Shown here: positions 1-64,000 of the stretch, piece after piece
How the letters are laid out: each line of letters begins with the position of its first letter
Numbering within the stretch: position 1 is the first letter of the stretch
Assembly (NCBI GenBank): GCA_041660305.1
Contig: JBAZWO010000001.1
Coordinates: 418,268-482,267 of the forward strand
Length of the DNA stretch: 64,000 nt
Direction: 5' to 3'
From: Patescibacteria group bacterium
GTDB taxonomy: Bacteria; Patescibacteriota; Patescibacteriia; UBA9570
The notes under the pieces: model-generated
Databases searched by the model: none
The model's input: only the letters and a program-made list of their open reading frames with translations
Told to the model about the DNA's origin: nothing
Program-made: the position numbers and the translations under genes

Positions 1-1166
1 TGAAAATCTTTATCCGTTAAATTATTCCAACCCGGTAATTCTTGATACACTGGTTTACAATGTCGGCTTATTTCTAAATCGGCTGGCAACTCATGTAAAA
101 TAGTATTTTTATATTTATATTTAGTAGCTACTGGAATAGTTTTTAAACCGCCTAACACATCAATTTTAGTAATCGCTAAAGCGGTTAAACCATTTACTCT
201 ACAAGCATAGCGTAACTGTACCAAATCTACCCAACCACAACGGCGTGGCCGACCAGTAGTAGTACCATATTCTTGGCCACGTTCTCGTAGATATGTGCCT
301 AACCGTTGATTCGCTTCCGTAGGTACTGGACCAGAACCTACTCGCGATAAATAAGCTTTCACTACCCCAATAATTTCATCAATACTTTTTGGCCCAACCC
401 CTACACCCGTACACGCCGCTCCAGCAATAGTATTAGAAGACGTGGTATGCGGATACGCCCCATGATCATTATCTAACATAGTACCTTGAGCACCCTCAAA
501 TAACACCTTTTTTCCAGATTTAATCGCTTCGTTTACTTCTAACGACACATCTCCAACATAGGGTTTTAAGCGCTTGCCAAAATTAAGATACGCTTTATAA
601 ATGTCTTGTTTATTTAAGGTAATATGTTGTTGATATAATCGGGTTAAGGCATTACGTTTTAAATCGAACAATTTATCGTATTTTTCTTTAAAAATTTTCG
701 GATTCATTAAATCGATAATCCGAATACCAGAGCGTTCGGCTTTATCGGCATAAGCTGGGCCAATTCCACGCCGCGTAGTACCAGCTGCTAAACCACCTTT
801 GTATTCATCAATCATACCATCCATAATAATGTGAAACGGAAAAATTACATGAGCTCGTTCGGAAATAAGCATATTCAATTTCATACCTTTGCTTTCAAAA
901 TTGTTCATTTCAGAAATAAGCACCTCCGGATCAATTACCATGCCATTGCCTAACACCACTCGCTTATCTGGGTACAACACCCCGGAAGGAATAAGATGTA
1001 ATTTATAAACCGCTCCATCAACTACTAAAGTATGTCCCGCATTATTACCACCTTGAAAGCGCACTACATAATCGGCTTCCGAAGTAAGGTAATCAATGAT
1101 TTTGCCTTTACCCTCATCGCCCCATTGGGCGCCAATTACCATAACGGTACGTGCTTGATTGAACAT
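1..1166 (-). CDS. purA: adenylosuccinate synthetase (C-terminal end lies outside the window)
   Basis: Absent from the ORF track because it runs off the edge. Reverse translation from the ATG at 1166 gives MFNQARTVMVIGAQWGDEGKGKIIDYL...GGNNAGHT...TTRRGIGPAYADK, the PurA signature motifs. Confidence 0.9.
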   Translation of the reverse strand, partial: MFNQARTVMVIGAQWGDEGKGKIIDYLTSEADYVVRFQGGNNAGHTLVVDGAVYKLHLIPSGVLYPDKRVVLGNGMVIDPEVLISEMNNFESKGMKLNMLISERAHVIFPFHIIMDGMIDEYKGGLAAGTTRRGIGPAYADKAERSGIRIIDLMNPKIFKEKYDKLFDLKRNALTRLYQQHITLNKQDIYKAYLNFGKRLKPYVGDVSLEVNEAIKSGKKVLFEGAQGTMLDNDHGAYPHTTSSNTIAGAACTGVGVGPKSIDEIIGVVKAYLSRVGSGPVPTEANQRLGTYLRERGQEYGTTTGRPRRCGWVDLVQLRYACRVNGLTALAITKIDVLGGLKTIPVATKYKYKNTILHELPADLEISRHCKPVYQELPGWNNLTDKDF

Positions 1167-1180
1167 ATAATTTATAATAA

Positions 1181-2035
1181 TTAAGCTTCGTTATATCGTT
1201 TAATAGTACATTGCACTGTATTTTCAATTAATTTTGCTACAGTTAACGGTCCAACTCCACCAGGCGTCGGTGTAACCAAATTAGCTTTTTTTGCTACACT
1301 TGGAAAATCAATATCACCATACATTTTACCATCAATAAATGATACGCCAGCATCAATTACTACTACCCCTGTTTTTATCATTTTGCCAGTTAAAATAGGA
1401 TGTTTGCCTACCCCAGTAATAATAATGTCTGCTGTTTTGGTATAAGCCTCCACATGATCAGTAAATTTATTTAACACCGATACACTAGCTTGCTGATGTA
1501 TTAACAAATTAGCTAGCGGTCTGCCTACTAGGGCTCCTGCTCCAATTATTACTACCCGCTTGCCTTTTAATAACACTTTGTGTTGCTGTAAAATAGTTAA
1601 AATAGCTCCTGGTGTTGGTGGTGTTAACCAATAACTACCGCTCACTAATTTACCTAAATTTGTTTGGGTTAAACAATCTACATCACGTTGCGGATCAATT
1701 AATTCTAATACTTTACCAGATTTAATGTGCGCTGGTAACGGTAGTTGAATGATTAAACCAGTTAAACCATAACGAGTTTGCTGTAATTTGCGCACTACTT
1801 TACTTAATTGTTCTGTAGTGGTTGTAGCCGGTAAAGTAGTAAGAGAAAAGTTAATACCAATTTTTTTTGCCGCAGCCGCTTTTTTGTTTACATAAGTTTG
1901 TGACGGCTTGTCTTCGCCAACTAAAACAACTCCTAATTTTGGAGTATGTCGTTGCCGCATTAACGTACGCACTTGCGCCGCTAATCGTTGGTATATTTGT
2001 TGTGCTAGGTTGTTACCGTCAACAATAATAGCCAT
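1181..2035 (-). CDS. folD: bifunctional methylenetetrahydrofolate dehydrogenase / methenyl-THF cyclohydrolase
   Basis: 284 aa. N-terminus MAIIVDGNNLAQQI...PKLGVVLVGEDKPSQTYVNKK plus a GAGALVGRP Rossmann motif are typical of FolD. It sits directly upstream of purA on the same strand. Confidence 0.9.
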   Translation of the reverse strand: MAIIVDGNNLAQQIYQRLAAQVRTLMRQRHTPKLGVVLVGEDKPSQTYVNKKAAAAKKIGINFSLTTLPATTTTEQLSKVVRKLQQTRYGLTGLIIQLPLPAHIKSGKVLELIDPQRDVDCLTQTNLGKLVSGSYWLTPPTPGAILTILQQHKVLLKGKRVVIIGAGALVGRPLANLLIHQQASVSVLNKFTDHVEAYTKTADIIITGVGKHPILTGKMIKTGVVVIDAGVSFIDGKMYGDIDFPSVAKKANLVTPTPGGVGPLTVAKLIENTVQCTIKRYNEA

Positions 2036-2090
2036 AATATTCTGCCTTATAAGAATAAATAATCCCGCATAAATATACCATATTATTTAA

Positions 2091-2119
2091 TTGACAGCAA
2101 GTATTTAATAGCTTACTAT
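2091..2119 (+). promoter_or_regulatory. sigma70-like promoter for the efflux operon
   Basis: TTGACA (2091-2096), 17-nt spacer, TACTAT (2114-2119), about 45 nt upstream of the 2166 start. Confidence 0.4.
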
Positions 2120-2165
2120 TACGTTATTATATTTATTAATTATTTCGTTTACATCTATATAAATT

Positions 2166-2831
2166 ATGAAAATAAATCGTACACTAAAATTTATTTTACC
2201 ACTAATACTAGTAGCTGGCTGTATTGCCTTATTAATTTATTTAGTTACCTGGCAACCAGCTGAATCAGCTCAAGCTTACACTCCTTATGTAGTTACAAAA
2301 AAAGATGTGCAACAAACTATTCAGGTTACTGGCCTAGTAATTACTAAGTTGGTTGATAAAGAAGAAACTAAACTGGTGCAATGGTATGTTAGTGAAGATC
2401 AAGTTAATGATATTGCCATAGATCAGGAAGCTACACTAGATATTACTGCTTTAGATAATAGTACTACTGGAAAAATAGATTTTATTAGTTCTGAACCACG
2501 TCTAACTGGCAACACCACAGAATATGAAGTGTTAGTTAAATTTAATGATGAGCCGGAACATTTACTAAATGGCATGCATGCTGATGTAACCGTAGTATTA
2601 GAAACTAAAAATAATGTACTAGCCGTACCAAATGATAGCCTCATAGAAGTAAATGATGAATATTCTGTAAATATAATTCATGAACAACGCCGCATTTACT
2701 CAAAAAGTTTAAACATCGATAAAACTGTGCAAAATTTAGAACCTACTAATGTAACTATTGGCCTACTAGGTGATGACTATACTGAAATCACTTCTGGCCT
2801 AAGTGAAAATGAAGTAATTTCTGCAAATTAG
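2166..2831 (+). CDS. short HlyD/MacA-like periplasmic adaptor of the ABC efflux system
   Basis: 221 aa with an N-terminal membrane anchor and a beta-barrel/lipoyl-like body (ATLDITALDNSTTGKIDFIS, GMHADVTVVLE...VLAVPNDSL). It abuts the ABC ATPase, and no long coiled-coil hairpin is evident. Confidence 0.55.
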   Translation: MKINRTLKFILPLILVAGCIALLIYLVTWQPAESAQAYTPYVVTKKDVQQTIQVTGLVITKLVDKEETKLVQWYVSEDQVNDIAIDQEATLDITALDNSTTGKIDFISSEPRLTGNTTEYEVLVKFNDEPEHLLNGMHADVTVVLETKNNVLAVPNDSLIEVNDEYSVNIIHEQRRIYSKSLNIDKTVQNLEPTNVTIGLLGDDYTEITSGLSENEVISAN

Positions 2832-2832
2832 C

Positions 2833-3501
2833 ATGATTACGGTAAAAAACTTAATTAAATCATTCACTATGGGTGAAGTAGAAGTACACGCTCTGCGCGG
2901 TATTAGTTTTACCATTAAAGATGGAGAATTTGTTGGTATTATGGGTAAAAGCGGTTCTGGTAAATCTACATTATTGCGTCAACTTGGCTTAATTGATGAT
3001 CCAACTAGTGGTGAAATTTTTTTCGATGACAAAGATACCCGCGATTTATCCGCTACCGAACGCGCGCGCTTCCGCCTAACTCACTTGGGCTATATTTTTC
3101 AAGAGTATGCTCTGATTCCAGAATTAACCGCTTTAGAAAATGTTATGTTGCCAGCCATGATGCGCGGCAATAAAAAAGCGATTTATTTGGACAAAGCTAA
3201 ACAATTATTAAAAGTGGTAGATTTAGCGGAGCGCTGGCATCACCGCCCAAAACAATTGTCTGGTGGCCAACAACAACGCGTGGCTATTGCCCGAGCTTTA
3301 ATTAATGATCCAAAAGTATTATTCGCCGATGAACCCACCGCTAACTTAGATTCTGCTTCTACTAAAATAGTAATGGAAACATTTAGTCGTTTAAATAAAA
3401 CCACTAAACAAACTATTGTATTAGTTACTCATGAACCAGATAATAAGGCTTATTTGGATCGTACAATTATTATGAAAGATGGAAAAATTTATGGAAAATA
3501 A
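2833..3501 (+). CDS. ABC transporter ATP-binding protein (MacB/LolD type)
   Basis: Walker [10 protein letters not shown], signature [15 protein letters not shown] and Walker B VLFADEPT. Confidence 0.9.
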
Positions 3502-4705
3502 AACCCAACACTGGTTAGTAGGTATTTTTCTAGCTTGGCGCTCCATCAGCCGCGGCAATGTTGGTACCTTAGTAATGACTATCTTAATGTTAAGCTTAAT
3601 TTTTATTAATCTAATTTTTCTCACCTCTATTATTAACGGCGTTACTGTAACTGCTAACAAACAAATTATTGAAGCTATTACCGGAGAAATTTTTATTGAA
3701 GCCAAAACTGGTGACAGTTACTTAACTAAAGCCAAACAAATCGAACGTGATTTGCGCCTAATTACTAATGTACAACACGTTAGTCCACGCACTGGCATCT
3801 CTACAGAATTAGATTTCGCTGGAAAATCTGGATCTTATCGCGGTATGGCTATTAATCCTAATAAAGAAGCGGCTGTAACTACAGTGGCACAACATATGGT
3901 AACTGGGCGTTGGCTAACCACTGCCGATACCAATGCCATTGTGCTCGGTTCACAAATCGCCGGAAAACCCAAAGGCGAATTATTTGCGTATTCATTAAAG
4001 GGAGTACAGGTTGGTGATATCATTACTTTAAAATTTACCAATGGTTTTGCCAAAGATTTTAACGTAGTAGGAATTTTTGATAATGATTTTGTCCAGGCCG
4101 ATAATCGATTTTTCATTAATCAAACTGAACATGATACTCTATTTCCAAATCTAAAAGATAACGTTACCGAATTTGGCATGAAACTAACTCCCAATGCTAA
4201 TTTAGCGGCGGCCGTAACAGCCATTAATGAATTAGATATTTCTGATAACGTTCGTACCTGGGAAGATGCCGCGGGCATTACGGCTAGCTTCACGAAAAGT
4301 TTTGATATTGTAAACTTTATCGTTAGCTTTGTGGCTATTATTGTGGCCGGCATTACCATTTTTATAGTCATGTACGTAGATGTGATTAACCGCCGCAAAC
4401 AAATTGGAATTTTGCGCGCCATTGGCATTACTGAAACCGCTATTGCTATATCTTATATTTTACGAGCTATCTTTTACGCTATTATTGGTATTATCCTTGG
4501 TTTTATAGCATTCAAATTACTCATTATACCCTTGTTTATCACTAAGCCACTCCATTTACCAATTGGTAATGTGTCATTATCCATTGATAATAGCTTGCTA
4601 TACATGCGGGCTTTATCCATTTTAGTAGTAGCCTTTCTAGGTTCATACATACCCATTCAGCGCACACTGCGCATGCGTATTATTGATGCCATTTGGGGAG
4701 AATAA
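3479..4705 (+). CDS. ABC transporter permease, FtsX/MacB-like
   Basis: 408 aa with one N-terminal TM segment, a large periplasmic domain and a C-terminal FtsX-type bundle (RRKQIGILRAIGIT). It overlaps the ATPase gene by 23 nt; the start could instead be the ATG at 3491. Confidence 0.85.
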   Translation: MEKFMENKTQHWLVGIFLAWRSISRGNVGTLVMTILMLSLIFINLIFLTSIINGVTVTANKQIIEAITGEIFIEAKTGDSYLTKAKQIERDLRLITNVQHVSPRTGISTELDFAGKSGSYRGMAINPNKEAAVTTVAQHMVTGRWLTTADTNAIVLGSQIAGKPKGELFAYSLKGVQVGDIITLKFTNGFAKDFNVVGIFDNDFVQADNRFFINQTEHDTLFPNLKDNVTEFGMKLTPNANLAAAVTAINELDISDNVRTWEDAAGITASFTKSFDIVNFIVSFVAIIVAGITIFIVMYVDVINRRKQIGILRAIGITETAIAISYILRAIFYAIIGIILGFIAFKLLIIPLFITKPLHLPIGNVSLSIDNSLLYMRALSILVVAFLGSYIPIQRTLRMRIIDAIWGE

Positions 4706-4746
4706 AAAACCGTAGAGGCGCCCCGCGGGGCGCCTCTACGGTTTTG
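4704..4746. terminator. bidirectional intrinsic terminator
   Basis: Perfect 32-nt GC-rich palindrome CCGTAGAGGCGCCCCG/CGGGGCGCCTCTACGG (4710-4741) flanked by A6 and T4, lying between convergent genes. Confidence 0.75.
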
Positions 4747-4781
4747 TTTGTCGCTTAAACCAAGCTAATTAATATTAATAA

Positions 4782-5612
4782 TTATTGAGCAGCGTAAGCT
4801 GGACTATATTGATTAGCCGCTTCTAATGTATTAGCTTCTTTTTCAGCGCGTAATACATCGGCTTGTACTAACACCATTCTACGAGCGGCTTGACGAAAAT
4901 TCATCACCGCTGAAGAAGTGTCACCAGCATTCTGGGCGGTAACGGCTGTATTATAAGCTTCTTCGGATCTAGCATAAGAATCTTGAGCCTGAGTTACATA
5001 AGTAGCTAATTTGGTAGTATCTTGCTGCATGGTTTCGTAAGTAGTTTCTACATCAACTAAAGCAATTAAAGCTGTTTTATTATAAACCAAGCTACCATCT
5101 AATTTTTCCTTTAACACCGAAACAATCATATTTTTAAACGCGGTTTTAGTTTCTGAACTGTTTAAATAATCTTTTACGGCTGTGAGTTGTTCAGAAGTTT
5201 GCGTCATAGCTTGAGCCACTGTAATGGTGCTTGTAAGATAATTGGCATTAATGGCTTTAATATTTAGTTCATACATTACTAAATTAGCCATGATTTTTTG
5301 CAAAGCGGCATAAATAGCGGCTTTTTCTTGTGGATTAGCAAATAACACATAAGGTACATAAGCTTTAGCATCTTCTACGCTTTGTTCAGCGGTATCTAAA
5401 GCGGTAGTAGCTTTGGTATAGCGCTTAGTATATACCGCTGCTTGTTGCGCCTCATCCAAACTACTATAAGCCGTTTGTAAGTTAGTTTGTAACTGATCAG
5501 CTGCGTTAGCTAACTTTTCAGCTTTAGTGGAAGCTAATGATGCTTGTGGTAACACCATTACTCCAGCTACTAATAATGATAATGCTGTACCGGTTAATAA
5601 TTTATTTTTCAT
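4782..5612 (-). CDS. hypothetical secreted alpha-helical protein
   Basis: 276 aa with signal peptide MKNKLLTGTALSLLVAGVMVLPQASLAS. The remainder is Ala/Gln/Thr-rich and helical-looking, with no recognisable family. Confidence 0.55.
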   Translation of the reverse strand: MKNKLLTGTALSLLVAGVMVLPQASLASTKAEKLANAADQLQTNLQTAYSSLDEAQQAAVYTKRYTKATTALDTAEQSVEDAKAYVPYVLFANPQEKAAIYAALQKIMANLVMYELNIKAINANYLTSTITVAQAMTQTSEQLTAVKDYLNSSETKTAFKNMIVSVLKEKLDGSLVYNKTALIALVDVETTYETMQQDTTKLATYVTQAQDSYARSEEAYNTAVTAQNAGDTSSAVMNFRQAARRMVLVQADVLRAEKEANTLEAANQYSPAYAAQ

Positions 5613-5656
5613 ATCTTTTAATTTAATGAATTAATTAGTTTCGACCTAGTGGTACC

Positions 5657-5685
5657 ATGGTACAAAGCCCGGCTGACTATGTCAA
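5657..5685 (-). promoter_or_regulatory. putative promoter with a palindrome overlapping the -10
   Basis: On the minus strand: TTGACA (5685-5680), 17 nt, TACCAT (5662-5657). The 12-bp palindrome GTACCATGGTAC (5652-5663) overlaps the -10. Confidence 0.35.
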
Positions 5686-5711
5686 TTTACCACTTCATGT
5701 ACAATTCATAA

Positions 5712-5740
5712 TTGACATAAGCCCATTTTTTTAGTACTTT
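5712..5740 (+). promoter_or_regulatory. putative promoter of the tRNA-Leu pair
   Basis: TTGACA (5712-5717), 17 nt, TACTTT (5735-5740), about 25 nt upstream of the first tRNA. Confidence 0.4.
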
Positions 5741-5764
5741 ACAAGGTGCTTTTGTAATACATTA

Positions 5765-5846
5765 GCCGACGTGGTGAAATTGGTATACACGCTAGCTTTA
5801 GGAGCTAGTCCCGCAAGGGATGAGGGTTCGAGTCCCTCCGTCGGCA
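5765..5846 (+). tRNA. tRNA-Leu (anticodon TAG)
   Basis: Acceptor GCCGACG/CGTCGGC, anticodon stem CTAGC/GCTAG with loop TTTAGGA, long variable arm, T-loop GGTTCGAGTCC. Confidence 0.9.
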
Positions 5847-5858
5847 CGGTTATTTTTT

Positions 5859-5940
5859 GCCGATGTGGTGAAATTGGTATACACGCACGGTTCAGAGCCG
5901 TGTGTCGCAAGACTTGTGGGTTCGAGTCCCACCATCGGCA
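5859..5940 (+). tRNA. tRNA-Leu (anticodon CAG)
   Basis: Acceptor GCCGATG/CATCGGC, anticodon stem CACGG/CCGTG with loop TTCAGAG, long variable arm, T-loop GGTTCGAGTCC. Confidence 0.9.
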
Positions 5941-6029
5941 CAAATTAGAACTTTTTCTACCCAAGTATAAAATAATTGACATTTTTTTATAGTTGGGTAG
6001 AAAAAATCCAGATTTTTACTAGCCGCCTT

Positions 6030-6072
6030 TTGCTAACACACCGGGCTAAACCCGGGTGTTAGCAATATTTTA
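6030..6072 (+). terminator. probable terminator of the tRNA-Leu unit
   Basis: Stem TTGCTAACACACCGGG / CCCGGGTGTTAGCAA (one bulged A) with loop CTAAA, followed by TATTTTAT. Confidence 0.5.
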
Positions 6073-6138
6073 TCTGTGTCATCAGCATTTTTTATCCGTG
6101 ACATCTGTGCTTCAAGCATTTTATTATTATTTTTGGTC

Positions 6139-6166
6139 TTGACTTTTCCGTATTTTCCAGTATCCT
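6139..6166 (+). promoter_or_regulatory. putative promoter of the GC-rich unit
   Basis: TTGACT (6139-6144), 16 nt, TATCCT (6161-6166). The -10 is weak. Confidence 0.3.
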
Positions 6167-6195
6167 GGTGCCACCTTACAACCCGTGGAGGTCCT

Positions 6196-6384
6196 ATGAA
6201 AACAAGAGCGGGGCTCTTCTGTTCCACTTGCCGTAAGATTATTTACGGCAAGTGGGCGGAAGCGCCCACTGCAGAAAAAAGGGAAGAGGCGGCCTTCCAG
6301 GCTGCCGATGAAGCAATGAAAAATCACACCAAACGGTGTGGAAAAGTCATTGCTCTTCGGCGGCCTGCACGAGAGGCCGCCTGA
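6196..6384 (+). CDS. candidate 62-aa small protein (CxxC ... HxxxC); may instead be part of a structured RNA
   Basis: GGAGG (6187-6191) lies 4 nt before the ATG at 6196, giving MKTRAGLFCSTCRKIIYGKW...NHTKRCGKVIALRRPAREAA. The ORF is packed with perfect hairpins and is far more GC-rich than neighbouring genes, so coding status is uncertain. Confidence 0.3.
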   Translation: MKTRAGLFCSTCRKIIYGKWAEAPTAEKREEAAFQAADEAMKNHTKRCGKVIALRRPAREAA

Positions 6385-6444
6385 AAAAAACCCGCGGGGA
6401 TTTGGAAAATCCCCGCACAGCGCCTCGAAAGGAGGTGAGGAAAA

Positions 6445-6492
6445 ATGCGGAAGCGGAAGCGGAAGCGGAGGAAATGGGGGTTTCGATATTAG
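6445..6492 (+). CDS. candidate 15-aa micro-ORF MRKRKRKRRKWGFRY
   Basis: Strong SD AAAGGAGGTGAGG lies 5-6 nt upstream of the ATG at 6445. It is too short for the ORF track, and its 3' end is embedded in the 6476-6511 terminator stem. Confidence 0.25.
   Translation: MRKRKRKRRKWGFRY
6447..6470 (+). repeat. hexanucleotide tandem repeat (GCGGAA) x3 plus GCGGAG
   Basis: Read directly from the sequence: gcggaa gcggaa gcggaa gcggag. Confidence 0.9.
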
Positions 6493-6511
6493 TCAAATCG
6501 AGCCCCCTTTT
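6476..6511 (+). terminator. intrinsic terminator of the GC-rich unit
   Basis: GGGGG..TCGAT / ATCGA.CCCCC stem with a 9-nt loop, followed by TTTT. Confidence 0.5.
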
Positions 6512-6519
6512 CAAATTGA

Positions 6520-6569
6520 GAAAATAAATAATAGCTATTCTCCTCCTCTCTCACGAAGTGGAGAGGAGG
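6520..6569 (-). terminator. probable terminator of the 6587-7066 gene
   Basis: CCTCCTCTC (6542-6550) / GAGAGGAGG (6561-6569) stem immediately after the stop, followed on the minus strand by a T-rich stretch. Confidence 0.4.
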
Positions 6570-6586
6570 CCGGGAGGTGAGGTAGG

Positions 6587-7066
6587 CTATTTTTCCACCG
6601 TTAACGTAACCGTATAATCTTCCGGCGCAATAGTTGTGCCGGTTTTTGGCATAGGCGTTACTTCGCCCAAAGTAATAGTATAATTGCCTATAGTGACCGG
6701 GGTAGCACCTTCACCACTACCGCTACCAACAATCGTAACATACTCACTAGACTGTGCCACAGCGATCACTACGCTAACTGTGCCAGCTGTAATACACTGT
6801 GCACCTATTGGACAACGTGAATCGTTACTAATCTGTTTAACCGTTACTGCCACTTCTCCACCTACTAATGCCGTTTGATTAACTTGAACCGTAAACGCCC
6901 CGCCAAAATTCGCTGAAATATCATTGGTAACAACATTCTGATTTACAGTATTTACATTAGCTAGATTAGTAACTGGTTCATTAGAATTGGTATTAGCACA
7001 TCCAACACCAGCTAACATTAAAATAGCTAATGAGGTGGTGCTAATTGTTAAAAAAACATTGCGCAT
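6587..7066 (-). CDS. hypothetical lipoprotein
   Basis: 159 aa. The signal peptide has a lipobox-like LAGVGC, followed by a Thr/Val-rich beta-looking domain with a CPIGAQC pair. Confidence 0.55.
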   Translation of the reverse strand: MRNVFLTISTTSLAILMLAGVGCANTNSNEPVTNLANVNTVNQNVVTNDISANFGGAFTVQVNQTALVGGEVAVTVKQISNDSRCPIGAQCITAGTVSVVIAVAQSSEYVTIVGSGSGEGATPVTIGNYTITLGEVTPMPKTGTTIAPEDYTVTLTVEK

Positions 7067-7204
7067 AAATGTTGGTAATTAATAAATTGATTAAAATTAA
7101 AATAGTTAGTTTTTAAAATTATACCTTAACATTATAACTAGTTAGTTGTTCTTGCACAAACACCTTCCCTTTACATAGCGCTATTTTTTTGATACATTAA
7201 TTAC

Positions 7205-7420
7205 ATGCTTACAGCTGAGGATCTTAAAAACATTAAAACTATTGTTGATAGCGCTAAAAACGACATTGTTGCTTCAGTTGGCGAAGTGATTGAAGAAAAT
7301 GTGTTACCACAAATTTCCTCAATTAACGAAACTATTGAAAAGAACGTCCTACCACAGATTAACTCCTTACCAAATAAGGCTTTCATTACAGATAAAATGG
7401 CAGATTTAGAAACGAAGTAA
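7205..7420 (+). CDS. hypothetical small protein with an internal duplicated motif
   Basis: 71 aa. It contains IEENVLPQISSINET followed by IEKNVLPQINSLPNK, and the repeat is visible at DNA level. No family is recognised. Confidence 0.3.
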   Translation: MLTAEDLKNIKTIVDSAKNDIVASVGEVIEENVLPQISSINETIEKNVLPQINSLPNKAFITDKMADLETK

Positions 7421-7522
7421 ACATGTTCAAAACATTTGAACTATTTCAAACGTCACCTAAATAAACAACATTAAATTTGACCAGTTGGACACTTGGTAGT
7501 AACTGGGCGTTTTTATTTTCCC

Positions 7523-7551
7523 TAGACAATCACCCCTAAAATCGCTATGAT
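7523..7551 (+). promoter_or_regulatory. putative promoter of tRNA-Ser
   Basis: TAGACA (7523-7528), 17 nt, TATGAT (7546-7551), 20 nt upstream of the tRNA. It uses the same TAGACA -35 as the promoter at 51614. Confidence 0.45.
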
Positions 7552-7570
7552 AGGCTGGCAAAATCGCTCG

Positions 7571-7658
7571 GGAGAGGTGGCAGAGTTGGTTGAACGCGGC
7601 GCTCTCGAAAAGCGCTATGCCCGCAAGGGTATCGCGGGTTCGAATCCCGCCCTCTCCG
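7571..7658 (+). tRNA. tRNA-Ser (anticodon CGA)
   Basis: Acceptor GGAGAGG/CCTCTCC, anticodon stem GCGCT/AGCGC with loop CTCGAAA, long variable arm, T-loop GGTTCGAATCC. Confidence 0.9.
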
Positions 7659-7699
7659 CCTACGTCCCGAGTACTCGGGACTCCGGCGGACGAGTCCGC
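7659..7699 (+). repeat. tRNA-abutting twin-hairpin element, copy 1 (+)
   Basis: CC TACG TCCCGAG TA CTCGGGA CTCCGG then GCGGAC GA GTCCGC, starting directly after the discriminator base. Confidence 0.7.
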
Positions 7700-7727
7700 T
7701 AAGCCTATTTAAATAATAATTAAATTT

Positions 7728-7973
7728 ATGTCTGAAACTACTAAACGTGATTCTTTAGCGGTCGATCGCACTCATTTGGCTAATGAGCGCACATTGCTGG
7801 CTTATTGGCGTACCGGTTTATCATTTTTTGTATTAGGCGCTTTTATCTTGAAATTTGGCCTGTCGCTAGTTAGTTTTGTTTTGGCTATCTTGGCTATGTT
7901 ATTTGGTTTAGCTGTGTTTATATTTGGCACCAAGCGTTATATTGGCATGAAAAAAATTATTCATCAACGTTAA
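7728..7973 (+). CDS. DUF202 (YidH-like) membrane protein
   Basis: 81 aa. The motif DRTHLANERTLLAYWRTGLSF followed by two TM helices is characteristic of DUF202. Confidence 0.75.
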   Translation: MSETTKRDSLAVDRTHLANERTLLAYWRTGLSFFVLGAFILKFGLSLVSFVLAILAMLFGLAVFIFGTKRYIGMKKIIHQR

Positions 7974-7983
7974 TAACTATAAT

Positions 7984-8658
7984 ATGCGCATTCTCATTAT
8001 TGAAGACAATGAGAAACTAGCTTTTTCTCTAAAAAAAGGTTTAGAGCAAGATGGTAATACGATAAATTATGTGTTAGACGGTGAAGCTGGCGAACAATGT
8101 TTATTAACACAATATCAAAATTACGACGTAGTTATTTTAGATATTATGTTACCCAAACGTAACGGCCTAGATATTTGCAAAACTATCCGTAAACAAGGCA
8201 TTACCGTGCCTATATTAATATTAACTGCTAAAGATGATGTGGCTGATAAAATTACCGGCCTAGATTATGGCGCCGATGACTATTTAGTAAAACCCTTTGC
8301 TTTTGCAGAATTAGTCGCTCGTTTAAAGGCTTTGCACCGGCGTCCAATAGCTAGTACACCTGTTATATTATCTGCTGGGATATTAACCGTGAATACTACC
8401 ACTCACCAAGTACATTGCGCTAAACAAGAATTAACGTTAACCTTAAAAGAGTATCGCTTATTAGTTTATTTGCTACAACACTTAAATGAAGTAATTGCCC
8501 GCGAACAACTCTGGCAAACCTTGTGGAAAAATTCTACAGATACCATCAGTAATGTACTGGAAGCGCAAATTAAAAATTTACGAAAAAAAATAGCTCCCTA
8601 TGGATTGGAAAAAAATCTGGAAACAATACGTGGCTTGGGCTATCGCTTTAAAGCATAA
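7984..8658 (+). CDS. OmpR-family response regulator
   Basis: Receiver domain (MRILIIEDN...DVVILDIMLP...LTAKD) plus a winged-helix C-terminus (IETIRGLGYRFK). Confidence 0.9.
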   Translation: MRILIIEDNEKLAFSLKKGLEQDGNTINYVLDGEAGEQCLLTQYQNYDVVILDIMLPKRNGLDICKTIRKQGITVPILILTAKDDVADKITGLDYGADDYLVKPFAFAELVARLKALHRRPIASTPVILSAGILTVNTTTHQVHCAKQELTLTLKEYRLLVYLLQHLNEVIAREQLWQTLWKNSTDTISNVLEAQIKNLRKKIAPYGLEKNLETIRGLGYRFKA

Positions 8659-9628
8659 TATTTTTTGGCACGCCCGCATTAAACTTACTGTCTGGTATAG
8701 CCTAATTATTTTTGTTATTATTTCTATTTTTAGTAGCATGTTTTATTATAGTTTAGCCATTGAAATTCGTGATAACATTTTATTATCAGATATTGAAAAT
8801 CCAATTTTAATTAATGTGCTAATTAATCAAACGTTATTAAATATCCGGCGCATTATTATTATTGTTGATGGCGGCTTATTAATTGTTACCGCTGGTTTAG
8901 GTTATTTTTTAGCCGGAAAAACTCTGCAACCAATTCAAGCTATGTTACAAGCTCAACAACGTTTTATTGCCGATGCTTCACATGAATTACGCACTCCTTT
9001 AACAATTATTAAAACCACTACTGAAGTAGCTCTGCGCCAAACCAATCCAGCCGATTTTCAGCAAGCCTTAATTAGCAACCTGGAAGAAGTGAACAGCATG
9101 TCTAAAATCGTAGAAGATTTATTATGGCTAGCAAAACACCAGCAAACTAAGCCAACTTATGTTACTAAAAACGTTTCCCTGATTGCCTTGGCAAATAACG
9201 TCGGCCGCGCGATGCGGCCATTGGCTTTGAAAAAAAACATTAAATTAATCATAACCACTGCTGGCGCTGGTAATATATTAGGCAACGCCGATGATTTAGA
9301 ACATTTAATATTAAATTTATTAGATAACGCTATTAAATATACTCCCCGCCAAGGAATCGTTACTATAACTGTGCGGCCAAACAATGCCACAGTAACACTA
9401 ATCGTACAAGATTCTGGCCAAGGCATTGCCGCAAAAGATTTGCCTCATATTTTTGAACGATTTTACAAAGCCGATTCAGCTAGAACTTATACCAAACAAA
9501 GCGGCACCGGCTTGGGCTTGGCTATAGTGCAAACTATTGTAAAACAACATTATGGAACGATTACCGCTGAAAGTGCTGTGGGAGTCGGCACTCTATTTAC
9601 CGTGCATTTTCCCGCACATACCTCATAA
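8600..9628 (+). CDS. sensor histidine kinase (HisKA + HATPase_c)
   Basis: Two TM segments, H-box FIADASHELRTPLT, N-box LLDNAIKYTP and G-boxes DSGQGI / GTGLGLAIV. The true start is uncertain because the listed ATG overlaps the regulator gene by 59 nt. Confidence 0.85.
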   Translation: MDWKKIWKQYVAWAIALKHNIFWHARIKLTVWYSLIIFVIISIFSSMFYYSLAIEIRDNILLSDIENPILINVLINQTLLNIRRIIIIVDGGLLIVTAGLGYFLAGKTLQPIQAMLQAQQRFIADASHELRTPLTIIKTTTEVALRQTNPADFQQALISNLEEVNSMSKIVEDLLWLAKHQQTKPTYVTKNVSLIALANNVGRAMRPLALKKNIKLIITTAGAGNILGNADDLEHLILNLLDNAIKYTPRQGIVTITVRPNNATVTLIVQDSGQGIAAKDLPHIFERFYKADSARTYTKQSGTGLGLAIVQTIVKQHYGTITAESAVGVGTLFTVHFPAHTS

Positions 9629-11170
9629 GTCATTACCAGAATAAGACAAATTGAAGCTTTTATTGATTAATGGAAAATCAGGAATAAAATTACCTTTTCC
9701 CGCACAACCTAACACTGTCCAATTAATAAACGACGGATCGCGGACATCTACACGCGTTACCTTCCCCTCGAAATCCGTGACAACAAAATATACGATAGCC
9801 CCGCGCCAACCTTCTGTTACACCAATACCACAACTGTTTTTTCTGAGCTGGATTTCTTTATTAGATACCATTACATTATTAACCGTTAAACTCTGTAACG
9901 CTTGTTCTAAAATTTTTAATGAAGTTTGCACTTCATGAACACGCACCTGAAACCGACTCTGCACATCACCTTCCAGTTCTAATATCGTATCAAATTTCAG
10001 TTCCGAATAAGCCGCATAAGGATAATCAATACGCGCATCGTGCTTAATACCTATCGCTCGTCCGGCTATGCCAATAACACCATAATCTAACGCGATTTGA
10101 CGATCAAGTTTACCAGTTCCCTCTAGTCGATTAAACAATGTGCTACTCGTTTGCGCAATTTTCATCACCTCTGCAAAATCTTTGCCTATTTTTTTTAAAT
10201 CCTGCAACAAAACATGACACGCTTCAATAGAAATGTCTTTGGTAACACCACCAATACAATTAACTCCACGCAAAAATCTGCTGCCAGTAAGACGTTCATT
10301 GCACTGCATGATCATTTCACGCAGACGCGCGCCATTACTTCCGCCAAAACTATATCCAGTATCCAACATAATAAACCCGATATCATTAAAGTGATTAGCC
10401 AATCGTTCCAATTCAGAATAAATCACCCGTAAATAGTTGGTTTTTTTCGAAATGTTAATATCGGCCAAACTTTCAATGGCTTGGCAAAAAGCTAAAGCAT
10501 GCGTGAATGATGTATCTCCAGACACTCGTTCGGCTAACCGTACTTTATCAACCAGTGACAACGTTTCAAATAATTTCTCAATACCTTTGTGTTTATAGCC
10601 TAACTTTGGTTCTAATAAAATAATTTCTTCACCGGCTACGCTAAATCTAAAATGCCCCGGTTCTATAATGCCGGCATGTACCGGACCAACTGGAATTTCA
10701 TAAATCCCCTCACCATCAACTTTTTGGAATTCATAATTACCAACACTAAATGGCGGCCTTTGTTTCCAACTAACATCTTTTCGTAAGGGAAAAATATGTA
10801 CGGGCCAATTTTCGTGTAACAATATAGCTTTTGGATTAGGATGTCCAATCGGATTTAAACCAAAAAAGGTTTTAATTTTTCGTTCATAGCCAGATGCTTC
10901 TGGAATATCTTTAGTAAGAGATGGAAAATCTTCTGTATTATTTAGAATAATATAGGGCACAAGAAATACATTTTCTTTAGGAACACCGAAAATATACAAA
11001 ATCCTAAAGCCTACCCCATTTTTTCTTTCATCAGTGGCTGTGATGATTTTAAGTTGCAGTCGCTGCTTATAATACAGTTCTTTACAAATATTAACAATTT
11101 CGGAAATCGGAACCGGATAAGAAACAATATTATCATCTTGTTGAGTTTTAAAACGAGGATCGATATTCAT
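9623..11170 (-). CDS. HycE/HyfG-like large subunit (fused NuoC+NuoD-like) lacking the NiFe-binding cysteines
   Basis: 515 aa. Core PVGPVHAGIIEPGHFRF...LGYKHKGIEK matches group-4 hydrogenase/NuoD. The L1 position reads RVSGDTSFTH and the C-terminus reads NLSYSGNDL, where hydrogenases have RxCGxCxxxH and DPCxxCxxR. Confidence 0.85.
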   Translation of the reverse strand: MNIDPRFKTQQDDNIVSYPVPISEIVNICKELYYKQRLQLKIITATDERKNGVGFRILYIFGVPKENVFLVPYIILNNTEDFPSLTKDIPEASGYERKIKTFFGLNPIGHPNPKAILLHENWPVHIFPLRKDVSWKQRPPFSVGNYEFQKVDGEGIYEIPVGPVHAGIIEPGHFRFSVAGEEIILLEPKLGYKHKGIEKLFETLSLVDKVRLAERVSGDTSFTHALAFCQAIESLADINISKKTNYLRVIYSELERLANHFNDIGFIMLDTGYSFGGSNGARLREMIMQCNERLTGSRFLRGVNCIGGVTKDISIEACHVLLQDLKKIGKDFAEVMKIAQTSSTLFNRLEGTGKLDRQIALDYGVIGIAGRAIGIKHDARIDYPYAAYSELKFDTILELEGDVQSRFQVRVHEVQTSLKILEQALQSLTVNNVMVSNKEIQLRKNSCGIGVTEGWRGAIVYFVVTDFEGKVTRVDVRDPSFINWTVLGCAGKGNFIPDFPLINKSFNLSYSGNDL

Positions 11171-11171
11171 A

Positions 11172-12617
11172 TTAATACACAGAAGTAGCTGAATTGATTA
11201 ATAATGTTAACGGCGCTGGAATAAACAAACTAACTGTTACTAATATGATGATTAACATAATAATAGGCAACACTGTCCACTTACCTGCTTCGCCATGAGT
11301 TACTTGTTTTTCATTGTCTCCAAACATCATAGCAACCATGTGTTTAAAGAATCCAACAAACACAAGCACTAAACCAAATAATGCCAGCACTGTTACTGCC
11401 GGATGCTGTTGTATACCAGCCGATAAAATGGTAAATTCCGTCAAAAAAATACCAAACGGTGGTACCCCAGTAATCGCAAGGAACCCAATGATAAACGCGA
11501 CTCCAGTAATAGGCAGCACTGAAAGAGCCCCTTTAACATTAGCTATTTTTGTTGAGCTATATTTTAAGAATATATTGCCAGATGATAAAAATAGCAATGA
11601 TTTAGCCAAAGAATGATAAACCATATGCAAGAGAGCCGCAAACACACCATTGCCACCAAAACCAAAGCCTAATGCCATAATTCCCATATGCTCAATGCTT
11701 GAATAGGCCAGCAACCGTTTGTAATTTTTCTGACTTAGAATAATAAACGCCGGCACTAGGATTGATATTATGCCGAAAAAAATGAGCAGCTGTTGGGCAA
11801 ATAATGGACCAACCACCAAATCGACTACTACCTTAAAGCGTAAAATAGCAAAAAATGCTATGTTCAACAAAATACCAGAAAGCAGACTACTAATTGGCAC
11901 TGGTGCCTTGCTATGTGCATCTGGTAGCCAAGTATGCATGGGCACTAGCCCCATTTTCGTACCATAACCAACGAGGATAAAAATGAACGCCATTTTAACC
12001 ACAAACGGATCAAACCCGGTAATATTTGCCCAGATTGATTGCCAGGTTATTAAGCCGCCCTGTCCAGCTTGTAGTGCTGGATACAAAAACAATAACGTAC
12101 CAAAAAAACCAAGTAACAACCCTACTGAATTGATAATTAAATATTTCCAAGCCGCCTCAATAGCCGTTGGTTTATTGTAGAAGCTAATCAAAAAAGCTGT
12201 TGAAAGAGTAGTGGCCTCAACCGCAATCCACATTAAAATTGGATTAGTGGTACAAACGGCAAACAACATGGCCAAAATAAATAAATGTAAGAGCACAAAA
12301 TATTGTTTTATCTTATGAAAATCAATAATGCCCTTCGACATTTCCACAGCTAGATAGCCGCTAGAATACCAGGAAGCGGCCAAACCCACCACCGTTACAA
12401 TCATCATAATCAAGGCTCCCAAAGCATCAACGGAAAAATAAGGAATAAATTGATATGTTCCATCTTTAACAACTAGAGTTGTTATAACCAATGCGATTAT
12501 TAATTCCACTACAGCAGCACGGCTTACTACATAACTTAATTTAGCCATTTGTTTTTTAACAAAAAATGACAGTATTGAAGCGGTGAATGGCAAAACAATG
12601 AGAAGTAGTATTAACAT
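11172..12617 (-). CDS. antiporter-like subunit (HyfD/HyfF/NuoN/M family)
   Basis: 481 aa, polytopic, with VEATTLSTAF and GYGTKMGLVPMHTWLPDAHSKAPVPISSLLSG, the proton-conducting membrane transporter family motifs. Confidence 0.8.
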   Translation of the reverse strand: MLILLLIVLPFTASILSFFVKKQMAKLSYVVSRAAVVELIIALVITTLVVKDGTYQFIPYFSVDALGALIMMIVTVVGLAASWYSSGYLAVEMSKGIIDFHKIKQYFVLLHLFILAMLFAVCTTNPILMWIAVEATTLSTAFLISFYNKPTAIEAAWKYLIINSVGLLLGFFGTLLFLYPALQAGQGGLITWQSIWANITGFDPFVVKMAFIFILVGYGTKMGLVPMHTWLPDAHSKAPVPISSLLSGILLNIAFFAILRFKVVVDLVVGPLFAQQLLIFFGIISILVPAFIILSQKNYKRLLAYSSIEHMGIMALGFGFGGNGVFAALLHMVYHSLAKSLLFLSSGNIFLKYSSTKIANVKGALSVLPITGVAFIIGFLAITGVPPFGIFLTEFTILSAGIQQHPAVTVLALFGLVLVFVGFFKHMVAMMFGDNEKQVTHGEAGKWTVLPIIMLIIILVTVSLFIPAPLTLLINSATSVY

Positions 12618-12621
12618 AATT

Positions 12622-13281
12622 TTATTCTTCTTTTAAATTTTTCATGGCCGTTACATCTAATGAACCAACTTGCCGAAAAACCAACGTTGCAAATACCGTG
12701 GCAATCATTACCCATACCAAAATATCAAATAAGATGCCTACCTGTAGCCCAGGAGCTTGTTCTAATCCCGCTAAAAAAGCAAAGGAAACAATGGCATTTT
12801 CTAATGATAAGATACCAATCATTTGTGATAAAGCTCCTTTGCGATTAATCACTAAAAACACCGAAATAAGGAGCATGGCTATGGCCAAGGGCAACATATC
12901 TACATTTTGTTCAGTCAAAACCGTAAGTGGTTTAAACAGGTCGGAATAAGTGAAGGCTGTTAACATGGCTATGATAATCAATGTAACCGGCGCATTTAAA
13001 TAAGTACTAGCTGAAAATGTTATTTGATGTTCGCGAATAAGTCGATAAAAAAACTGGGGAGCAACGATTACTTTTAATACAAAAACTAACACTGCTATAA
13101 ACAAGGGCAGCCATGATGGTTGTTGTAATGCCGAGCTAAATAATAACACCGCCACAATTAACGACTGTACCAGGTAAAGCGTAATGGTAGAAGAACTTTT
13201 TCTAGACAAGTGCATAAAAATTACCAATAAAAACAGTAATATCTGAAGAAAAAATAAAATTTGTGTTGAGTTAGAAATCAT
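12622..13281 (-). CDS. HyfE-like small membrane subunit (NuoK-related)
   Basis: 219 aa with about 7 TM segments. It occupies the HyfE position between the NuoH-like and NuoN-like genes; the motif GILSLENAIVSFAF is HyfE-like. Confidence 0.65.
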   Translation of the reverse strand: MISNSTQILFFLQILLFLLVIFMHLSRKSSSTITLYLVQSLIVAVLLFSSALQQPSWLPLFIAVLVFVLKVIVAPQFFYRLIREHQITFSASTYLNAPVTLIIIAMLTAFTYSDLFKPLTVLTEQNVDMLPLAIAMLLISVFLVINRKGALSQMIGILSLENAIVSFAFLAGLEQAPGLQVGILFDILVWVMIATVFATLVFRQVGSLDVTAMKNLKEE

Positions 13282-13285
13282 GCTG

Positions 13286-14215
13286 CTAGATAATTAAACT
13301 AATAGCGATAAGACTTAATATGAACGAAATAAATAATAAATCCGGTAATCTAAAAAATCTATATTTTGCAATACTCGATTCTAAAATGGCAACGAAACTA
13401 CTAATAAATGTTACTTTCAATATTAATAATCCTAACGCAATTCCAATACTGAGCCACCCCATAGTTATTGCAATTCCCCATGGAAAAAACAGATTAGCAC
13501 CTAACGCTAGAAAGATTAAAAATTTACTGGCCGCTGCCCATTCTATTAATGCTAATCTCTTGCCCGAATACTCCAAAATCATCGCTTCATGAATCATAGT
13601 TAGTTCCAGATGAGTAGCTGGATTATCAAATGGAAAGCGCGCTGTTTCCGCTAGCAGTGCCAACACAAAGGCCAAAAAAGCCAACACAACTGGAGCAAAC
13701 GAATATAATGACAACGAAGAAATGGCCGCCGTTATTTTAAACAGATTCGTAGAATGAGCTGCTAGCGCTACGGCTAATAACGAAAATATTAACCCGCCTT
13801 CAGTTAACGCTGCTACCGTCATTTCTCGACTCGAACCAAACCCACCAAAGGCGCTACCTACATCGATACCGGCTAAGGCCAAAAAAAACGTGCTAAGAGC
13901 CATTAAGTACACAATAACCAATAAATCACTTAGAAAATTATTAGAAAATACTACTGTAACCAATGGAATACTAGCACCCACAATAATCATAACCGCAAAA
14001 ATAAGATAGGGCGCAAATTTAAATATCCAAGACGCATCGGTGCTGATAACCTCATCTTTATGTAATAATTTCCATAAATCTCGATACGGTTGTACAACAC
14101 TAGCACCTGCTCTGTTCTGAAATTTGGCTTTAATTTTTCTTACTAATCCAATAAACAACGGTGACAAAAATGGTACCAGTAGTAATTGAATTGTCCAAAA
14201 AATAATAGTGTCCAT
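13286..14215 (-). CDS. NuoH/HycD/HyfC-like membrane subunit
   Basis: 309 aa, polytopic, with RKIKAKFQNRAGASVVQPYRDLWKLL and FGGFGSSREM, typical of the NuoH/HycD family. Confidence 0.8.
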   Translation of the reverse strand: MDTIIFWTIQLLLVPFLSPLFIGLVRKIKAKFQNRAGASVVQPYRDLWKLLHKDEVISTDASWIFKFAPYLIFAVMIIVGASIPLVTVVFSNNFLSDLLVIVYLMALSTFFLALAGIDVGSAFGGFGSSREMTVAALTEGGLIFSLLAVALAAHSTNLFKITAAISSLSLYSFAPVVLAFLAFVLALLAETARFPFDNPATHLELTMIHEAMILEYSGKRLALIEWAAASKFLIFLALGANLFFPWGIAITMGWLSIGIALGLLILKVTFISSFVAILESSIAKYRFFRLPDLLFISFILSLIAISLII

Positions 14216-14221
14216 AGCTTT

Positions 14222-16267
14222 CTAGATAACTAAAAATACTAACAAGATCATTAGACTAATAAATAGATATAACACATAAATATTAACGCTGCCACTTTGA
14301 ATTTTTTTCATTTGCTCAGAAATTTTTGTAACCACTTTAATTATCGGTTGATAAAAGTAAGTACCGTAAACATCTTCAATTTCAAGCTTTACGCTCATAG
14401 GCTTTGGAACATAGCGCATCGCCACATCGTGATACTCAATACCCGTTTGTTTCGTAGGTTTTAGTATTCCACTAAAAATAGTAATAATCGACCGCGCAAA
14501 GCCAGTGGCGGTTATTTCCATACGCGAACCTAATTGCGTTCCGCAATCCCAAGTGGCCGCTTTAGTTATCGTTCTATCGCGCGTCAACCGGTGTACTATA
14601 AAAAATATCATTACCATTGCTAATACCAAACTGATAAAAATAGTTGGTACTGAAACAGCGGCAAAACCATCTTGTAAACTAACTGAACTTAAATTAGACA
14701 GCACCACGCCATTTACATGATAAAAAGGATTTAAATTGGCAATAACCGACAAGAGAATAGCCGTTACAGCACCTGAGAATAATCCTATTAGGAGAGTGAG
14801 AACGGCTAAGATAGCCATGCCAATTCTCAATGATAAAGACACCTCTTTCGTTTGACGCACTGCTTCACTTCTCGGCCGAGCTAAAAAAGTAGTCCCAAAT
14901 GCCTTAACAAAGCAAGCGGCAGCCAATCCACCGGTAAAAGCTAATGCTCCGGCAGCCAATAAAAATATCCATTGCACGGAAACATCTAACGATCTTATAC
15001 CACTAAATAACGTTTGAAACGTGATCCACTCACTAAAAAACCCATTAAACGGGGGTAGTGCGGAAATAGCGATAGAGCCGATTAAAAAGAAAAAAGCAGT
15101 CTGTGGCATGTATTTAATGATTCCGCCATAAGCCTCGATATTTCTGGTTTTCATTTTTAAAATTACTGAACCAGCTCCTAAAAATAATAATGCTTTAAAG
15201 ATAGCGTGATTCAAAGTATGAAACAATGCCGCTACCAAACCAAGCATGGCTAAAGATTTCATATCCAGCGCTAGAAACACCAATGAACTTCCTAATCCTA
15301 ATAAAATAATCCCAATATTCTCAATACTATGATAAGCTAGTAGTTTTTTAATGTCGTGTTCAGTGAGAGCGTATAATACACCCAATAGTGCCGATATTGA
15401 TCCTATAATTATTATAATAATACCCCACCACAATGGTACATTAGGCATGAGATCAATAAAAATCCGAATAAACATGTATACCCCTGTTTTGATCATGACT
15501 CCAGACATTAATGCGGACACATGCGAAGGAGAAGCAGGATGAGCTTTTGGCAACCAAATATGAACTGGAATAATACCAGCTTTCGTACCAAAACCAAGCA
15601 ATGAGAGTATGAAAATAATATTTTTTATAAGCGGAGAAACATTGCCAAGTTGCCCTTTAATAACCAAAAAATCAAATGACCCTGTAGCTTGATAGAGTAA
15701 TAAAAAAGCGCACATGATAAACGCGGTGCCAATGTGCGTCATAATAAAATAAAGTGACCCGGCTTTAATATTATCTTTTTCCTTATGTTCAAAAATAACC
15801 AAAAAATACGAAGCCAGTGACATGATTTCCCATACGATCAAGAAAAAAAAGGTGTTCGAAGCACTCACTACTAATATCATCCCCGCTATGAACAGATTGT
15901 AGAAAAAACCTAAGGCGCCCAGACTGTATTGTTTGTAATAATGTTTTACATAGCCTAGCGCATAAATCGAGGCACACAATGAAATTAGTGTGATAATAAA
16001 AATAAAAAAAGCTGCTAACTTATCTATATTAAATGATAAAGTTAGTAACGACAACGATGAACCGCTGCTATAAGAGAAGGTTGCGCCAAAAAGCAATACA
16101 GTTACTGAAGCTATTAGCCCTGTAATGGCACCTACCATAGAAAAAGTATTCCCCCATAAATTAGCCGCATGATCATTCTTTCTTAACCATAACGAACCAA
16201 GCGCTCCAATTATTAAGGCTATTAGAGACGAAAAAAAGAAAAATTGAGCTAAGCTAGAACTAAACAT
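14222..16267 (-). CDS. NuoL/HycC/HyfB-like antiporter-like subunit
   Basis: 681 aa with WEIMSLASYFLV and GFGTKAGIIPVHIWLPKAHPASPSHVSALMSGVMIKTG, the HyfB/NuoL family motifs. Confidence 0.85.
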   Translation of the reverse strand: MFSSSLAQFFFFSSLIALIIGALGSLWLRKNDHAANLWGNTFSMVGAITGLIASVTVLLFGATFSYSSGSSLSLLTLSFNIDKLAAFFIFIITLISLCASIYALGYVKHYYKQYSLGALGFFYNLFIAGMILVVSASNTFFFLIVWEIMSLASYFLVIFEHKEKDNIKAGSLYFIMTHIGTAFIMCAFLLLYQATGSFDFLVIKGQLGNVSPLIKNIIFILSLLGFGTKAGIIPVHIWLPKAHPASPSHVSALMSGVMIKTGVYMFIRIFIDLMPNVPLWWGIIIIIIGSISALLGVLYALTEHDIKKLLAYHSIENIGIILLGLGSSLVFLALDMKSLAMLGLVAALFHTLNHAIFKALLFLGAGSVILKMKTRNIEAYGGIIKYMPQTAFFFLIGSIAISALPPFNGFFSEWITFQTLFSGIRSLDVSVQWIFLLAAGALAFTGGLAAACFVKAFGTTFLARPRSEAVRQTKEVSLSLRIGMAILAVLTLLIGLFSGAVTAILLSVIANLNPFYHVNGVVLSNLSSVSLQDGFAAVSVPTIFISLVLAMVMIFFIVHRLTRDRTITKAATWDCGTQLGSRMEITATGFARSIITIFSGILKPTKQTGIEYHDVAMRYVPKPMSVKLEIEDVYGTYFYQPIIKVVTKISEQMKKIQSGSVNIYVLYLFISLMILLVFLVI

Positions 16268-16269
16268 AG

Positions 16270-16794
16270 TTATTTTACTTCAAACACATCAAACATTTTT
16301 AATAAGTAGCACAGAATCGTTTTGGGCGATGGCGGATCGCCGGGAATTTGAAAATCAACAGGTATAACACTAGCTACCCCATCTAATACCGCATAAGATC
16401 CTCTAAAAATACCTCCATTAATGGCATCATCGCCTACGGCTACCACTAGTTTAGGAGTTGGCGTAGCCTCATAAGTTTTAATTAACGCTTCGCGCATGTT
16501 TCTAGAAACGGCTCCAGTAACCATCAACATATCTGCGTGTCGGGGCGACGCTACAAAATGAATGCCAAAGCGTTCAATATCATAATAGGCATTACTTAAT
16601 GCCGTTAGTTCCTGTTCACAAGCATTGGTTGAACCGGTATCTACTTCTCGAATAGCTAACGACCCTTTAAATAATTTTTTCACTTTTTTTTCTAACTGTT
16701 GACCGATTACAGTAATATCATCACTGCGATTTAATGACTTTACATCGATAACTGTTTTAGGTGTTGAAAATATTTTATAGTAAAATTTGAACAT
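16270..16794 (-). CDS. NuoB/HycG-like small subunit with a degenerate Fe-S site
   Basis: 174 aa. YDIERFGIHFVASPRHADMLMVTGAV is the NuoB/HycG core. The ligand positions read GSTNACEQE, GDDAINGG and PGDPPSP, against the usual GSCNGCE, GxCAxxGG and PGCPP. Confidence 0.8.
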   Translation of the reverse strand: MFKFYYKIFSTPKTVIDVKSLNRSDDITVIGQQLEKKVKKLFKGSLAIREVDTGSTNACEQELTALSNAYYDIERFGIHFVASPRHADMLMVTGAVSRNMREALIKTYEATPTPKLVVAVGDDAINGGIFRGSYAVLDGVASVIPVDFQIPGDPPSPKTILCYLLKMFDVFEVK

Positions 16795-16829
16795 TTGTTG
16801 AAAATTTCGATTTAAGACTATTCTATTGT

Positions 16830-16858
16830 TGTATAACTATAGTAATAAATTTTGTCAA
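16830..16858 (-). promoter_or_regulatory. putative promoter of the hyf-like operon
   Basis: On the minus strand: TTGACA (16858-16853), 17 nt, TATACA (16835-16830), about 35 nt upstream of the 16794 start. Confidence 0.35.
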
Positions 16859-16895
16859 TTCAAAACTACATACTAACACTTTCACTCTTACGATT

Positions 16896-17852
16896 CTATT
16901 TAGCCGATTTAAGATGTGCTAATGCCCCAATAATAATAGCTACTACTCCAGCTAACGTCACCGCTATACCATAGTGCATAGTACGCCGTAACATATCTTG
17001 ATAAGCCAACCGTAATATATTTCCAAATACCGTATTTACCCAAGCCGCATCGTTAGGAATAGTAGCGGTTAATATAAAATTACTAATTATTGCAAAACTG
17101 GCGGCTATGGCCCACTGACTTAATGCAATAAATCCACCAACCACCATTAAAACGCACCCTACTACAATACTACTCCGTTTATAACTAGGAATAACAATGA
17201 TCGTTAAACTAATTAATGTTAGTAATACAGCTAAAATAATTCCTGGTATCAATAATCCTAGCGTAAAAATTTCTTGAGCCATAGCTGTAGTGTTGGTATC
17301 AATCGGTAACTGATCGCCAGTTATTTTAGTTTTCTCTAATATATTATTTAATTCAGAATTATCTACTGTATTTACGCCAACTTGATTTAAAATATTATTA
17401 GTATCAATAGTGGCTACTAATTGAGTTAATAAAGCTGGATCGGATATTAAAGTAATATTAAAAATCGGTTTAGCAGTTTTACCTTCTAACCAATCGTAAG
17501 TAGCGTTAATAAGAGTAATTATGGATGTACGCAAAAATTCTGGGTAGATAATTTTATCCACTACCATACGTGTTTGGCTGTTTTTATCTTGCGCTTGTTG
17601 CGTAATTACATAAACCGCTGAATCAGCAGGTGCTTTTTTAATAATAATAGTACTAATGGTATCAATTGGATTGTTATAAATCCCAGCTTGTTCAAACCAA
17701 ATCTTAATATGTTCTCGATTGGTAAGTGTACGCAACACTGCCGCCGTTGGCACGCCTACCACAATTACAAAGCCTAACTGCAATAACAACAAAACTCCTA
17801 ATACCCAACGTAAAACATTAAAACAACCGCCTGATTTTTTCTTTACCTCCAT
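16896..17852 (-). CDS. hypothetical membrane protein
   Basis: 318 aa with an N-terminal TM segment, a large extracytoplasmic region and several C-terminal TM helices. No family is recognised. Confidence 0.5.
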   Translation of the reverse strand: MEVKKKSGGCFNVLRWVLGVLLLLQLGFVIVVGVPTAAVLRTLTNREHIKIWFEQAGIYNNPIDTISTIIIKKAPADSAVYVITQQAQDKNSQTRMVVDKIIYPEFLRTSIITLINATYDWLEGKTAKPIFNITLISDPALLTQLVATIDTNNILNQVGVNTVDNSELNNILEKTKITGDQLPIDTNTTAMAQEIFTLGLLIPGIILAVLLTLISLTIIVIPSYKRSSIVVGCVLMVVGGFIALSQWAIAASFAIISNFILTATIPNDAAWVNTVFGNILRLAYQDMLRRTMHYGIAVTLAGVVAIIIGALAHLKSAK

Positions 17853-17878
17853 ATTATTAATGCTATTATAGCAATAAT

Positions 17879-19084
17879 TTATTTAAGTTTATATACCACG
17901 TCATTTTTACGAAAACGTTGCGCTGATACAAATGTAATTTCATCACGATTTTTAGCCGTGTTAACTGCTTGATTATTCAACCAAAATTCTGGCAAAATTA
18001 ATTCCACTAGCCCAGTAGTACTGCCTTGAATATGTAGTTTGTTTCCCGTTTGCACGGGATTAGCTATTTGTATTTGTACTATTTGTTTCTTTGGATAATA
18101 ATGCGTTACCATACCGACATATTCGCGCTGTTGTTTAGCCTGATTACCACTGCTATTACTCCAGGCTTCTGCACCTGGTTTAGCTACAAAAAAACCAGTA
18201 GAAAAATGACGATTATAAACCTGTTCTACTTGCTTCATTAACTGTTGTTGCAAAACAGCAGAATACTTATTTTTTTTAATGGCGTCTAACGCCTGTCGAT
18301 ACGCCGCCACTACTTCATAAATATAATCCGTTGAGCGACCACGCCCTTCAATTTTTAACACATCTACTCCGGTAGCCACTAATTCTTGTAAAATTGGTAA
18401 TGTGCATAAATCTTTCGGACTCAACACATACCCACAACCCACTATTAATTCTTTTTTAGTTTGTTGATCGATAATTAAATACTCACGCCGACACGGCTGT
18501 TGACACTCTCCTCGATTAGCGGATTTACCATATAAACTTTGCGATAAAAAACATCGGCCGGAAATAGATACACACATGGCGCCGTGCACAAATACTTCAA
18601 TTTTCATTTTGGTTTTCTGTTTGATAGCTTTGATTTGTTTTAAATTGCATTCGCGTGCTAACACCACACATTGCGCGCCTAATTTTTTATAAAACAACAC
18701 TGCCTGGCTATTAGCAATGCTGGCTTGCGTAGAAATATGAATCGGCAAACCAATTTTTTTAGCTAGTTTAATTACCGCGCTATCCCAACAAATCACGGCG
18801 TCTACGCCGGATATTTTTAATTTTTTGAGCAGATTTTCTAACAAGCTCAATTCTTGTTCATACACAATTACGTTTACGGTAATATACACTTTCACCTGAT
18901 GTTCGTGCGCTAACGTAACAGCTTTTTTCAGCCTAACTAAAGATATGCCCTTAGAACTGGCGCGCATATTTAAAAACCCTACTCCAAAATACACCGCGTC
19001 TGCTCCCGCCTGAATCGCCGCTCGCAACGAGGTTTCATCACGTACCGGAGCTAAAAGCAATGGTAAATGATTGTATCGAACCAT
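17879..19084 (-). CDS. peptidase U32 family protein
   Basis: 401 aa. The start LLAPVRDETSLRAAIQAGADAVYFG and the CxxxxxGRxxNRGxCxQxCR-like segment (SANRGECQQPCRREY) are typical of U32. Confidence 0.85.
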   Translation of the reverse strand: MVRYNHLPLLLAPVRDETSLRAAIQAGADAVYFGVGFLNMRASSKGISLVRLKKAVTLAHEHQVKVYITVNVIVYEQELSLLENLLKKLKISGVDAVICWDSAVIKLAKKIGLPIHISTQASIANSQAVLFYKKLGAQCVVLARECNLKQIKAIKQKTKMKIEVFVHGAMCVSISGRCFLSQSLYGKSANRGECQQPCRREYLIIDQQTKKELIVGCGYVLSPKDLCTLPILQELVATGVDVLKIEGRGRSTDYIYEVVAAYRQALDAIKKNKYSAVLQQQLMKQVEQVYNRHFSTGFFVAKPGAEAWSNSSGNQAKQQREYVGMVTHYYPKKQIVQIQIANPVQTGNKLHIQGSTTGLVELILPEFWLNNQAVNTAKNRDEITFVSAQRFRKNDVVYKLK

Positions 19085-19094
19085 AGTTAGTTGA

Positions 19095-19451
19095 TTAATC
19101 CACTAATATAAAACATCTATCTAACGCTGGCGTAGTAGCTAAGTTCACATTGGTTAAATCTTTTGGACAACAAGCATACTGCGTTTCCAGTTTTCCGCCT
19201 AAATTTTTCCACTCACAATTAGCCTGTTCTGTACAAGCATAATCGTTTTTTTCGTCCGCTGTAACCATTTTACCACTGCCTGATCGACTAGGCACAACAT
19301 CACATTCGTCGTTACTGACAAAGGTTTGATTAAGGTTTTGATTAATATTCTGATTAACAGCTGGATTAGACGTTGTTTTGGTACAACCGGTAAAACCAGT
19401 AAACACAACTATACTAACTACCCCTAAAATTAGGCCTAACAATTTTTTCAT
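19095..19451 (-). CDS. hypothetical Cys-rich lipoprotein
   Basis: 118 aa with signal peptide and lipobox FTGC, and six further Cys in the mature part. Confidence 0.5.
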   Translation of the reverse strand: MKKLLGLILGVVSIVVFTGFTGCTKTTSNPAVNQNINQNLNQTFVSNDECDVVPSRSGSGKMVTADEKNDYACTEQANCEWKNLGGKLETQYACCPKDLTNVNLATTPALDRCFILVD

Positions 19452-19532
19452 AAATTTTTATGCTTTATTTAATTATTACTCAATAGATCATAGCATTACT
19501 TATTAGTTTTGAACAATCTAAATCCCTATAAA

Positions 19533-19561
19533 TTGACGCTTTAGTTAAATTGATTTATACT
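19533..19561 (+). promoter_or_regulatory. putative promoter of rpsA-ftsH
   Basis: TTGACG (19533-19538), 17 nt, TATACT (19556-19561). Confidence 0.4.
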
Positions 19562-19658
19562 TCCAGAACTAACTTATTTAATTTTGCTATTGTTAGTAAT
19601 TAGCTAATACTAGCGCTGTTACCTGGTCAGGTGCAGTTAAACATTAATAAAATAATAT

Positions 19659-20825
19659 ATGACCAATACCAATAGTTTGATGTCCACTTTATTGGACAAG
19701 CAAGGTGAATTACCAATTCCTAAAGTGAACGATACCATTGAAGGTACTGTAGTTGGTTTAGGCAAAAACGAGGTGCTAGTTGATGTAAACGGCTTCATGA
19801 CTGGCGTGGTACGTGGCCCAGAATTATTTGATGAATCTGGCGATTTTTCCAGTTTAAAATTAGGTGATAGCGTGTCTGCTACCGTTTTGGAAGTAGAAAA
19901 TGAAAATGGCCAAGTAGAATTATCCTTCCGTCAAGCTGGTCATCGTAAAGCTTGGAAATTTTTACAACAATTAAAAATGTCTAACGAATTAGTTGAAGCT
20001 CAAATAGTAGATGCTAATAAAGGTGGCTTAATTGTCCGCGTTGGCCGAGTATCTGGTTTTTTACCAGTGTCACAATTATCTGTAGAACACTATCCTCGTG
20101 TAGAAGGCGGCAACAAGGCAAAAATATTGGAACGCTTATCACAGTATGCTAATGAAATCTTTAAAGTAAAAGTAATTGATGTTAATGAAACTGATGAAAA
20201 ATTAATCGTATCGGAAAAAGTAGCTAAGGCCGATCAACAACAAGAAAAAATTGCTCAATATAAAGTAGGTGCGGTGGTAGAAGGCAAAGTAACCGGCGTA
20301 GTTGATTTTGGTGCCTTTGTGGAATTTGGTGAAAATTTAGAAGGTTTGGTACATATTTCAGAAATTGCCTGGCAACGGATTGATAATCCAAAAGACTATA
20401 TTAAAGTTGGTGATCCAGTTAAAGCTGAAATTATTAGTATTGATAATTCCAAAATTTCTCTAAGTATTCGCAATTTAATTCGTGATCCTTGGTTACATGT
20501 ACATGAAAAATTCAAAATTGGCACAGTGGTAGAAGGAAAAGTATTAAAAATCAATCCCTTTGGCGCTTTTGTGGAATTAGATAATGAAATTCACGGTTTA
20601 GTACATATCTCTGAATTATCCTACAAAAAATTATCCAGCCCAGCGGAAGTTATTCAACCTGGTAACAACTATTCTTTCAAAGTAATTTCTATTGAGCCAC
20701 AAAAACATCGTTTAGGCTTATCTTATAAAGCCTTGCACGAACAACTAGTTAAACCAAAGGCTGAAGTTACTGCTACTGCTACCACTGCCTCTTCCCCTGC
20801 CACAACCGACAGTGCTAAACTATAA
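19659..20825 (+). CDS. rpsA: 30S ribosomal protein S1 (four S1 domains)
   Basis: 388 aa with repeated S1 OB-fold motifs (G..V.G.V....GA/G.FV.....GL.HISE). Confidence 0.85.
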   Translation: MTNTNSLMSTLLDKQGELPIPKVNDTIEGTVVGLGKNEVLVDVNGFMTGVVRGPELFDESGDFSSLKLGDSVSATVLEVENENGQVELSFRQAGHRKAWKFLQQLKMSNELVEAQIVDANKGGLIVRVGRVSGFLPVSQLSVEHYPRVEGGNKAKILERLSQYANEIFKVKVIDVNETDEKLIVSEKVAKADQQQEKIAQYKVGAVVEGKVTGVVDFGAFVEFGENLEGLVHISEIAWQRIDNPKDYIKVGDPVKAEIISIDNSKISLSIRNLIRDPWLHVHEKFKIGTVVEGKVLKINPFGAFVELDNEIHGLVHISELSYKKLSSPAEVIQPGNNYSFKVISIEPQKHRLGLSYKALHEQLVKPKAEVTATATTASSPATTDSAKL

Positions 20826-20830
20826 TACAT

Positions 20831-22690
20831 ATGGCCACAACCGCTTCGGCTCCACGCGGGCCGCAATTATTTAAGCAATTCGTTTATTTTGTCATCGCTA
20901 TTATAGTGATTGGTGCTATTTTTAGCTTGTTAACCGATCCATTAAAAAAACCAGAGGAGGTCACGGTTAGTCAATTAGTACAAAAGATTCAAGCTGGCGA
21001 AATAAAAACCATTGAAATTAAAGGTGAACAAAATTTACTAGCCACTTTAAATAACGACAGTGTATTATCTACTCGTAAAGAAGCTAGCCAGCCGTTTACT
21101 GAATTGCTAGCTCAACAAGGTATTACCGCTGAACAAATTCGCACTCTTAATATTAGTGTTACCAACAATACTGGCTTAACTTACTGGCTAAGCATTTTAG
21201 CCGGCCCGCTTATTAGCGTGATTGTAATTGGTGTTGTGTTATGGCTAATGTTACGCCAAGTACAAGGCGTTAATAATCGCGCGATGATGTTCGGTAAAGT
21301 ACTCATGCCCGATCAAGACAAAAAAAATAAAAAAACTCAAGTAGCTTTTAAAGATATTGCCGGCGCTAAAGAAGCTAAAAACGAATTAGAAGAAGTGGTT
21401 GATTTTTTGCGTCAGCCACAAAAATACACTGAACTAGGAGCTAAAGTACCACGCGGCGTATTATTAATTGGACCGCCTGGTACTGGTAAAACATTGTTAG
21501 CTAGAGCAGTAGCTGGCGAAGCTAAAGTGCCGTTTTTTCACATTTCCGGTTCTGAATTTGTAGAAATGTTTGTGGGTGTTGGCGCTTCTCGCGTGCGTGA
21601 TTTATTCAAAAAGGCCAAACAACAAGCTCCCGCTATTGTATTTGTGGATGAAATTGATGCCGTTGGTAGACAACGCGGCGCTGGTTTAGGTGGCTCACAC
21701 GATGAACGCGAACAAACCTTAAACCAAATCTTAGTAGAAATGGATGGTTTTGATAACGATACTAAAGTAATTGTAATTGCCGCCACTAACCGACCAGACG
21801 TGTTAGATCCAGCGTTGTTACGCCCTGGTCGCTTTGATCGTCATGTAACATTAGATTTACCAGATATTAAAGAACGCCAAGACATATTAGCTGTACATTC
21901 TGCTAAAAAACCTTTGGCCAAAGATGTAAGTTTAATTGTACTAGCTCAACGCACTCCTGGTTTTTCCGGTGCCGATTTAGCCAATGTATTAAACGAAGCG
22001 GCTATTTTAGCGGCTCGTAACAATAAGAAAGAAATCTCCATGGCCGATTGTATATTTGCTCTGGATAAAGTAATGCTTGGGCCTGAACGTAAATCAGCTG
22101 TAATGGATGAACAAGAAAAACGAATTACTGCATACCATGAAGGCGGCCATGCTTTAGTAGCCCATTTTTCGGCTGCGGCTGACCCGGTGCATAAAATTTC
22201 CATTGTCTCACGTGGCCGCATGGGTGGTTTTACTTTAAAACTACCGGAACACGATAAACATTTACATACCCGCAGTGAATTTTTAGCCGATTTAGCCGTG
22301 ATGTTAGGTGGTAGAGTAGCTGAAGAAGAAATTTTTCATGAAATTACTACCGGTGCCAGTAACGATTTAGAGAAAGCTACTAAATTAGCGCGTCAAATTG
22401 TTACACAATACGGTATGAGTGAAGAATTAGGCCCGCGCACATTTGGTAAACGTGAAGAAATGGTATTTTTAGGCCGAGAAATTTCTGAACAACGAGACTA
22501 CTCCGATGATACCGCTAAAAAAATTGATTTAGCTGTTACTAAATTAGTTCAAACTGCTCACGCTCGCGCCAAAACCATTATTAAAGAACAGCCTGTTTTA
22601 CTAGAAGCTATTGCCACTACATTAATAGCTAAAGAAACATTAGAACGAGCTGAATTTGAACAACTCATGGGTGGAGCTAAAACACAATAA
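20831..22690 (+). CDS. ftsH: ATP-dependent zinc metalloprotease FtsH
   Basis: Walker A GPPGTGKT, Walker [13 protein letters not shown] region [20 protein letters not shown], and zinc motif HEGGHA. Confidence 0.95.
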
Positions 22691-22703
22691 AACACCAATT
22701 ATT

Positions 22704-23546
22704 ATGAAAACTATGTTTCAGAGTATTTTAAAAGCCAGCTGGAAAATAGTCATTCATCAGCCTGTGCTCTGGATTTTTGGTTTATTCGCTGCCATTTTAA
22801 TTGGTAATGGCGGCGAATTAGACCGTTTTTTGCGTTATAGCGACGCCATGCAACAACAAACCGGTATTATTAATTTAATGTTTTGGTCACAACAAAATTG
22901 GTATCAAGTAGCCGAACAAGTTATCGCTAATCAACAGGTAACACTCTTAACTATCCCCTTAATTGTGCTGGCTTGGTTTATTGTGCTTTATGTTGTTTCG
23001 GTATCACAAGGCACTTTATTTTCAGCTACAAAACCAGCTAATTTTGTTACGTTGTTTCATAACGGCCACCGCCATGGCTGGACACTATTTGTGTTAAATA
23101 TAAGCGTATATTTGTTAATTTCCAGTGCATTATTAAGTAATCTACTATTACCTACTTGGTTATGTTTAAGCGTGATTTTTCCAGTGATATTACTACTATC
23201 ATTTATTACTCGTTATGCAACCGGCTATATTGTACTAAAAAATGAACACTTAGGAACGGCTGTTATTCATGCCGTAACATTAATTTATCGAAATTTTTTC
23301 AAAACAGTAATCATGTCTTGTTTAACATTTGGCTTGGCATTAGTAATTAATATTGGTATTGTTCTAGCTATTGGTATTATAATACTACCGCTATACTCAT
23401 TTGTCTTTACAGACACTAGTCAGCTTTACACAATTAATTTAATTAGTATAATCACCTATACCGTTATCGTTGTATTAGTTGGCTCAATAGTATCTGCTTG
23501 GCAATGGGTAGCTTGGTCGTTGCTATTTAAAGAATTAACCGATTAG
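22704..23546 (+). CDS. hypothetical polytopic membrane protein
   Basis: I prefer the internal ATG at 22704 (MKTMFQSILK...), just after the ftsH stop, over the listed 22656 start. About 6 TM helices; no family recognised. Confidence 0.5.
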   Translation: MKTMFQSILKASWKIVIHQPVLWIFGLFAAILIGNGGELDRFLRYSDAMQQQTGIINLMFWSQQNWYQVAEQVIANQQVTLLTIPLIVLAWFIVLYVVSVSQGTLFSATKPANFVTLFHNGHRHGWTLFVLNISVYLLISSALLSNLLLPTWLCLSVIFPVILLLSFITRYATGYIVLKNEHLGTAVIHAVTLIYRNFFKTVIMSCLTFGLALVINIGIVLAIGIIILPLYSFVFTDTSQLYTINLISIITYTVIVVLVGSIVSAWQWVAWSLLFKELTD

Positions 23547-23556
23547 GTTAAAACCA

Positions 23557-23629
23557 GGGCACATAGCTCAGTGGTTAGAGCACAGCCCTTATAAGGCTGG
23601 GGTCGATGGTTCAAATCCATCTGTGCCCA
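23557..23629 (+). tRNA. tRNA-Ile (anticodon TAT)
   Basis: Acceptor GGGCACA/TGTGCCC, anticodon stem CAGCC/GGCTG with loop CTTATAA (anticodon TAT). The body TAGCTCAGTGGTTAGAGC ... GGTC is Ile-like. Confidence 0.85.
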
Positions 23630-23670
23630 CCTACGTCCCACGTCTGCGGGACTCCGGTGGGTAAACCCAC
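23630..23670 (+). repeat. tRNA-abutting twin-hairpin element, copy 2 (+)
   Basis: CC TACG TCCC..GGGA CTCCGG then GTGGG TAAA CCCAC, filling the spacer between tRNA-Ile(TAT) and tRNA-Val(GAC). Confidence 0.7.
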
Positions 23671-23675
23671 TACAA

Positions 23676-23749
23676 GCGCGTGTAGCTCAGTTGGTTAGAG
23701 CGCCACATTGACATTGTGGAGGTCTCCGGTTCAAATCCAGGCACGCGCA
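23676..23749 (+). tRNA. tRNA-Val (anticodon GAC)
   Basis: Acceptor GCGCGTG/CACGCGC, anticodon stem CCACA/TGTGG with loop TTGACAT, T-loop GGTTCAAATCC. Confidence 0.9.
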
Positions 23750-23794
23750 CATTGAATATAAATAATTAATCATTTCATTATTTCACCAATTAAC

Positions 23795-24553
23795 ATGACC
23801 AAAACCTATCACAAGTTTTCTCAAACTAAACCACCAGTCTCTTTTCGTGCCCAAAATCAATTAGCCAAGCAACGCGGTGAAATAATTCATCCACATGATA
23901 TTAGCAAACACAGCGGTTCTATATCTTGGCGTATTTTTCGAGTAATGTCGGAATTAGTGGATGGCTATGAATTTTTATCTGGTTTAGAAAGAGAAATTAC
24001 TATCTTTGGTTCAGCTCGTACTAAACCCGCTTCGCGATATTATCAAGAAGCGGAAAAACTGGGTCGTATGTTGGCTAATGAACACTACACTTTAATTACC
24101 GGCGGTGGACCAGGTATTATGGAAGCGGCCAATAAAGGCGCTTACGAAGCCGGCGGTTTATCGCTTGGCTTGAATATTGATTTACCTAATGAACAGCGCG
24201 TTAATCAATACGTTAACAAGGGTTTAGGGTTTCACTTTTTCTTTACTCGCAAAATTATGTTAAGCTCTCCATCACAAGCTTTTGTGATTTTTCCCGGTGG
24301 CTTTGGCACACTAGATGAATTTTTTGAAGTAATTACGCTAATACAAACTGGAAAAATGCCGCTAGTACCTATTATTTTAATGGGTAAATCATTTTGGAAT
24401 AATCTTAATAACTTTATTAAAGAAGAATTATTAGATAATCACGCCGCTATTGAAAAAAAAGATTTGCAATTATATACCATTGTCGATTCAGCCGCGGAAG
24501 CCATGGTTATTATCAGAAAAACTAAACCAAACGACTATCTCTCCTCAAACTAA
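23795..24553 (+). CDS. LOG family / TIGR00730 Rossmann-fold nucleotide-binding protein
   Basis: 252 aa with motifs TGGGPGIMEAANKGA and PGGFGTLDEFFE. Confidence 0.85.
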   Translation: MTKTYHKFSQTKPPVSFRAQNQLAKQRGEIIHPHDISKHSGSISWRIFRVMSELVDGYEFLSGLEREITIFGSARTKPASRYYQEAEKLGRMLANEHYTLITGGGPGIMEAANKGAYEAGGLSLGLNIDLPNEQRVNQYVNKGLGFHFFFTRKIMLSSPSQAFVIFPGGFGTLDEFFEVITLIQTGKMPLVPIILMGKSFWNNLNNFIKEELLDNHAAIEKKDLQLYTIVDSAAEAMVIIRKTKPNDYLSSN

Positions 24554-25268
24554 TATTAACCTTATTACCGAGCAGCCTGATTATTTAATTATTAATAAGC
24601 CGGCTGGATTAACCGTGCATCCTGGCACAACTACGCTAACCGAAACCACGTTAACTGATTTGCTGTTAAAACAATATCCGGAAATAAAAATGGTCGGTGA
24701 AGACGTAACACGACCCGGTATTGTGCATCGTTTAGATAAAGACGTTTCCGGCGTTATGGTAATTGCCCGCACGCCTGAAATGTATGCTCATCTAAAACAG
24801 CAATTTCAACACCATCTTATTTATAAACAATATGTAGCTATTGTACATGGTAAGTTTACCCAGCCAAATGGTATTATTAATTTTTCTATTCAGCGTTCAG
24901 CTCAAGATGGCTCTAAAATGGCCGCCCGGCCAGATACGAGCGGTCGCCCGGCTCAAACCGATTACACGGTATTACGTCAATTTCAACATTATGCTTTAGT
25001 ATCGTTAATTATCCACACTGGCCGCACCCACCAAATTCGCGTACACCTAAACGCCTTTGGTCACCCAATTATTGGCGATACTGTTTATCGACCGAAAAAA
25101 TTCAAAACCCGCCTTAACCCCGGCCGCATCTTTTTACACGCCGAAACACTTAAATTCACCACGCTGGCTAGTGAGCTAGTTGCTTATACCGCTCCACTGC
25201 CTGATATAATGCAGGATTTCTTGAAACAAATAGCCCCCTTACCCCCTAAAGGGGGAATCATACATTAG
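24450..25268 (+). CDS. RluA-family pseudouridine synthase
   Basis: Contains LIINKPAGLTVHPG, the catalytic HRLDKDVSGVMV, and GRTHQIRVHL. The listed start overlaps the LOG gene by 104 nt, so the true start is probably later and non-ATG. Confidence 0.85.
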   Translation: MKKKICNYIPLSIQPRKPWLLSEKLNQTTISPQTNINLITEQPDYLIINKPAGLTVHPGTTTLTETTLTDLLLKQYPEIKMVGEDVTRPGIVHRLDKDVSGVMVIARTPEMYAHLKQQFQHHLIYKQYVAIVHGKFTQPNGIINFSIQRSAQDGSKMAARPDTSGRPAQTDYTVLRQFQHYALVSLIIHTGRTHQIRVHLNAFGHPIIGDTVYRPKKFKTRLNPGRIFLHAETLKFTTLASELVAYTAPLPDIMQDFLKQIAPLPPKGGIIH

Positions 25269-25269
25269 C

Positions 25270-26850
25270 TTATCGGATTTCAAATCCACTATATTCAGCT
25301 TTTTGAAAATCTGGTGTTTGTACTTTAATCGTCAAATTCTGCTTTCTAGGTAAGTTGGTATTATTAGCAATCAAAGCTGATGATAAATCCACTTGAATAG
25401 TTTGTTCATTATTCACTTGAACTGCCTCAGTAGGCACCTCCCAATCATTAATCCATACAAACGTACCATGAGCAAAATGTTGTCCTTGAATAATAATTGT
25501 TCCACCGGTTAAATAAGATACTGTTGGTGTAATGGAAGTAATGTTTGGTGGATCACCTTGTAAAATTAGACGTAATTGCGGATGACTTGTTGGTTCCGAC
25601 TCAATTGGTTCACCATCTGTTACTCCTATTCTACCAGTAACGGTATTACGAACCATAACTGTATACGAACCAGGCGATAAACTACTTATTGGTAACGTAG
25701 CTTGCAAGGTTTTATCATCTATAAAAGTCACTGCCGTAGCTGAAAATAAATTTTTTAATAATACCTCTTCCTGATTAGCTACAAATCCTTCTCCGTTAAT
25801 TGTAATTTGTATTGTTGCGTCAGATTTATGATTTATTAAAAAAGTATTTTTTTCTAAAGAAATACGATACGCCAATGGTGTTGCATCCAAGGCGAGAGGC
25901 TTAATATATTGAGTAAAAACAGGAATAGTACCTTCCACCCCTAAAGCTTGGTAACGCTTCTCTAAATTATTTTTAATACTATAAGTATTTAAATGAGAAG
26001 CATTATTCTGTAATAGTGTTAGCAAATTTTGATTATCTATCTTGCCATCAATTTCAATATCTAAACTCAATTTGGCTAATAATTCAGATAGCTCTGCCAC
26101 TGATTGCTGACCTTGTAAAATGACTGAGGCGGCTAACAATACCCCATTATTCGCACTGTCTTGGCTAATATTCATAGTTTCAAAAGCGGCTATATTAGAT
26201 GGTTGCATCTGAAATAGCTGTAATACTTCACGCTCTGCTTCTTGTTTAGCGTCCACAAATGACAACTGTTGTTGCTCCACTAAATAACGGATGCGTGGGC
26301 TCGCTAATGTTGTTAGTACATTAATATTTATATTAGAATGTTCTGCTATCTGAGCCACGGCACGCAACGTTAATGGTGCTGCAGATAACGCGCCTGTCAC
26401 TTCATTATAGTAATAACCTTGGGCAATTACTTCCACATAATTTGCGCTCATTTTTTTTGATAATGTGTAATCACCAAAATCACTATTAGTCACCACCTGA
26501 TAAGTTTTACCATTGGGTTGCAACTTATCATCTAATTCTTGAATGATAATTGTAGAACCACTAATAAAGGGCCCTTTTTGCACATAACCAGCTACCTGCT
26601 TGGTTTTTATAAAATACTGCGGGACAAACACCAAAGCAGCCAACCCAACAGTGAGCGCCCCCACACCCAGCGTACCAAATAAAAACCACTGTTTCTTATG
26701 TTGAGTTTCCGTGTTTGGTTTACTAGGTAAAAATTCTGCTCGTTGTTGTAATTGTGCGCTTAAGCGTTCAACAAAAACATCATCCAATGGCGCCACTGGC
26801 TTGCTAGAACGAATGTTATTAGTAAAATGATGTTTATGAGATATCTGCAT
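25270..26850 (-). CDS. putative membrane-anchored anti-sigma factor with IPT/TIG-like C-terminal domains
   Basis: 526 aa. It overlaps the upstream ECF sigma gene by 17 nt. It has a short cytoplasmic N-terminus, one TM segment (WFLFGTLGVGALTVGLAALVFV) and a large external part ending in IPT-like repeats (ITSITPTVSYLTGGTIIIQGQHF). Confidence 0.45.
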   Translation of the reverse strand: MQISHKHHFTNNIRSSKPVAPLDDVFVERLSAQLQQRAEFLPSKPNTETQHKKQWFLFGTLGVGALTVGLAALVFVPQYFIKTKQVAGYVQKGPFISGSTIIIQELDDKLQPNGKTYQVVTNSDFGDYTLSKKMSANYVEVIAQGYYYNEVTGALSAAPLTLRAVAQIAEHSNININVLTTLASPRIRYLVEQQQLSFVDAKQEAEREVLQLFQMQPSNIAAFETMNISQDSANNGVLLAASVILQGQQSVAELSELLAKLSLDIEIDGKIDNQNLLTLLQNNASHLNTYSIKNNLEKRYQALGVEGTIPVFTQYIKPLALDATPLAYRISLEKNTFLINHKSDATIQITINGEGFVANQEEVLLKNLFSATAVTFIDDKTLQATLPISSLSPGSYTVMVRNTVTGRIGVTDGEPIESEPTSHPQLRLILQGDPPNITSITPTVSYLTGGTIIIQGQHFAHGTFVWINDWEVPTEAVQVNNEQTIQVDLSSALIANNTNLPRKQNLTIKVQTPDFQKAEYSGFEIR

Positions 26851-27418
26851 ATTGTTCCATATAAAGTTTTTTGAATTTTTTTACAGCGCGTGAATATCGT
26901 GCTCGCACCGCCACTACATTACTGGCTGTAATACGGCTAATTTCTGCATAGGTTTTATCTTGCCATAAGCGCAATGTTAATATTTCTTGATCGGCCAGTG
27001 GTAGTAAGCGTAATATCTCCTGCACTCGCCGTTGTTCAATATTTTTATCTACCGTTGCCATAGCAATTTCAGCCTGTACTATTGGTTCAGCTACTTCTAA
27101 CTCCACCGTTGGATGATGTTTACGATAATAGTCAATCACCTGATTACGAGCAATTGCATATAGCCAGGAAGAAAATCTAGCACCAGTTTGATAACGAAAA
27201 TCGATTAAATGTTCTAAAGCCTGCATAAATACCTGTGCAGTTAAATCTTCTGCTACTTCTTTAGAAGTTACTTTATAGAAAATAAAACGATAAATTTCAT
27301 CAATAAAAACTCGATACAACGCATCAAACCGCAACACATCCATTTGCGCTTGTTCTACTAAAACCTTTTCCTCAGCCCGAGTCATTGATATATTGTAGTA
27401 AATATAACGTAATAACAC
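26834..27418 (-). CDS. ECF-type RNA polymerase sigma-70 factor
   Basis: 194 aa. Region 2 (VFIDEIYRFIFYKV...DLTAQVFM...F...WLYAIARNQVIDYYRK) and a region 4 HTH (TYAEISRITASNVVAVRARYSRAVKKFK). Confidence 0.85.
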   Translation of the reverse strand: MLLRYIYYNISMTRAEEKVLVEQAQMDVLRFDALYRVFIDEIYRFIFYKVTSKEVAEDLTAQVFMQALEHLIDFRYQTGARFSSWLYAIARNQVIDYYRKHHPTVELEVAEPIVQAEIAMATVDKNIEQRRVQEILRLLPLADQEILTLRLWQDKTYAEISRITASNVVAVRARYSRAVKKFKKLYMEQYADIS

Positions 27419-27425
27419 AAAAACT

Positions 27426-27455
27426 GTGACATAATGTCACGAATTCAGTTATACT
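27426..27455 (+). promoter_or_regulatory. palindrome plus putative promoter in the divergent intergenic region
   Basis: GTGACAT A ATGTCAC (27426-27440) overlaps a -35-like GTGACA, and TATACT lies at 27450-27455. Confidence 0.3.
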
Positions 27456-27495
27456 ACGTTATAATAATTACTTAAGTTAATAAATTACAAAAAAT

Positions 27496-28320
27496 ATGAA
27501 CAAATATAATAAGCTACTCTACACTGCCATATTTAGTGTAGGTATAGTACTCGCTTCACCTACGTTCGCCAGCTACTTCGATTCTTATGAATTTTTTCAG
27601 GGCGAATGGAGAGATAATTATATCCATTTTGGCGGTTGTGAGAACGACCCTTTCTGTTTAGATGCTCAAAATAATGGCTGGAAAGGCGATACTTTTTTTA
27701 ATATAGGTGATTACAACGTTAAACAAGGTGTTTATTCTGTAAACGAACCAACATTTTACAATGACAATAGTAAGTTAGTGCTAACTTATCAATATCGTTT
27801 TATAACCAAAGAATCATCAGACAATACAACAGATAAAGGCTATATAAAAATTAAAGATGTTGCCACTAATGTTATTTATTATCTTAAAACTCTCACTCCA
27901 GCTGACGCTAATTCGGACTGGCAAGATATACGTGTAATATTACCTAAAGAAATTACCAATAAAAAATTACAATTAGTTTTAGAAGTTGAAAATGATGATC
28001 AAAGATTATCTACTATGGGAATAAATAATATTAGTGTTGTACATAAATCCAAACCAGAAATACTAGGTCGAATATATGAAGAAACGTCTGGAAAAAAATT
28101 TGCTGTACCTGGGGTAACTGTATTATTAAAAAATGCGGCTAACAACACAATTTTAAAACAAACTATTACTGATGAGCTTGGTAATTATACATTTTATCCG
28201 GTAAAAGCGAAACGAGATTTTATTGTAGAAGTTACTTATAATGATAAAACTAATTCAAAGAATATAGCTGGCATACCTTATGGTTCATACAGTTATGGTA
28301 ATGATTTAGTATTAGAGTAA
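27496..28320 (+). CDS. hypothetical secreted protein with a C-terminal carboxypeptidase-regulatory-like domain
   Basis: 274 aa with a signal peptide. The C-terminal segment VPGVTVLLKNAANNTILKQTITDELGNYTFYPV resembles a CarboxypepD_reg fold. Confidence 0.5.
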   Translation: MNKYNKLLYTAIFSVGIVLASPTFASYFDSYEFFQGEWRDNYIHFGGCENDPFCLDAQNNGWKGDTFFNIGDYNVKQGVYSVNEPTFYNDNSKLVLTYQYRFITKESSDNTTDKGYIKIKDVATNVIYYLKTLTPADANSDWQDIRVILPKEITNKKLQLVLEVENDDQRLSTMGINNISVVHKSKPEILGRIYEETSGKKFAVPGVTVLLKNAANNTILKQTITDELGNYTFYPVKAKRDFIVEVTYNDKTNSKNIAGIPYGSYSYGNDLVLE

Positions 28321-28351
28321 ATCAAGCAAAAAGTTATTACGTATGTCAAAA

Positions 28352-28380
28352 AAGTACTTAATTTTAAGTACTTTTTTGTT
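28352..28380 (+). terminator. AT-rich intrinsic terminator
   Basis: AAGTACTTAA TT TTAAGTACTT followed by TTTTT. Confidence 0.45.
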
Positions 28381-28384
28381 AGGC

Positions 28385-28413
28385 TTGACGCTTTCCGGCT
28401 TTTTTCCTATGAT
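28385..28413 (+). promoter_or_regulatory. putative promoter of the rplS-tRNA unit
   Basis: TTGACG (28385-28390), 17 nt, TATGAT (28408-28413). Confidence 0.45.
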
Positions 28414-28444
28414 AAGCAGGCTTAATTAGCTATTATATTTCGTT

Positions 28445-28804
28445 ATGACTGAAGAACAACCAAAAACAACCCCAACTGAACAACCTACTGCTGTTGCTCG
28501 AACGTTACCAGAATTACGTGCCGGTTACACAGTACGTTTAACCATTAAAATTAAAGAGGGTAAAAAAGAACGTTTACAGAACTTTGAAGGCATGATTATT
28601 AAAATGTCTGGCGCTACTCCAATTACTAAAACCATTACTGTGCGTAAAGCAGTAAAAGGCTTTGGTGTAGAAAAAATCATCCCCTTAGCTATGCCTGCGT
28701 TAACCGATATTAAAGTATTGAAGAAAGCTGCTGTCCGTAAAGCCAAATTGTATAACTTGCGTCGTCATACCAATAAGAAACTAAAAGAAACGATTGTTGC
28801 TTAA
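28445..28804 (+). CDS. rplS: 50S ribosomal protein L19
   Basis: 119 aa. RAGYTVRLTIKIKEGKKERLQNFEGMII...ITVRK...GVEKIIPL is the bL19 core. Confidence 0.9.
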   Translation: MTEEQPKTTPTEQPTAVARTLPELRAGYTVRLTIKIKEGKKERLQNFEGMIIKMSGATPITKTITVRKAVKGFGVEKIIPLAMPALTDIKVLKKAAVRKAKLYNLRRHTNKKLKETIVA

Positions 28805-28821
28805 CGTGTTTTTTACTACTA

Positions 28822-28907
28822 GCGCGGGTGGCGAAATGGTATACGCACAGCCTTGAGGTGGCTGCGGGAGCAATCCCATGGAGGTTCAAATCCTCTCCCG
28901 CGCACCA
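28822..28907 (+). tRNA. tRNA-Leu (anticodon GAG), CCA encoded
   Basis: Acceptor GCGCGGG/CCCGCGC, anticodon stem CAGCC/GGCTG with loop TTGAGGT, long variable arm, and a 3' ACCA present. Confidence 0.9.
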
Positions 28908-28914
28908 TCACTAA

Positions 28915-28988
28915 GGACGCTTAGCTCAGTTGGTTAGAGCATCTGCTTTACACGCAGAGGGTCGCAGGTTCGAATCCTGCAGCGTCCA
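28915..28988 (+). tRNA. tRNA-Val (anticodon TAC)
   Basis: Acceptor GGACGCT/AGCGTCC, anticodon stem TCTGC/GCAGA with loop TTTACAC, T-loop GGTTCGAATCC. Confidence 0.9.
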
Positions 28989-29040
28989 CCTACGTCCTCC
29001 TACACTAAGGTTTCGGAGGACTACGGTGGATAAATCCACC
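28989..29040 (+). repeat. tRNA-abutting twin-hairpin element, copy 3 (+)
   Basis: CC TACG TCCTCC ...loop... GGAGGA CTACGG then TGGA TAAA TCCA, starting directly after the discriminator base. Confidence 0.7.
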
Positions 29041-29077
29041 ATAATGTGCTTTTTTAAACTAAAACTATATCTATATT

Positions 29078-29314
29078 ATGCCTTATGTTGTTGGATTAAT
29101 CATGATTGCTGTAGCGGTGGCTTTTATTGTAAAAACGGAATGGTGGGTATCGGCTTTTGGTAGAGTTACCTGGGCTGAACAAAACCTTGGGGCTGAAGGT
29201 GGCACACGCATTTTTTACAAGCTGCTCGGTTTCGGTTTAATCATCTTGGCATTTATGATTATGTCTGGTAGGATATTCACTGTGCTGGATTGGGTATTTG
29301 TGCGCGGAAATTAA
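29078..29314 (+). CDS. hypothetical small membrane protein
   Basis: 78 aa with two predicted TM helices. No family is recognised. Confidence 0.4.
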   Translation: MPYVVGLIMIAVAVAFIVKTEWWVSAFGRVTWAEQNLGAEGGTRIFYKLLGFGLIILAFMIMSGRIFTVLDWVFVRGN

Positions 29315-29320
29315 CATTAA

Positions 29321-29393
29321 GGGCCCCTAGCTCATTTGGTAGAGCGCCGCATTTGCACTGCGGAGGTGAGGAGTTCGAGCCTCCTGGGGTCCA
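29321..29393 (+). tRNA. tRNA-Ala (anticodon TGC)
   Basis: Acceptor GGGCCCC/GGGGTCC with the G3:U70 identity pair, and anticodon stem CCGCA/TGCGG with loop TTTGCAC. Confidence 0.9.
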
Positions 29394-29412
29394 CACATAT
29401 CTATCAAAAAAA

Positions 29413-30117
29413 TTATTTCTCATTTTCCAAAGCCAATTTAAGCAAGAATATAGTATCTGATTTTAATTTAGCTTTAGCCCAGTCTTTTTGAGATTCAATA
29501 AGCAACTCTCCTAGACCATCAAGTATATGACGATTATCCAGCTTGTCTAATAATTCAAGACAGCTAACTAATAATTTTTTTAATGGCATACCAGATCTAG
29601 CGTTGATTAATTCTTTATTTATCGGCCAATTATTTTTAGAAAAAAAATATACATCATAGATATCACGACTAGTTCTACCGATTCTTTCATACATAGCCAT
29701 TAATTTATTGGCAAACATATCATCTTCTGTCATTACCAACATTGAAATGCCAAGCACTGTTTTTATTTTATAGCTTGCACCAAAATTTCGACGATTAATT
29801 TCCAACTTAACATTTTGCGCGCCAACCACTTTATTATCATAAGACAAAATATATAACAGATTAAATCTTTTCTTAAAAACTTCTTTTAACTGCCCATATT
29901 TTTTTAGAATTGTTTTAATCCGTTCAAATACATAATCTTCTTGTTCCGGATTGAGCAAATCAAAATCCAAATCTACCGAGTTACGATCCAGACCGTAAAA
30001 CAACAAAGCCGCCGTACCACCCTTAAATCCAAGGTGGGGAGCTAATGTCGTGTCAGAAAAAATATCTTTTAAAATCTGTAACAATATATTTTTATGTTTA
30101 GGATAATCTAGCGCCAT
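29413..30117 (-). CDS. AbiEii/AbiGii-family nucleotidyltransferase toxin (type IV TA)
   Basis: 234 aa. The N-terminus LLQILKDIFSDTTLAPHLGFKGGTAALLFYGLDRNSVDLDFD is the DUF1814/AbiEii signature. Confidence 0.8.
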   Translation of the reverse strand: MALDYPKHKNILLQILKDIFSDTTLAPHLGFKGGTAALLFYGLDRNSVDLDFDLLNPEQEDYVFERIKTILKKYGQLKEVFKKRFNLLYILSYDNKVVGAQNVKLEINRRNFGASYKIKTVLGISMLVMTEDDMFANKLMAMYERIGRTSRDIYDVYFFSKNNWPINKELINARSGMPLKKLLVSCLELLDKLDNRHILDGLGELLIESQKDWAKAKLKSDTIFLLKLALENEK

Positions 30118-30131
30118 ATAATTTTCTTATT

Positions 30132-30728
30132 TTATTTATTGTCCTGATAATACTTATAATATTCATTAACTTTTTTTTCCATTCTTTTATTGCGATAAAT
30201 TGGTAAAATCTCAAAAACCTTATTCCATTCTAAACTATCTAAATTATCAAAATGATACTCTTTGCTAACATATATTCTATCTAAAAATGCTCGCTCTCTA
30301 CTCGCTATAGCCACATCATTTATATGTTCAATACCAATAGTATCGCTTAAAACATAATCTTTCATTCTAATAAAGGATATTCTATGCCCATCAGCCACAA
30401 TATCACGCGTAACATAAGAAGCCACAAAAATATTTCCATAGTACTGAAAATTCACTCCTGTTCTAGTTAATACAGTTTCAAAACTAATATATGAAGGTAA
30501 ATAGATGTGGGTGGCTAATTCAAAACTATTATAGTTTTTGTCTTTTGCGTAAATACCGTGGTAAACTCTAATTAATTTCACATTTTTAACGTAACTACTC
30601 AATCTTACTTTGACATTAGCTGTCATTGTTTCTCCCCATAACATAGCAATGTCTTTTGTGGAAAAGATTGTTTTACTCGATCTTAGTAATGTATCAATAT
30701 ATTGGCCTTTAGTGAGTTTATTATCCAT
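30132..30728 (-). CDS. AbiEi-family antitoxin / transcriptional regulator
   Basis: Typical AbiEi N-terminus (FSTKDIAMLW...VRLSSYVKNVKLIRVYHGIYA). I prefer the internal ATG (MDNKLTKGQY) at 30728 over the listed 30797 start. Confidence 0.7.
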   Translation of the reverse strand: MDNKLTKGQYIDTLLRSSKTIFSTKDIAMLWGETMTANVKVRLSSYVKNVKLIRVYHGIYAKDKNYNSFELATHIYLPSYISFETVLTRTGVNFQYYGNIFVASYVTRDIVADGHRISFIRMKDYVLSDTIGIEHINDVAIASRERAFLDRIYVSKEYHFDNLDSLEWNKVFEILPIYRNKRMEKKVNEYYKYYQDNK

Positions 30729-30803
30729 ATGTTTACTGATAGTAAGCTTAAAACTTACTATCAGTATAATTATATACCATTTATTAAAATAGTGCAAGAT
30801 GAG

Positions 30804-31946
30804 TTATTTGCGCACTATCCGTGGTAATAACGGTGAAATTCTAGATATTATCTCATAATTAATGGTGTGCAGTTTTTTTGCCATGGCTTCAGCGGTAATT
30901 TCTGCTTTACCTTGTTTACCTAACAATACTACTTCATCTTCTACTTTAATATTCCGCACATTAGTTACATCTACCGTAAACATATTCATAGATATTCTCC
31001 CTAATACCTTACACACCTGCCCACGAATTAATACCTCACCACAATTAGATAGCCCACGATCATAACCATCGCTATAACCTTGTGGAATTAATGCGATTTT
31101 AGTCGACTTTTTTGTAATATAAGTTAAACCATAACCAATTGGATAACCTTTTGGTAATAATTTAACTTGTGCCACATGAGTTACCCAGCGCAATACTGGT
31201 TTTAACGTATATTGTTTATGTTCATATTGTTTTTGCAGCGCCAACGAAGGCCATAAACCATATACACCAACTCCTAAGCGCACCAACGCATGGGCGTGTT
31301 GCTGCTCACAAGTTAAAATTCCAGACGTAGCAGAAACGTGTTGCAGAACATTTTTATAGCCATGTTGTTCTAATAATTGTACGGCTCGCTGATAAAAATG
31401 TAATTGCTTACGCGCGTGTGATAAATTCGTAGTATCTTCAATATTGGCAAAGTGTGAATATACACCAACTACTTTTAGTTGCGAATGTTTTTTAATGGTA
31501 GTTAATAAGGCTGGTAATTTTTCTATCAACGTACCCTCACGCCCTAACAGCGCATCGATACTAATATGCACTCTTACCATTTTATTTAAACGCTGCCCAG
31601 CTTCTTGCAAAGCCGCTAATAACGTGGCGTCAAAAATAGCTAGTTCGGCATTATGTTTTACTACTTCTAAACACTGCTGTTTAGTAACATAGCCTAACAT
31701 CAACACCGGCTGTTTGGTAGCTTTACGCAAACGTATTAACTCATCTAAATCATCTACTTGAAAATAAGCCGCTTGGCCAGCTAACAATTTTACTATCTCG
31801 TTTTGTCCGTGCCCATACGCATTGCCTTTTACTACTACGCTTAGTTTAACCTTTGGTTTTAATAATGAACGAAATATTTTTACATTATGAATAAGATTAT
31901 TTTTTGATAATTCAATATACGATAATGGTAAGCTCATACTTATCAT
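30804..31946 (-). CDS. alr: alanine racemase
   Basis: 380 aa. The PLP motif VVKGNAYGHG and overall Alr-like layout are present. Confidence 0.9.
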   Translation of the reverse strand: MISMSLPLSYIELSKNNLIHNVKIFRSLLKPKVKLSVVVKGNAYGHGQNEIVKLLAGQAAYFQVDDLDELIRLRKATKQPVLMLGYVTKQQCLEVVKHNAELAIFDATLLAALQEAGQRLNKMVRVHISIDALLGREGTLIEKLPALLTTIKKHSQLKVVGVYSHFANIEDTTNLSHARKQLHFYQRAVQLLEQHGYKNVLQHVSATSGILTCEQQHAHALVRLGVGVYGLWPSLALQKQYEHKQYTLKPVLRWVTHVAQVKLLPKGYPIGYGLTYITKKSTKIALIPQGYSDGYDRGLSNCGEVLIRGQVCKVLGRISMNMFTVDVTNVRNIKVEDEVVLLGKQGKAEITAEAMAKKLHTINYEIISRISPLLPRIVRK

Positions 31947-32151
31947 TATACTACAAAAAAAATTAAATATAAATATTTTTAAACAAAAAAATTGTAATAA
32001 TAATTTTTATAAAAATCATTTTGTGTTTTTTAGAAAAAAAGTTATCCACTGTTGACTAATTTTCCATTGTATAAAAAAATAAAACGATTTATACTTAATG
32101 TAGTCGAATAGAAATAAAAAATTTTTAAAATGAGAGGAGGTGGAAAAACAA

Positions 32152-32262
32152 ATGCCAGCAAAAAAACGAAAGGCAACAAAAAAAGTTGCTAAGAAAAAGA
32201 AAGTAGCAAAACGAAAACCAGTTGCTAAGAAAAAAAAGAAAACTGCCAAACGACGCAAATAA
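32152..32262 (+). CDS. 36-aa lysine-rich microprotein
   Basis: Not in the ORF track. SD GAGAGGAGGTGG lies 8-9 nt before the ATG at 32152, giving MPAKKRKATKKVAKKKKVAKRKPVAKKKKKTAKRRK. It is followed by the 32288-32314 terminator. Confidence 0.5.
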   Translation: MPAKKRKATKKVAKKKKVAKRKPVAKKKKKTAKRRK

Positions 32263-32287
32263 TTGTAAGCAGTTTCAAAAAAATAAA

Positions 32288-32314
32288 AGATCCCGCATAA
32301 AGCGGGATCTTTTT
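32288..32314. terminator. intrinsic terminator
   Basis: AGATCCCGC ATAAA GCGGGATCT followed by TTTT, with an A-run on the other side. Confidence 0.6.
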
Positions 32315-32333
32315 AAAAATATTTTTTTATTTG

Positions 32334-33461
32334 TTACAACGTTAATATCACCCAAAACAATACCGCTAAATCATTTTTAAAATAAGGTACATCTACCAAA
32401 CCATAAATTAATACGGCAACCAAACCAGCTAATAATACTACTGCTTTCGGCTGTTGCCAACCAATGGTTTTAATTTTTTTAAACATTACAACCAACACCA
32501 CTATTAACCAAATTAATCCAGCCAGACCTAATTCTACCCAAAAATCCAAAAAAATATTGTGCGGATATAATAATAATTCGGTATGCCTCGCTAATTTATA
32601 TTCTGCGTACACATTTGGAAAATTAGCCAAGCCAGCTCCTTGTAATGGACGATGCTGTAATAAATTAATGGTGCCTTGCCACAAGGCTAAGCGTACCTGA
32701 CCAGATACATCTTGAAATAATACAGTTTCGCGAAAAAGCGGAATGGTTGAAACACAGATAAATACTGATAACACAGATAATTTTTTCCAACCAGCTAAAT
32801 ATACACCAACTATAGTTGCTCCTGTTACTGCCATTACAGCGCCGGCGCTACGCGATAAAATAATACTAACCAACCCTAAAACTATTGCTACAAAAAATAC
32901 TGTGCGATATTTAGTGGATGATACAACATGAGCTATCAGCATAGCCACTATCGGCGCACATAATAAGCCAACCGCATTAGGATAGCCAAACCAACTAGTG
33001 GCTCTAAATTGTGCACCAAATTCATGCCACGGTGCCGGTACACCATAACCAGTGCCTAACTGTATCACACAGGTAATGCCAATTAAAATAATTACACCGC
33101 TTAATGTTGTTAACACGCGCTCTAATTTTGGTTTAATGGTTAATACCATACAGCCTACTAACATCGGCTCTATAATATACGCTTTATATAAACCTAGCGC
33201 GGCAACTTTTTCATCTGACACTAGTACAGCTAATAAACCAATCACGGCAAACACACTCATAACATATTTCCAATGTCCTAGTGTTAATTTACAACGATAC
33301 TCTACACATAATAATATAAAGCCAATTAAAATTAATCCCTCCAAAACTGTAACTGGAATATTAAATAATTTAAAACGTATTACATAACTAGGTAAACAAA
33401 ATAATATTATATAAAACCACCAGGCACTGTAATTATTTTTTAATAACGCCATTTTCTGCAT
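32334..33461 (-). CDS. O-antigen ligase / Wzy-like membrane protein
   Basis: 375 aa, polytopic. The Wzy_C-like segment is SRSAGAVMAV ... HPHNIFLDFWVELGLAGL. Confidence 0.65.
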   Translation of the reverse strand: MQKMALLKNNYSAWWFYIILFCLPSYVIRFKLFNIPVTVLEGLILIGFILLCVEYRCKLTLGHWKYVMSVFAVIGLLAVLVSDEKVAALGLYKAYIIEPMLVGCMVLTIKPKLERVLTTLSGVIILIGITCVIQLGTGYGVPAPWHEFGAQFRATSWFGYPNAVGLLCAPIVAMLIAHVVSSTKYRTVFFVAIVLGLVSIILSRSAGAVMAVTGATIVGVYLAGWKKLSVLSVFICVSTIPLFRETVLFQDVSGQVRLALWQGTINLLQHRPLQGAGLANFPNVYAEYKLARHTELLLYPHNIFLDFWVELGLAGLIWLIVVLVVMFKKIKTIGWQQPKAVVLLAGLVAVLIYGLVDVPYFKNDLAVLFWVILTL

Positions 33462-34854
33462 AGAGTAAATTATTTTGTACCGTAATGATTAAGCCAATTA
33501 AAAACCAAATATGCATAATATAGAGGACTGAAAATGTATTATACTGCACCAACGTACCAAGCCAAGCCAAACTTAACCCAATTAATATAGCGTGTAATTT
33601 TGGTTGCGTATTATTTTTTAACGCCTTTAGCGTACGCGCCAACAACATGATAATCAATAATACATAACAACCAAAACCTAACACGCCGGTCTCTGCTAAT
33701 AATTCAATATATTCATTATTAACTATTTTAAACCCTTCCGCTGGTAAAATTAAAGGATGATAAGCGGCATAAGGCCCAAACCCGCCAGAGCCAATACCTA
33801 ACCAAGGATGGGCGCGCCAAATTTGTTCAGCTAACGAAAATGTTTCTACGCGCTCCACAAAAGAAGCTCCGCCAAAAATATTGGCCACATGTTTCGAAAA
33901 GTTTTCCCATTGATTATTAATATTAATAAACCGTGTTGCAATAATAGCTACTACTACAATTGCCAATAAAATAGAAATAATATTACGCGGTCTTAATAGC
34001 TCTTTTAAATAAATAATGCTTAATAAAACTACGCAAACCGCTAAAGCGATATAACCACCGCGCGACACGGTTAATACAAAATTTATACCAGCTAATGCAA
34101 TTAAACCTATTAACCAACCAGCTCGCCGGGTAGTTTTGCTTAATAATAACGCTAGAGCTACATTAAGTGGAATTAATAAATAATTCGCAAAATAAAGCGG
34201 CTCTAACGCGGTAGATTGAATACGCGGAAAGCCTAATATCGCTTTGGTATATTGTTCTCGCAAACCAGTTAAGCTAATAGGCAATCCGGCTAAATCGCCC
34301 AAAAACTGATAGATACCAAACACACTAACCAAGCCACAGCTTATTAATAATAATTTTGTCACTAAATTTATTTGCCCTGGATGACGAACAATATTTGGCA
34401 ACACTAATGCAACGCTAATCGTAAAAACAGTAAAAAACAATACTAATATTGCTCGGCTAAGATTTGGCGTATTGATTAATGCTAAAACGTTAATGGCCAA
34501 AAATAACAAAATCGGCACTAGCATTGGATTTGGCCGAAACTTAAACTTTTGCAGCAACAAACCACGCCCCAACCATATAATAACTGTAATTATTACAATT
34601 ACTTGGCTTGGTCGCACAGTGATATTAGCAATATCAACCGATCCAATCCGCTCAAACGGCAAGGCAAAGGCCAAACCATACATACCAATAATTGGTTTTT
34701 TAATTACCAAACCAAAAAACAAAATTATTAAAACACCGCCAAAAACATAAAGCGGCTTTAATAACACCGTTAAAAAACCCAGACCAACACCAAGCAATAT
34801 AACGATTAAGCTATAAAAATAATATTTTGGCTGTTTATACCAATACTTGGGCAT
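33433..34854 (-). CDS. O-antigen ligase / polymerase family membrane protein
   Basis: 473 aa, polytopic. The Wzy_C-like segment is VSRGGYIALAV ... NNEYIELLAETGVLGF. Confidence 0.7.
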   Translation of the reverse strand: MPKYWYKQPKYYFYSLIVILLGVGLGFLTVLLKPLYVFGGVLIILFFGLVIKKPIIGMYGLAFALPFERIGSVDIANITVRPSQVIVIITVIIWLGRGLLLQKFKFRPNPMLVPILLFLAINVLALINTPNLSRAILVLFFTVFTISVALVLPNIVRHPGQINLVTKLLLISCGLVSVFGIYQFLGDLAGLPISLTGLREQYTKAILGFPRIQSTALEPLYFANYLLIPLNVALALLLSKTTRRAGWLIGLIALAGINFVLTVSRGGYIALAVCVVLLSIIYLKELLRPRNIISILLAIVVVAIIATRFININNQWENFSKHVANIFGGASFVERVETFSLAEQIWRAHPWLGIGSGGFGPYAAYHPLILPAEGFKIVNNEYIELLAETGVLGFGCYVLLIIMLLARTLKALKNNTQPKLHAILIGLSLAWLGTLVQYNTFSVLYIMHIWFLIGLIITVQNNLLYAENGVIKK

Positions 34855-35956
34855 AGGCTTGTATCATACGTTCTTCCGAAAATAATTCCAATACCCGTTG
34901 CCGCCCTTGTTTGGCGCGTTCTAATGCCACTGGATAATGCTTATAAACATCTAACAATGCTTCAGCAATGGCCACTGGTTGTTGCGCCGGAACAAGCCAG
35001 CCACAATTACCTACTACTTCTGGTAATCCGCCTACTCGCGTAGCTACTACCGGCTTGGCACAGGCTAAGGCCTCCGCTAAAATAATGCCAAAAGTTTCGC
35101 GTCGAATAGCCGGCAATACTAATACATGACTAAGATATAACCATGGTTTAATATCGGTTTGAAAACCAACGAATGTAATATATTTTTGTAAATTTAATTT
35201 ATTCACTAATTGTTCCAGGCCTGGCTGCCAATAACCTTCGCCCACAACATTTAAATGTATGTTTGGTATTTTTAATATTAATAGTGAAACGGCTTTGATT
35301 AAATCATCAATCCCTTTTTCTGTAGCCAATCTACCAACAAATAATACCTCAAATGATTGCTCTCGCTCTGTTGTTACTGATAAAACCGGCTGTGGTAAAA
35401 ACTGCGTTACATCTACAGAATTGTAAATTACCTTAATTTGTTTAGCCGCTAGGCCTAACTTAATTAATTGTTGTTTTACTGCTTCAACTACTGTAATAAT
35501 CGTAGCGTAACGAGAAAATAATTTATAACCATATTTTAATGGACTAGCTAATAACCAGCGCTCAATTTGTAAATGTTCCAGCCAAATTACTTTTATGCCT
35601 AACCAATATGCCCAAGGTGTTAATAATATTTTCTCGGTTAATGACAAACAAACTAACGTGGTAATTTGATATTGTTTACGATAATATAATAATTTAAAAA
35701 ATAAATTTAGCCAGATAAACGGTGCAGTGAAAAAAAATACTATTAACGCACCAGGCGTAACCGGCTCTGTGCCGGCCCAAGCCGTACGTACAAACCACTG
35801 CCGTTTTTTAAATTCCTTTTTTAATACAGAGCAAGTGGATAATAAATAAAATTGATAACCCTGTTTTTGTAACTGTTCCACTAAGGTTAAGGTGTGTCGT
35901 TCCCCACCACCAAACGTAGACGAATACGGAAATTTTGTAATTAGAATTTTTTTCAT
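34835..35956 (-). CDS. glycosyltransferase family 4 (GT-B)
   Basis: 373 aa with FVGRLATEKGIDDLIKA and the E-x7-E region ETFGIILAEALACAKPVVATRVGGLPEVV. Confidence 0.85.
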   Translation of the reverse strand: MKKILITKFPYSSTFGGGERHTLTLVEQLQKQGYQFYLLSTCSVLKKEFKKRQWFVRTAWAGTEPVTPGALIVFFFTAPFIWLNLFFKLLYYRKQYQITTLVCLSLTEKILLTPWAYWLGIKVIWLEHLQIERWLLASPLKYGYKLFSRYATIITVVEAVKQQLIKLGLAAKQIKVIYNSVDVTQFLPQPVLSVTTEREQSFEVLFVGRLATEKGIDDLIKAVSLLILKIPNIHLNVVGEGYWQPGLEQLVNKLNLQKYITFVGFQTDIKPWLYLSHVLVLPAIRRETFGIILAEALACAKPVVATRVGGLPEVVGNCGWLVPAQQPVAIAEALLDVYKHYPVALERAKQGRQRVLELFSEERMIQAYAQVLV

Positions 35957-35964
35957 GTCATTAA

Positions 35965-37449
35965 TTACTCTTTAGCTTTACGACTAAACAATAATATTAA
36001 ATCCGCTTTTGAAACTCCTTTTACCAACACCAATGCTAACACATAAAAAATTCCACCCAACATAATTAACACTATTAATGGTAACGCTCTTACCGCCAAC
36101 AACGCGCCGCCCATAATTAAACTAGCTAGCACTACTCGCCAAATACTTTTTAATGACGGAGCCGCTCCAGACGCACGATAAATAATCACCGTACTAATTA
36201 ACATCATTAACGTTTCTGAACACACCGTCATCCAAGCGGCTCCATAATAAGAATATCTTGGAATAAAATATAAATATCCTATTAACGCAATAACCGCCAC
36301 AAATAAATACCCCCAAATAATTTGCCGCTGTTTATTTACAATTACTACCACGTAACCACTTAATGTGCCCAAAAAAATCATGCCAACAGCGAGCATTAAA
36401 ATTTGTAGTAAATTACCCAAATCTCCAATCCGAGCGCGTAATTCCGGCTTAGTAACAATACTATCCATTAACGGATGAGCTATAATTGCCGCACCAACCA
36501 TCATTGGCATGGCCAGCATACATAAGGCATAAAATGAGCGCTGATATAATTCACGAAACCGCGTTAAATTATGTTTTAAATATTCGGTGCTTAATTTAGG
36601 CATTAATAACCCCACTAAAATAGCTGGCAATGTAATAATTACCTCCAAAATTTTATAGGGAAAGCCGTACGTACCCACATCAGCTGGCTTAAACAACGAT
36701 AAAATAATTGTGTCCGCTTTAAAATAAACCACATTTAACGCTACCGCTACGGCAATCGGCCAGCTTTCTAATATAATTTTTTTCCAAATGGCAAAATTAA
36801 ATGTAAGTTTAATACCGCCAAACCGTTTTAACCCCACCCATAACAAACCAAAATTAACGGCGCCGGATAATACTAAGGTAAGTAATACGGCATATAAACC
36901 GCCATGCCAAACATATACTACAAATAATGTTAAGCCAAACAACATGGTTTTACCTAAAATTTCCGCTAGCGCTATACGCTGGGTAGCTAAATGATGCTGA
37001 TAAATTCCCATGAGTAATTGATTCATGGTGATAAAGAAAAAATTAGCCGCCACCACCACCACACCAATCTTAACCTCTGTAGAATACATTGGTATCAACC
37101 AAACTAAAAAACAACCGGCCGTTAAAAAAACAATCGCCGAAATAAACCGCAATGTTATTACATTGTTAGTAAACGTATGTTGCTCATCGTCCATGGCAAT
37201 GCGTTTCAGCAACACCACGTATAAGCCTAAATCCACTACAATGCTAAATAACTGTAAGTAAGCCAATACAGTAGTATACGCATCGTACTGCACTCCTAAA
37301 TAATTATATAACACCACCGCCACAAAAAACCCTAGTATAGTGCCTAGGATTTTCCCAGTAGCCTGCCAAGCTGTATTGTAAGCAATTTTACGCGTTAACG
37401 ACATAGATAAACTAGCGTTTACTATAGCGTAAAATAGCGCTTCACACAA
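35965..37449 (-). CDS. Wzx-like flippase (MOP/polysaccharide biosynthesis family)
   Basis: 494 aa with about 12-14 TM helices, sitting directly upstream of the GT4 and Wzy-like genes. Confidence 0.75.
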   Translation of the reverse strand: MCEALFYAIVNASLSMSLTRKIAYNTAWQATGKILGTILGFFVAVVLYNYLGVQYDAYTTVLAYLQLFSIVVDLGLYVVLLKRIAMDDEQHTFTNNVITLRFISAIVFLTAGCFLVWLIPMYSTEVKIGVVVVAANFFFITMNQLLMGIYQHHLATQRIALAEILGKTMLFGLTLFVVYVWHGGLYAVLLTLVLSGAVNFGLLWVGLKRFGGIKLTFNFAIWKKIILESWPIAVAVALNVVYFKADTIILSLFKPADVGTYGFPYKILEVIITLPAILVGLLMPKLSTEYLKHNLTRFRELYQRSFYALCMLAMPMMVGAAIIAHPLMDSIVTKPELRARIGDLGNLLQILMLAVGMIFLGTLSGYVVVIVNKQRQIIWGYLFVAVIALIGYLYFIPRYSYYGAAWMTVCSETLMMLISTVIIYRASGAAPSLKSIWRVVLASLIMGGALLAVRALPLIVLIMLGGIFYVLALVLVKGVSKADLILLFSRKAKE

Positions 37450-38455
37450 TCATCATGGCATCGCCAAAACTATAAAACCGATATTTTTCAGTAATGGCCA
37501 TTTGATAAGCTTCATCCATAAACTCTTTACCCATAAACGCGGCTACCAGCATTAATAAAGTAGTTTTTGGTAAATGAAAATTGGTAATCAAACTATCAAC
37601 CGTATTAAATTTATATCCTGGTGTAATAAAAATATCCACCCAGCCGGTATTTTCCTGCCCATGAAATGCTTCTAAAGTACGCAGTGCTGTAGTGCCAACC
37701 GCTACTACACGATGCTTAGTTTTTTTAGCAGTAGCAATTGCAGTTGCAACATCTTTAGTTAATATCGCGAATTCAGCGTGCATTTTATGTTGGCTAATAT
37801 CTTCCGTTTTAACTGGCAAAAATGTACCTAAGCCAACGTGTAAAGTAATTTCTTTAATAATCACGCCCTTATTTTTTATTTGCTGTAATAACGTTTCTGT
37901 AAAATGTAGCCCCGCTGTAGGAGCGGCTACTGAACCGGCTGGCTTAGCATAAACGGTTTGATAATCAGCCAACGAACTAGTTTGTTTAATATAAGGTGGT
38001 AATGGTACATGGCCAATACTGGTAATATTAGGCTGGTTAAATTCTACTTGCCAAGTTGAATCACTAACAGCCCTGATAATTTTACACTGATAATTATGAT
38101 CAAAATCCAACAGCGTTGCTACTTTTGGTTTTTTACCACTAATTAAACATTCCCACTGCAAATGATTAATTTGGCGCAATAAAAATACTTCTATTTTTCC
38201 GCCGGTGGGTTTAGTGCCATATAAACGCGCTGGAATTACTTTAGAATTATTCAATACCAACACATCACCTGGCTGTAAATAATCTAGACAATTAAAAAAA
38301 TGTTGGTGACTAAGTGTATGTGTAGCCCGATTAGCTATTAATAAACGGGCAACATCACGTGGCGTCACGGGTTGTTGCGCAATCAGCTCGGCTGGTAACG
38401 AATAATTAAAATCACTCAAGCTTAGCTTCGGCTGGATGGCGTTTAATGGCTTCAT
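37442..38455 (-). CDS. queA: S-adenosylmethionine:tRNA ribosyltransferase-isomerase
   Basis: 337 aa. LSDFNYSLPAELIAQQPVTPRD, GSVAAPTAGLHFT and the C-terminal YRFYSFGDAMMI are QueA signatures. Confidence 0.9.
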   Translation of the reverse strand: MKPLNAIQPKLSLSDFNYSLPAELIAQQPVTPRDVARLLIANRATHTLSHQHFFNCLDYLQPGDVLVLNNSKVIPARLYGTKPTGGKIEVFLLRQINHLQWECLISGKKPKVATLLDFDHNYQCKIIRAVSDSTWQVEFNQPNITSIGHVPLPPYIKQTSSLADYQTVYAKPAGSVAAPTAGLHFTETLLQQIKNKGVIIKEITLHVGLGTFLPVKTEDISQHKMHAEFAILTKDVATAIATAKKTKHRVVAVGTTALRTLEAFHGQENTGWVDIFITPGYKFNTVDSLITNFHLPKTTLLMLVAAFMGKEFMDEAYQMAITEKYRFYSFGDAMMIV

Positions 38456-38981
38456 TGTTAGTATGAATAACTAATTGCGCTACGGCCTGCGGATGCGGCA
38501 CTTGCTGAAAAATAAACCGTCTTTGTTCACCGGCCGTTTGAACATATACGTTGCCGTAATCTAAAAAGGTTTGTAGTTCCCCTTTTACTTCTGACGTTAC
38601 ATCTTGAATTTTTACAATATTCAACTCGGATACTACTCGGTTAAATATGCCTTTTTGCTGCACATCAATAATGCGCTGATCGGTAACTACCCAAACATCT
38701 AAATAATAATCAAACCAATCATAATAAAACCTTAACCACACTCCTAAATAATAAAGCGAAAAAAACAATACCGTAATTATATAAATCAGACTGTTTTTTT
38801 CAATATCCCAATCTAACCAATACCAAGTAATAAAAAAACTCATGGGCAATAAACTTAAACCAATCAGTTCGCAAATAAAACGAAATAACACCAGCCAATG
38901 GCGGCGCAAAATTAACAGCACTTTTTCATCAGAATGTTGTTGTAGAAAAGCGGTGCTCCAAGGCAAATGCATGGCGTTCAT
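38412..38981 (-). CDS. membrane protein with a bacterial PH (bPH_2/YdbS-like) domain
   Basis: 189 aa with two TM helices, then VVTDQRIIDVQQKGIFNRVVSELNIVKIQDV. Confidence 0.55.
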   Translation of the reverse strand: MNAMHLPWSTAFLQQHSDEKVLLILRRHWLVLFRFICELIGLSLLPMSFFITWYWLDWDIEKNSLIYIITVLFFSLYYLGVWLRFYYDWFDYYLDVWVVTDQRIIDVQQKGIFNRVVSELNIVKIQDVTSEVKGELQTFLDYGNVYVQTAGEQRRFIFQQVPHPQAVAQLVIHTNNEAIKRHPAEAKLE

Positions 38982-38984
38982 ATA

Positions 38985-39209
38985 TTAAAAAATAGTAAAT
39001 TCAGTAAACCAATCCACTGACATAAGTAAGCTGGCAGTAGCTATTAAAATCACTAGCATTACACCTAATACTAAATAGGTAACTAATTGGCCATTCAAAC
39101 GAAAAAAACCATAGCGAACAATATGATAAATATTTAGCAATAAAAAAAAACCTAACACCAGCAAGCCCACTAAATAAATTATTCCGAAAATATAATACGG
39201 AATAGACAT
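38985..39209 (-). CDS. hypothetical small membrane protein
   Basis: 74 aa with two TM helices. Confidence 0.35.
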   Translation of the reverse strand: MSIPYYIFGIIYLVGLLVLGFFLLLNIYHIVRYGFFRLNGQLVTYLVLGVMLVILIATASLLMSVDWFTEFTIF

Positions 39210-39217
39210 ATATATAA

Positions 39218-40234
39218 TTATACCAGTAATTTAGCCGGGGACGCTAGTTGTAAATGCTTATAAGCAGCGCTAGTAGCTATTCTGCCTCGTGGCGTGCGTG
39301 CTAAAAAACCTAGTTGTAATAAAAATGGTTCATATACCGTTTCCAAGGTATCCAGATCTTCCCCTAAAGTAGCTGCTAAAGTTTGAATACCTACTGGTCC
39401 ACCATGAAACGTAGTAATAATACTATGCAATAATCGACGATCTATATTATCTAAACCTAATTCATCAATATCTAACATGGCCAAAGCTTGTTCAGCTACG
39501 ATCGCAGAAATAGTAGTGTGTTTAGTTTTTACTTGAGCGTAATCACGTACTCGTTTCAACAAACGGTTAGCAATTCTTGGTGTACTACGCGCTCGGTTAG
39601 CAATCACGGTTTTAGCCGCTGGTTCTAAATTCATTTTTAATATTTTAGCCGAGCGTTCCACGATTTTTTCCATTTCTGCTAAAGCATAGAAATTTAATTT
39701 AAACTGCACACCAAACCTATCACGTAATGGAGCTGATAACATACTTAAGCGAGTAGTAGCACCTAAAATAGTAAACCGTGGAATATCTAAGCGTAGTGTG
39801 CGGGCACTCGGCCCTTTACCTAACACCACGTCTATAGCATAATCTTCCATGGCCGGATACAACACTTCTTCGATGGTTTTGTGTAATCGATGAATTTCGT
39901 CAATAAACAAAATGTCGCCCGCTTGCAAATTAGTTAAAATAGCCGCCAAATCTCCCACGCGCTCTAAGGCTGGCCCACTGGTAATTCGTATATTTGTGCC
40001 CATTTCTTGAGCAATAATATAAGCCAGGGTAGTTTTACCCAGCCCTGGCCCACCATGTAACAATACGTGTTCTAAAGATTCTTTACGCTGTTTGGCCGCT
40101 GTTAAAAAAATTTCTAAATTATTTTTTACTTGAGTTTGACCAATATACTCACACAAAGATTTTGGACGTAAAGTTGTTTCTACTTTATTATCCTCCGGCT
40201 GTTGAATTGGATTAACTATCCGATCATCTGTCAC
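39218..40234 (-). CDS. ruvB: Holliday junction branch migration DNA helicase RuvB
   Basis: [12 protein letters not shown], Walker [17 protein letters not shown] and [10 protein letters not shown] are present. Confidence 0.95.
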
Positions 40235-40236
40235 AA

Positions 40237-41211
40237 TTATTTTGCTTTAGTTTTATTAAATCGTTTTACTCTAATTAAACCGCCTAATGGTACTATAGCT
40301 ACTCCCCGTTGTTCTATTTCATCTAACAATAAATTCATTCCTAACGAATCGGAAGCAATGTGTCCAGCAATAATCACATTAATATGATATTTTTCTGCTT
40401 CCTTTTTATGATCTTCACGCATATGCATACCAATTAACGTACCAACGCCAGCGCGTGATAGTTGTTCAAAAATTTCTTTAGAACCATTCGTACCGCCCGT
40501 CATATCGTTTACTACAATTTTGCCCAAACGCCTTTTTTCACTGCCAGAAAAAATATGTGGACCAAATTTTAAACGTTTGGCAATTTGATATTCTGGTATA
40601 GTCATCAGCAACTCCATTACATCGCCTACTGTATCTAGTTGTTTACGCTGTTTAGTAATTAAACGATCAAAAAAAGTTGTTACCATGTTATCCGCCGTAG
40701 TGTGTGTACACATAAACGCTTGTTGCAACAGTCGTGCCATATCTACGGCTTTTTGCGTATTAACTGGATGGATACTGCGCAATACTTCGCCCATCCGAGT
40801 GTTCATTAATCCTTCAGCCATATGAACTGGCACGCCTACTTGTTCCAATAAATCAATTTGAATGTCCATCACCCGGTGTAAATCTGTTAACGCTTCACCT
40901 TCTGGATGATGCGCCAACACCAAATCAATATCACCTGTTTGTTTGGCCAATAACAGCTCTGCTTCGTTACAATCAATGCCGGCAAATATTTTTTTTACTG
41001 GCAAATCTAGGCGCGGCGTATAAATAATACGGCTGTCTGAATAAGGGTTGGTTAAATATTCTTTATCATAATACGCTTGTTCTACCGCTGGTAATTTTTC
41101 ATATAGTTTTTTCTCTTTCTTTAAACAATTACGCGTAAACTCCGCTCCACGCGGATCTCGTTCAATACCTAATTTAACGGCTAATTGATAAATGGATTTT
41201 ACTGTCATCAT
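40237..41211 (-). CDS. NIF3 (DUF34) family dinuclear-metal protein
   Basis: 324 aa. LVLAHHPEG near the N-terminal third and [12 protein letters not shown] near the C-terminus match the NIF3 His/Asp metal ligand pattern. Confidence 0.6.
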
Positions 41212-41340
41212 AAACGTTGCGCTTTAATGAATTAATATCTCCTTACTCTTTATACTATTAGCATAATCTTTTTTTTGTAATAAATCAAGCCTTCGTGTTA
41301 TAATATACAAAGATAATCAGTTATCATTTTTTGTATTATA

Positions 41341-44300
41341 GTGAATAATAAATGGAAGATAAAATGTCAAGTTAGCTTACTAGCAGTCAGTCTTGCTAGT
41401 TTGTTTGTGTTTTTCCCAAAAACAGCGCTTGGGGCTACTTATACCATTAATTCTCCAGAAACCGACACCGATGGTGCTTGCACAAACCCCTATATAGATA
41501 CTGCTAATGATTGTACTATTCGAGAAGCTATCACCACGGCTAACGATAATGCTGGAGCTGACATTGTTGTTTTTAATATTGACGCTTCATTTCAAGCCGA
41601 TCCAGCTTATTATAATAATAGCCAATACACTATTACCCCCACCACGGTTTTACCAGACATTACCGGCCAAACTACTATTACTGCTCGAGCTAGCTGGGAC
41701 GTAACAAATGATCGCCCAGGTATTAAATTATATTCTGCCCTAACAACATTTAATGCTTTAATATTTTCCGCCGGCGCAGCAAATAGCTTAATAACTAGCT
41801 TAGAAATTCAAGGTTTTAGTTATGCTATTTATCTTAGCTCCAGCACAACTACCATTGGAACAGATTGCGACGGCAGTAATGACACTCAAGAACGTAATGT
41901 TATTCATGGTGGTGCCAACGGTATTTATATGACTGGTAGTAGTAATATTATTGCCGGGAATTGGCTTGGTTTAGATGATGATAACTCTTACTCCGGTTAC
42001 AGCGGTAATGGTATTTATATTACCGGCACAACAGCTGATACTAATGTGATTGGTTTTCGAGAAGGTGTAGCCACTTGTACCAGCGCTGTTCAGCGCAACG
42101 TTATAGCCACCGGAACAACTAGTTCTTCTAATGCTATAAGTTTGGCTGGCACAAGTAATAATGTTAGCGGCAATAGCGCGGTGGCACCGGATCATAATAT
42201 TATCGCTGGAAATTATATTGGCACGGATAACACTGGCACCGCTAATCGCGGTAGCGGTGGTGTGGGCTTGAGATTAGCTAAAGCCGCCACATTAAATTTT
42301 ATCGGCACTGATGGCGACGGAATTGATGATGAATTTGAAGGCAATGTTATAGTGGCACCGTTGACTGGCATTACTTTTTACGGCACGTCTGATTTTACTA
42401 TAACCGGCAATAACCGGATAGCTGGAAATTACATTGGTGTTAAAGCGGTTACCGGCAATGCCATTATTGATAATACGACAATGACCGTTGGTGTAATTAT
42501 ACATGGAGTTGGTAATATCGTAGGTTGGTGCGATAGTAGCGATCACGCTACTTTATGCTCCGACGCCGGAACTGGCGCGACTCAACGCAATATCATTGGC
42601 GGCGCCAGTTCAGATCAAATTAGGTTTGGCGCGCTTGCTAATGCTAATTATATTTACGGCAATTACATTGGTGTTGGGCTCGACGGCGCCAGCGATATTA
42701 GCCTAGCTATTGGAGCATTTATTCATCGCGCCTCAACTAATAATAAATTAGGCGGCAATGGCAATCGTGCCAATACAATTAAATATAATACTATTGGAGT
42801 AAAACTAGACGGTGATTATACTGGCAGTAGAACCAGCGGTGGTATTCAAACACCTATTACTAATACAACGGTTACTAATAATACTGTGGCCAATAACGAT
42901 ACTTACGGCATCCAAGCTTATTGGACAGAAAATTTTGGCGCCTCCAGCATTACTGTGAGTAACAATACCATGCAAAACAATGGTTCGGCCGGATTTGATA
43001 TTATTGGGTCTTCTCCTGCTGTGACAAATAATATTATTTCCAATAATGGTACTTATGGTATCCAAGTTAGCCCTGGTTTTATTAAACGCAACGTGCCGGA
43101 TTGGAACGCCAATGAAGCCGCTACGAGCTACGATCCAGCTAATGCTGCTACTAATATTTTATCAGCTCCTACTATTACCGGTAATACTGTTACAAACAAT
43201 AATAGTGGTGGAATTTATCAATTAGATGATCGCAGTAGTAATTATGCTACTTTATTTGCCGATAATACTATTAGTAATAATAATTCACAGTTTGCTATAA
43301 AACAAAGCTGGTACGGAGCTATTGAATTGCTTGATAAAAATAATTCTCCAATTCCAGCTGCTGCCTGGTCTGATACCACTGCCATAGCTGGTACTAATAG
43401 CAGCGCTGCTGCTGTAACCGCTGGCGGTGATGATATGATATTTGGCTCTATCGGTATTGCTTACACGGATGTTACTAGTTGGTTTACTATTACTGATTAC
43501 ACTATTAACGATGCTGGTGTTACTACTAATTTTAATCCTTACACTATTACAGCCACTGGTACTTATACCAATCATACTGGCGTAGCTTATACATTTGATG
43601 GTAGCGATAACGACACTACTTATAGCGGTGTATTAGCCAATGGTATTACTACTGATTCTTTATATCGTTTTCAAATTGCTAAAGGAGTAAGTTCAACTGT
43701 ACCAAGCACCCCTAGTAATGTTACCCCTACTGCCGATACTACCACTGCTACATTAACACCAACCTTAACTACTTCCACCTTCAGTGATACTACAGAAACC
43801 CATGCTAGCACTACCTGGCAAATTTATTCCACTACTGCTTTGTGTGCTGCCAATGGCACAGGTGATGTGTATAGCACTACTAGCTCTACCGCTTTAACTA
43901 GTTTAACCTTAAGTAATAATTTAATTAGTGACACTACTTATTATTGGCACGCTGCTTACACTAATTCTTACGGTAATACTAGTAATTATTCTACTTGTAC
44001 CGCCTTTACTACATTTAATACTACTCCGCGTTTAATTAATAATATTCCAGATATTTCTTGGAATGAAGATGAAACTTTATTACAAGGTTTAAACTTAGCT
44101 AGTTATTTTGTTGACGTACAAAACCAAACTTTAACCTATGGTTTGGATTTGTCTGATCCAGAGCATATCACTATTACTAACAATGATAATGAGTTAACCT
44201 TTTCAGCTACCACTAACTGGTATGGCACAGCTACCCTGGACATTACTGCTTGCGACACGGATAATGAGTGTGTCTCAGCTAACACAATAACGTTAACGGT

Positions 44301-46839
44301 AAATTCAGTAAATGATTTACCAATAGCTCCAGCTAGTGATTTTTCACCAAACAACGCTACCGTTGCCACACTTACCCCTACAATTAATTGGGCTAATGGA
44401 ACTGATACAGAAGATAGTGCTGAACAATTATACTATGATGTCTGGCTGAGTACTCAAATTAATGCTAGTAACGATCCTATTCAACAGTTAACTAGTACTG
44501 TTGGTCAAAATACACTGACTATTTCTACCAGCTTACTTGATAAAATTACTTATTATTATATTGTACGCACAATTGATTCAGCTGGAGCAGCGTCGGACTG
44601 GTCAGATGTTCAGCGGTTTTCTATTGACGTTGAAAAACAACCGGCTTTTACTATAACTAAAAATCTGCAAATCATCACTAGTGATTTAACTCCTCTGGCA
44701 GCCATTGTAAACTCTGATCTGTGGTCTAAAATTAAATTAGTTATTCAACAATTTTCTCTAGCTGCTTTATTAGTTTGCGCCGGTACTGTGTTAACGGCTC
44801 TAGCTAATTTATGGCGTAAATTACCCACCCTGCAACAAATTGCTGTAGTCTTATTAAAACAACCCGCTTTGGCTTTTGCTAGTTTAGTTAATCAAGATCA
44901 AAATGGTAATTATAAATCTTCTTACACGTCGTTTTCTCAACAAATTATACCTTGGCGCCGAGTATTGCAATATAGCATAGCTGGTTTAATGTTGTTTGTT
45001 AGTTTAAATTTCACTGCTCACACTTTAGCTACTCAGGTTGATGTTTCAGCTGTCGCTCCGGGCGACACTATTCGTTACACGGTGACTTATAAAAATACTG
45101 GTACTGGCGCAGCCACCGCTGTTACTTTAAATGATGCCCTACCAACAGACACTACGTTACTAGCTGATTCGATTACTCTTAATCGTTCCACCTCCAATTT
45201 AACGCCAACTGTTACATCTATTAGTAACATTTCTTTAAATACTGTAAATAGTAATGAATCTGGAACTTTACAATATCAAGCCACTGTTAATAATCCAGTG
45301 ACTAACACAAATTTAACTACCCCGGCCGCTAGTTTAACAACGACAGATTTATCTACTACCACTACTTCTAATACTACAAACACGCCCATCACTGCCGCTA
45401 GTTTAAATATTACCCTGCGTACTGATACCTTTATACCAATTACTAACGCCACCTTAAATTTATTTAACGATACTATTTCAGATGCCAACTTAGTTTGGAC
45501 TGGAACAACTAATGAACAAGGCATGGCGTCAACCACTGGTTTTAGAGCCGGTTCTTACTGGCTAAGCGTTACTAATTCATCTTATAATATTAATCCTCAA
45601 TTAGTTAATTTAAATTATCAAACTATTACATCCGTACTATTAGTGTTTAGTACTACTATACCAGAAGAACAAACTACTAATACTAACCTAATAAAAAATA
45701 CCAATACTAGCTATGTTAATACAAATGTTAATACCGTGGTTAATCAAACAAAAAACAACAATTCAACCAATCAACAAAATAATCCGTTGCCAATTCCCAT
45801 TACTGAACTGAACAACGATAGCGATCAGTTTATTACCAATACTACTAAAAAAATTATTACCGCTGTTACTGATATTATCAACCAGCCAATTGGTAAGCTA
45901 TTAACCCATGCCGTGCAAGTGATTGGTTTAGCGGTTTGGCCAATCGCCATTGGTTCACAATTATTATTAGCTACCACGGCCGTTACTTCACTCACTGATT
46001 TATATTTACTAATAGCTCGTTTTATTGGTGCCGTTTTTGGTTTGCGTAAAAAAAGACAGCCCTGGGGTACTGTATATGATGCAATAACTAAACGACCATT
46101 AGATCCGGCCTATGTAACTATTAAAACTAAATCTGGAAAAACTGTTAAAGAAAGTATTACTGATCTAGATGGTCGTTATGAATTTTTTCTGGATGCTGGC
46201 AGCTATAAAATAGCAGCCATCAAAACTCATTATCATTTTCCTTCTAAACAATTAAATGGTCAATTTAAAGATGAACTGTACAATAATCTATATTACGGTG
46301 AATTATTCAGCACTACTACCAATGAAGTAATTACCCGTAATATTCCGCTGGATCCAATAGATTTTGACTGGAATGAATTTGAAAAAAATAAAAAACATCA
46401 ATTTAAATTTTATTCTAGGCGTAAATTTATTATCAATTTAATTTCTTACACGGCTTATGGCATTGGTTTCGCCATATCATTACTATTAATGTTAATACAA
46501 CGATCTTGGTTTAATATTATTATTTTTATTATTTATCTATTACTAATAATATATCAATTATTCTGGCTACCTAAACGTCGAGCCGCTGTAATAAAATTTA
46601 GTAATGGCCAACCATTATCATTTGCTATTTTACGCGTATATTCAGCTCGTTTACAACGCGAGATGAAATCTACCGTTACTGATGCTTATGGTCGTTTTTA
46701 CTTATTATTGTCTCCTGGTAATTATTATTGGACAGTAACAGAAAAGTTAGCCGATGGTACTTATAAGCAAATTTATCAATCCAAACCAATCCATTTAAAA
46801 ACTGGCGTGTTACCAAAAAAAATAATTATTGACAAATAA
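41341..46839 (+). CDS. giant (1832 aa) multi-domain surface / membrane protein
   Basis: GTG start and signal peptide. The N-terminal CTIREAITTANDN motif precedes a long run of parallel beta-helix (PbH1-like) repeats (NNTVxNN, GIQ). These are followed by FN3-like and cadherin-like (VNSVNDLPIA) regions, a DUF11-like domain (GDTIRYTVTYKNTGTGAATAVTLND), two CarboxypepD_reg-like domains and several internal TM blocks. Confidence 0.8.
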   Translation: MNNKWKIKCQVSLLAVSLASLFVFFPKTALGATYTINSPETDTDGACTNPYIDTANDCTIREAITTANDNAGADIVVFNIDASFQADPAYYNNSQYTITPTTVLPDITGQTTITARASWDVTNDRPGIKLYSALTTFNALIFSAGAANSLITSLEIQGFSYAIYLSSSTTTIGTDCDGSNDTQERNVIHGGANGIYMTGSSNIIAGNWLGLDDDNSYSGYSGNGIYITGTTADTNVIGFREGVATCTSAVQRNVIATGTTSSSNAISLAGTSNNVSGNSAVAPDHNIIAGNYIGTDNTGTANRGSGGVGLRLAKAATLNFIGTDGDGIDDEFEGNVIVAPLTGITFYGTSDFTITGNNRIAGNYIGVKAVTGNAIIDNTTMTVGVIIHGVGNIVGWCDSSDHATLCSDAGTGATQRNIIGGASSDQIRFGALANANYIYGNYIGVGLDGASDISLAIGAFIHRASTNNKLGGNGNRANTIKYNTIGVKLDGDYTGSRTSGGIQTPITNTTVTNNTVANNDTYGIQAYWTENFGASSITVSNNTMQNNGSAGFDIIGSSPAVTNNIISNNGTYGIQVSPGFIKRNVPDWNANEAATSYDPANAATNILSAPTITGNTVTNNNSGGIYQLDDRSSNYATLFADNTISNNNSQFAIKQSWYGAIELLDKNNSPIPAAAWSDTTAIAGTNSSAAAVTAGGDDMIFGSIGIAYTDVTSWFTITDYTINDAGVTTNFNPYTITATGTYTNHTGVAYTFDGSDNDTTYSGVLANGITTDSLYRFQIAKGVSSTVPSTPSNVTPTADTTTATLTPTLTTSTFSDTTETHASTTWQIYSTTALCAANGTGDVYSTTSSTALTSLTLSNNLISDTTYYWHAAYTNSYGNTSNYSTCTAFTTFNTTPRLINNIPDISWNEDETLLQGLNLASYFVDVQNQTLTYGLDLSDPEHITITNNDNELTFSATTNWYGTATLDITACDTDNECVSANTITLTVNSVNDLPIAPASDFSPNNATVATLTPTINWANGTDTEDSAEQLYYDVWLSTQINASNDPIQQLTSTVGQNTLTISTSLLDKITYYYIVRTIDSAGAASDWSDVQRFSIDVEKQPAFTITKNLQIITSDLTPLAAIVNSDLWSKIKLVIQQFSLAALLVCAGTVLTALANLWRKLPTLQQIAVVLLKQPALAFASLVNQDQNGNYKSSYTSFSQQIIPWRRVLQYSIAGLMLFVSLNFTAHTLATQVDVSAVAPGDTIRYTVTYKNTGTGAATAVTLNDALPTDTTLLADSITLNRSTSNLTPTVTSISNISLNTVNSNESGTLQYQATVNNPVTNTNLTTPAASLTTTDLSTTTTSNTTNTPITAASLNITLRTDTFIPITNATLNLFNDTISDANLVWTGTTNEQGMASTTGFRAGSYWLSVTNSSYNINPQLVNLNYQTITSVLLVFSTTIPEEQTTNTNLIKNTNTSYVNTNVNTVVNQTKNNNSTNQQNNPLPIPITELNNDSDQFITNTTKKIITAVTDIINQPIGKLLTHAVQVIGLAVWPIAIGSQLLLATTAVTSLTDLYLLIARFIGAVFGLRKKRQPWGTVYDAITKRPLDPAYVTIKTKSGKTVKESITDLDGRYEFFLDAGSYKIAAIKTHYHFPSKQLNGQFKDELYNNLYYGELFSTTTNEVITRNIPLDPIDFDWNEFEKNKKHQFKFYSRRKFIINLISYTAYGIGFAISLLLMLIQRSWFNIIIFIIYLLLIIYQLFWLPKRRAAVIKFSNGQPLSFAILRVYSARLQREMKSTVTDAYGRFYLLLSPGNYYWTVTEKLADGTYKQIYQSKPIHLKTGVLPKKIIIDK

Positions 46840-46903
46840 TTAAACTTTACTTATAATAATAAATACCTAGTTAGTTATTTAATTATTTACTCTTTTTACC
46901 GCT

Positions 46904-47257
46904 ATGGAAAAAGACCAAGAGTTTGTTGAATACGTAGTGAAAGCCCTCGTCGACAATCCCTCTGCCGTTTCTTGTGAACGCACTGTGGATGAAATGGGTG
47001 TGCTTATCACTTTAAAAGTAGATCCGAGTGATCTCGGTCAAGTGATCGGCCGTCAAGGTCAAACAGCTAAATCTATTCGTACGTTATTACGTGTAGTTGG
47101 TGCTAAACACCATGCTCGTGTAAATTTAAAGATTTACGAACCAGAGGGTATGCGTCCAGCTCGTCCACGCCGTGATGATTCCACTGCTACCACTAACACC
47201 GCCGCCGCCACTACTACTGACGACGTTGATGTTAGCGCAGTAGATTTGAAATTTTAA
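46904..47257 (+). CDS. KH-domain RNA-binding protein (YlqC/UPF0109-like) with a low-complexity tail
   Basis: GxxG motif in DLGQVIGRQGQTAKSIRTLLRV, and a Thr/Ala-rich C-terminus. Confidence 0.8.
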   Translation: MEKDQEFVEYVVKALVDNPSAVSCERTVDEMGVLITLKVDPSDLGQVIGRQGQTAKSIRTLLRVVGAKHHARVNLKIYEPEGMRPARPRRDDSTATTNTAAATTTDDVDVSAVDLKF

Positions 47258-47288
47258 CGTTTGTTTTCAACAACAAAAAAAACCATAA

Positions 47289-47323
47289 CCCCTAGTGCTT
47301 TATTTTATACACTTGGGGTTTTT
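47289..47323 (+). terminator. intrinsic terminator after the KH gene
   Basis: CCCCTAGTG ... CACTTGGGG (one mismatch) followed by TTTTT. Confidence 0.5.
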
Positions 47324-47326
47324 GGT

Positions 47327-47355
47327 TTGCATAAAAGTTTTACTTTTGCTATAAT
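47327..47355 (+). promoter_or_regulatory. near-consensus promoter of the vapBC module
   Basis: TTGCAT (47327-47332), 17 nt, TATAAT (47350-47355), 9 nt before the ATG at 47365. Confidence 0.5.
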
Positions 47356-47364
47356 GTAAAACAT

Positions 47365-47619
47365 ATGAATAACGCTACTACTAAACTATCTGAAAAATAT
47401 CAAATTGTTGTGCCGAAAATAATTCGCCAGCAAATGCATTTAACTACTGGCATGACTGTATTACTACAACCACTCGATGCCAACCGAGCTATTTTGGTAA
47501 AACATCCAAAAGATTATGTAACTGCTTTAAGTGGTTTGGGTCAAGATATCTGGAAAAAATTAGGCGGGGTTAATTACATTAAACGAGCTCGCAAACAATG
47601 GGACAAATCATCGGTCTAG
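47365..47619 (+). CDS. AbrB/MazE/SpoVT-family antitoxin (VapB-like)
   Basis: 84 aa. The swapped-hairpin motif is KYQIVVPKIIRQQMHLTTGMTVLL. It overlaps the PIN gene by 22 nt. Confidence 0.7.
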   Translation: MNNATTKLSEKYQIVVPKIIRQQMHLTTGMTVLLQPLDANRAILVKHPKDYVTALSGLGQDIWKKLGGVNYIKRARKQWDKSSV

Positions 47620-48005
47620 ACACTGGCATTTTTGTTTATTTACTTGAAAAACATCGTATGTATTTTCCAATTGTTGAAGAATATTTTATCCAAATTCAAG
47701 CTGGCAAATTATCTGGTGTGTTTGCTAGTATTGGCATGATTGAATTATTAACTGGGCCAAAACAACTTGGCAAATTTGATATTGCTAATCAATACCGTGA
47801 TTTATTAACTTCCTTTCCTAATCTGTCTATTATTGATTTAAACGAAACGGTAATTGATGTATCGTCCGATTTACGCGCTCAATATCACATTACTACACCC
47901 GATGCCATTCATTTAGCTAGCGCCATATACTCTGGAGCAAATAAATTTATTACTAACGACAAAGCTCTAAAAAAAGTAAAAGAAATTAATGTAGTATTAT
48001 TATAA
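47598..48005 (+). CDS. PIN-domain toxin (VapC-like)
   Basis: 135 aa with an N-terminal IGLDTGIFVY (Asp), a mid E (IELLT), a TPDAIHLASA Asp and a C-terminal ITND. Confidence 0.8.
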   Translation: MGQIIGLDTGIFVYLLEKHRMYFPIVEEYFIQIQAGKLSGVFASIGMIELLTGPKQLGKFDIANQYRDLLTSFPNLSIIDLNETVIDVSSDLRAQYHITTPDAIHLASAIYSGANKFITNDKALKKVKEINVVLL

Positions 48006-48009
48006 ATCA

Positions 48010-48672
48010 ATGCGCTTCGATTTACTTACTATTTTTCCAGATATTTTCAGCTCTTATATAAACGAGAGTATTTTAAAATTAGCCCAACAAAACCAGCATA
48101 TTAAAATTAATGTGCATAATATTCGAGATTATTCCAAAGAGCGCCATCATAAAACCGATGACGTGCCTTATGGTGGCGGCCCTGGCATGGTAATGACGGT
48201 ACAACCAATTTATGACTGCTTAAAAGCTGTTCCACGTTTACCTCGTTCTCGAGTAATTATGTTAGATCCAGGCGGCACTGAATATACCCAAATTACTGCC
48301 AAAAAATATAGTGAACAATATGAACAGATTATTTTATTATGCGGCCGCTATGAAGGCTTCGATGAACGAGTGTATAATTTTGTTGATGAACGTGTCTCGA
48401 TTGGTAAATATGTATTAAGCGGCGGCGAATTAGCTGCTTTAATAATAGTAGAAACCGTTAGCAGATTACTACCTGGCGTATTAGGCGATGATACCTCCAG
48501 CCAAGACGAAACTTTTTCCGGCAACTTAAATTATGTAGAATATCCCCAATATACCCGTCCTGAACATTTTATTACAACAGACCAAAAAACTTTGTCGGTA
48601 CCACCGATATTATTATCGGGCAATCACGCACAAATAAAACAGTGGCGTAAAGATAACCAAAAAAAAATTTGA
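48010..48672 (+). CDS. trmD: tRNA (guanine37-N1)-methyltransferase
   Basis: MRFDLLTIFPDIF, DDVPYGGGPGMVM, CGRYEGFDER and SIGKYVLSGGELAAL are present. Confidence 0.95.
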   Translation: MRFDLLTIFPDIFSSYINESILKLAQQNQHIKINVHNIRDYSKERHHKTDDVPYGGGPGMVMTVQPIYDCLKAVPRLPRSRVIMLDPGGTEYTQITAKKYSEQYEQIILLCGRYEGFDERVYNFVDERVSIGKYVLSGGELAALIIVETVSRLLPGVLGDDTSSQDETFSGNLNYVEYPQYTRPEHFITTDQKTLSVPPILLSGNHAQIKQWRKDNQKKI

Positions 48673-48678
48673 ATTATT

Positions 48679-49473
48679 TTATCCTAAAATTTCATGTAAA
48701 TTAACTATCTCTTCTTCTGATAGGGGCTCTGTATTTTGTTTTTGAGTTATATCTACATAATATACCAATGTCAAATCAGTTCTATCACTTGTTGATGAGG
48801 AAATATAACACCCCAGCTGATCTTTTCCATCATTAGCATTAATATTAATTCGTACGAACAATTCTAAGCCGCTTGGTTCGTAATTACTATCAGTATTTAC
48901 TTCAGTTTGCACAGAACAATGTTCAGATTTATATTGTTCAGCTAATGCCTCTAATTTATTATATTGAAAATTTCGCTCATTACTTATTTTCTGTATTAAA
49001 TCAATCGCCGTAACTACGGCCTCATAACGATGTAAAACCTTTTCAAAGGCTGCTTGCCTTTCTGTATTTGCAGTTAATGCATTAATATGTTTAGTGATAC
49101 TTAACATTCTATCAGTAATTTCTTTCCTTATTCCTTTAGTATCATTCTGCCTTAATCGCTGACCTGCCTTATCAATATATATATTTAGGTCTACGTTTAG
49201 TTGTTCAATGTATTGTTTATCTTCCTTTTCTAATAACTCTTGTGCTACTACCACTTCCTGTTCAGTGCCGACTCGTCCATCATCTGTAACATGATACGCA
49301 ATATCTGTTGTTCCATGACCATCTAAATCTTGATCTTTTAGCGCTTCTCTAGCCGCTGCCGAATCGTCCATTAACGCTGTTGGTAATTCATCAGTTTTAC
49401 TAACATCATCATCAGCAACAAATGGTTTCGAATCTCTATCAATAATTTTGCGCAGTTCTTTTGGTTCACCCAT
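48679..49473 (-). CDS. hypothetical acidic cytoplasmic protein
   Basis: 264 aa, Asp/Glu-rich, with no TM segment or signal peptide. No family is recognised. Confidence 0.45.
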   Translation of the reverse strand: MGEPKELRKIIDRDSKPFVADDDVSKTDELPTALMDDSAAAREALKDQDLDGHGTTDIAYHVTDDGRVGTEQEVVVAQELLEKEDKQYIEQLNVDLNIYIDKAGQRLRQNDTKGIRKEITDRMLSITKHINALTANTERQAAFEKVLHRYEAVVTAIDLIQKISNERNFQYNKLEALAEQYKSEHCSVQTEVNTDSNYEPSGLELFVRININANDGKDQLGCYISSSTSDRTDLTLVYYVDITQKQNTEPLSEEEIVNLHEILG

Positions 49474-49644
49474 AAAAATATTTATTTAATTTTTACTTGC
49501 TTTACGTCATCAATTATATCAATTTTTTAGCTTTTAGTCAATATTTTTATGATATTTTTGTCTATCTTTAGTATAAATATTTTATTATTAGATTATGTGT
49601 ACAAGTTGTGTATGAGTTGAGAATAACTGGTTTAAGATAATTGC

Positions 49645-49673
49645 TTGACAGGTTTTGGCTAGTTATGTAATAT
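49645..49673 (+). promoter_or_regulatory. 16S rRNA promoter
   Basis: TTGACA (49645-49650), 17 nt, TAATAT (49668-49673), about 310 nt upstream of the mature 16S 5' end. Confidence 0.6.
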
Positions 49674-49837
49674 ATCAAAGCTATATAAAAATTATAGTTT
49701 TACAATTTTAAAGAAGTTTTAGCTAGAAATAAACACTGAAGTAGATTGAGAAAATAACTCTCGTAATTCCGGGAAAGTGCTTCTCACTCAATTTCAGGGT
49801 TTTTATTTGTCTCCAAAGTAACACCCTGTAAACGAAC

Positions 49838-49863
49838 TTTGACAACCAACCCGTGACAAGAAA
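49838..49863 (+). other. 5' half of the 16S processing stem
   Basis: TTTGACAACCAACCCGTGACAAGAAA is complementary to 51553-51578, with 22 Watson-Crick pairs plus one G:U out of 26. Confidence 0.65.
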
Positions 49864-49985
49864 TTTGTAGTCATATATACGAAATTATATATAAAACTCA
49901 TGTATCGATGGGATGTTGATACGTGAGGTCAATTCTTAATAATCCAAAATAACAATTGATCGTTATCGCAAGATAATCGATCTTT

Positions 49986-51489
<1,504 letters not shown>

Positions 51490-51552
51490 TAAGGAGTACG
51501 GTGTGTTAACAGGCAGACCTCATTGCCTGTGTAACACGTTGGTCGCTGCATT

Positions 51553-51578
51553 TTTCTTGTCACAGTTTGGTTGTTAAA
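51553..51578 (+). other. 3' half of the 16S processing stem
   Basis: TTTCTTGTCACAGTTTGGTTGTTAAA pairs with 49838-49863. Confidence 0.65.
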
Positions 51579-51580
51579 AA

Positions 51581-51609
51581 ATACCGCGCTATTTATGCGC
51601 GGTATTTTG
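51581..51609 (+). terminator. terminator-like hairpin directly after the 16S
   Basis: ATACCGCGC TATTTAT GCGCGGTAT followed by TTTGTT. Confidence 0.45.
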
Positions 51610-51613
51610 TTGC

Positions 51614-51642
51614 TAGACAACCTAGTAAAAATAAGCTATAGT
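51614..51642 (+). promoter_or_regulatory. putative promoter of tRNA-Ile(GAT)/tRNA-Phe
   Basis: TAGACA (51614-51619), 17 nt, TATAGT (51637-51642). Confidence 0.45.
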
Positions 51643-51738
51643 ATTTTTTGCTTTACCTCACCCCTACCCCCTCTCCTCAAAGGAGAGGGGAAAAAATATT
51701 ACACCTAATTTATTAAGGTAAAGCAATTAGCAAAATAT

Positions 51739-51812
51739 GGGCGTGTAGCTCAGGTGGTTAGAGCGCAGTCCTGATAAGACTGAGGTCCCTGGTTCGAGTC
51801 CAGGCATGCCCA
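51739..51812 (+). tRNA. tRNA-Ile (anticodon GAT)
   Basis: Acceptor GGGCGTG/CATGCCC, anticodon stem CAGTC/GACTG with loop CTGATAA, T-loop GGTTCGAGTCC. Confidence 0.9.
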
Positions 51813-51907
51813 CCTTCGCTCGCTTCGCTCACTTCGGTGGGCAGGCCCACTACTCTTTCATGGAGTAGCCGGCTTGCCGGCCGAAGTTCTGCGCTAGCAG
51901 AACGTAG
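51813..51907. repeat. 95-nt GC-rich quasi-palindromic tRNA spacer (two facing twin-hairpin elements)
   Basis: CC TTCG.. CTTCGG TGGGC AGG CCCAC | CTACTC..GAGTAG | GCCGGC TT GCCGGC CGAAG TTCTGC GCTA GCAGAA CGTAG. Confidence 0.7.
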
Positions 51908-51979
<72 letters not shown>

Positions 51980-52005
51980 CAAACAGACCACATTAGTATT
52001 TATGT

Positions 52006-52038
52006 AAAGACGCCCCGACGGGGCGTCTTTATTGTTTT
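52006..52038. terminator. bidirectional intrinsic terminator
   Basis: AAAGACGCCCC GAC GGGGCGTCTTT followed by ATTGTTTT, lying between convergent units. Confidence 0.7.
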
Positions 52039-52055
52039 GAATAATGCTGTTTGGC

Positions 52056-54125
52056 TTATTCCTTCGGCGTTAATGTAAAGTTTACATTATCGGTTTCCTG
52101 ATTCGTTTTTACTTTTACGTTTTTATTCCAACTAGTTTCATAATTATAACTCGTGATATACAATTGATACTTCCCTGGCGCTAAACCGTCTAATAAATAA
52201 TAACCATTAGCATCAGAGTAAGCCGTAACTGCCTGATTTTTTACTCGTACATAATAACCACCGACCGGCAAACCAGTGGCAGCATCATACACAAATCCAG
52301 ATACTGTGCCGGCATTGCCTAGTTTTATATTAATATCTGCACTATTAGCTTTTATTTTTTTAGAAATACTTTTTTGCGCAAACTGCGTACTGGTTACTTT
52401 AATAATATATTTTCCAGACACAACATTACTAATATAATAATATCCTTTACTGTCTGTGTACGCCGAGCCATAACCAACATCACTATCTTTTTTTGCATAA
52501 ATTGTCACTAACGCGTTAGCTACACCGGTATTATTGTTGGTTACTTTCCCAAACACATTTACCGCCGCGGTTAGTTCGTAATTTTTTCCAGAAATATCTG
52601 CTTTAATTTTAACTTTTTTATATTGCTCGGTTTTGTAGCCACTTTTTACCACGCGCACTCGATAGTTGCCTGGTAAAATACCCATTACTGAAAAACTGCC
52701 ATCGGTATAAGTAGTGGCGCTGTAATCAGGCATTGTGGAACGCGGTTTGGCACGATTATATAAATATACATCAGTTCCTTCAATACCACTACCCGTGGCT
52801 TTATCTTTAATCGTACCTGAAAAAGTTACCGCATCAACTAAATTAAAATTTTGATTCGCCGTAGTAGCACCAGCCGTAACAGAAATGTTATAAGCCGATT
52901 GCGTTACATAATCGGTTTTAGAAACAGTTACCGTATAGTTAGAGCTAGCTCGTAATGTGTTTAACGTATAAGTACCATCGGTGCCCGACGTAGCTGTATA
53001 AGTATTGCCATAGCCATCATTAGCAGAAACCGTGGTACTAGCAATTGGAGTTGTACCATTTGATTGATAAATAGTGCCTGTAATAATACCAGCTGTTATT
53101 AAAGAAAAATTGTTATTCGTAGAAGTTGATTCATCACTAGTAATATTAAAGACTCTGCTCTGTCCAACATAACCAGTGGCACCACTAACTGTTAAAGCAT
53201 AATTACCTACCGCTGTACCACCATAATCAGTTAAATCATAAACCGAAATATTATAATTACCACTACTATCAGTATAAGCTATGTAAGTGCGTCCCGTACT
53301 AATTTCTCGCAATGTAATCGGAATATTTGCTAAAGCCGTACCGGCCAGATTGGTGATTGTGCCTGTAATAGTACTGGCTTTAGTTAAGTTAATATCTTGT
53401 GTAGTAACCGTATTATTACTTAATTGGATACCTTCTAATAATCTTCCAAAATAACCAATAACTGTTACTCTAACATTATATAACCCTGCTGCAGAGCTTT
53501 CTACGCTAGAATAGCTATACGGCGATGTAACATAATAACCAGCAGCTGTAGTAATATCGCTAGAAGAAAATGTTGGTGTAGTATTTGTAGAATAAGGATA
53601 CACTGTAGCACTAGCTATAGGTGTGGTGCTATTAGATTCATAAACATACCCAATTAATTTACCTTGTCGAATTAAACTAAAATTGTTAGTTTTAGTTTCA
53701 CCGTCACTTAACGAAAATGTTTCGTGTTGTTGTATATACACATTACCATGTTCTGTTGGTGCGTAATATGCATCAGAATTGTAATCACTATAAATAGTGT
53801 AATTTCCAGCTGTACCAGAACCAGCATCAGTTATAGTTATAGAATAATTTCCAGTTGCATCAGTGTATACCCAGTCTATTTCCCCTGTGCTATTGTTTTC
53901 AATATATACATACATGCCTGGTACAGCCGCTCCTGTAGCGCTATATGTAATTTGTCCAGACACTGTAGCATCAGCCGCTGCTATCGGTTTAGCCAAAAAC
54001 AAACATAACGCTACCAACAAAGCATTGATAGCAAAAATTCCTCCTTTTTTGATCATAAAAATATGGTTAATGATATTAATATTGTTTATAGTATAGCACT
54101 TCATTATGCTCTTTTCAAAAATCAA
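52056..54125 (-). CDS. secreted protein with about seven tandem carboxypeptidase-regulatory-like (CarboxypepD_reg) domains
   Basis: 689 aa with a signal/anchor segment (GGIFAINALLVALCLFLAKPIAA). It has seven ~85-95 aa repeats of pattern G.I....G.P........TD..G.Y......G.Y. Confidence 0.75.
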   Translation of the reverse strand: MIFEKSIMKCYTINNINIINHIFMIKKGGIFAINALLVALCLFLAKPIAAADATVSGQITYSATGAAVPGMYVYIENNSTGEIDWVYTDATGNYSITITDAGSGTAGNYTIYSDYNSDAYYAPTEHGNVYIQQHETFSLSDGETKTNNFSLIRQGKLIGYVYESNSTTPIASATVYPYSTNTTPTFSSSDITTAAGYYVTSPYSYSSVESSAAGLYNVRVTVIGYFGRLLEGIQLSNNTVTTQDINLTKASTITGTITNLAGTALANIPITLREISTGRTYIAYTDSSGNYNISVYDLTDYGGTAVGNYALTVSGATGYVGQSRVFNITSDESTSTNNNFSLITAGIITGTIYQSNGTTPIASTTVSANDGYGNTYTATSGTDGTYTLNTLRASSNYTVTVSKTDYVTQSAYNISVTAGATTANQNFNLVDAVTFSGTIKDKATGSGIEGTDVYLYNRAKPRSTMPDYSATTYTDGSFSVMGILPGNYRVRVVKSGYKTEQYKKVKIKADISGKNYELTAAVNVFGKVTNNNTGVANALVTIYAKKDSDVGYGSAYTDSKGYYYISNVVSGKYIIKVTSTQFAQKSISKKIKANSADINIKLGNAGTVSGFVYDAATGLPVGGYYVRVKNQAVTAYSDANGYYLLDGLAPGKYQLYITSYNYETSWNKNVKVKTNQETDNVNFTLTPKE

Positions 54126-54188
54126 CTATTTTGCTACACTAATTTAGCTTTACTTCACTTCGTTTGCTTTGTTATAGCAAAGCAAACT

Positions 54189-54232
54189 GGCGGGCTTGCC
54201 CGCCGAAGCTTGAGCACAGCGAAAAGCGTAGG
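54189..54232 (-). repeat. tRNA-abutting twin-hairpin element, copy 5 (inverted, as a 5' leader)
   Basis: Plus strand reads GGCGGG CTTG CCCGCC GAAG ..... CGTAGG and then tRNA-Pro. The reverse complement is CCTACG ... CTTCGG CGGGC AAG CCCGCC. Confidence 0.65.
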
Positions 54233-54305
54233 CGGGGCGTGGCGCAGTTGGTAGCGCGCATGGTTTGGGACCATGAGGCCGCTGGTTCGAGCCCAGTCGC
54301 CCCGA
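54233..54305 (+). tRNA. tRNA-Pro (anticodon TGG)
   Basis: Acceptor CGGGGCG/CGCCCCG, anticodon stem CATGG/CCATG with loop TTTGGGA, T-loop GGTTCGAGCCC. Confidence 0.9.
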
Positions 54306-54314
54306 CACTAACAA

Positions 54315-54346
54315 AACAACCCTTCGACAAGCTCAGGGTTGTTTTT
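54315..54346 (+). terminator. intrinsic terminator after tRNA-Pro
   Basis: AACAACCCT ...11 nt... AGGGTTGTT followed by TTT. Confidence 0.55.
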
Positions 54347-54373
54347 GCTTACAATATCATATACGATACTCTT

Positions 54374-55297
54374 ATGTTAAAAAATACTATCGCTATCGCC
54401 GTATACTTCGATGATCCCAACGAAATGGGCTATCCGTTTGATAATGTGAATTATTACAAATCATATCAGGGTTTTAGCGAACGCTGTGCCAAACGTGATA
54501 TTAATTTTGTCATCACCCGAGGAGATAGTTATTTAGGCAACATGAAATTTAAAGCTGGATGGAAATATAATGATGATAAATTAGAAAAAATTACCAAACC
54601 ATTTACCGCGAATATTATTTACGTAAAAGGCAAAAATATTATTACTAGCCCAACGGATAAAGCGGTTAACCATTTAGAATTGGCAAAAATCTGTCGTGAT
54701 AAAATGTTAACCTATCAGTTATTTAGTAAATTCATGGCCAAAACATTGCTAATTAATGCAGTAAATTGGCAAGCTGTACTCCAACAAATTCCTTCTGAAA
54801 AAATTGTAGTTAAACCAGTTACGGGCATGGAAGGAGTAGGTATTGTAGTGTGTAACAAAGCAGATTTTAATTATGATGACTTGGATCAAACTCAGGCGCC
54901 ATTTTTGGTGCAGGAATTTGTTGATAGCTCAGCTGGTATTCCTGGCTTGTTAACCGGCAAACACGATTTACGCTTATATATTTTTAATGGCCGCGCCAAA
55001 ATAGCTGAGTATCGCCAACCAAAACCCGGTAGTGATTTAGCAAACATTGCTCAAGGCGGTTCGCTAACTATTTTAAAAATGTCTCAAGTACCACAGTGGG
55101 CTTTAGATTTTGTAAAACAAATTGATCAACATTTTAAACAATATTTTCCGCGCATCTACACCATCGATTTAATGTATGCAAATCATCGACCATATTTAGT
55201 AGAATTAAATAGCCGCCCCGGCTTACCTTTTAAAGACTGGGGTTATTACGATGAACTACAAAATAATATTTTAGACACTTTATTAACTGCCTTATAA
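54374..55297 (+). CDS. ATP-grasp domain protein (RimK/glutathione-synthetase-like fold)
   Basis: The listed ORF (54164) reads through tRNA-Pro, so I use the internal ATG at 54374 (MLKNTIAIAVYF...). VVKPVTGMEGVGIVV, FLVQEFV and YLVELNSRPGL fit an ATP-grasp fold. Confidence 0.7.
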   Translation: MLKNTIAIAVYFDDPNEMGYPFDNVNYYKSYQGFSERCAKRDINFVITRGDSYLGNMKFKAGWKYNDDKLEKITKPFTANIIYVKGKNIITSPTDKAVNHLELAKICRDKMLTYQLFSKFMAKTLLINAVNWQAVLQQIPSEKIVVKPVTGMEGVGIVVCNKADFNYDDLDQTQAPFLVQEFVDSSAGIPGLLTGKHDLRLYIFNGRAKIAEYRQPKPGSDLANIAQGGSLTILKMSQVPQWALDFVKQIDQHFKQYFPRIYTIDLMYANHRPYLVELNSRPGLPFKDWGYYDELQNNILDTLLTAL

Positions 55298-55301
55298 TCT
55301 G

Positions 55302-55373
55302 CTCAGGAGGTTGGGATTGAACCAACGACCCATGCGTTAACAGCGCATTGCTCTACCACTGAGCTACTCCTGA
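55302..55373 (-). tRNA. tRNA-Asn (anticodon GTT)
   Basis: Reverse complement TCAGGAGTAGCTCAGTGGTAGAGCAATGCGCTGTTAACGCATGGGTCGTTGGTTCAATCCCAACCTCCTGAG, with anticodon loop CTGTTAA. Confidence 0.9.
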
Positions 55374-55420
55374 AAAATTCCTTATTATTAATAAGGCTTT
55401 CGTATAATAAACAACTTTGT

Positions 55421-56962
55421 TTAGCTTGTCAAATACGCACACGGCTTCACTTTTTCTCGTGTTTTAGAAATTCTCATCGCATCTTCGTTAGTAATAGATC
55501 CTAATACCGGATTACGTTCCTGCTCTAAATACACTGATTTATAAGTATTCGGCAATAACGGTACCAGCGCTTCCGCCACGGTTAAATTACACGCATTTTG
55601 TTGTAATGTTTCCCAAGTAGTATTATCTCCGTACAAAATTAAATCCAAGCCCGTGGCTGGAATAATAGTATCAGCATCGGTTTGCATGAATGAAAAAGTT
55701 AAACTATCATTATTCTCTTTGGTTTGAGCACGCGCACAAACTTCAATACTTTTATAATTGCCTCTTTCCAGTTGCATTTTAATATAGGCATTTTTCATCC
55801 AGGTAAGATAATTAATCTGATTGAAACCGCCTAAACATTTTACACCGTAATAAAACGACAACACAAAGAAATCCATTAAACAACTAGGAATTAACTCCCG
55901 CGCTGCCAAAGCCGCTCGCACTTTATCTGGTGTTAATTCAAGACGATAGCTATTATCATTAGATACTAAATAATTACCTTTTTTCCATAATTGAATATGA
56001 TATTTACTGTTCTTTGGTAAAGCCCAAAACAAATAAGTACCGCTTTGTTCTTTAGTAGAAAAGGCGCACATAATATCATCAAAATACTGCTTAATTAAAG
56101 GATCGTACTCAGAGTCAAATAAAATATGATAAAGCGTAGTATCTTGATCCAAATGATAATTCAAAATTAATCGTGTTACTAATGTTTCTTGTTCCAGATA
56201 CAACACGTCTGGAATACTAGCTGTACTGTTATGAAAAAAACGTTTCCATAAATGCAGGTTAGTTTTACTAACTTGATCGGTAAAATATTTGCAAGCCAAC
56301 ACATCTGGCCGCGTATATACTTCTGCAAATAATTGCCCAATTTTATCACTCACTCCAGGCGCAAATTTTTTGGCTTGCTTATAAATATCATCCGTCACCT
56401 TTTTCATTTCAGCCGCCGTGTAGGCTCGAAAATTAATTACTGGATAAGGCCGAAATTGCGCTGGAAAAAATGATAAGCGTTGAATTTCAACCTTCTTAGT
56501 TTGTTTGTCACGATAATGAAAAAACAACCCACGTGGAAACGAATGATTACGAAATGATACGTTAGCACATGATGGCACGATAACATATTTTAACACTGGG
56601 TCTTCAACTGCCGAATAAGGCAGAGCCGTAGTAATATTGGAATTCATGAAATACGGATGACATAAAGGACCATTGTGATCGGAAGTAGACACAAAATAAT
56701 ATTTAGCCAATTGTCGAGCCGCCGCCTGCGCTGTAGCTTGATCGAATTTTTCGGCCACAAAGGTTTGAAATGTATCAATTAGCTCATCTTGCCGTTTTTG
56801 TACTGGCGGATTTAAATTAATCTGCAAATAATCTTTAGCGTAATCAAATACTGACTTTGTACCGCTGCGCTTTAATAACTCACCAAAAATTGGTCGACGC
56901 ACCAACACTGCTTCACGCAGAGCATCTAAATTATTACTTGAATCATCGTTATTTAGCGACAT
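55421..56962 (-). CDS. hypothetical 513-aa cytoplasmic protein (no family recognised)
   Basis: A long uninterrupted ORF with host-like composition, and no TM segment or signal peptide. I cannot place any motif. Confidence 0.6.
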   Translation of the reverse strand: MSLNNDDSSNNLDALREAVLVRRPIFGELLKRSGTKSVFDYAKDYLQINLNPPVQKRQDELIDTFQTFVAEKFDQATAQAAARQLAKYYFVSTSDHNGPLCHPYFMNSNITTALPYSAVEDPVLKYVIVPSCANVSFRNHSFPRGLFFHYRDKQTKKVEIQRLSFFPAQFRPYPVINFRAYTAAEMKKVTDDIYKQAKKFAPGVSDKIGQLFAEVYTRPDVLACKYFTDQVSKTNLHLWKRFFHNSTASIPDVLYLEQETLVTRLILNYHLDQDTTLYHILFDSEYDPLIKQYFDDIMCAFSTKEQSGTYLFWALPKNSKYHIQLWKKGNYLVSNDNSYRLELTPDKVRAALAARELIPSCLMDFFVLSFYYGVKCLGGFNQINYLTWMKNAYIKMQLERGNYKSIEVCARAQTKENNDSLTFSFMQTDADTIIPATGLDLILYGDNTTWETLQQNACNLTVAEALVPLLPNTYKSVYLEQERNPVLGSITNEDAMRISKTREKVKPCAYLTS

Positions 56963-57095
56963 AACGGAAATCTATTTTAACATATAATTAATATCCCGGC
57001 AAGCCGCCAAACAGCCACCAGACGAACTAATAATTGACACTTTGGCAATATCTCCATACTATTACAACAGTTGTATTTTAATATCAAAATTAATT

Positions 57096-57764
57096 ATGTC
57101 ATCTGTTTTAACTAAAAAACACATTGCGTTAACTTTACTAGTGTTAACGATACTAGTTGTAGCTTATTGGTTATTAGCTCATTCAATTTTTAGTTTAAAT
57201 ACACGTGAATTTAACAACTGGATTTATCAATTAGGTTGGAAAGCACCTTTGGTAAGTATTGCTTTAATTATGATCGAAATTATAATTCCACCTTTGCCTG
57301 GCGGTTGGTTAAGTTTAGCTAATGGTTATATCTTTGGTTCTTGGCTAGGATTCCTATATTCATATATTGGTTCTGTTAGCGGCACCTTATTATTATTCTT
57401 AATTGTTCGAAAATTTGGTCAACCGTTTGTGCGCGCAATGATGCCGCACCAAGTGTTTGAACAATACAAACATAAAATTTATCATGTCCGGTTTGCTTTT
57501 GGTTTATTATATTGCATTCCTTTATTCCCGGTTGATATGCTAACAATGTTATTAGGTTTAACTCCTATACCATTCAAAAAATATTTACTATTAGTAACTA
57601 TAGGTTTTATACCAAATATTTTAATGGTTAGTTTTTTTGGCTCCATTGTATCTGGTCCTAATAATAATTATGACATTATTTTTCTGATTTTAGTTGGTAT
57701 AGCTACTTGTTATTTAATTATCGCCTGGCTAAGTCATCGTCTTCTAGCTAAACCACTCGCTTAA
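57096..57764 (+). CDS. TVP38/TMEM64 (DedA-related, VTT-domain) membrane protein
   Basis: I prefer the ATG at 57096 (MSSVLTKKH...). The motif PPLPGGWLSLANGYIFG and about 5 TM helices are present. Confidence 0.7.
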   Translation: MSSVLTKKHIALTLLVLTILVVAYWLLAHSIFSLNTREFNNWIYQLGWKAPLVSIALIMIEIIIPPLPGGWLSLANGYIFGSWLGFLYSYIGSVSGTLLLFLIVRKFGQPFVRAMMPHQVFEQYKHKIYHVRFAFGLLYCIPLFPVDMLTMLLGLTPIPFKKYLLLVTIGFIPNILMVSFFGSIVSGPNNNYDIIFLILVGIATCYLIIAWLSHRLLAKPLA

Positions 57765-57860
57765 ACTAGTTATCTACTTACTACCCACAGTTTTTCCACT
57801 CTTTGCCCACTTTTTTGGTGTTATTTTGCCAGTTTTAGGCAAATTTTACTGATAAAACTC

Positions 57861-57889
57861 TTGTTAAGACTAAATTAAGCCGATATAAT
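57861..57889 (+). promoter_or_regulatory. putative promoter of tRNA-Gly
   Basis: TTGTTA (57861-57866), 17 nt, TATAAT (57884-57889). Confidence 0.5.
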
Positions 57890-57982
57890 GTTAGGGTCGC
57901 TTTTTCTGCTTGTCAGCGGTTTTTTAACTACTTAAAAGCAGTCTTAGACCGAGCATATCCCCTTTATAAAGGGAATGCCTCG

Positions 57983-58054
57983 GCGGGTATCGTATAACGG
58001 CTATTATCTCAGTTTTCCAAACTGATGACGCGGGTTCGACCCCCGCTACCCGCT
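57983..58054 (+). tRNA. tRNA-Gly (anticodon TCC)
   Basis: GCGGGTATCGTATAACGGCTATTA...TTTCCAA...GGGTTCGACCCCCGCTACCCGCT closely resembles the enterobacterial glyT layout. The discriminator is T. Confidence 0.9.
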
Positions 58055-58107
58055 CTGAATTTTTGCTCCGCTCAAATTAAGTAATATGTAATGAGTAATT
58101 GGTAATT
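58053..58107 (+). repeat. 55-nt direct repeat, copy 1 (starts in the last 2 nt of tRNA-Gly)
   Basis: CTCTGAATTTTTGCTCCGCTCAAATTAAGTAATATGTAATGAGTAATTGGTAATT matches 58672-58726 at 49 of 55 positions. Confidence 0.8.
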
Positions 58108-58228
58108 AGGGTAAAAAATTATTCCAAATAAGAAAGATTATCATCATCCACTGTTTCATCCAAAATATAAAACAGAACTTATCTGTTTTGTTTATCTATA
58201 AAAAATGCAAGATTCAATTTTTATTACT

Positions 58229-58642
58229 CTATTTAAAATGCTCTGGAACGTGTAACCAAAAGTATAATTTTGTTCTTCGCCGACAATCGGTAACTTTAGT
58301 GGTGATTTTCTTAAGAGAAGTATCCTCTATTAAATTTCCAGAAGAATCATAATCCTTAAAGAGGCAAGCTTCATCTCCACAATAACGATACTCATAAATA
58401 GTATTATGAGTACTAACCTCTTTACAGCTATAATAAAATGCCCCCATAGGTATACGAGGTTTAGGTAAAGGAAAAAAAATGTAAAGTACCACAATGCCAA
58501 AAACTAATAGTATAAACAATACTATTCCACCAATAATGTACGGTGTCTTACGTTGCTCTTGATTCATCATAGAACTTATTATACCTAATATTGATAATTT
58601 AAACCATATAATGAAATCTAAACCCTTTATTGATTTTTTCAA
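58229..58642 (-). CDS. hypothetical membrane-anchored protein
   Basis: 137 aa with one or two TM helices and a small Cys-containing external domain. It lies between the two 55-nt direct repeats. Confidence 0.4.
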   Translation of the reverse strand: MKKSIKGLDFIIWFKLSILGIISSMMNQEQRKTPYIIGGIVLFILLVFGIVVLYIFFPLPKPRIPMGAFYYSCKEVSTHNTIYEYRYCGDEACLFKDYDSSGNLIEDTSLKKITTKVTDCRRRTKLYFWLHVPEHFK

Positions 58643-58671
58643 CCTCAGTCCGCACGTCCTGTACTAAAGAG

Positions 58672-58726
58672 CTCTGAATTTTCGCTGCGCTCAAATTAAG
58701 TGGTTTGTAATGAGTAATTGGTAATT
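58672..58726 (+). repeat. 55-nt direct repeat, copy 2
   Basis: CTCTGAATTTTCGCTGCGCTCAAATTAAGTGGTTTGTAATGAGTAATTGGTAATT. Confidence 0.8.
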
Positions 58727-59847
58727 TATATTATTAACTCACCTAAAAATTTTCGTGCATCTCGCAAAGTAATTCTTTCATTTACTTTATATTCTCGTTT
58801 TGCTTCTTTTATTAATTGAGTAGCAGGTAAGTTGTATTTGTGTGAAAAATAATGTAATGATGAATCAATATTGCTAGTGTTATTTTTTGCTTCTATCAGT
58901 TGCTCGATAACATGGTTTTTACTAATGCAAAAATCCACTTCTTTCCCTTCTTTGGTGCGCAAATAATGTAAAGTGACTCTTTGGCCTTGATAATCACTTC
59001 TGGAATAAATATATTTCAATAAACAAACTGCTACCATATTTTCAAATTTAGCCCCAACATCTCCATTCACCAGACCGTTATCAAAAAAATAAATTTTTGG
59101 TTCTTTTAGCAATGATCTAGCAATATTACGGGTAAACGGAGTAACACGAAAAATAATATAAAGTGCTTCTAAAATTTGTATGTATTTACGTACAGTAGTT
59201 GGAGATACACCTACGTCTTGCGCAATAGTAGAGTAAGAAATTGGTGAGCCAACTCGCTCACGCAGTAAATCAAGTACTAATTGCATAGCGCGTAAATCAT
59301 GAATTTGCTCAAAATCCAAAATATCTTCACGAATTAAGCCGTTTACATATTGTAAGCGCCACCGCTCGGCGGCTTCGTCTGTTTCAGCTAAAAATGGCTC
59401 TGGAAAACCACCACGCTGAATAAAACGATCTATGTTATTATACGGCGTATTTTTGAGTTCAGCCGGCGCAAAAGGCAATAAATGATGCACAAAATAGCGA
59501 CCAGCTAAAGACTCGCCAGTTGCTTGGAAAGCATCTAGGCGAGCACTACCTGTAACTAAAATAGATAAGTGTGGTGTTTTAGTATCAAACACTCCTTTAA
59601 TATATTGTTTCCATTCTGGCATTTTATGTAGTTCATCAAGAATTAGAAGATCAGTAGATTCTAACCAGGCCTCTTTTTGTATAATTTCACGATCTGCTTT
59701 ACGATCGTAATTTAAATACACGGCTTGATGATAAAATTTTGCTATTTCTTTAGCTAACCAAGTTTTGCCGGATTGCCTGGGGCCAACCAAAAACACCATT
59801 TTTTTCTGCAAATCTTGCATGATTTTATCTTGTTGCGAGCGTTTCAT
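58726..59847 (-). CDS. AAA+ ATPase with a DUF4143-type C-terminal domain
   Basis: 373 aa with Walker A GPRQSGKTW and Walker B LLILDELH, and a C-terminal restriction-endonuclease-like / DUF4143-like region (EVDFCI...EAK). Confidence 0.75.
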   Translation of the reverse strand: MKRSQQDKIMQDLQKKMVFLVGPRQSGKTWLAKEIAKFYHQAVYLNYDRKADREIIQKEAWLESTDLLILDELHKMPEWKQYIKGVFDTKTPHLSILVTGSARLDAFQATGESLAGRYFVHHLLPFAPAELKNTPYNNIDRFIQRGGFPEPFLAETDEAAERWRLQYVNGLIREDILDFEQIHDLRAMQLVLDLLRERVGSPISYSTIAQDVGVSPTTVRKYIQILEALYIIFRVTPFTRNIARSLLKEPKIYFFDNGLVNGDVGAKFENMVAVCLLKYIYSRSDYQGQRVTLHYLRTKEGKEVDFCISKNHVIEQLIEAKNNTSNIDSSLHYFSHKYNLPATQLIKEAKREYKVNERITLRDARKFLGELII

Positions 59848-59912
59848 ATATGACTATTATACACGATAATACAAAATAGTCAAGACTAAACTGCAAAACA
59901 GTGCAGAATAGT

Positions 59913-60668
59913 CTAAAAATTATTCGGGCAAAAATCCCACATATAATGAAACCACACGCGGAAAGAGTCGGCAATTTGTTGGTTCACAATAACGGTAAAC
60001 GAAAAATCCTCGTCGGCAAACCCCCCGAGGCGCATGTTGGAAATAATATTCACGTGGTCGCCAAAAATATCAATAGCGCCACTCGGAGCGGAATAGCCTT
60101 TGGGTAAAAATTTATAATCCTTTTTTACATATTGTAAAATTTTCGGAAATGTTTCGCGCACTTCCCAATCAAACAAATGATAGAACCGAATTTTTTTTCT
60201 TTGCGCTTCTTTGTAAAATTGCGGGTAAAAATGTTTTACGCGTTCATCCAGCCAGGCACCTTTTGCGCCGATAAAATAAGCCGGTTCTCCAACCTGCACC
60301 ATGTCGCGCATATAATTTTTCCAGCCTTCCAGGCCTTTATAAATATATACCTCGTCTTCTTTTGGAGTAGTGTGATAGAGTTGTTGTAAATTGGGAAGAT
60401 TTTTTTGTAATTGCGCTTCTTTTTCTTTTAGCACTTCCATTAGTTTATTCGGGTCAACCGGTTTATACGAGCTATCACCTTTTTGTAAAATAGGGAAGAC
60501 CAAGCCTTTTTCCATCATTCGATTCAATACATCATAAATATTTCTGCGGTTAATATTCGTTTCGGCAGAAATAGTACTCACCGAAGCCTCACCTAATTCG
60601 AGCAGTTTTTCGTAAATTTCAGCTTCATTTTTGGATAATCCCAAATTTTGAAAAAGTTCTAAATACAT
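59913..60668 (-). CDS. TrmB-family transcriptional regulator
   Basis: 251 aa. The N-terminal wHTH LGLSKNEAEIYEKLLELGEASVSTISAETNINRRNIYDVLNRMMEKGLV is followed by a TrmB-like C-terminal domain. Confidence 0.75.
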   Translation of the reverse strand: MYLELFQNLGLSKNEAEIYEKLLELGEASVSTISAETNINRRNIYDVLNRMMEKGLVFPILQKGDSSYKPVDPNKLMEVLKEKEAQLQKNLPNLQQLYHTTPKEDEVYIYKGLEGWKNYMRDMVQVGEPAYFIGAKGAWLDERVKHFYPQFYKEAQRKKIRFYHLFDWEVRETFPKILQYVKKDYKFLPKGYSAPSGAIDIFGDHVNIISNMRLGGFADEDFSFTVIVNQQIADSFRVWFHYMWDFCPNNF

Positions 60669-60786
60669 ATAATATAACTAATATTAGCGATTTATTTTGT
60701 GGTGGTGTTTGCCACTCGCTATTTATCATATAGTATGTTGTTCAGTTAAGCAAATAATTATGCAAATCATTAATTAACAAAAATTT

Positions 60787-62322
60787 ATGGAATCAATAAT
60801 TAATTTTTCAATTGGTAGCACATATCTTCTGTTATTGGCTTTCGGGTTATTTATGCTTCTTATTACGTATTTATTTGCTAGGTGGAAAAAATATAGTTCA
60901 GTAGAGGGATTTCTTGTTGGCAGGCGAGAAGTGAATTGGTTGCTTGGCGGATCAAGTATTGCGGCATCTTGGATATGGGCACCGGCTCTTTTTGTTTCAA
61001 CATTATTTGCGTACCAAAGTGGATTGGTAGGGCTATTCTGGTTTGTTGTTCCAAACATTATCGCCCTCGCAGTTTTTGCAATTCTTGCACCAACCATCAG
61101 GAAGAAAATGCCTTATGGTTACACATTGCCACAATGGATAAGGCATAAACTAAAAGATGAAAAGGTTCACAAGATATATCTCTTTCCTTTTTTCTTCTAT
61201 CAATTAATGTCTGTTGCTGTACAACTATACGCCGGAGGAAACGTTCTTGCATTAATGTTGGGCATTCCAGTTTACCAAGCAGTAACTATTTTAACTATTG
61301 CTGTTCTAGCCGCAATTCCCTTGGTTTATTCTCTTGTATCAGGCTTAGAATCTTCAATCATAACTGATTTTGTTCAATTGCTAATAATTTTAGTTTCGCT
61401 AGTAATCTTAATCCCCTGGGTCATCGTTATAGTGGAACCTGCAACAATTTTAGCTGGTCTCGGCGGAATAGCTAACACTACTTTAAATATCTTTGACCCA
61501 AAGTTAGCATTTTCTCTAGGGCTAGTAACAGCTATCGGTTTAATTTCCGGGGCAGTTTCTGATCAGCAATATTGGCAAAGAGGATTCGCTATCAAAGAAG
61601 GTCATCTTAGAAAAGCCTTTATTTTTGGCGCACTTTCCTTTGGACTAGTTCCAATCGCTTTAGGCTTGCTTGGATTCATCGGGGCGGCTCCTAGCATGTC
61701 TTATGTCTTGCCAGCAGGGGTAGACGCATCTATGGTTGGAGTATTAGTTGTTGCGAAACTACTTCCTCTTTGGGGGTCAATATTATTTATTGTTATGCTT
61801 TTGTGTGCGTTAAGCTCAACTATTGATTCTGGATTAAATGCAGTGGCCAGTTTATATGCGGTAGACGTGATGAAATATACTAAAGAAGAACAAAATTTAA
61901 TGTTAAAATTTGAAAAAAAAGAGAGTTTATCAGATAAAGAAAAACTTCAGAAGTTTATGTTAGACGCCAGGAGATTATCTGGCTCACGAACAGCCATGGT
62001 AGTCTTAACAGTCGCTGGATTTCTTGTCGCCATGGGCGTTATTTTTATTCCTCATTTTGGACTTTTTCAGCTCTGGTGGGTCTTTAATACCGTTGCCGCT
62101 TGCGTAGTAATGCCGACCATTCTTAGCTTGTATTGGGACAGGTTGAATCCCAAAGGAGTCTTCTGGGGTGTTTTGGTGGCGTTTTTCATCGGACTTCCGC
62201 TATTCATTTACAGTAACATAATCAATAACAATGTTATGATCGTACTTACTTCGTTAGGCATTATAGCGGTAACTACTATTTTTTGTTTAATGATGCCGAC
62301 AAAAAAAGCACAGCAAGCCTAA
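60787..62322 (+). CDS. sodium:solute symporter family transporter
   Basis: 511 aa with about 13 TM helices. The N-terminal FLVGRREVNWLLGGSSIAASWIWAPALF is typical of the SSF family. Confidence 0.75.
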   Translation: MESIINFSIGSTYLLLLAFGLFMLLITYLFARWKKYSSVEGFLVGRREVNWLLGGSSIAASWIWAPALFVSTLFAYQSGLVGLFWFVVPNIIALAVFAILAPTIRKKMPYGYTLPQWIRHKLKDEKVHKIYLFPFFFYQLMSVAVQLYAGGNVLALMLGIPVYQAVTILTIAVLAAIPLVYSLVSGLESSIITDFVQLLIILVSLVILIPWVIVIVEPATILAGLGGIANTTLNIFDPKLAFSLGLVTAIGLISGAVSDQQYWQRGFAIKEGHLRKAFIFGALSFGLVPIALGLLGFIGAAPSMSYVLPAGVDASMVGVLVVAKLLPLWGSILFIVMLLCALSSTIDSGLNAVASLYAVDVMKYTKEEQNLMLKFEKKESLSDKEKLQKFMLDARRLSGSRTAMVVLTVAGFLVAMGVIFIPHFGLFQLWWVFNTVAACVVMPTILSLYWDRLNPKGVFWGVLVAFFIGLPLFIYSNIINNNVMIVLTSLGIIAVTTIFCLMMPTKKAQQA

Positions 62323-62375
62323 TAATCCAACCACATACTTAATTACGGTTAATCAAATCTACGATGCGGTAAAAC

Positions 62376-63566
62376 TTGCTCTCGCCTAAAAATTCGGCTA
62401 CAGTAAATAGCAATATGACAAAACCAACTTCTTCATCGGAAAAAATAGAACCAGAAAATAAATGTACTTGGCTAACTAAACTAAAACAAGATCGTAAATT
62501 ATTAATCTTAACCATCATTTGTGCCGGATTAGGAATTATTGCGTTAATTGTTGGCGTTATTACAGTAATTAATATTTTAACACAGCCTGCTAATAACGTA
62601 ACCGCTACTATTAATGTGCCACAAAATGTTAATATAGTGCCGCCAGCGCCAACAGTGTTACCACGTGCGTTAGACGGCCTGCTGGTAGCCGCGGCTGATG
62701 CCAATAAAGTACCGGCGTGTGTAATGATTGAAAACGCGGCTTTTGATGGTGTGCGGCCACAAGCCGGTTTATCATCTGCCCAAGTAGTATACGAAATAAT
62801 TGTAGAAGGTGGTATTACCAGGCTAATGGCCGTATTTGGTGGTGAACAAGCTGATACAGTTGGCCCTGTACGTAGCGCTCGTGATACATATTTACAATTT
62901 GCTTCAGAATATAACTGCGCTTACACACATGCTGGTGGCAGCCCTACCGCTATGCAAGCCCTAGAAGATTTTAGTATGCGTGATTTAGATGGCTTGCGCG
63001 AAAGCCAATGGTTTTGGCGCGACTCTAAAAAATATTCGCCGCATAATTTATTTACTAGTACTGCTAAGTTATATGAAGCGATTAGCGCCGGCCATAGCTG
63101 GATAGAAACACCAACATATATTCCCTGGACATTTGCAGATAATGAAGTTATTACTGCCACAGCTACTACTGCTGAAACAGCTAATGAAATAAACGTGTAT
63201 TTTACCGGATCTTACGACGTGAAATATACTTATAATGCCACTGAAAAATATTACGAGCGTGTTAACGGCGGTAAACCACATACCGACGCTAACACTAATA
63301 AAATATTAACTGCCAGAAATATTATTATTGAAACTGTTCCAGCTGGAGAATCTATTGAAGGTAAGGGACGAATTAATTTTGATGTAGTCGGCGCAGGTGA
63401 TGTATATATCTTTCGCTTAGGTAAATTAACCAAAGGTACCTGGAAAAAAGCTGACCGTTTAGCTCGCACACAATTTTTCACGGAAGACGGTAAAGAAATT
63501 CCATTAGTACGCGGTAATACTTGGGTAGAACTAGTGCCAACTACACACAAGTTTGATTGGAAATAA
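62376..63566 (+). CDS. DUF3048 (YerB-like) secreted or membrane-anchored protein
   Basis: A TM anchor is followed by VPACVMIENAAFDGVRPQAGLSSAQVVYEIIVEGGITRLMAVF, the DUF3048 signature. The start may be the ATG at 62415. Confidence 0.75.
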   Translation: MLSPKNSATVNSNMTKPTSSSEKIEPENKCTWLTKLKQDRKLLILTIICAGLGIIALIVGVITVINILTQPANNVTATINVPQNVNIVPPAPTVLPRALDGLLVAAADANKVPACVMIENAAFDGVRPQAGLSSAQVVYEIIVEGGITRLMAVFGGEQADTVGPVRSARDTYLQFASEYNCAYTHAGGSPTAMQALEDFSMRDLDGLRESQWFWRDSKKYSPHNLFTSTAKLYEAISAGHSWIETPTYIPWTFADNEVITATATTAETANEINVYFTGSYDVKYTYNATEKYYERVNGGKPHTDANTNKILTARNIIIETVPAGESIEGKGRINFDVVGAGDVYIFRLGKLTKGTWKKADRLARTQFFTEDGKEIPLVRGNTWVELVPTTHKFDWK

Positions 63567-63628
63567 TTCACTTTGATTTCACTTGACCAAATTTACGTAA
63601 TTACCTAAAATACCTACTAGTATTCACT

Positions 63629-64000
63629 ATGATTAATGTTAATAGTCTCACTAAAAAATTTGGCAACACTACGGTACTAGATCACCTGTCTTTTCAAGTA
63701 AAGCAAGGTGAGATTTTAGGTTTCTTAGGGCCAAATGGCGCGGGCAAAACCACTACCATGCGCATTTTAACGGGCATATTAGCCCCTAGCTCCGGCACTG
63801 TTTCCATTAATCAGCATGATATTTTAGATCAATCACTTGTTATTCGTAAGCAAATTGGTTATTTACCAGAAAACAACCCGTTATACGAAACTATGCGTGT
63901 ATACGAATATTTGGAATTTGTTGCCAAAAGCAAACAATTACCTGATATCACCGCTACCGTAAAACAAGTAGTACACGATTGCCATTTATTCGAAAAAATT
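63629..64000 (+). CDS. ABC-2-type transporter ATP-binding protein (N-terminal part; continues beyond the window)
   Basis: My translation from the ATG at 63629 gives MINVNSLTKKFGNTTVLDHLSFQVKQGEILGFLGPNGAGKTTTMRIL... (Walker A). It runs off the window end. Confidence 0.85.
   Translation, partial: MINVNSLTKKFGNTTVLDHLSFQVKQGEILGFLGPNGAGKTTTMRILTGILAPSSGTVSINQHDILDQSLVIRKQIGYLPENNPLYETMRVYEYLEFVAKSKQLPDITATVKQVVHDCHLFEKI

Follow-up and report, generated by a model that had tools for sequence, protein, structure and literature searches.

The locus at positions 6139-6511 (plus strand) of the 64,000-nt stretch of Patescibacteria DNA analysed here (hereinafter referred to as the window) appears from its sequence features to be a genuine small RNA locus of about 350 nt, which has its own predicted promoter and terminator and is confined to a narrow clade of Patescibacteria. 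The reading that we tentatively prefer is a putative clade-specific, ribosome-engaging small regulatory RNA, represented by four units (n = 4), combined with a hairpin expansion specific to this genome. The conserved core seen on comparison comprises a promoter, a leader of about 20 nt, and a Shine-Dalgarno (SD) sequence; in three genomes out of four, this SD is perfectly complementary to the 16S rRNA 3' tail over 11-13 nt. It continues with an ATG at ideal spacing and an ORF of 15-16 codons whose peptide is not conserved. The stop codon lies within the loop of a GC-rich hairpin or terminator, or where this loop meets the 3' arm.

Composition and genomic setting

The window originates from a groundwater member of the Patescibacteria with a tiny genome, and the unit adjoins two tRNA-Leu genes. 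The G+C content was 37.1% in the window, 52.6% in positions 6170-6580, and 53.9% in positions 6167-6515. An earlier interpretation made from the letters alone (the sequence-only reading) had given 58-62% for about 6170-6580; these values were reproduced as local peaks and not for the entire segment, and its individual counts (7 G+C of 60 nt in 7081-7140, 35 of 60 in 6241-6300, and 37 of 60 in 6361-6420) were correct. Positions 6139-6511 constituted the sole GC island in the window that was neither coding nor part of a tRNA or rRNA gene. The remaining 150-nt windows with at least 54% G+C corresponded to tRNA, 16S rRNA, or a short piece within a long protein gene; two islands considered as comparable features (34965-35114 and 62616-62793) were both plain coding sequence. 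An assembly chimera, which had been named as a possible source of the island, was contradicted by independent assemblies that were 100% identical across both flanks, and no polymorphism was found among assemblies of the same organism.

Syntenic relatives were reached only via a flanking 276-aa protein. Three loci (L004, L007, and L008) have a unit in the corresponding position behind this tRNA-Leu pair, the L008 unit being truncated; together with the window, these gave the four units compared. As a DNA anchor, a 44-mer of tRNA-Leu(TAG) had no match in GTDB representatives, and a 29-mer retrieved one irrelevant metagenome contig. A 28-mer retrieved 95 loci, mostly from Betaproteobacteria, including about 15 Patescibacteria loci, none of which combined the tRNA pair with the unit. 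P0004, distantly homologous to the convergent gene, was considered as an additional relative and rejected, as it was not syntenic.

Upstream, a terminator-like GC hairpin read from the sequence (TGCTAACACACCGGG...CCCGGGTGTTAGCA followed by ATATTTTAT; 6031-6064, plus strand) lies outside the unit, between the tRNA-Leu operon and the promoter of the unit, and a similar hairpin follows the tRNAs in L007. Downstream, the next gene (6587-7066, 159 aa) is convergent to the unit, as in L004 and L007. The intervening boundary segment (6537-6586, assigned to neither strand), which is also outside the unit and was not conserved in the relatives, contains the terminator hairpin of the convergent gene (CCTCCTCTC/GAGAGGAGG, 6542-6550/6561-6569), together with another copy of GGAGGTGAGG at 6573-6582. 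No co-oriented gene was found downstream of the unit, hence there is no obvious target for attenuation, and read-through past the unit would only run antisense to the convergent gene.

Promoter, leader, and terminator

A sigma-70-type promoter had been proposed at 6139-6166, and a consensus scan recovered it as a predicted TTGACT-16-TATCCT element (6139-6144 and 6161-6166, plus strand). The general arrangement TTGAC(A/T)-16/17-TA(T/G)(C/T)(C/T)T, followed by GGAGGT and ATG, was also present in L004, L007, and L008, and had no further occurrence in the window or in these three loci. Promoter, leader, SD, and ATG are shared by all four units. In the window, the first copy of the leader (6167-6195, plus strand) contains SD1, GGAGGT (6187-6192), located 3 nt ahead of the ATG at 6196. 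The block ACCCGTGGAGGTsCTATGAAA was common to the window and L007 (25 of 28 nt), and the predicted energy of the duplex between SD1 and the anti-SD (ASD) was -10.5 kcal/mol, compared with a median of -2.3 kcal/mol in called genes.

The intrinsic terminator of the unit (6471-6512, plus strand), predicted from fold and sequence, has a core stem of 6476-6487/6497-6507, a loop of 6488-6496, and a T-run at 6508-6511. Its arms, GGGGGTTTCGAT and ATCGAGCCCCC (6476-6507), and the TTTT that follows them make up the plus-strand terminator previously placed at 6476-6511, and the element has the form of an intrinsic terminator, namely a G+C-rich stem-loop directly followed by a U-run on the plus strand. 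It was overlooked by the automatic scan solely owing to its 9-nt loop. Equivalent hairpins with T-runs were identified in L004 (T8) and L007 (T5), and the arm sequences TTCGAT/ATCGA(G/A) were common to the window and L004. The view of the locus as a self-contained transcription unit was strengthened by the three relatives, in which this tRNA-Leu pair is likewise followed by a promoter, a leader, an SD-ATG, and a terminator.

Extended Shine-Dalgarno sequence and the mini-ORF

The most informative feature was a second SD, the significance of which the sequence-only reading had missed. Sequence comparison identified a second copy of the leader (6420-6444, plus strand) with an extended SD, GAAAGGAGGTGA (6427-6438), that is perfectly complementary over 12 nt to the 16S rRNA 3' tail (51478-51489; 3' end ...GGATCACCTCCTTTC). 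No other copy of this complement was found in the 64 kb except at the 3' end of the 16S gene itself, and its pairing energy (-20.6 kcal/mol) made it the strongest site in the window. Extended SDs were present in three of the four genomes, with lengths of 12, 11, and 13 nt and energies of -20.6, -21.3, and -21.7 kcal/mol, respectively; the counterpart in L004 was GGAAGGAGGTGAT, and leader copy 2 was identical to GCGCCATGAAAGGAGGTGAT of L008 at 17 of 20 positions. L007 possessed neither the extended SD nor the mini-ORF described below. Across 829 kb of loci, AAGGAGGTGA was confined to the three units, the 16S gene, and three sites in proteobacterial loci that were seemingly incidental.

The genes of the clade otherwise barely use SDs. 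The median SD-ASD energy was -2.0 kcal/mol for 46 ORFs of the window and -2.3 kcal/mol for 44 called genes of the clade, with a minimum of -8.0 kcal/mol in the latter. Another strong SD site in the window reached -19.2 kcal/mol at 32136 (32120-32156). A native tiny SD-led gene (32152-32262) was also observed there, and was AT-rich and unstructured.

The extended SD is followed by a mini-ORF of 15 codons (MRKRKRKRRKWGFRY) and TAG (sORF2; 6445-6492, plus strand), the ATG of which starts 6 nt past the extended SD. The mini-ORFs had 15 codons in the window, 16 in L004, and 15 in L008; all end with TAG, the ATG was at +5/+6 from the extended SD in all three genomes, and the peptides were unrelated. 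The equal lengths may simply reflect shared ancestry. In the window, sORF2 was rich in rare codons (four CGG, one AGG, three AAG, and one GGG) and contained a tandem repeat, (GCGGAA) x 3.8 (6447-6469, plus strand), detected by Tandem Repeats Finder; the motif GAAGCGGAGGA was shared with L007. The 5' arm of the terminator is made up of the final six codons of sORF2, whose stop codon lies in the terminator loop. The geometry was equivalent in L004 and L008, where the stop codon occupied the loop of a strong hairpin or its loop/3'-arm junction, and a 38-codon ORF of L007 also ended at a loop/3'-arm junction. Composition partly accounts for stop codons coming to lie in AT-rich loops of GC-rich hairpins.

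Coding potential of the upstream ORF

Two SD-led ORFs of 62 and 15 aa had been noted in the island, and both were present (ATG 6196 to TGA 6384, and ATG 6445 to TAG 6492). An unlikely alternative to the regulatory RNA is a bicistronic mRNA, in which the longer ORF (ORF1; 62 codons and TGA, plus strand, with a CxxC...HxxxC pattern) would encode a basic zinc-knuckle protein and the shorter ORF a cationic peptide, the hairpins being incidental or mRNA-stabilising. This would account for an SD and an ATG ahead of both ORFs in an SD-poor genome, and for the conservation of the SD1-ATG-AAA block with L007. ORF1 was labelled as a hypothetical protein by gene callers. Its AF2 single-sequence model, with the CxxC on a beta-hairpin and the HxxxC on a helix, gave a pLDDT of 74.2 and a pTM of 0.54, compared with 48.6 and 0.27 for a control frame, and a weak zinc-knuckle likeness to bL33 (E = 0.36) and eL43 (E = 1.9) was seen in the PDB. 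With this moderately confident predicted fold, ORF1 may be a real young protein.

Against a bicistronic mRNA, ORF1 was an orphan. A word-indexed search of 5.8e9 proteins and an exhaustive HMMER search of 1.84e9 representatives returned only ORF1 itself, no significant match was obtained in a sequence search of the PDB, and Foldseek found no fold match to the model in the PDB. ORF1 had no match in NCBIfam, and no Pfam family was assigned to any of seven island ORFs in several frames and on both strands. The ORFs at the same site in the relatives (38, 16, and 15 aa) differed from it in sequence and length, and tblastx among the units revealed no conserved frame. The G+C contents at the three codon positions of ORF1 were 0.56, 0.56, and 0.50, compared with 0.46, 0.35, and approximately 0.27-0.28 in native genes, and its codon log-odds of -0.53 per codon was below the 1st percentile of native gene chunks (-0.10). 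By its non-native codon usage and lack of homologues in these searches, ORF1 does not behave like a native gene, and it does not appear to be a conserved protein. Moreover, stop-free runs of at least 54 codons were present in all six frames over the island, perfect palindromes of 13, 10, and 8 bp are unexpected in a gene under protein selection, and the native tiny SD-led gene at 32152-32262 contrasts with ORF1 in composition and structure.

Two specific identities were also considered for ORF1. A resemblance to bL36 was rejected, as no bL36 match was obtained in the PDB search. Assignment as a zinc ribbon of the bL33/bL36 kind was rejected, given the absence of any significant match, of a Pfam or NCBIfam family, and of ORF1 in the relatives.

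Hairpin block

A GC-rich hairpin block of about 220 nt (6198-6416, plus strand) lies between the promoter-proximal leader copy and the extended-SD module and is overlapped by ORF1. Stem mapping placed all of the stems previously listed on the plus strand: a perfect 13-bp stem (6224-6236/6243-6255), an 8-bp stem with a GAAG loop (6251-6258/6263-6270), an 8-bp stem with one G:U pair (6288-6295/6299-6306), a long interrupted hairpin (6312-6319/6347-6354) that encloses CACACC/GGTGTG (6325-6330/6335-6340), and a further 8-bp stem (6359-6366/6374-6381). The repeated 8-mer GGCGGCCT was likewise found in two copies, each able to pair with 6374-6381. In addition, a stem at 6198-6209/6213-6224 and a perfect 10-bp stem at 6394-6403/6407-6416, the latter absent from the earlier list, were mapped on the same strand. 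The 13-bp stem and the GAAG-loop stem are mutually exclusive because they overlap by 5 nt.

Four distinct perfect stems of at least 8 bp were observed against 0.055 expected, and none of 2,000 dinucleotide shuffles reached four such stems or a 13-bp stem. The minimum free energy of the unit was -170.3 kcal/mol, corresponding to z = -10.0 on the plus strand and -7.9 on the minus strand; the values for the block alone (6196-6420) were -12.3 and -9.8. The plus strand, which had been favoured as the RNA, therefore folds better in the unit and in the block alike.

The proposal that the hairpin-dense body is a conserved structured RNA failed in the comparison with the relatives. No counterpart of the block was found in L004 or L008, and the body of L007 was GC-rich, unrelated to that of the window, and not unusually structured (z = -1.1). 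The block is therefore dispensable.

No known RNA family was recognized on either strand with Rfam 15, in agreement with the previous failure to name one. The gathering scan of the full window detected only 16S rRNA and tRNAs, and a permissive scan of 5900-6700 on both strands (E <= 10) yielded only sub-threshold hairpin matches, including sok (18.5 bits against a threshold of 59), the DnaX frameshift element (17.8 against 35), and the ylbH leader (16.7 against 50). ARAGORN detected no tmRNA. An identity with sok was rejected on this score, as was a type I toxin-antitoxin system of the hok/sok kind, since the ORF products were all charged and, by inspection, had no membrane-spanning hydrophobic stretch.

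An improbable explanation is that the unit is a non-translated structured RNA that binds the 16S rRNA 3' tail, either as a sponge or decoy for 30S subunits (anti-SD) or as a trans-acting sRNA, its ORFs being by-products of composition. The very strong structure of the plus strand, its A-rich linkers and purine skew, and the lack of peptide conservation are consistent with such an RNA, as is the clustering of GGAGG pentamers, 5 of the 15 on the plus strand of the 64 kb falling within 390 nt. SD-ASD duplexes of 11-13 bp are also longer than is usually optimal for translation. However, an ATG at the ideal 5-6-nt spacing and a length of 15-16 codons were kept in three genomes, which would not be expected if only pairing with the ASD mattered, and the structured body was not conserved.

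It is quite improbable that the block is functionless DNA of foreign or mobile origin, whether a remnant or a MITE-like insertion, that came to lie beside tRNA genes and inside a pre-existing small unit. Its G+C content and codon usage are alien to the genome, the position is adjacent to tRNA genes, GGAGGT direct repeats flank the block (6187-6192 and 6431-6436), the block is absent from L004 and L008, and its near-perfect stems suggest evolutionary youth. The sequence-only reading had likewise considered a small integrated or foreign element, and the searches did not bear this out. No match was found to phages and plasmids (blastn) or to viral contigs (pattern scan), the position was conserved, and neither an integrase nor clear terminal inverted repeats were found. 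In a MITE/REP test, no second copy of the block was detected in the 64-kb window or in 829 kb of related and unrelated loci. Since L007 has a GC-rich body at the same place together with the shared SD1 leader, the two-part layout predates the split between the window and L007, and a high G+C content is lost over time from an AT-biased genome in the absence of selection.

A stack of terminators or insulators, guarding both the tRNA operon and the convergent gene against read-through, is suggested by four hairpins that precede U-runs on the minus strand and by the location between convergent transcription units, but is very improbable, since both neighbouring units have terminators of their own (6031-6064 and 6542-6569, so that the convergent gene needs no hairpin block), the plus strand folds better, the relatives do without the block, and the conserved promoter, SD, and ATG would be left unexplained.

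Proposed mechanism and implications

For the ribosome-engaging regulatory RNA that we prefer, the following sequence of events may be envisaged. 30S subunits with a free anti-SD tail would dock on the extended SD, and the docked ribosomes would translate the mini-ORF into the 5' arm of the terminator. Ribosome occupancy would then decide whether the hairpin forms, and hairpin formation would set the balance between termination and read-through, or the stability of the RNA. In this way, the unit could report specifically on SD-competent ribosomes or serve as a sink for them. In the predicted fold of the window's RNA, the 5' leader was paired with both SDs, so that access to the extended SD would depend on whether the upstream ORF is translated or the block unfolds. 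This reading otherwise gives the extreme hairpin block no specific role.

Patescibacteria have tiny genomes and reduced ribosomes, and to our knowledge almost no regulatory RNAs have been characterised in them. A near-maximal SD before a mini-ORF that ends in a terminator, in a clade that ignores SDs, suggests a specialised use. SD-anti-SD pairing may thus be retained for regulation, as in Bacteroidia, without an attached ribosomal protein gene. A bolder and decidedly unlikely version holds that the anti-SD has been kept for one purpose, whereby a stand-alone RNA with a 12-13-bp duplex and a throw-away ORF of about 15 codons would capture or count ribosomes with a free tail and convert this into a decision on transcription or RNA stability at the stop-codon hairpin. 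The anti-SD has even been lost in some lineages of Patescibacteria (PMC9297842). If true, the unit would be a protein-independent analogue of the autoregulation of bS21 (rpsU) in Bacteroidia, and no ribosome-state sensor or sponge RNA would have been described before it in the Candidate Phyla Radiation; the hairpin block would then act as a gate through which SD access can be tuned. Confirmation would make translation control in uncultured ultrasmall bacteria accessible to testing. The locus also calls for caution in genome scanning, in that the GC-rich hairpins were the variable and probably less important part and the conserved signal was the 12-nt motif.

Comparison with known systems

The closest known system is found in Bacteroidia, which are blind to SDs yet retain a single extended SD, reaching 13 bp and with an energy below -13 kcal/mol, for regulation (PMC9976891). 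Through this extended SD, their rpsU gene (bS21) controls its own translation by way of ribosomes whose anti-SD is free (PMC9976891, PMC7797042). As there, SDs were nearly absent from the genes of the lineage, the anti-SD was kept in the 16S rRNA, and one exceptional transcript carried an 11-13-nt complement of the 16S tail, although another site in the window reached -19.2 kcal/mol. The energy of the present unit (about -21 kcal/mol) is far past the -13 kcal/mol of rpsU. In contrast to rpsU, the ORF was a non-conserved mini-ORF of 15-16 codons and encoded neither bS21 or bS18, which occlude the anti-SD in Bacteroidia, nor any other ribosomal protein, and ORF1 had no match to Ribosomal_S21 or to any other Pfam or NCBIfam family. 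The phylum also differs.

Attenuators of the trpL, pheL, and hisL type are similar in that translation of a short SD-led ORF proceeds into the 5' arm of an intrinsic terminator, which it would melt. Mutually exclusive stems upstream, at most candidate antiterminators, and a mini-ORF rich in rare codons are further likenesses in the window. Unlike in attenuators, no co-oriented gene followed the unit and no regulatory codon run was conserved (four CGG and one AGG in the window, no such run in L004 and L008).

Dual-function RNAs, such as RNAIII/hld of Staphylococcus and SgrS/SgrT, resemble the unit in having a stand-alone promoter and terminator; like it, they extend over several hundred nucleotides, are rich in hairpins, and enclose a small ORF led by an SD. 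They differ from it in that no sequence or structural homology to them and no target-pairing motifs were identified here, and its body was not conserved even in close relatives. Finally, although the unit matched none of the named motifs present in Rfam 15 from the unclassified GC-IGR/DIMPL regions (PMC6429828, PMC8632094, PMC11109978), it resembles those regions as a long GC-rich intergenic region of an AT-rich genome in which signals of a possible sORF and of RNA structure are mixed.

Composition and folding of the GC-rich island

The G+C content of the window, which belongs to a Patescibacteria (CPR) MAG, was 37.1%, while that of the island as a whole (6167-6515) was 53.9%; the 58-62% G+C given in the sequence-only reading therefore applied to local peaks and not to the entire island. 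Its individual counts were exact on recount (7/60 at 7081-7140, 35/60 at 6241-6300, and 37/60 at 6361-6420). All other 150-nt windows with at least 54% G+C were tRNA genes, the 16S rRNA gene, or two short stretches within long protein-coding genes, and thus the island was the sole non-coding, non-tRNA/rRNA GC island in the 64 kb. Independent assemblies spanning both flanks were 100% identical, so the assembly chimera that had been considered earlier was rejected.

Every stem described from the sequence was found in its place, and an additional perfect 10-bp stem was identified at 6394-6403/6407-6416. Because 5 nt were shared between the stem of 13 bp and the stem with the GAAG loop, these two were mutually exclusive. 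Four distinct perfect Watson-Crick stems of at least 8 bp were observed versus 0.055 expected, and four such stems or one 13-bp stem appeared in 0 of 2,000 dinucleotide shuffles; the stem density was far beyond chance. The plus-strand RNA folded at -170.3 kcal/mol (z = -10.0; minus strand, z = -7.9), and the block at 6196-6420 by itself gave z-scores of -12.3 and -9.8. A weak match to the DnaX frameshift element (17.8 bits, threshold 35; E = 0.26) came from 6275-6313, where an A6G run (A AAA AAG-like) precedes the hairpin at 6288-6306; relative to the 62-codon frame, the heptamer is not in slippery register.

Conservation of the unit among relatives

Syntenic contigs were found through homologues of the flanking 276-aa protein; DNA anchors from the adjacent tRNA-Leu(TAG) recovered no useful locus, and the lineage of the window is rare. 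The tRNA-Leu(TAG)/tRNA-Leu(CAG) pair was common to three relatives (contigs L004, L007, and L008), the first tRNA being identical at 82-83 of 83 nt. The flanking proteins shared just 49-58% identity, and the genomes are therefore well diverged. Each relative contained an independent unit downstream of the pair, with a predicted promoter of TTGAC(A/T)-16/17-TA(T/G)(C/T)(C/T)T followed after approximately 20 nt by GGAGGT(G) and ATG. This combined pattern occurred once per locus and nowhere else. The unit is self-contained and conserved in position.

Beyond this pattern, sequence similarity was limited to three places: a 5' block (ACCCGTGGAGGTsCTATGAAA) in the window and L007, GCGCCnnGAAAGGAGGTGA in the window (6420-6439) and L008 (17 of 20 positions), and GAAGCGGAGGA with the terminator arms. 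No conserved reading frame was found among the units on either strand, and the ORFs starting at the conserved ATGs (62, 38, 16, and 15 codons) were mutually unrelated. The hairpin block (6198-6416) was missing from L004 and L008, and the body of L007 was GC-rich but unrelated to it, with an ordinary fold (z = -1.1; L004, -3.3; truncated L008, -5.0). The conspicuous part of the island is thus its variable, dispensable part; the body of the unit is neither conserved nor indispensable, and the unit is not a conserved structured RNA. The window appears to contain two leader copies, copy 1 (6167-6195) being L007-like and copy 2 (6420-6444) L008-like, and the L004 leader looks like a fusion of both across the shared GGAGGT.

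Several further features were observed around these loci. A 72-nt near-perfect AT-rich hairpin (5943-6014) lay directly 3' of tRNA-Leu(CAG), and a different long AT-rich inverted repeat took its place in L004. A 71-aa ORF containing an internal near-repeat (ENVLPQISSINETIEKNVLPQINSL; 7205-7420), to which no family is assigned, was conserved beside the convergent 159-aa gene (6587-7066) in contigs of the same organism. L008/L032 (CAZZNZ010000024.1) is labelled 'uncultured Gammaproteobacteria bacterium' at NCBI; it shared with the Patescibacteria window a syntenic order of FtsX/ABC transporter, FolD, PurA, the tRNA-Leu pair, and the unit, and has probably been wrongly binned or labelled. In L064 (JAHJGG010000034.1), an unrelated Patescibacteria MAG, the first ~600 nt 3' of tRNA-Leu(TAG) contained a partial duplicate of the 3' half of that tRNA and a GC-richer stretch; this arrangement resembles a scar left by an element that had integrated at the tRNA.

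Extended Shine-Dalgarno sequence and mini-ORF

The second Shine-Dalgarno (SD) sequence of the unit, GAAAGGAGGTGA (6427-6438), was a perfect 12-nt complement of the 3' tail of the genome's own 16S rRNA; besides the 3' end of the 16S gene, the window had no other such site. The extended SD was 13 nt long in L008 and 11 nt in L004. Within the 829 kb searched, AAGGAGGTGA was confined to the three units, the 16S gene, and three apparently incidental sites in proteobacterial loci. Against the 15-nt 16S tail, the extended SDs of the window, L004, and L008 gave -20.6, -21.3, and -21.7 kcal/mol, with weaker pairing for L007 (-13.0) and for the first SD of the window (6187-6192; -10.5).

Genes of this clade are essentially without SDs: the median SD-anti-SD energy was -2.0 kcal/mol for ORFs of at least 150 aa (n = 46; 2% reached -7) and -2.3 kcal/mol for called genes of the organism and its relatives (n = 44; minimum -8.0), whose upstream regions were AT-rich. 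The clade is SD-poor (window, L002, L004, and L006 to L009), yet its 16S rRNA retains the canonical anti-SD ...GGATCACCTCCTTTC.

An ATG was located at +5/+6 past the extended SD and opened ORFs of 15, 16, and 15 codons, all ending in TAG, a stop used by 6 of 40 native genes. In the window mini-ORF (6445-6492), which consisted largely of rare codons (CGG x4, AGG, AAG x3, GGG), the last six codons served as the 5' arm of an intrinsic terminator whose loop held the UAG. In L004 and L008, the UAG lay where the loop of a strong hairpin joins the 3' arm, 11 nt upstream of the terminator in L004; the 38-codon ORF of L007 also had its UGA stop at such a junction. Stops landing in AT-rich loops are partly a composition effect. 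The unit combines an extraordinary SD with a mini-ORF ending in a hairpin, within an SD-poor clade.

Only one further SD in the window was very strong (GAGAGGAGGTGG, -19.2 kcal/mol); it preceded a tiny, extremely basic K-rich ORF (ATG 32152 to 32262, MPAKKRKATKKVAKKKKVAKRKPVAKKKKKTAKRRK) without an NCBIfam match, followed by a simple terminator (GATCCCGC...GCGGGATC and a T-run), all within 32120-32330. Strong SDs seem to be reserved for tiny ORFs in this SD-poor genome. In addition, the terminator hairpin of the convergent gene (6537-6586) was made of SD-like and anti-SD-like strings (CCTCCTCTC/GAGAGGAGG), an arrangement not conserved in relatives. Past this hairpin, the 10 nt of 6432-6441 recurred exactly as GGAGGTGAGG (6573-6582); in its 3' UTR, the 159-aa mRNA (minus strand) is therefore perfectly complementary to the extended-SD region over 10 nt. 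The 16S gene was followed by tRNA-Ile(GAT) and tRNA-Phe(GAA) (49983-52000), and no 23S rRNA was found in the remaining 12 kb of the window, so the rRNA genes look unlinked.

The 62-codon ORF and other explanations

The strongest rival is that the 62-codon ORF (6196-6384), annotated as 'MAG: hypothetical protein', is a genuine young small protein. Its AlphaFold model, a CxxC beta-hairpin with an HxxxC helix, had a pLDDT of 74.2 and a pTM of 0.54, as against only 48.6 and 0.27 for a control ORF in another frame of the same DNA. The model had no fold match in the PDB, and the resemblance of the N-terminal knuckle to bL33 was not significant (E = 0.36). Against a protein, the ORF was an orphan, retrieving only itself among 5.8 billion clustered proteins and by exhaustive HMMER over 1.84 billion representatives. 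Its codon usage was not that of this genome (GC1/2/3 of 0.56/0.56/0.50 vs 0.46/0.35/0.28; log-odds -0.53 per codon, with the 1st percentile of real 62-codon chunks at -0.10). Perfect palindromes lay within its frame, and the ORFs at this site in relatives were unrelated. Stop-free runs of at least 54 codons crossed the island in all six frames, and the length is therefore unremarkable. Further, the native tiny SD-led gene at 32152-32262 was AT-rich and unstructured; thus, smallness and an SD do not explain GC-rich hairpins.

A purely non-coding anti-SD sponge, which would leave the mini-ORFs untranslated, is another rival. A foreign or MITE-like insertion is a further rival. The small integrated or foreign element raised earlier found no support: the island resembled no phage, plasmid, or viral DNA and had no second copy within the window, and on present evidence the unit is not foreign DNA. 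A terminator stack, which would read the hairpins as terminators, is the remaining rival.

The unit belongs to neither a known RNA nor a known protein family. No Rfam 15 family reached threshold on either strand, permissive scan included, and ARAGORN detected no tmRNA, in agreement with the earlier lack of a match to known RNAs; spurious miRNA-family matches in Rfam came from the hairpin at 5943-6014. None of the seven island ORFs tested matched Pfam, and the 62-codon ORF had no NCBIfam match. The earlier observation of the island was confirmed, and its interpretation was partly supported.

Proposed working and comparison with known systems

The unit is best seen as a small transcription unit specific to the clade, whose conserved heart is the extreme SD with the mini-ORF ending in the terminator; in the window genome, a unique block of near-perfect hairpins expands it. 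Ribosomes whose anti-SD is accessible may dock at the extended SD and, on translating, run into the terminator arm, so that their occupancy would control hairpin formation, with termination versus read-through, or RNA stability, as the possible outcome. In the MFE fold, base-pairing joined the 5' leader to both SDs (6174-6179/6435-6440 and 6188-6192/6422-6426); ribosome access to the extended SD could therefore be gated by the hairpin block and by translation of the 62-codon ORF. As the next gene is convergent, the unit has no obvious target to regulate.

The unit is known from four representatives, one truncated (L008) and one without the extended-SD module (L007), and by representation it ranks low as a candidate in the terms of the GC-IGR studies (PMC6429828). 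In CPR of the Parcubacteria type, bS21 is often absent and the anti-SD is wholly absent in some (PMC9297842); unlike the latter, the window genome keeps its anti-SD. The closest precedent is found in Bacteroidia, whose ribosomes are SD-blind and form an autoregulatory loop with a single extended SD, that of rpsU, which extends to as much as 13 bp at an energy below -13 kcal/mol (PMC9976891). The defining ORF of that system encodes bS21 and is not present in the unit, and the likeness would lie in the possible working rather than in identity.

Follow-up and report, generated by a model that had tools for sequence, protein, structure and literature searches.

A member of the Ehr family in a Patescibacteria group bacterium that has lost its NiFe cysteines and the last iron-sulfur cluster of its peripheral arm

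Six genes on the minus strand of a 64-kb window, the whole stretch of DNA analyzed here, are identified with high confidence as an operon, ehrS-A-B-C-D-L, that belongs to the Ehr (energy-converting-hydrogenase-related) family. With the same high confidence, they are placed in an Ehr subclade common in CPR/Patescibacteria that has lost both the NiFe site and, in the peripheral arm, the last iron-sulfur cluster. The operon is a member of a known family and no new kind of system. An earlier note on this DNA had described a hydrogenase-like complex without cofactor sites; this observation is confirmed, and the interpretation given with it is partly supported.

The operon and its family

The operon consists of six abutting minus-strand ORFs from 16794 to 9623, with intergenic gaps of 1-6 nt and a total length of about 7.2 kb. 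The ORF listing places them exactly where the earlier note had seen a six-gene, Hyf-type architecture resembling group 4 hydrogenases, and the family matches bear this architecture out. The first gene encodes EhrS (16270..16794, 174 aa), a NuoB/HycG-like small subunit (PF01058, E=7.5e-25). It is followed by EhrA (14222..16267, 681 aa), a HyfB/NuoL-like antiporter-type subunit (NF005086, PF00361), EhrB (13286..14215, 309 aa), which is HycD/HyfC/NuoH-like (PF00146, E=8e-45), and EhrC (12622..13281, 219 aa), a HyfE-like membrane subunit (NF008556) whose C-terminal part is NuoK-like. The last two genes encode EhrD (11172..12617, 481 aa), a HyfF/NuoM/N-like antiporter-type subunit (NF005044, PF00361), and EhrL (9623..11170, 515 aa), a fused NuoC+NuoD/HycE-like large subunit (PF00329 and PF00346). 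The sole gap longer than 6 nt is the 101-bp intergenic region upstream of ehrS (16795..16895, minus strand), which is tentatively presumed to be the promoter region. Its one sigma-70-like match (TTGAAT-16-TATAGT, 16863-16836) is no evidence of a promoter, because the number of matches in this region equals the chance expectation. At the other end of the operon, the ORF of a sensor kinase (8600..9628, plus strand) overlaps the end of ehrL (9623) by 6 nt, as had been described. The two-component system is a mere neighbor, since a comparison of neighborhoods found it conserved beside no related locus.

The full set of EhrA, B, C, D, L and S is present in this one operon. The Ehr family reportedly goes back to Coppi (2005) and Marreiros (2013). 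It is a named family with exactly the six-subunit set ehrABCDLS (PMC4704411, PMC7894505), and Jaffe et al. 2020 (PMC7304191) have already described a monophyletic CPR Ehr clade without NiFe cysteines. The earlier view that no existing annotation explains the complex was therefore overstated. With ehrABCDLS of Geobacter sulfurreducens (GSU0739-45), the operon of Methanospirillum hungatei (Mhun_1817-1822) and the CPR clade, the operon shares the six subunit types, the absence of a NuoEFG-like input module, and a large subunit that lacks both CxxC motifs and carries ER[VI]SGD[TS]..H and NKSFNLSYSGNDL. It differs from other Ehr in its S-first gene order. In a neighbor-joining tree of 130 large subunits, a crude method rooted on the Cys-bearing hydrogenases, EhrL groups with Ehr and apart from true group 4 hydrogenases. 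This placement against Ehr and the alignments with HycE and HycG, in which the ligands are absent, had been proposed as checks in the earlier note. The grouping agrees with Jaffe et al. 2020 and with the shared Ehr-specific motifs.

The operon contains no Fer4-type ORF, and the reported absence of a HycF/HyfH/NuoI gene stands. However, it is not a special departure, since a missing subunit of the HycF/NuoI type is normal for Ehr and many classic Ehr operons are without one. The module is not peculiar to small genomes: among the closest relatives are one in a genome of 3 Mb, one in Lentisphaerae, and members in Firestonebacteria, Thermoleophilia, Fibrobacteria, Endomicrobiales and Bdellovibrionales. 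Thousands of family homologs exist, and identity across distant phyla is 62-71%. Among 44 close relatives, the mean column identity is 73%, and the substituted motifs themselves are invariant. Judged from these alignments, the operon is under strong purifying selection, as indicated by this identity across many phyla and the invariance of the remodeled motifs. Because of these two properties and the thousands of homologs, the sequence data also speak clearly against both chance and decay.

The two former cofactor sites

The best solved relative of EhrL is E. coli HycE (7z0s_E, E=1e-71), to which its AF2 model (pLDDT 83.9) is matched by Foldseek with a TM of 0.87. In the alignment, RVCGICGFAH of HycE corresponds to RVSGDTSFTH and DPCYSCTD to NLSYSGND; all four NiFe cysteines are replaced (S217, T220, S509 and G512), as had been claimed. 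Neither the N-terminal RxCGxCxxxH nor the C-terminal DPCxxCxxH/R motif is present in EhrL or in any of its relatives. The Ehr-type motifs of EhrL, ERVSGDTSFTH (214-224) and NKSFNLSYSGNDL (503-515), are invariant in the 44 relatives and common to classic Ehr, and the pocket motifs SGD[TS]S..H and NLSYSGNDL are nearly invariant across all Ehr. The beta1-beta2 loop PVGPVHAGIIEPGHFRF is kept, and its HAGIIEPGH is identical to the proton-transfer loop of hydrogenases. The quinone-site tyrosine of NuoD (Tyr87 of T. thermophilus Nqo4) corresponds to Gly218 in a phmmer alignment. The complex cannot make or use H2.

For EhrS, the best sequence and structure match is HycG (E=5e-29). In the alignment to 7z0s_G and to MbhJ (6cfw_J), CNGC, GACG and PGCPP of HycG correspond to TNAC, GDDA and PGDPP. 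The claimed replacement of three of the four proximal [4Fe-4S] cysteines was thus recovered (T56, D123 and D153), and C59 alone is kept. In bacterial Ehr outside the subclade, the small subunit typically keeps all four cysteines of this site and often has a fused 2x[4Fe-4S] domain, whereas in some relatives of EhrS all four are replaced. No statement was found in the literature that makes the four-Cys site a formal criterion for Ehr.

The substitutions follow a pattern. Among the 120 closest cluster representatives, [T/D/S]-C-D-D occupies the former Cys positions in 118, with C59 in 118/120 and D123 and D153 each in 120/120. Outside the cluster-less lineages, the sample comprises 131 cluster-bearing small subunits with CCCC, from classic Ehr and a few true hydrogenases, and one with PCCC, compared to 150 cluster-less ones. 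All of these 150 have at least two (2-3) Asp/Glu among the four positions, and the pairs differ by lineage (D123+D153, E59+D153, D56+D153 or D56+D123). Within this sample, the cluster is lost only in the CPR-common subclade and in an independently derived archaeal lineage, which includes the cultured Methanospirillum and also has the carboxylates. Cluster-less EhrS retains one cysteine at most; the TEGD/SEGD subclade and the archaeal D-x-D-N lineage retain none. The earlier impression of an Ehr-like but further reduced complex agrees with these counts, as the 131 cluster-bearing subunits keep all four cysteines and the EhrS clade does not.

The search for redox and maturation genes covered the 64-kb window, which is part of a 491,640-bp contig. 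Pfam scans detected no hyp, hycI, fdh, nuoEFG or ferredoxin genes among the 46 other substantial ORFs, in line with the reported absence of hyp, endopeptidase, formate dehydrogenase and NuoEFG genes. Families NuoA, NuoJ, NuoI and NuoEFG are likewise missing from the window, the operon being limited to its six genes, and none of the reading frames across the whole window contains a CxxCxxCxxxC motif. No conserved redox gene was found beside related ehr loci when their neighborhoods were compared.

The membrane arm and its link to the ATP synthase

The membrane subunits show no comparable loss. EhrA exceeds the cutoff of NF005086, 'hydrogenase 4 subunit B' (687 bits vs 667), while EhrD (452 bits to HyfF, NF005044) and EhrC (57.6 bits to HyfE, NF008556, with a cutoff of 136 bits) remain below theirs; residues 130-217 of EhrC match PF00420 (NuoK-like) weakly. 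In EhrA, E147, K229, K260, H350, H354, K358 and E413 are conserved in at least 93% of 102 homologs, and E134, K221, H331, H335 and K339 of EhrD across more than 100. The acidic chain of EhrB (D118, E131, E139, E190, D197, E204, E210, E215) is conserved across Ehr and hydrogenases, and K70 and E161 of EhrC within the family. Both PF00361 subunits, EhrA and EhrD, carry the MrpA/MrpD-type TM5 Glu, TM7 Lys and TM12 Lys/Glu. Aligned to MbhH (6cfw_H), EhrD has E134 as the TM5 Glu, K221 as the TM7 Lys and a Glu at TM12. The earlier statement that the antiporter-like subunits keep the charged residues of the ion path, with the motifs quoted for it, is upheld by the homologs, with the nuance that the TM8 Lys of EhrD is an Asn. 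The ligands are the only points at which the operon departs consistently from cluster-bearing Ehr; every ion-path residue in EhrA, B, C and D is kept.

The complex can be compared with three other systems. Like the group 4 hydrogenases E. coli FHL-1 (HycBCDEFG, PDB 7Z0S), Hyf (FHL-2) and P. furiosus MBH (6CFW), it has a HyfB/C/E/F-type membrane set, HycE and HycG as best matches of its large and small subunits, and the same HAGIIEPGH loop. It differs in lacking the NiFe cysteines, the proximal cluster and a HycF/HyfH/MbhN subunit, with no hyp or hycI in the window. With complex I (NDH-1), it shares homologous interface subunits of the peripheral arm, antiporter-like subunits with a conserved Glu/Lys/His axis, the NuoH-like acidic chain and a PFD...EYSG loop. 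In contrast to complex I, there is no N2 cluster, Gly218 takes the place of the quinone-site Tyr, NuoA/J/I/E/F/G are missing, and just two antiporter-like subunits are present. The Mrp (Mnh/Pha/Sha) complexes resemble it in being redox-independent by composition, with two MrpA/MrpD-type PF00361 subunits and a NuoK/MrpC-like element, here a weak match, but the present complex adds a NuoH-like subunit and a NuoB/C/D-like cap and lacks MrpB, MrpE, MrpF and MrpG. Mrp is the favored functional analogy, antiport being putative here.

Unlike other Ehr operons, those of the subclade often adjoin the F1Fo ATP synthase operon. This is the case in 9/22 independent loci and in 0/88 other Ehr/hydrogenase loci (Fisher p ~8e-5 for the subset tested), in a modest sample of phylogenetically related loci. 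In seven of them, ehr is immediately preceded, on its own strand and at a distance of 63-1109 bp, by atpG-atpD-atpC or by the complete atpIBEFHAGDC operon, and in two further loci atp genes are adjacent to or interleaved with ehr. The linked loci span both subclades; in the window itself, the ehr operon does not adjoin atp genes. The c-subunits encoded at these loci read AAFAEA[VI]AIYALV, without a Gln in helix 1. Since they do not carry the Na+ signature known from the Ilyobacter tartaricus c-ring, the linked ATPase is probably H+-coupled. Of the speculative roles suggested earlier, the linkage favors the ion translocator, and nothing was found that favors a sensor.

Proposed function and competing explanations

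The favored, still tentative, explanation is that Ehr acts here in concert with the ATPase, as a cation/proton translocator independent of redox chemistry. Starting from the observed gene content, ligand loss, conservation and synteny, a mechanism on the scaffold of complex I and Mrp is proposed with moderate to low confidence, in which transport itself, the identity and direction of the ion and the role of the carboxylates are all putative. The two antiporter-like, the HyfE-like and the NuoH-like subunits would move ions via a full buried Glu/Lys/His chain, and the NuoB/C/D-like cap would be retained as a cytoplasmic gate or vestibule. At both former cofactor sites, soft-metal Cys ligands would have been swapped for hard oxygen ligands, giving a Ser/Asp/Thr/Asn pocket in the place of NiFe and a carboxylate pair in that of [4Fe-4S]. 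These sites could bind protons or alkali/alkaline-earth cations, and protonation or cation binding would serve as the trigger in place of redox chemistry. The host would be a fermentative cell with no electron transport chain and an H+-type F1Fo ATPase as the partner of Ehr. H+ would be exported by ATP hydrolysis, and Ehr would interconvert the proton gradient and a cation gradient, probably of Na+, an ion that we purely infer.

Mrp antiporters do without a peripheral arm. Therefore, antiport alone fails to explain a 7.2-kb complex with a conserved cap in a streamlined genome. The EhrL-type pocket is also found in Ehr that still bear the cluster, often accompanied by a fused 2x[4Fe-4S] domain. 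Since the pocket is shared with these forms, the ancestral function may have been linked to redox chemistry, and some unseen factor could be needed by the forms without the cluster. Against the favored translocator stands the observation that close relatives are also found outside CPR, in organisms with multi-Mb genomes and a different energy metabolism.

A coupled non-redox catalysis or ligand conversion is unlikely. The polar pocket of EhrL would bind a small substrate whose reaction drives ion export feeding the ATP synthase, or the gradient would drive the reaction. The near-invariance of SGD[TS]S..H and NLSYSGNDL in all Ehr goes beyond the seeming need of a mere plug, the proton-transfer loop is kept, and that a reduced genome has retained such an operon points to a large benefit. 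A generator of the gradient is as compatible with the atp linkage as a consumer. Precedents exist in the vectorial hydration of CO2 by CupA, on cyanobacterial NDH-1, and by DabAB, but these modules sit on distal antiporter subunits and not at the NuoD pocket. Furthermore, neither the operon nor a conserved neighbor provides a catalytic domain, a nucleotide- or substrate-binding motif or a carbonic-anhydrase-like partner, and the context yields no candidate substrate.

It is improbable that the complex is still an oxidoreductase, with electrons passing via an unrecognized partner or cofactor, such as a metal coordinated by C59/D122/D123/D153, or a ferredoxin or hydrogenase that docks in trans. 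C59 is present in 118/120 of the closest small subunits, and a single Asp ligand to a cubane has precedents. However, at most one Cys remains and some lineages have none, and no [4Fe-4S] or [2Fe-2S] site is known to have such ligands. The window lacks a Fer4 subunit, fdh, hyp and a ferredoxin motif, no redox gene is conserved beside related loci, and the quinone-binding Tyr is Gly218. Retention of the proximal cluster in classic Ehr, often with the fused domain, speaks for this explanation, as do the increased abundance of Geobacter Ehr proteins on formate (PMC7894505) and the FDH-Ehr proposed for Margulis- and Saganbacteria (PMC6349859). Docking in trans is also the assumption made for Ehr in methanogens and in proposed FDH-Ehr complexes.

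Slightly less probable still is a regulatory, sensory or scaffold role without net ion transport. The complex might then sense pH or membrane potential, or might assist the ATP synthase in its assembly or regulation. The adjacency to the ATP synthase would fit, the carboxylate pair could titrate with pH, and the 'group 4f' complex of Methylocystis, which may be Ehr-like and is induced 16-20 fold at pH 5, provides a lead only (bioRxiv 10.1101/2025.08.29.672306). Two complete antiporter-type ion paths and a fully conserved NuoH-like acidic chain are hard to explain in this way, the operon has no output domain, and the adjacent two-component system is conserved nowhere else. A functionless relic of a decaying hydrogenase, a view voiced for Geobacter Ehr (PMC13194489) and consistent with the loss of all recognized cofactor ligands, is highly implausible and already contradicted by the conservation data, given intact ORFs with 1-6 nt spacing, thousands of homologs, an identity of 62-71% between distant phyla with invariant remodeled motifs, convergent carboxylate replacement in an independent lineage, and classic Ehr proteins detected by proteomics (PMC7894505).

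Four features of the family appear to be described here for the first time, as no earlier report of them was found: the limitation of cluster loss to the CPR-common subclade and an archaeal lineage, the 2-3 Asp/Glu at former Cys positions in 150/150, the small extent to which cluster-less and cluster-bearing operons differ beyond the ligands, with all ion-path residues kept, and the frequent adjacency of cluster-less ehr to the F1Fo ATP synthase operon. CPR bacteria keep an ATP synthase without a known PMF source, and ATPase-driven antiport is one proposal (PMC8080830). A sodium:solute symporter family protein was found by Pfam scan in the 64-kb window. As a translocator coupled to the ATPase, Ehr would support pH and ion homeostasis and Na+-coupled uptake in such cells.

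The operon and its surroundings

All six genes lie on the minus strand and were assigned with Pfam and NCBIfam as ehrS (16794-16270; NuoB/HycG-like, PF01058), ehrA (16267-14222; HyfB, NF005086, 687 bits, over the cutoff), ehrB (14215-13286; NuoH/HycD-like, PF00146), ehrC (13281-12622; HyfE-like, NF008556 under the cutoff), ehrD (12617-11172; HyfF-like) and ehrL (11170-9623; fused NuoC and NuoD, PF00329 and PF00346). The ORF listing bears out the six-gene operon described in the earlier note, with abutting ORFs at identical coordinates and a spacing of 1-6 nt. The nearest solved structure for EhrL is E. coli HycE (7z0s_E, E=1e-71), and its AlphaFold2 model (pLDDT 83.9, pTM 0.88) again has HycE as its closest structural match (TM 0.87), followed by E. 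coli NuoCD. For EhrS, the nearest solved structures are HycG (7z0s_G) and MbhJ (6cfw_J), and its AlphaFold2 model had a mean pLDDT of 51.8, too low for a structure search. A promoter and terminator scan of 9400-19800 was uninformative, as the match count equalled the shuffle expectation.

The reported replacement of all four NiFe cysteines in the large subunit and of three of the four [4Fe-4S] cysteines in the small subunit was reproduced by alignment. In the phmmer alignment, RVCGICGFAH and DPCYSCTD of HycE correspond to RVSGDTSFTH and NLSYSGND of EhrL, with S217, T220, S509 and G512 at the four former NiFe cysteine positions. CNGC, GACG and PGCPP of HycG correspond to TNAC, GDDA and PGDPP of EhrS, where T56, D123 and D153 replace the first, third and fourth cysteines and C59 is the sole one remaining. 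A CxxCxxCxxxC motif is absent from every reading frame of the 64-kb window. Pfam scans of the 46 other substantial ORFs in the window showed housekeeping, surface-protein and toxin-antitoxin genes, whereas hyp, hycI, fdh, nuoEFG and ferredoxin genes were all absent, in agreement with the earlier note, which saw no maturation, endopeptidase, formate dehydrogenase or NuoEFG genes. The missing HycF/NuoI-type subunit, which it also listed as a departure, is indeed absent. However, this is not peculiar to the operon, since Nitrospira- and Rokubacteria-type Ehr operons have neither the 2x[4Fe-4S] extension of the small subunit nor the small adjacent Fer4 ORF that often accompany a cluster-bearing EhrS.

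The operon encodes an Ehr complex and shares its six subunit types with ehrABCDLS as annotated in Methanospirillum hungatei (PMC4704411) and Geobacter sulfurreducens (PMC7894505). The defining feature of Ehr, a family of unknown function, is a large subunit that resembles those of hydrogenases but has no NiFe motifs (PMC6349859, PMC10284858, PMC4378227). NiFe loss in an Ehr clade of Patescibacteria-type (CPR) bacteria was reported by Jaffe et al. 2020, who discussed the large subunit alone (PMC7304191). The initial picture of a system that hydrogenase, complex I or Mrp annotation leaves unexplained was overstated, as Ehr is a named family, although the observation as such was real and properly described. 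About 8000 EhrL homologues were found with E<1e-10, and the best 120 of these are 62-71% identical to it; they belong to a wide range of CPR phyla and also to Lentisphaerae, Thermodesulfobacteriota and Deltaproteobacteria. An alignment of 44 relatives has a mean column identity of 73%, with E214, S217, G218, D219, F222, H224 and PDFPLINKSFNLSYSGNDL invariant. The invariant remodelled motifs and the column identity reflect purifying selection on a new site rather than decay.

The 3' end of ehrL (9623-11170, minus strand) converges with a sensor histidine kinase gene (8600-9628, plus strand) with an overlap of 6 nt. The two-component system was rejected as part of the Ehr system and is a mere neighbour, as had been supposed, because it is not conserved beside any related Ehr locus. 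A U32 peptidase and a 318-aa membrane protein beside the operon were rejected on the same grounds. Elsewhere in the window, toxin-antitoxin-like genes at 29413-30797 (minus strand) comprise one for an AbiEii nucleotidyltransferase toxin and, 14 nt upstream of it, an unannotated 221-aa ORF (30132-30797), and another such gene encodes a PIN-domain protein (47598-48005, plus strand). Two very large predicted surface proteins fit the cell surface typical of episymbiotic CPR: one of 1832 aa (41341-46839, plus strand) combines beta-helix, Ig-like and CarboxypepD_reg domains, and one of 689 aa (52056-54125, minus strand) has six CarboxypepD_reg repeats. A complete 16S rRNA gene precedes tRNA-Ile(GAT) and tRNA-Phe(GAA) (49983-51980). 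Since no 23S rRNA gene occurs in the remaining 12 kb of the window, the rRNA operon is unlinked, which is common among CPR genomes.

Loss of the iron-sulfur cluster

Ehr and hydrogenase loci were compared in a fully scripted sample of 80 reference-genome loci, collected with a large-subunit profile, and 80 metagenome loci, collected with a small-subunit profile. True hydrogenases in the sample carry ERICGxC...H and NKSFELCYxCxDR, whereas all sampled Ehr carry ER[VI]SGD[TS]..H and NKSFNLSYSGNDL. The beta1-beta2 loop PVGP[VI]HAGIIEPGHFRF is identical in hydrogenases, cluster-bearing (classic) Ehr and cluster-less Ehr, the latter being those whose EhrS lacks the canonical [4Fe-4S] cysteine set. 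All four cluster cysteines are kept in 131 small subunits outside the cluster-less lineages, a few of which come from true hydrogenases. Within the sampled loci and a rough NJ tree, cluster loss in EhrS is limited to two lineages. The first, in which ehrS comes first, includes the window operon and is monophyletic with two subclades; the second, in which ehrS comes last, is separate and lies beside Thaumarchaeota-type Ehr.

The second lineage is archaeal, with the gene order A-B-C-D-L-S, and is represented in the cultured Methanospirillum stamsii and M. purgamenti as well as in Methanoregula, further Methanomicrobiales, Bathyarchaeota and Woesearchaeota (for example L151:9953-10477, protein matches P0246-P0365, and the loci L099, L105, L124, L126, L136, L142 and L161). 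All four EhrS cysteines are gone here, and D-x-[DE]-N takes their place in 117 of the 120 best matches, with D-x-D-D or D-T-D-T in the other three. Ferredoxin reduction was assumed in the genome paper of M. hungatei, where ehrABCDLS corresponds to Mhun_1817-1822 (PMC4704411); a small subunit without the cluster could not support this role.

At the same four positions, the 120 EhrS sequences closest to that of the window read TCDD (97), DCDD (12), SCDD (9), TEDD (1) or TADD (1). Deeper relatives have TEGD, SEGD, DCGD or DCDN, and archaeal sequences DADN, DTDN, DPDN or DAEN. Two to three Asp or Glu residues are present at these positions in all 150 cluster-less sequences (150/150), which are phylogenetically related and yet show at least four distinct Asp/Glu pairings that vary by lineage. 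A replacement metal site with fixed ligands was considered and rejected, as T/D/S-C-D-D is fixed only in the closest clade and gives way to S/T-E-G-D and D-x-D-N in deeper lineages. Because the ligand set varies in this way, a specific conserved metal centre at the former cluster site is unlikely. The one rule valid across the cluster-less lineages is the presence of at least two carboxylates, from which we infer that a negative charge or a protonatable or cation-binding group is needed where the anionic [4Fe-4S](Cys)4 cluster sat. Replacement of the cluster by a carboxylate pair is convergent and took place at least twice independently.

Apart from the cluster site, the complex is nearly unaltered. 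When 17-21 cluster-less sequences per subunit were compared with 70-110 from classic Ehr and 6-7 from hydrogenases, clade-specific substitutions beyond D153 of EhrS numbered zero in EhrL and EhrA and one to two, all conservative, in each of EhrB, EhrC and EhrD. Residues conserved in 93% or more of the sequences compared, which complex I, MBH and Mrp identify as ion-path residues, are E147, K229, H236, K260, H350, H354, K358 and E413 in EhrA; D118, R130, E131, E139, E190, R193, D197, H202, E204, H209, E210 and E215 in EhrB; K70 and E161 in EhrC; E134, K221, H228, D233, H331, H335 and K339 in EhrD; and H165, E170, H173 and many more in EhrL. In the alignment with MbhH, E134 and K221 of EhrD fall on the TM5 Glu and the TM7 Lys; the TM8 Lys is replaced by Asn, and TM12 has a Glu. 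The ion-translocating arm is intact, as had been proposed, and the retention of these residues indicates that ion translocation is a function still under selection.

Two loci in the sample are of separate interest. In L086, from a Chloroflexota MAG, the large subunit has all four NiFe cysteines (ERICGACALSH and CYAC) and the 276-aa small subunit (11507-12337) reads E-C-E-D where the proximal-cluster ligands would be, so that this seems to be a true hydrogenase lacking a canonical proximal cluster. The Lentisphaerae GWF2_38_69 locus (L003/L004, 1-12331) contains two interleaved Ehr gene sets in the order C-E-F-L1, S(TCDD)-A-B-C-D-L2 and S'(Fer4-fused, CCCC). An S-first cluster-less cassette appears to have entered a second, divergent Ehr operon, separating its large subunit from its Fer4-fused small subunit, and this interleaving suggests that the cassette is mobile.

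Linkage to the ATP synthase

Clustering of the flanking ORFs of cluster-less loci yielded only three conserved neighbour families, the F1 gamma, beta and epsilon subunits, and no conserved neighbours other than atp genes. A search of cluster-less loci for a conserved ferredoxin-like neighbour found only scattered Fer4-motif ORFs that are not conserved (L009, L012, L017). In seven loci, ehrS is immediately preceded, in the same orientation, by atpG-atpD-atpC or the full atpI-B-E-F-H-A-G-D-C operon, with atpC-to-ehrS gaps of 63 bp (L168), 78 bp (L141), 130 bp (L087), 182 bp (L007), 257 bp (L081), 286 bp (L167) and 1109 bp (L017). The atp operon of a Daviesbacteria locus (L010, 2941-19185) is split, with atpA-atpG-atpD and atpC sharing one strand and the ehr operon and a few genes between atpD and atpC on the opposite strand, and in L090 the two operons are convergent. 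Overall, 9 of the 22 independent loci with usable flanks, from both subclades, are atp-linked, compared with 0 of 88 other Ehr or hydrogenase loci (Fisher p about 8e-5, computed on a subset of loci). Adjacency by chance in a 1-Mb genome would amount to a few percent. The window operon, L169 and L170 are not atp-linked.

A Na+-coupled ATP synthase was rejected for the linked operons, as the Gln/Ser/Thr signature for Na+, judged against the I. tartaricus motif, is missing from the c-subunits of three of them (...AAFAEA[VI]AIYALV...). Therefore, the linked ATPase is probably H+-coupled. A sodium:solute symporter family protein (PF00474) is encoded in the window at 60787-62322 (plus strand), which might loosely fit a need of the cell for a Na+ gradient, although the window shows no primary Na+ pump. 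Moreira et al. 2021 called ATP synthase in CPR without a source of proton motive force 'intriguing' and cited the proposal that it acts as an ATPase powering antiporters (PMC8080830), and a 2026 review left its direction open (PMC13293708).

Possible function and implications

The best-supported reading, which is held tentatively, is that cluster-less Ehr is a redox-independent cation or proton translocator partnering the F1Fo ATPase. Both former soft-metal sites have become hard oxygen-ligand sites, with Ser, Asp, Thr and Asn at the NiFe site and carboxylates at the cluster, which should favour H+, Na+, Mg2+ or Ca2+ over Ni or Fe. Both remodelled sites lie at the NuoB/NuoD/NuoH-like interface, and in complex I this interface is the trigger of coupling. 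On a more far-reaching reading, possible but somewhat doubtful, binding of H+ or a cation at the former NiFe pocket and the carboxylate pair would drive ion flow, or be driven by it, with the rest of the coupling machinery unaltered. Against a translocator, Mrp manages without a peripheral arm, and the EhrL pocket is common to cluster-bearing Ehr. Non-redox catalysis at this pocket is an unlikely alternative role for it, and a cryptic redox function is improbable. Slightly less probable still is a sensor or regulator, and a relic is essentially ruled out by the conservation data.

A Methylocystis 'group 4f [NiFe]-hydrogenase' was induced 16-20 fold at pH 5 with H2 undetectable, and its catalytic-subunit motif is quoted as '...AARVS' (bioRxiv 10.1101/2025.08.29.672306). 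Judging by this motif, the enzyme may really be an Ehr (RVSGD) and not a hydrogenase, in which case it would provide rare expression evidence tying Ehr to acid stress.

No earlier account of cluster-less EhrS or of atp-ehr synteny was found in the searchable literature, the coverage of which is incomplete. The loss of the last Fe-S cluster, the convergent carboxylates and the unchanged coupling apparatus seem to be unreported, as do the recurrent atp-ehr synteny and the independent archaeal counterpart in cultured methanogens. Database records label such proteins 'NADH-quinone oxidoreductase subunit B/C' or 'Ni,Fe-hydrogenase III', names that need correcting for cluster-less Ehr.

CPR keep an F1Fo ATP synthase although no means by which they generate or exploit an ion gradient is known (PMC8080830). 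A conserved, putatively ion-translocating complex that is free of cofactors and repeatedly follows the atp operon offers a concrete candidate for its partner. It is possible, if somewhat doubtful, that a complex-I-type machine without redox chemistry is this missing chemiosmotic partner in CPR that have no electron transport chain, and that the same solution arose independently in Methanomicrobiales. How complex I and hydrogenases couple the NuoB/NuoD/NuoH interface to remote antiporter modules is still debated, and cluster-less Ehr is a natural experiment on which share of the coupling trigger is electrostatic. If the translocator is indeed redox-free, it would be a natural model of complex I coupling without redox chemistry, and Methanospirillum would offer a culturable system in which to test it.

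What the first reader, a model, noticed from the sequence alone, without database searches (positions are those of the whole stretch)
9623..11170. Large subunit: both NiFe-binding CxxC motifs replaced and no C-terminal processing extension
The conserved LAER... position, where HycE-type enzymes carry R-x-C-G-x-C-x-x-x-H, reads LAERVSGDTSFTHALAF here (Cys to Ser and Cys to Thr). The protein ends ...FPLINKSFNLSYSGNDL, where hydrogenases carry D-P-C-x-x-C-x-x-R followed by a cleavable extension (Cys to Ser and Cys to Gly, Asp-Pro to Asn-Leu). The protein stops right after the motif, so there is nothing for a maturation endopeptidase to remove. The surrounding scaffold (PVGPVHAGIIEPGHFRF, LGYKHKGIEK, and the NuoC-like N-terminal 120 aa) is well conserved. 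This argues for a functional protein under selection rather than a decaying pseudogene.
Basis: partly seen in the sequence, partly recalled or inferred. Interest (0 to 1): 0.7.

Follow-up and report, generated by a model that had tools for sequence, protein, structure and literature searches.

The report
Cysteine-free hydrogenase relative (Ehr complex)
This gene is the large subunit of an Ehr complex, a known hydrogenase-like membrane complex of unknown function that cannot bind nickel-iron; here the partner small subunit has also lost its iron-sulfur site.

Summary
The gene lies on the minus strand (9623-11170, 515 aa). All four NiFe-ligand cysteines of HycE are replaced (S217, T220, S509, G512). 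The protein ends exactly where mature, protease-cleaved HycE ends. It is not decaying: dN/dS is about 0.1, and the replacement motifs RVSGD[ST] and NLSYSGxDL-stop occur in all 80 related loci.

This is already described. It is EhrL of an "energy-converting hydrogenase-related" (Ehr/Hyq) complex. Jaffe et al. 2020 reported that a monophyletic CPR/Patescibacteria Ehr clade lacks these cysteines. The missing C-terminal extension is a lineage trait, because the nearest four-Cys hydrogenases lack it too.

Three results go beyond the finding:
- The gene closes a six-gene operon, ehrS-A-B-C-D-L.
- In this clade the small subunit has lost three of its four [4Fe-4S] ligands (T56, D123, D153). Two of the replacements are near-invariant Asp.
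- No ferredoxin-type subunit is encoded, while every ion-channel residue checked in the membrane subunits is conserved.

The complex therefore probably carries no redox cofactor. My best guess, at moderate confidence, is a redox-independent ion translocator of the Mrp type with a remodelled peripheral cap. Its function has not been tested.

The parts
9623..11170 (-). ehrL: fused NuoC-like (residues 23-137) plus NuoD/HycE-like large subunit, 515 aa, with no NiFe ligands
   Evidence: Pfam PF00329 and PF00346; HycE 1e-71; AF2 pLDDT 94.8; TM 0.93 to 7z0s_E. It is 100% identical to P0001, which NCBI names 'MAG: NADH-quinone oxidoreductase subunit C [Patescibacteria group bacterium]'.
10499..10528 (-). 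Former L1 NiFe motif: RVSGDTSFTH (S217 and T220 replace Cys; D219 is inserted between them)
   Evidence: The pattern R[VI]SGD[ST] occurs in nearly all 80 loci. Gly-Asp is kept in all 80 and Ser at the first Cys position in 80 of 80.
9626..9652 (-). Former L2 NiFe motif and C-terminus: NLSYSGNDL-stop (S509 and G512 replace Cys). The end coincides with the mature C-terminus of HycE (R537).
   Evidence: The tail after the motif is 0 aa in 80 of 80 loci, against 32 aa in HycE and HyfG.
10658..10687 (-). Beta1-beta2 loop GPVHAGIIEP, conserved. E170 aligns with the loop Glu of HycE. I169 sits at the position of the quinone-binding His38 of Thermus Nqo4.
   Evidence: This is the lowest-confidence stretch of the AF2 model (mean pLDDT 62 for residues 161-170). 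A flexible loop would explain the low confidence.
11172..12617 (-). ehrD: HyfF/NuoM/N-like antiporter-type subunit, 481 aa
   Evidence: PF00361; hydrogenase 4 subunit F, below cut-off; E134, K221 and E394 conserved.
12622..13281 (-). ehrC: HyfE-like membrane subunit, 219 aa
   Evidence: weak PF00420; hydrogenase 4 membrane subunit, below cut-off; K70, E161, D186 and D209 shared with HyfE.
13286..14215 (-). ehrB: HycD/HyfC/NuoH-like membrane subunit, 309 aa
   Evidence: PF00146; 24 conserved charged or aromatic residues, including E139 = NuoH E157, D197 = D213, E204 = E220, E215 = E228 and Y216 = Y229.
14222..16267 (-). ehrA: HyfB/NuoL-like antiporter-type subunit, 681 aa
   Evidence: NF005086 hydrogenase 4 subunit B, 687 bits against a cut-off of 667. 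E147, K229, H350, H354, K358 and E413 invariant.
16270..16794 (-). ehrS: NuoB/HycG-like small subunit, 174 aa, with three of four [4Fe-4S] ligands replaced
   Evidence: It is 100% identical to P0271.
16615..16641 (-). DTGSTNACE: CxxC has become TxxC (T56; C59 retained)
16411..16434 (-). GDDAINGG: third cluster Cys replaced by D123
   Evidence: GDDAI[DN]GG in 107 of the 120 nearest homologues.
16330..16344 (-). PGDPP: fourth cluster Cys replaced by D153
   Evidence: PGDPP in 118 of the 120 nearest homologues.

Best explanation
The gene is ehrL, the large subunit of an Ehr (energy-converting-hydrogenase-related, also called Hyq-type) membrane complex. It is the last gene of a tightly packed six-gene operon, ehrS-ehrA-ehrB-ehrC-ehrD-ehrL (window 16794 to 9623, minus strand), in a Patescibacteria/CPR genome.

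Shown:
- It descends from group-4 [NiFe] hydrogenases.
- It has none of the four Ni/Fe cysteines and neither quinone-binding residue of complex I.
- It is under strong purifying selection.
- In this clade the small subunit has also lost three of the four cysteines of the only remaining [4Fe-4S] cluster. They are replaced by Thr/Ser/Asp, Asp and Asp.
- No ferredoxin-like (HycF/NuoI) subunit is encoded in the operon.
- The membrane arm keeps the Glu/Lys/His residues of the complex I, Mrp and Hyf ion channels.

Inferred:
- The complex carries no electron-transfer cofactor, so it cannot be driven by redox chemistry.
- It most likely works as a secondary ion translocator, for example H+-coupled cation antiport or controlled H+ conduction, as in Mrp.
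- The peripheral NuoB/C/D-like cap is kept because it closes and gates the NuoH-like entry channel.
- The two former metal sites have been rebuilt as conserved hydroxyl/carboxylate clusters that bind a proton, a cation or a structural metal. These are S217, D219, T220, S509, D514 and the C-terminal carboxylate in EhrL, and T56, C59, D123 and D153 in EhrS.
- In a fermentative CPR cell with an F-type ATPase and no respiratory chain, such a device would interconvert or regulate H+ and Na+ gradients or pH.

My confidence that this is an Ehr-family, non-hydrogenase, selected protein is about 0.95. My confidence in the cofactor-free ion-translocator mechanism is about 0.4.
For: Identity and cysteine loss.

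Family-wide conservation of the replacement motifs: RVSGD[ST] and NLSYSGxDL-stop in 80 of 80 loci from at least 10 phyla and in the 120 nearest database proteins.

Purifying selection: dN/dS is 0.10 for ehrL, 0.039 for ehrC and 0.037 for ehrD in the L003/L007 pair (dS 0.5-0.6). All other pairs have saturated pS and low pN.

Operon: six genes with 1-6 nt gaps. The same S-A-B-C-D-L cassette occurs in L001, L002, L004-L007, L084 and L085 with unrelated flanking genes.

Small-subunit cluster loss: HycG CNGC, GAC and PGCPP against TNAC, GDD and PGDPP here. PGDPP occurs in 118 of the 120 nearest homologues.

No other cofactor site: no CxxC in any of the six proteins, and no CxxCxxCxxxC motif in any frame of the 64-kb window.

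Contrast within the family: more distant Ehr/Hyq loci (L009-L080, 36-45% identity, order A-B-C-D-L-S) keep all four small-subunit Cys. The loss is therefore specific to this clade, which is nested inside the Cys-less radiation.

Membrane arm intact: EhrA E147, K229, H350, H354, K358, E413 and EhrD E134, K221, E394 are invariant and align with NuoL/M/N TM5 Glu, TM7 Lys, TM8 His/Lys and TM12 Glu. EhrB keeps the NuoH/HycD acidic residues.

No quinone site: Nqo4 H38 aligns with I169 and Y87 with G218 (the roles of these residues are from PMC4758237).

Host biology: Patescibacteria generally lack a respiratory chain but nearly all encode an F-type ATPase, which may run in reverse to drive antiporters or pH homeostasis (PMC11665869).

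Literature: the CPR Ehr clade lacks the metal-binding Cys and 'likely cannot interact with H2' (PMC7304191).
Against: - No experiment exists for any member of this clade. The mechanism rests on absences (no ligands, no partner genes) plus conservation.
- A pure antiporter would not obviously need a 690-residue peripheral cap under selection as strong as that on the membrane subunits. The invariance of D219, D123, D153 and C59 suggests that something specific happens there.
- The MrpB/C/E/F/G-type subunits thought to handle Na+ in Mrp and MBH are absent.
- Asp can ligate Fe-S clusters in some proteins (from memory), so cluster loss is inferred, not shown.
- A partner encoded elsewhere in the genome cannot be excluded from a 64-kb window.
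- For the related Hyq complex, genetics in Azorhizobium were interpreted as in vivo H2 uptake and evolution despite the missing CxxC motifs (PMC3357923). 'No NiFe Cys means no redox role' is therefore not universally accepted for the wider family.
Confidence: 0.45

Rival explanations
1. The remodelled pocket is a new, non-redox catalytic or ligand-binding site. Binding or turnover of a small molecule or metal ion at the S217/D219/T220/S509/E170/C-terminal-carboxylate site, and/or at the T56/C59/D123/D153 site, drives or gates ion translocation. The coupling would be chemo-mechanical, using the complex I loop machinery, rather than simple antiport.
For: - The substituted residues are as conserved as catalytic residues: SGD in 80 of 80 loci, and PGDPP in 118 and GDDAI[DN]GG in 107 of the 120 nearest homologues.
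- The single retained cluster Cys, C59, is invariant in all 79 sequences even where the cluster ligands are gone.
- The coupling loop (beta1-beta2, E170, H165, H173) and the NuoH-like loop acids are conserved.
- The peripheral subunits show the same low dN/dS as the membrane subunits.
Against: - No nucleotide-, substrate- or cofactor-binding domain was detected beyond the hydrogenase scaffold.
- No conserved neighbouring gene or riboswitch hints at a substrate.
- The same large-subunit motifs occur in relatives that still have the Fe-S cluster, so the pocket did not evolve for a cofactor-free role.
Confidence: 0.25
2. The complex is still a redox enzyme. It would be either a non-canonical hydrogenase or H2:acceptor oxidoreductase, as proposed for Hyq, or the membrane anchor of an electron-input module encoded elsewhere, as in the proposed formate dehydrogenase-Ehr complex.
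For: - Azorhizobium hyq mutants were reported to lose endogenous H2 recycling and evolution although HyqG lacks both CxxC motifs (PMC3357923).
- An FDH-Ehr complex was hypothesised for Margulisbacteria and Saganbacteria (PMC6349859).
- Geobacter Ehr subunits are more abundant on formate (PMC7894505).
- Asp can serve as an Fe-S ligand in some proteins (from memory).
Against: - All those systems retain the small-subunit [4Fe-4S] cluster, often with a fused NuoI-like 2x[4Fe-4S] domain (HyqI Cys-55/58/112/152; L004 S'; distant loci). This clade has one Cys left of four and no ferredoxin subunit.
- There are no NiFe ligands.
- There is no quinone-site His or Tyr.
- No hyp or hycI maturation genes, and no FDH or NuoEFG genes, occur in the 64-kb window.
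- Flanking genes differ between genomes.
- CPR bacteria generally lack quinones and electron-transport chains.
Confidence: 0.12
3. The peripheral subunits are evolutionary relics, or the operon is a decaying remnant of a hydrogenase with no current function.
For: All recognisable cofactor ligands are gone, and CPR genomes are reduced.
Against: - dN/dS is 0.04-0.10.
- Intact ORFs occur in 80 loci and in more than 120 clusters at 90% identity, spread over many phyla.
- Sequences from different phyla are 62-71% identical.
- The replacement residues are invariant rather than random.
- Operon GC content equals that of the rest of the window.
- Reduced genomes would be expected to delete an unused 7.2-kb operon.
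Confidence: 0.02
4. It is a real [NiFe] hydrogenase in which other cysteines (C229 in ALAFCQ, C489 in VLGCAGKG) take over metal binding.
For: C229 is conserved in the 8 closest sequences.
Against: - C229 is Ala in 57 of 73 distant family members and Thr in HycE and HyfG.
- C489 occurs in 1 of 8 close sequences. The other seven have Tyr or His, and distant homologues mostly have His, Arg or Tyr.
- Sequence and structural alignments agree on the ligand positions.
- There is no Fe-S relay in the small subunit.
Confidence: 0.01

Closest known systems
Ehr complexes (Ech/energy-converting-hydrogenase-related; EhrA/B/C/D/L/S of Geobacter sulfurreducens GSU0739-0745; family defined by Coppi 2005 and Marreiros et al. 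2013, the latter two recalled from memory and from citing papers)
   Same: - Six-subunit composition: NuoL-like, NuoH-like, HyfE-like, NuoM/N-like, fused NuoCD-like large subunit and NuoB-like small subunit.
- The large subunit lacks the NiFe cysteines.
- Function is unknown.
- The CPR members were already placed in this family and noted to lack the Cys (PMC7304191).
   Different: - Gene order here is S-A-B-C-D-L, whereas the more distant family loci sampled here have A-B-C-D-L-S.
- The small subunit has lost three of four [4Fe-4S] ligands. The other Ehr loci I sampled keep all four, and some fuse a NuoI-like ferredoxin domain (PMC6349859 supplement).
- I found no statement of this cluster loss in the searchable literature. 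The two founding papers were not available to read.
Hyq 'endo-hydrogenase' of Azorhizobium caulinodans (hyqBCEFGI)
   Same: - A six-subunit core homologue of complex I.
- HyqG is a fused NuoC::D of about 504 aa that lacks both CxxC motifs (PMC3357923).
- The gene order matches the distant A-B-C-D-L-S loci found here.
   Different: - HyqI keeps the CxxC...C...C ligands of an N2-type cluster and is proposed to reduce quinone. Genetic data link it to H2 turnover.
- The window complex lacks the cluster, and its host lineage generally lacks quinones.
E. coli hydrogenase 3/4 large subunits HycE and HyfG (formate hydrogenlyase, PDB 7Z0S)
   Same: - Best sequence match (E = 1e-71) and best structural match (TM 0.93, rmsd 2.2 A, 30% identity).
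- Fused NuoC-NuoD architecture.
- The partner genes are homologous to HyfB, C, E, F and I.
   Different: - All four NiFe Cys are replaced, and there is no 32-aa C-terminal extension.
- No HycF/HyfH or HycB/HyfA ferredoxins.
- No hyp, hycI or hycH genes nearby.
Respiratory complex I Q-module (NuoB, NuoCD, NuoH) and membrane arm (NuoL/M/N/K)
   Same: - The fold is shared (TM 0.85-0.90 to E. coli NuoCD).
- Like NuoD, the large subunit has no NiFe ligands.
- The antiporter-like and NuoH-like charged residues are conserved.
   Different: - No quinone-binding His38 or Tyr87 equivalents (I169, G218).
- No N2 cluster.
- No NuoI, E, F, G, A or J genes.
- NCBIfam NuoD and NuoB models score below their cut-offs (231 against 360 bits, and 115.7 against 116 bits).
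Mrp-type multisubunit cation/proton antiporters
   Same: - Two MrpA/MrpD-like (PF00361) subunits with intact Glu/Lys channel residues.
- No redox cofactor. This is the functional analogy proposed here.
   Different: - No MrpB, C, E, F or G homologues were detected.
- A NuoH-like subunit plus a NuoB/C/D-like peripheral cap is present, which Mrp lacks.
MBH and MBS/Mbx of Pyrococcus furiosus (PDB 6CFW, 6U8Y)
   Same: Homologous large and small subunits (MbhL E = 1.1e-41, MbsL 3e-25, MbhJ 5.4e-26). MBS/Mbx is another hydrogenase descendant that changed chemistry.
   Different: MBH and MBS keep the three [4Fe-4S] clusters of their MbhJ/N-type subunits and carry out ferredoxin-driven redox chemistry (from memory). 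No such clusters are encoded here.

Membership tests
[quoted passage not shown] | N-terminal L1 motif RxCGxCxxxH with two Ni/Fe-ligating Cys | tested here: not met
   RVSGDTSFTH: Cys to S217 and T220.
[quoted passage not shown] | C-terminal L2 motif [DE][PL]CxxCxx[RH] with two Ni/Fe-ligating Cys | tested here: not met
   NLSYSGNDL: Cys to S509 and G512.
[quoted passage not shown] | Overall NuoD/HycE fold | tested here: met
   AF2 pLDDT 94.8; Foldseek TM 0.93 and rmsd 2.2 A to HycE 7z0s_E.
Group 4 membrane-bound [NiFe] hydrogenase (complex) | Small subunit with four Cys binding the proximal [4Fe-4S] cluster | tested here: not met
   T56, C59, D123 and D153 at the positions of HycG C48, C51, C115 and C145.
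Group 4 membrane-bound [NiFe] hydrogenase (complex) | Hyp maturation genes, and for Hyc/Hyf-type enzymes a C-terminal extension plus a specific endopeptidase | tested here: inconclusive
   No Hyp, HycI or HycH Pfam hits among about 50 ORFs of the 64-kb window, and no extension. The rest of the genome was not available. The nearest four-Cys relatives also lack the extension, so this feature does not discriminate.
Ehr / Hyq (hydrogenase-related complexes) | Large subunit homologous to group-4 hydrogenases but without the NiFe-binding Cys | tested here: met
   Definition as quoted in PMC6349859, PMC10284858 and PMC3569383.
Ehr / Hyq (hydrogenase-related complexes) | Gene cluster encoding a NuoL-like, NuoH-like, HyfE-like and NuoM/N-like subunit, a fused NuoCD-like large subunit and a NuoB-like small subunit | tested here: met
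   Pfam and NCBIfam on the six ORFs. Synteny in 80 loci. Subunit lists in PMC7894505 and PMC3357923.
Ehr / Hyq (hydrogenase-related complexes) | Phylogenetic placement inside the Cys-less radiation, sister to tail-less four-Cys hydrogenases | tested here: met
   Rough neighbour-joining tree of 144 large subunits. It is distance-based only and has no support values.
Ehr / Hyq (hydrogenase-related complexes) | Small subunit retaining an N2-type [4Fe-4S] cluster (stated for HyqI; seen in the other Ehr loci sampled) | tested here: not met
   This is the respect in which the window clade departs from the rest of the family. It is not clear that the cluster is a defining feature of Ehr.
Respiratory complex I (NuoD/NuoB Q-module) | Quinone head-group ligands: His38 and Tyr87 in Thermus Nqo4 numbering | tested here: not met
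   The HMMER alignment to 2fug_4 puts I169 at H38 and G218 at Y87. Roles of the residues are from PMC4758237.
Respiratory complex I (NuoD/NuoB Q-module) | Cluster N2 in NuoB, and NuoI, NuoA, NuoJ and NuoK present | tested here: not met
   NCBIfam NuoD and NuoB models score below their cut-offs.
Mrp cation/proton antiporter | MrpA/MrpD-type subunits with conserved TM5 Glu, TM7 Lys and TM12 Lys/Glu | tested here: met
   EhrA E147, K229, E413 and EhrD E134, K221, E394. The E. coli reference numbering is from memory.
Mrp cation/proton antiporter | Small subunits MrpB, C, E, F and G | tested here: not met
   There are only six genes in the operon and none matches Mrp small-subunit families. EhrC is HyfE-like with a weak NuoK (PF00420) match.

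The most novel reading that the evidence does not exclude
This clade would be a naturally occurring complex-I/hydrogenase-type machine with no electron-transfer cofactor at all. It is found in CPR bacteria, and also in Lentisphaerota and in MAGs labelled Thermodesulfobacteriota, Deltaproteobacteria and Syntrophales. Both metal sites of the peripheral arm have been converted into invariant Asp/Ser/Thr/Cys clusters, while the coupling loops and ion channels stay intact. It would show that the conserved 'Q-module plus antiporter' architecture can operate, or be gated, by ion or ligand binding alone. It would also give ultra-small fermentative bacteria a so far unrecognised way to handle membrane potential.
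Probability: 0.4. Interest if true: 0.6.

Novelty: already known. Interest (0 to 1): 0.3.

Why it matters
The finding as stated restates the defining property of Ehr/Hyq complexes: a hydrogenase-like large subunit with no NiFe cysteines and no extension. It was published for exactly this CPR clade, so on its own it adds little.

What could matter is the wider picture assembled here. In this sub-clade even the last Fe-S cluster is gone, and it has been replaced by conserved aspartates. The proton-channel machinery remains under strong selection.

If the complex is truly cofactor-free, it is a natural dissection of the coupling mechanism of the complex I superfamily, with ion translocation separated from redox chemistry. 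It is also a candidate answer to how Patescibacteria manage H+/Na+ gradients. These bacteria have an ATP synthase but no respiratory chain.

The cassette is compact (7.2 kb, six genes). That should make heterologous expression, transport assays and cryo-EM realistic.

Tried and rejected
- Alternative Cys ligands (C229, C489): rejected by their conservation pattern.
- Pseudogene or relaxed selection: rejected by dN/dS and intact orthologues. Most pairs are saturated at synonymous sites, so only the L003/L007 pair gives a real ratio.
- Conserved neighbouring genes as a clue to a partner or substrate: none found. The local neighbours (318-aa membrane protein, U32 peptidase, histidine kinase and response regulator) are absent next to the cassette in other genomes.
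- Riboswitch or other RNA element upstream of the operon: nothing at Rfam gathering thresholds in the window or in seven related loci.
- Promoter and terminator scans: no more hits than in shuffled sequence. One sigma-70-like site at 16863-16836 (minus strand) lies in the ehrS upstream gap, but it carries no weight.
- Hidden ferredoxin ORF: no CxxCxxCxxxC motif in any frame of the window.
- Intermediates between the cluster-containing and cluster-free types: P0122 lies on a 1.7-kb contig with only the large-subunit gene. P0125 has no DNA available, though its large-subunit gene is the last in its operon.
- The founding Ehr papers (Marreiros 2013, Coppi 2005) could not be read. I therefore cannot exclude that cluster-less small subunits were already noted there.
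- No Ehr structure exists in the PDB copy. The best match is HycE.
- The AF2 model's coordinates are not exposed, so I could not list the pocket-lining residues directly.

Full report
**1. What is at the coordinates**

The interval 9623-11170 is a single ORF on the minus strand. It has an ATG start, encodes 515 aa and stops at 9623-9625. The plus-strand frame is full of stops.

Pfam finds a NuoC-like domain (PF00329, residues 23-137, E = 1.2e-16) followed by a NuoD-like domain (PF00346, E = 6.7e-45). The nickel-hydrogenase family gives only a sub-threshold match.

The protein is 100% identical to a database entry that NCBI names 'MAG: NADH-quinone oxidoreductase subunit C [Patescibacteria group bacterium]', carried on a 491-kb contig. 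The GC content of the operon (0.34-0.38) matches the rest of the window.

**2. Checking the observation**

Three independent alignments agree.
- HMMER against all PDB chains gives E. coli HycE (7z0s_E) as the best hit (E = 1e-71). It aligns HycE ...DRVCGICGFAHSTAY with ...ERVSGDTSFTHALAF, and ...SLDPCYSCTD with ...SFNLSYSGND.
- MAFFT with HycE and HyfG taken from E. coli K-12 (loci L081 and L082) gives the same columns.
- An AlphaFold2 model built on 82 homologues (pLDDT 94.8, pTM 0.94) superposes on HycE with TM 0.93 and rmsd 2.2 A over 517 columns.

The four Ni/Fe ligands are therefore S217, T220, S509 and G512.

The last residue, L515, aligns with HycE R537. HycE and HyfG continue for 32 residues and this protein stops. 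From established knowledge of HycE maturation (recalled, not tested here), R537 is the residue after which the HycI protease cuts. The protein therefore ends exactly where the mature hydrogenase ends.

It fails. C229 is Ala in 57 of 73 distant homologues and Thr in HycE. C489 occurs only in this window.

**3. Selection**

A scan of one genome per species found 292 related stretches, of which the best 80 were kept. All 80 encode full-length proteins with R[VI]SGD[ST]... and NLSY[SA]GxDL followed directly by a stop. The 120 nearest database proteins show the same pattern.

I computed Nei-Gojobori estimates on codon alignments of ten cassettes.
- Synonymous sites are saturated in almost every pair (pS 0.64-0.92), while pN is 0.02-0.27.
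- The one unsaturated pair (L003/L007, dS 0.5-0.6) gives dN/dS of 0.10 for ehrL, 0.039 for ehrC and 0.037 for ehrD.

This is a selected, functional protein.

**4. Context: a six-gene operon**

The genes upstream on the same strand are separated by gaps of 1-6 nt.

| Gene | Coordinates | Length | Relatives |
|---|---|---|---|
| ehrS | 16270-16794 | 174 aa | NuoB/HycG-like |
| ehrA | 14222-16267 | 681 aa | HyfB/NuoL-like |
| ehrB | 13286-14215 | 309 aa | HycD/NuoH-like |
| ehrC | 12622-13281 | 219 aa | HyfE-like |
| ehrD | 11172-12617 | 481 aa | HyfF/NuoM/N-like |
| ehrL | 9623-11170 | 515 aa | HycE/NuoCD-like |

The same S-A-B-C-D-L cassette occurs in Magasanikbacteria, Parcubacteria, Lentisphaerae, Victivallales and other MAGs at 60-69% identity. 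The flanking genes are unrelated from genome to genome.

More distant relatives (36-45% identity) use the order A-B-C-D-L-S. They come from Planctomycetota, Omnitrophota, Terriglobia, Burkholderiales, Gallionella and others.

**5. What is already known**

This is the Ehr family, 'energy-converting (Ech) hydrogenase-related complexes'. It was first named in Geobacter sulfurreducens (EhrA, C, L, S and others; GSU0739-45). It is defined as related to group-4 hydrogenases but lacking the Ni/Fe-coordinating residues, and its function is unknown (PMC6349859; PMC10284858; PMC7894505; PMC10432482; PMC3569383).

The alphaproteobacterial Hyq 'endo-hydrogenase' (hyqBCEFGI) has the same architecture. Its HyqG is described as lacking both CxxC motifs, while HyqI keeps four Cys for an N2-type cluster (PMC3357923).

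Most directly, Jaffe et al. [quoted passage not shown]

**6. Correction on the C-terminal extension**

The 50%-identity representatives include true four-Cys proteins at about 34-44% identity. Examples are P0127 (RICGVCAASH...ELCYSCTDL), P0137 (...NLCYSCTDR) and P0145 (...ELCYACLDR). They also end at this position with no tail.

In a rough neighbour-joining tree they sit between the HycE/HyfG group and the Cys-less radiation. The lack of an extension is therefore inherited from tail-less hydrogenase ancestors. The 'NL' in place of 'DP' also occurs in some of these four-Cys proteins. Neither feature followed from the ligand loss.

**7. What goes beyond the finding**

The small subunit of this clade has lost its cluster ligands.

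| HycG motif | Here | Change |
|---|---|---|
| DCGGCNGCE | DTGSTNACE | T56 replaces the first ligand Cys; C59 retained |
| GACGNSGG | GDDAINGG | D123 replaces Cys |
| PGCPP | PGDPP | D153 replaces Cys |

Among the 120 nearest small subunits, PGDPP occurs in 118 and GDDAI[DN]GG in 107. The lone Cys is invariant.

In contrast, nearly all small subunits from the A-B-C-D-L-S loci keep SCNGCE, GDCG and PGCPP.

No protein of the operon contains a CxxC motif, and no CxxCxxCxxxC ferredoxin motif exists in any frame of the 64-kb window. No HycF/NuoI-like gene is present.

The window clade is a tight, derived branch nested in the Cys-less radiation. It is at least 60% identical internally and at most 46% identical to full-length sequences outside the cassette-bearing group.

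I found no mention of this small-subunit loss in the searchable literature. I could not read the two founding papers.

**8. The membrane arm is intact**

In alignments with E. coli NuoL/M/N/H/K and HyfB/C/E/F (loci L082 and L083), the following residues are invariant in both clades:
- EhrA: E147, K229, H350, H354, K358, E413.
- EhrD: E134, K221, E394.

They fall on the TM5 Glu, TM7 Lys, TM8 His/Lys and TM12 Glu positions of the antiporter-like subunits. The E. coli numbering is from memory.

EhrB keeps 24 conserved charged or aromatic residues. They include the equivalents of NuoH R148, E157, D213, E220, E228 and Y229.

In EhrL the beta1-beta2 loop GPVHAGIIEPGHFRF is almost invariant. It is also the least confidently modelled stretch, as expected for a mobile coupling loop.

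The complex I quinone ligands are absent. I169 sits at Nqo4 H38 and G218 at Y87 (residue roles from PMC4758237).

**9. Most likely mechanism**

- Shown: there are no NiFe ligands, no small-subunit cluster ligands, no ferredoxin subunit and no quinone-site residues. The ion-channel residues are intact, and all six genes are under strong selection.
- Inferred: the complex has no electron-transfer cofactor, so it cannot be a redox-driven pump.

The simplest role is a secondary ion translocator akin to Mrp. Examples are H+-coupled cation exchange or regulated H+ conduction. The NuoB/C/D-like cap would close and gate the NuoH-like channel. The former metal sites would be rebuilt as carboxylate/hydroxyl clusters.

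This fits host biology. Patescibacteria lack respiratory chains but nearly all encode an F-type ATPase, which may run in reverse to energise antiporters or pH homeostasis (PMC11665869). I put about 0.4 on this mechanism.

**10. Rivals**

- A new non-redox binding or catalytic site in the remodelled pocket, coupled to ion movement (about 0.25). The invariance of D219, C59, D123 and D153 favours it. The lack of any substrate clue weakens it.
- A residual redox role through non-Cys ligation or a partner encoded elsewhere, as proposed for Hyq and for the FDH-Ehr complex (about 0.12). It is weakened by the absence of any electron relay.
- A relic (about 0.02) or a cryptic hydrogenase (about 0.01). 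Both are excluded by the selection and alignment data.

**11. Verdict**

Curated libraries still lack a model for it. NCBIfam scores the large subunit at 231 bits against a NuoD cut-off of 360, and the small subunit at 115.7 against 116, so it is routinely annotated as 'NADH-quinone oxidoreductase subunit C' or 'Ni,Fe-hydrogenase III large subunit'.

The part worth following up is the apparently complete loss of redox cofactors in this clade. That would make it a compact, testable model for redox-independent operation of the complex I architecture.

Noticed in passing
L004 (Lentisphaerae bacterium GWF2_38_69) 3-12316: The window-type cassette S-A-B-C-D-L (4303-11545) sits between the large subunit (2789-4309, SIAGDTVIGH...NLSYCGNDL) and the small subunit (11546-12316) of a second, different Ehr cluster. 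That small subunit is a NuoI-like 2x[4Fe-4S] domain fused to a four-Cys NuoB-like domain. This suggests either insertion of a mobile cassette or a tandem duplication that could explain the permuted gene order.
   Followed up: partly
proteins P0127, P0137, P0145, P0148 and others: The nearest true four-Cys hydrogenases (34-44% identity) end at ...CxxCxD[RL] with no C-terminal extension, so they would need no maturation endopeptidase. Some representatives keep only the first Cys (for example P0247 RICGDSSVAY, P0173 RICGDETFAN) and could be transitional forms.
   Followed up: partly
L013-L079 small subunits: Cluster-retaining Ehr/Hyq-type small subunits of Burkholderiales, Gallionella and relatives carry an extra conserved Cys two residues after the third ligand (GDCGC[TSD]GG). 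HycG and HyfI do not have it.
   Followed up: no
window 49983-51488 (+), with tRNAs at 51739-51812 and 51908-51979: A complete 16S rRNA gene (1445 bits) is followed by two tRNAs, with no 23S match at gathering threshold anywhere in the window. A minus-strand ORF starts at 52056. The rRNA genes therefore appear to be unlinked. The 16S gene explains the GC spike to 0.50.
   Followed up: no
window 8600-9628 (+) and 7984-8658 (+): A histidine kinase and OmpR-type response regulator pair converges on ehrL. The kinase ORF overlaps the last 6 nt of ehrL (9623-9628). The pair is not found next to the cassette in other genomes.
   Followed up: partly
window 60787-62322 (+): A sodium:solute symporter family protein (PF00474, E = 8e-20). 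This is a weak hint that a Na+ gradient is used by this organism.
   Followed up: no
window 29413-30797 (-) and 47598-48005 (+): An AbiEii-type nucleotidyltransferase toxin (PF08843) lies next to a 221-aa ORF with no family match, which is possibly its antitoxin. A PIN-domain protein is encoded elsewhere in the window.
   Followed up: no
window 41341-46839 (+), 52056-54125 (-), 25270-26850 (-): Three large predicted surface proteins. One is 1832 aa with beta-helix and Ig-like domains. One is 689 aa with six CarboxypepD_reg repeats. One is 526 aa with a TIG domain. Such adhesin-like proteins could serve an epibiotic lifestyle.
   Followed up: no
window 54164-55297 (+) versus tRNA at 54233-54305 (+): The mechanical ORF for the ATP-grasp protein (TTG start at 54164) overlaps a tRNA gene on the same strand. 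The real start codon must lie downstream of 54305.
   Followed up: no
L084 6950-7880: In this 866-kb contig the public gene calls omit the NuoH-like ehrB and instead list two short ORFs on the opposite strand. My six-frame search finds an intact ehrB there, so this is an annotation artefact and not a gene loss.
   Followed up: partly
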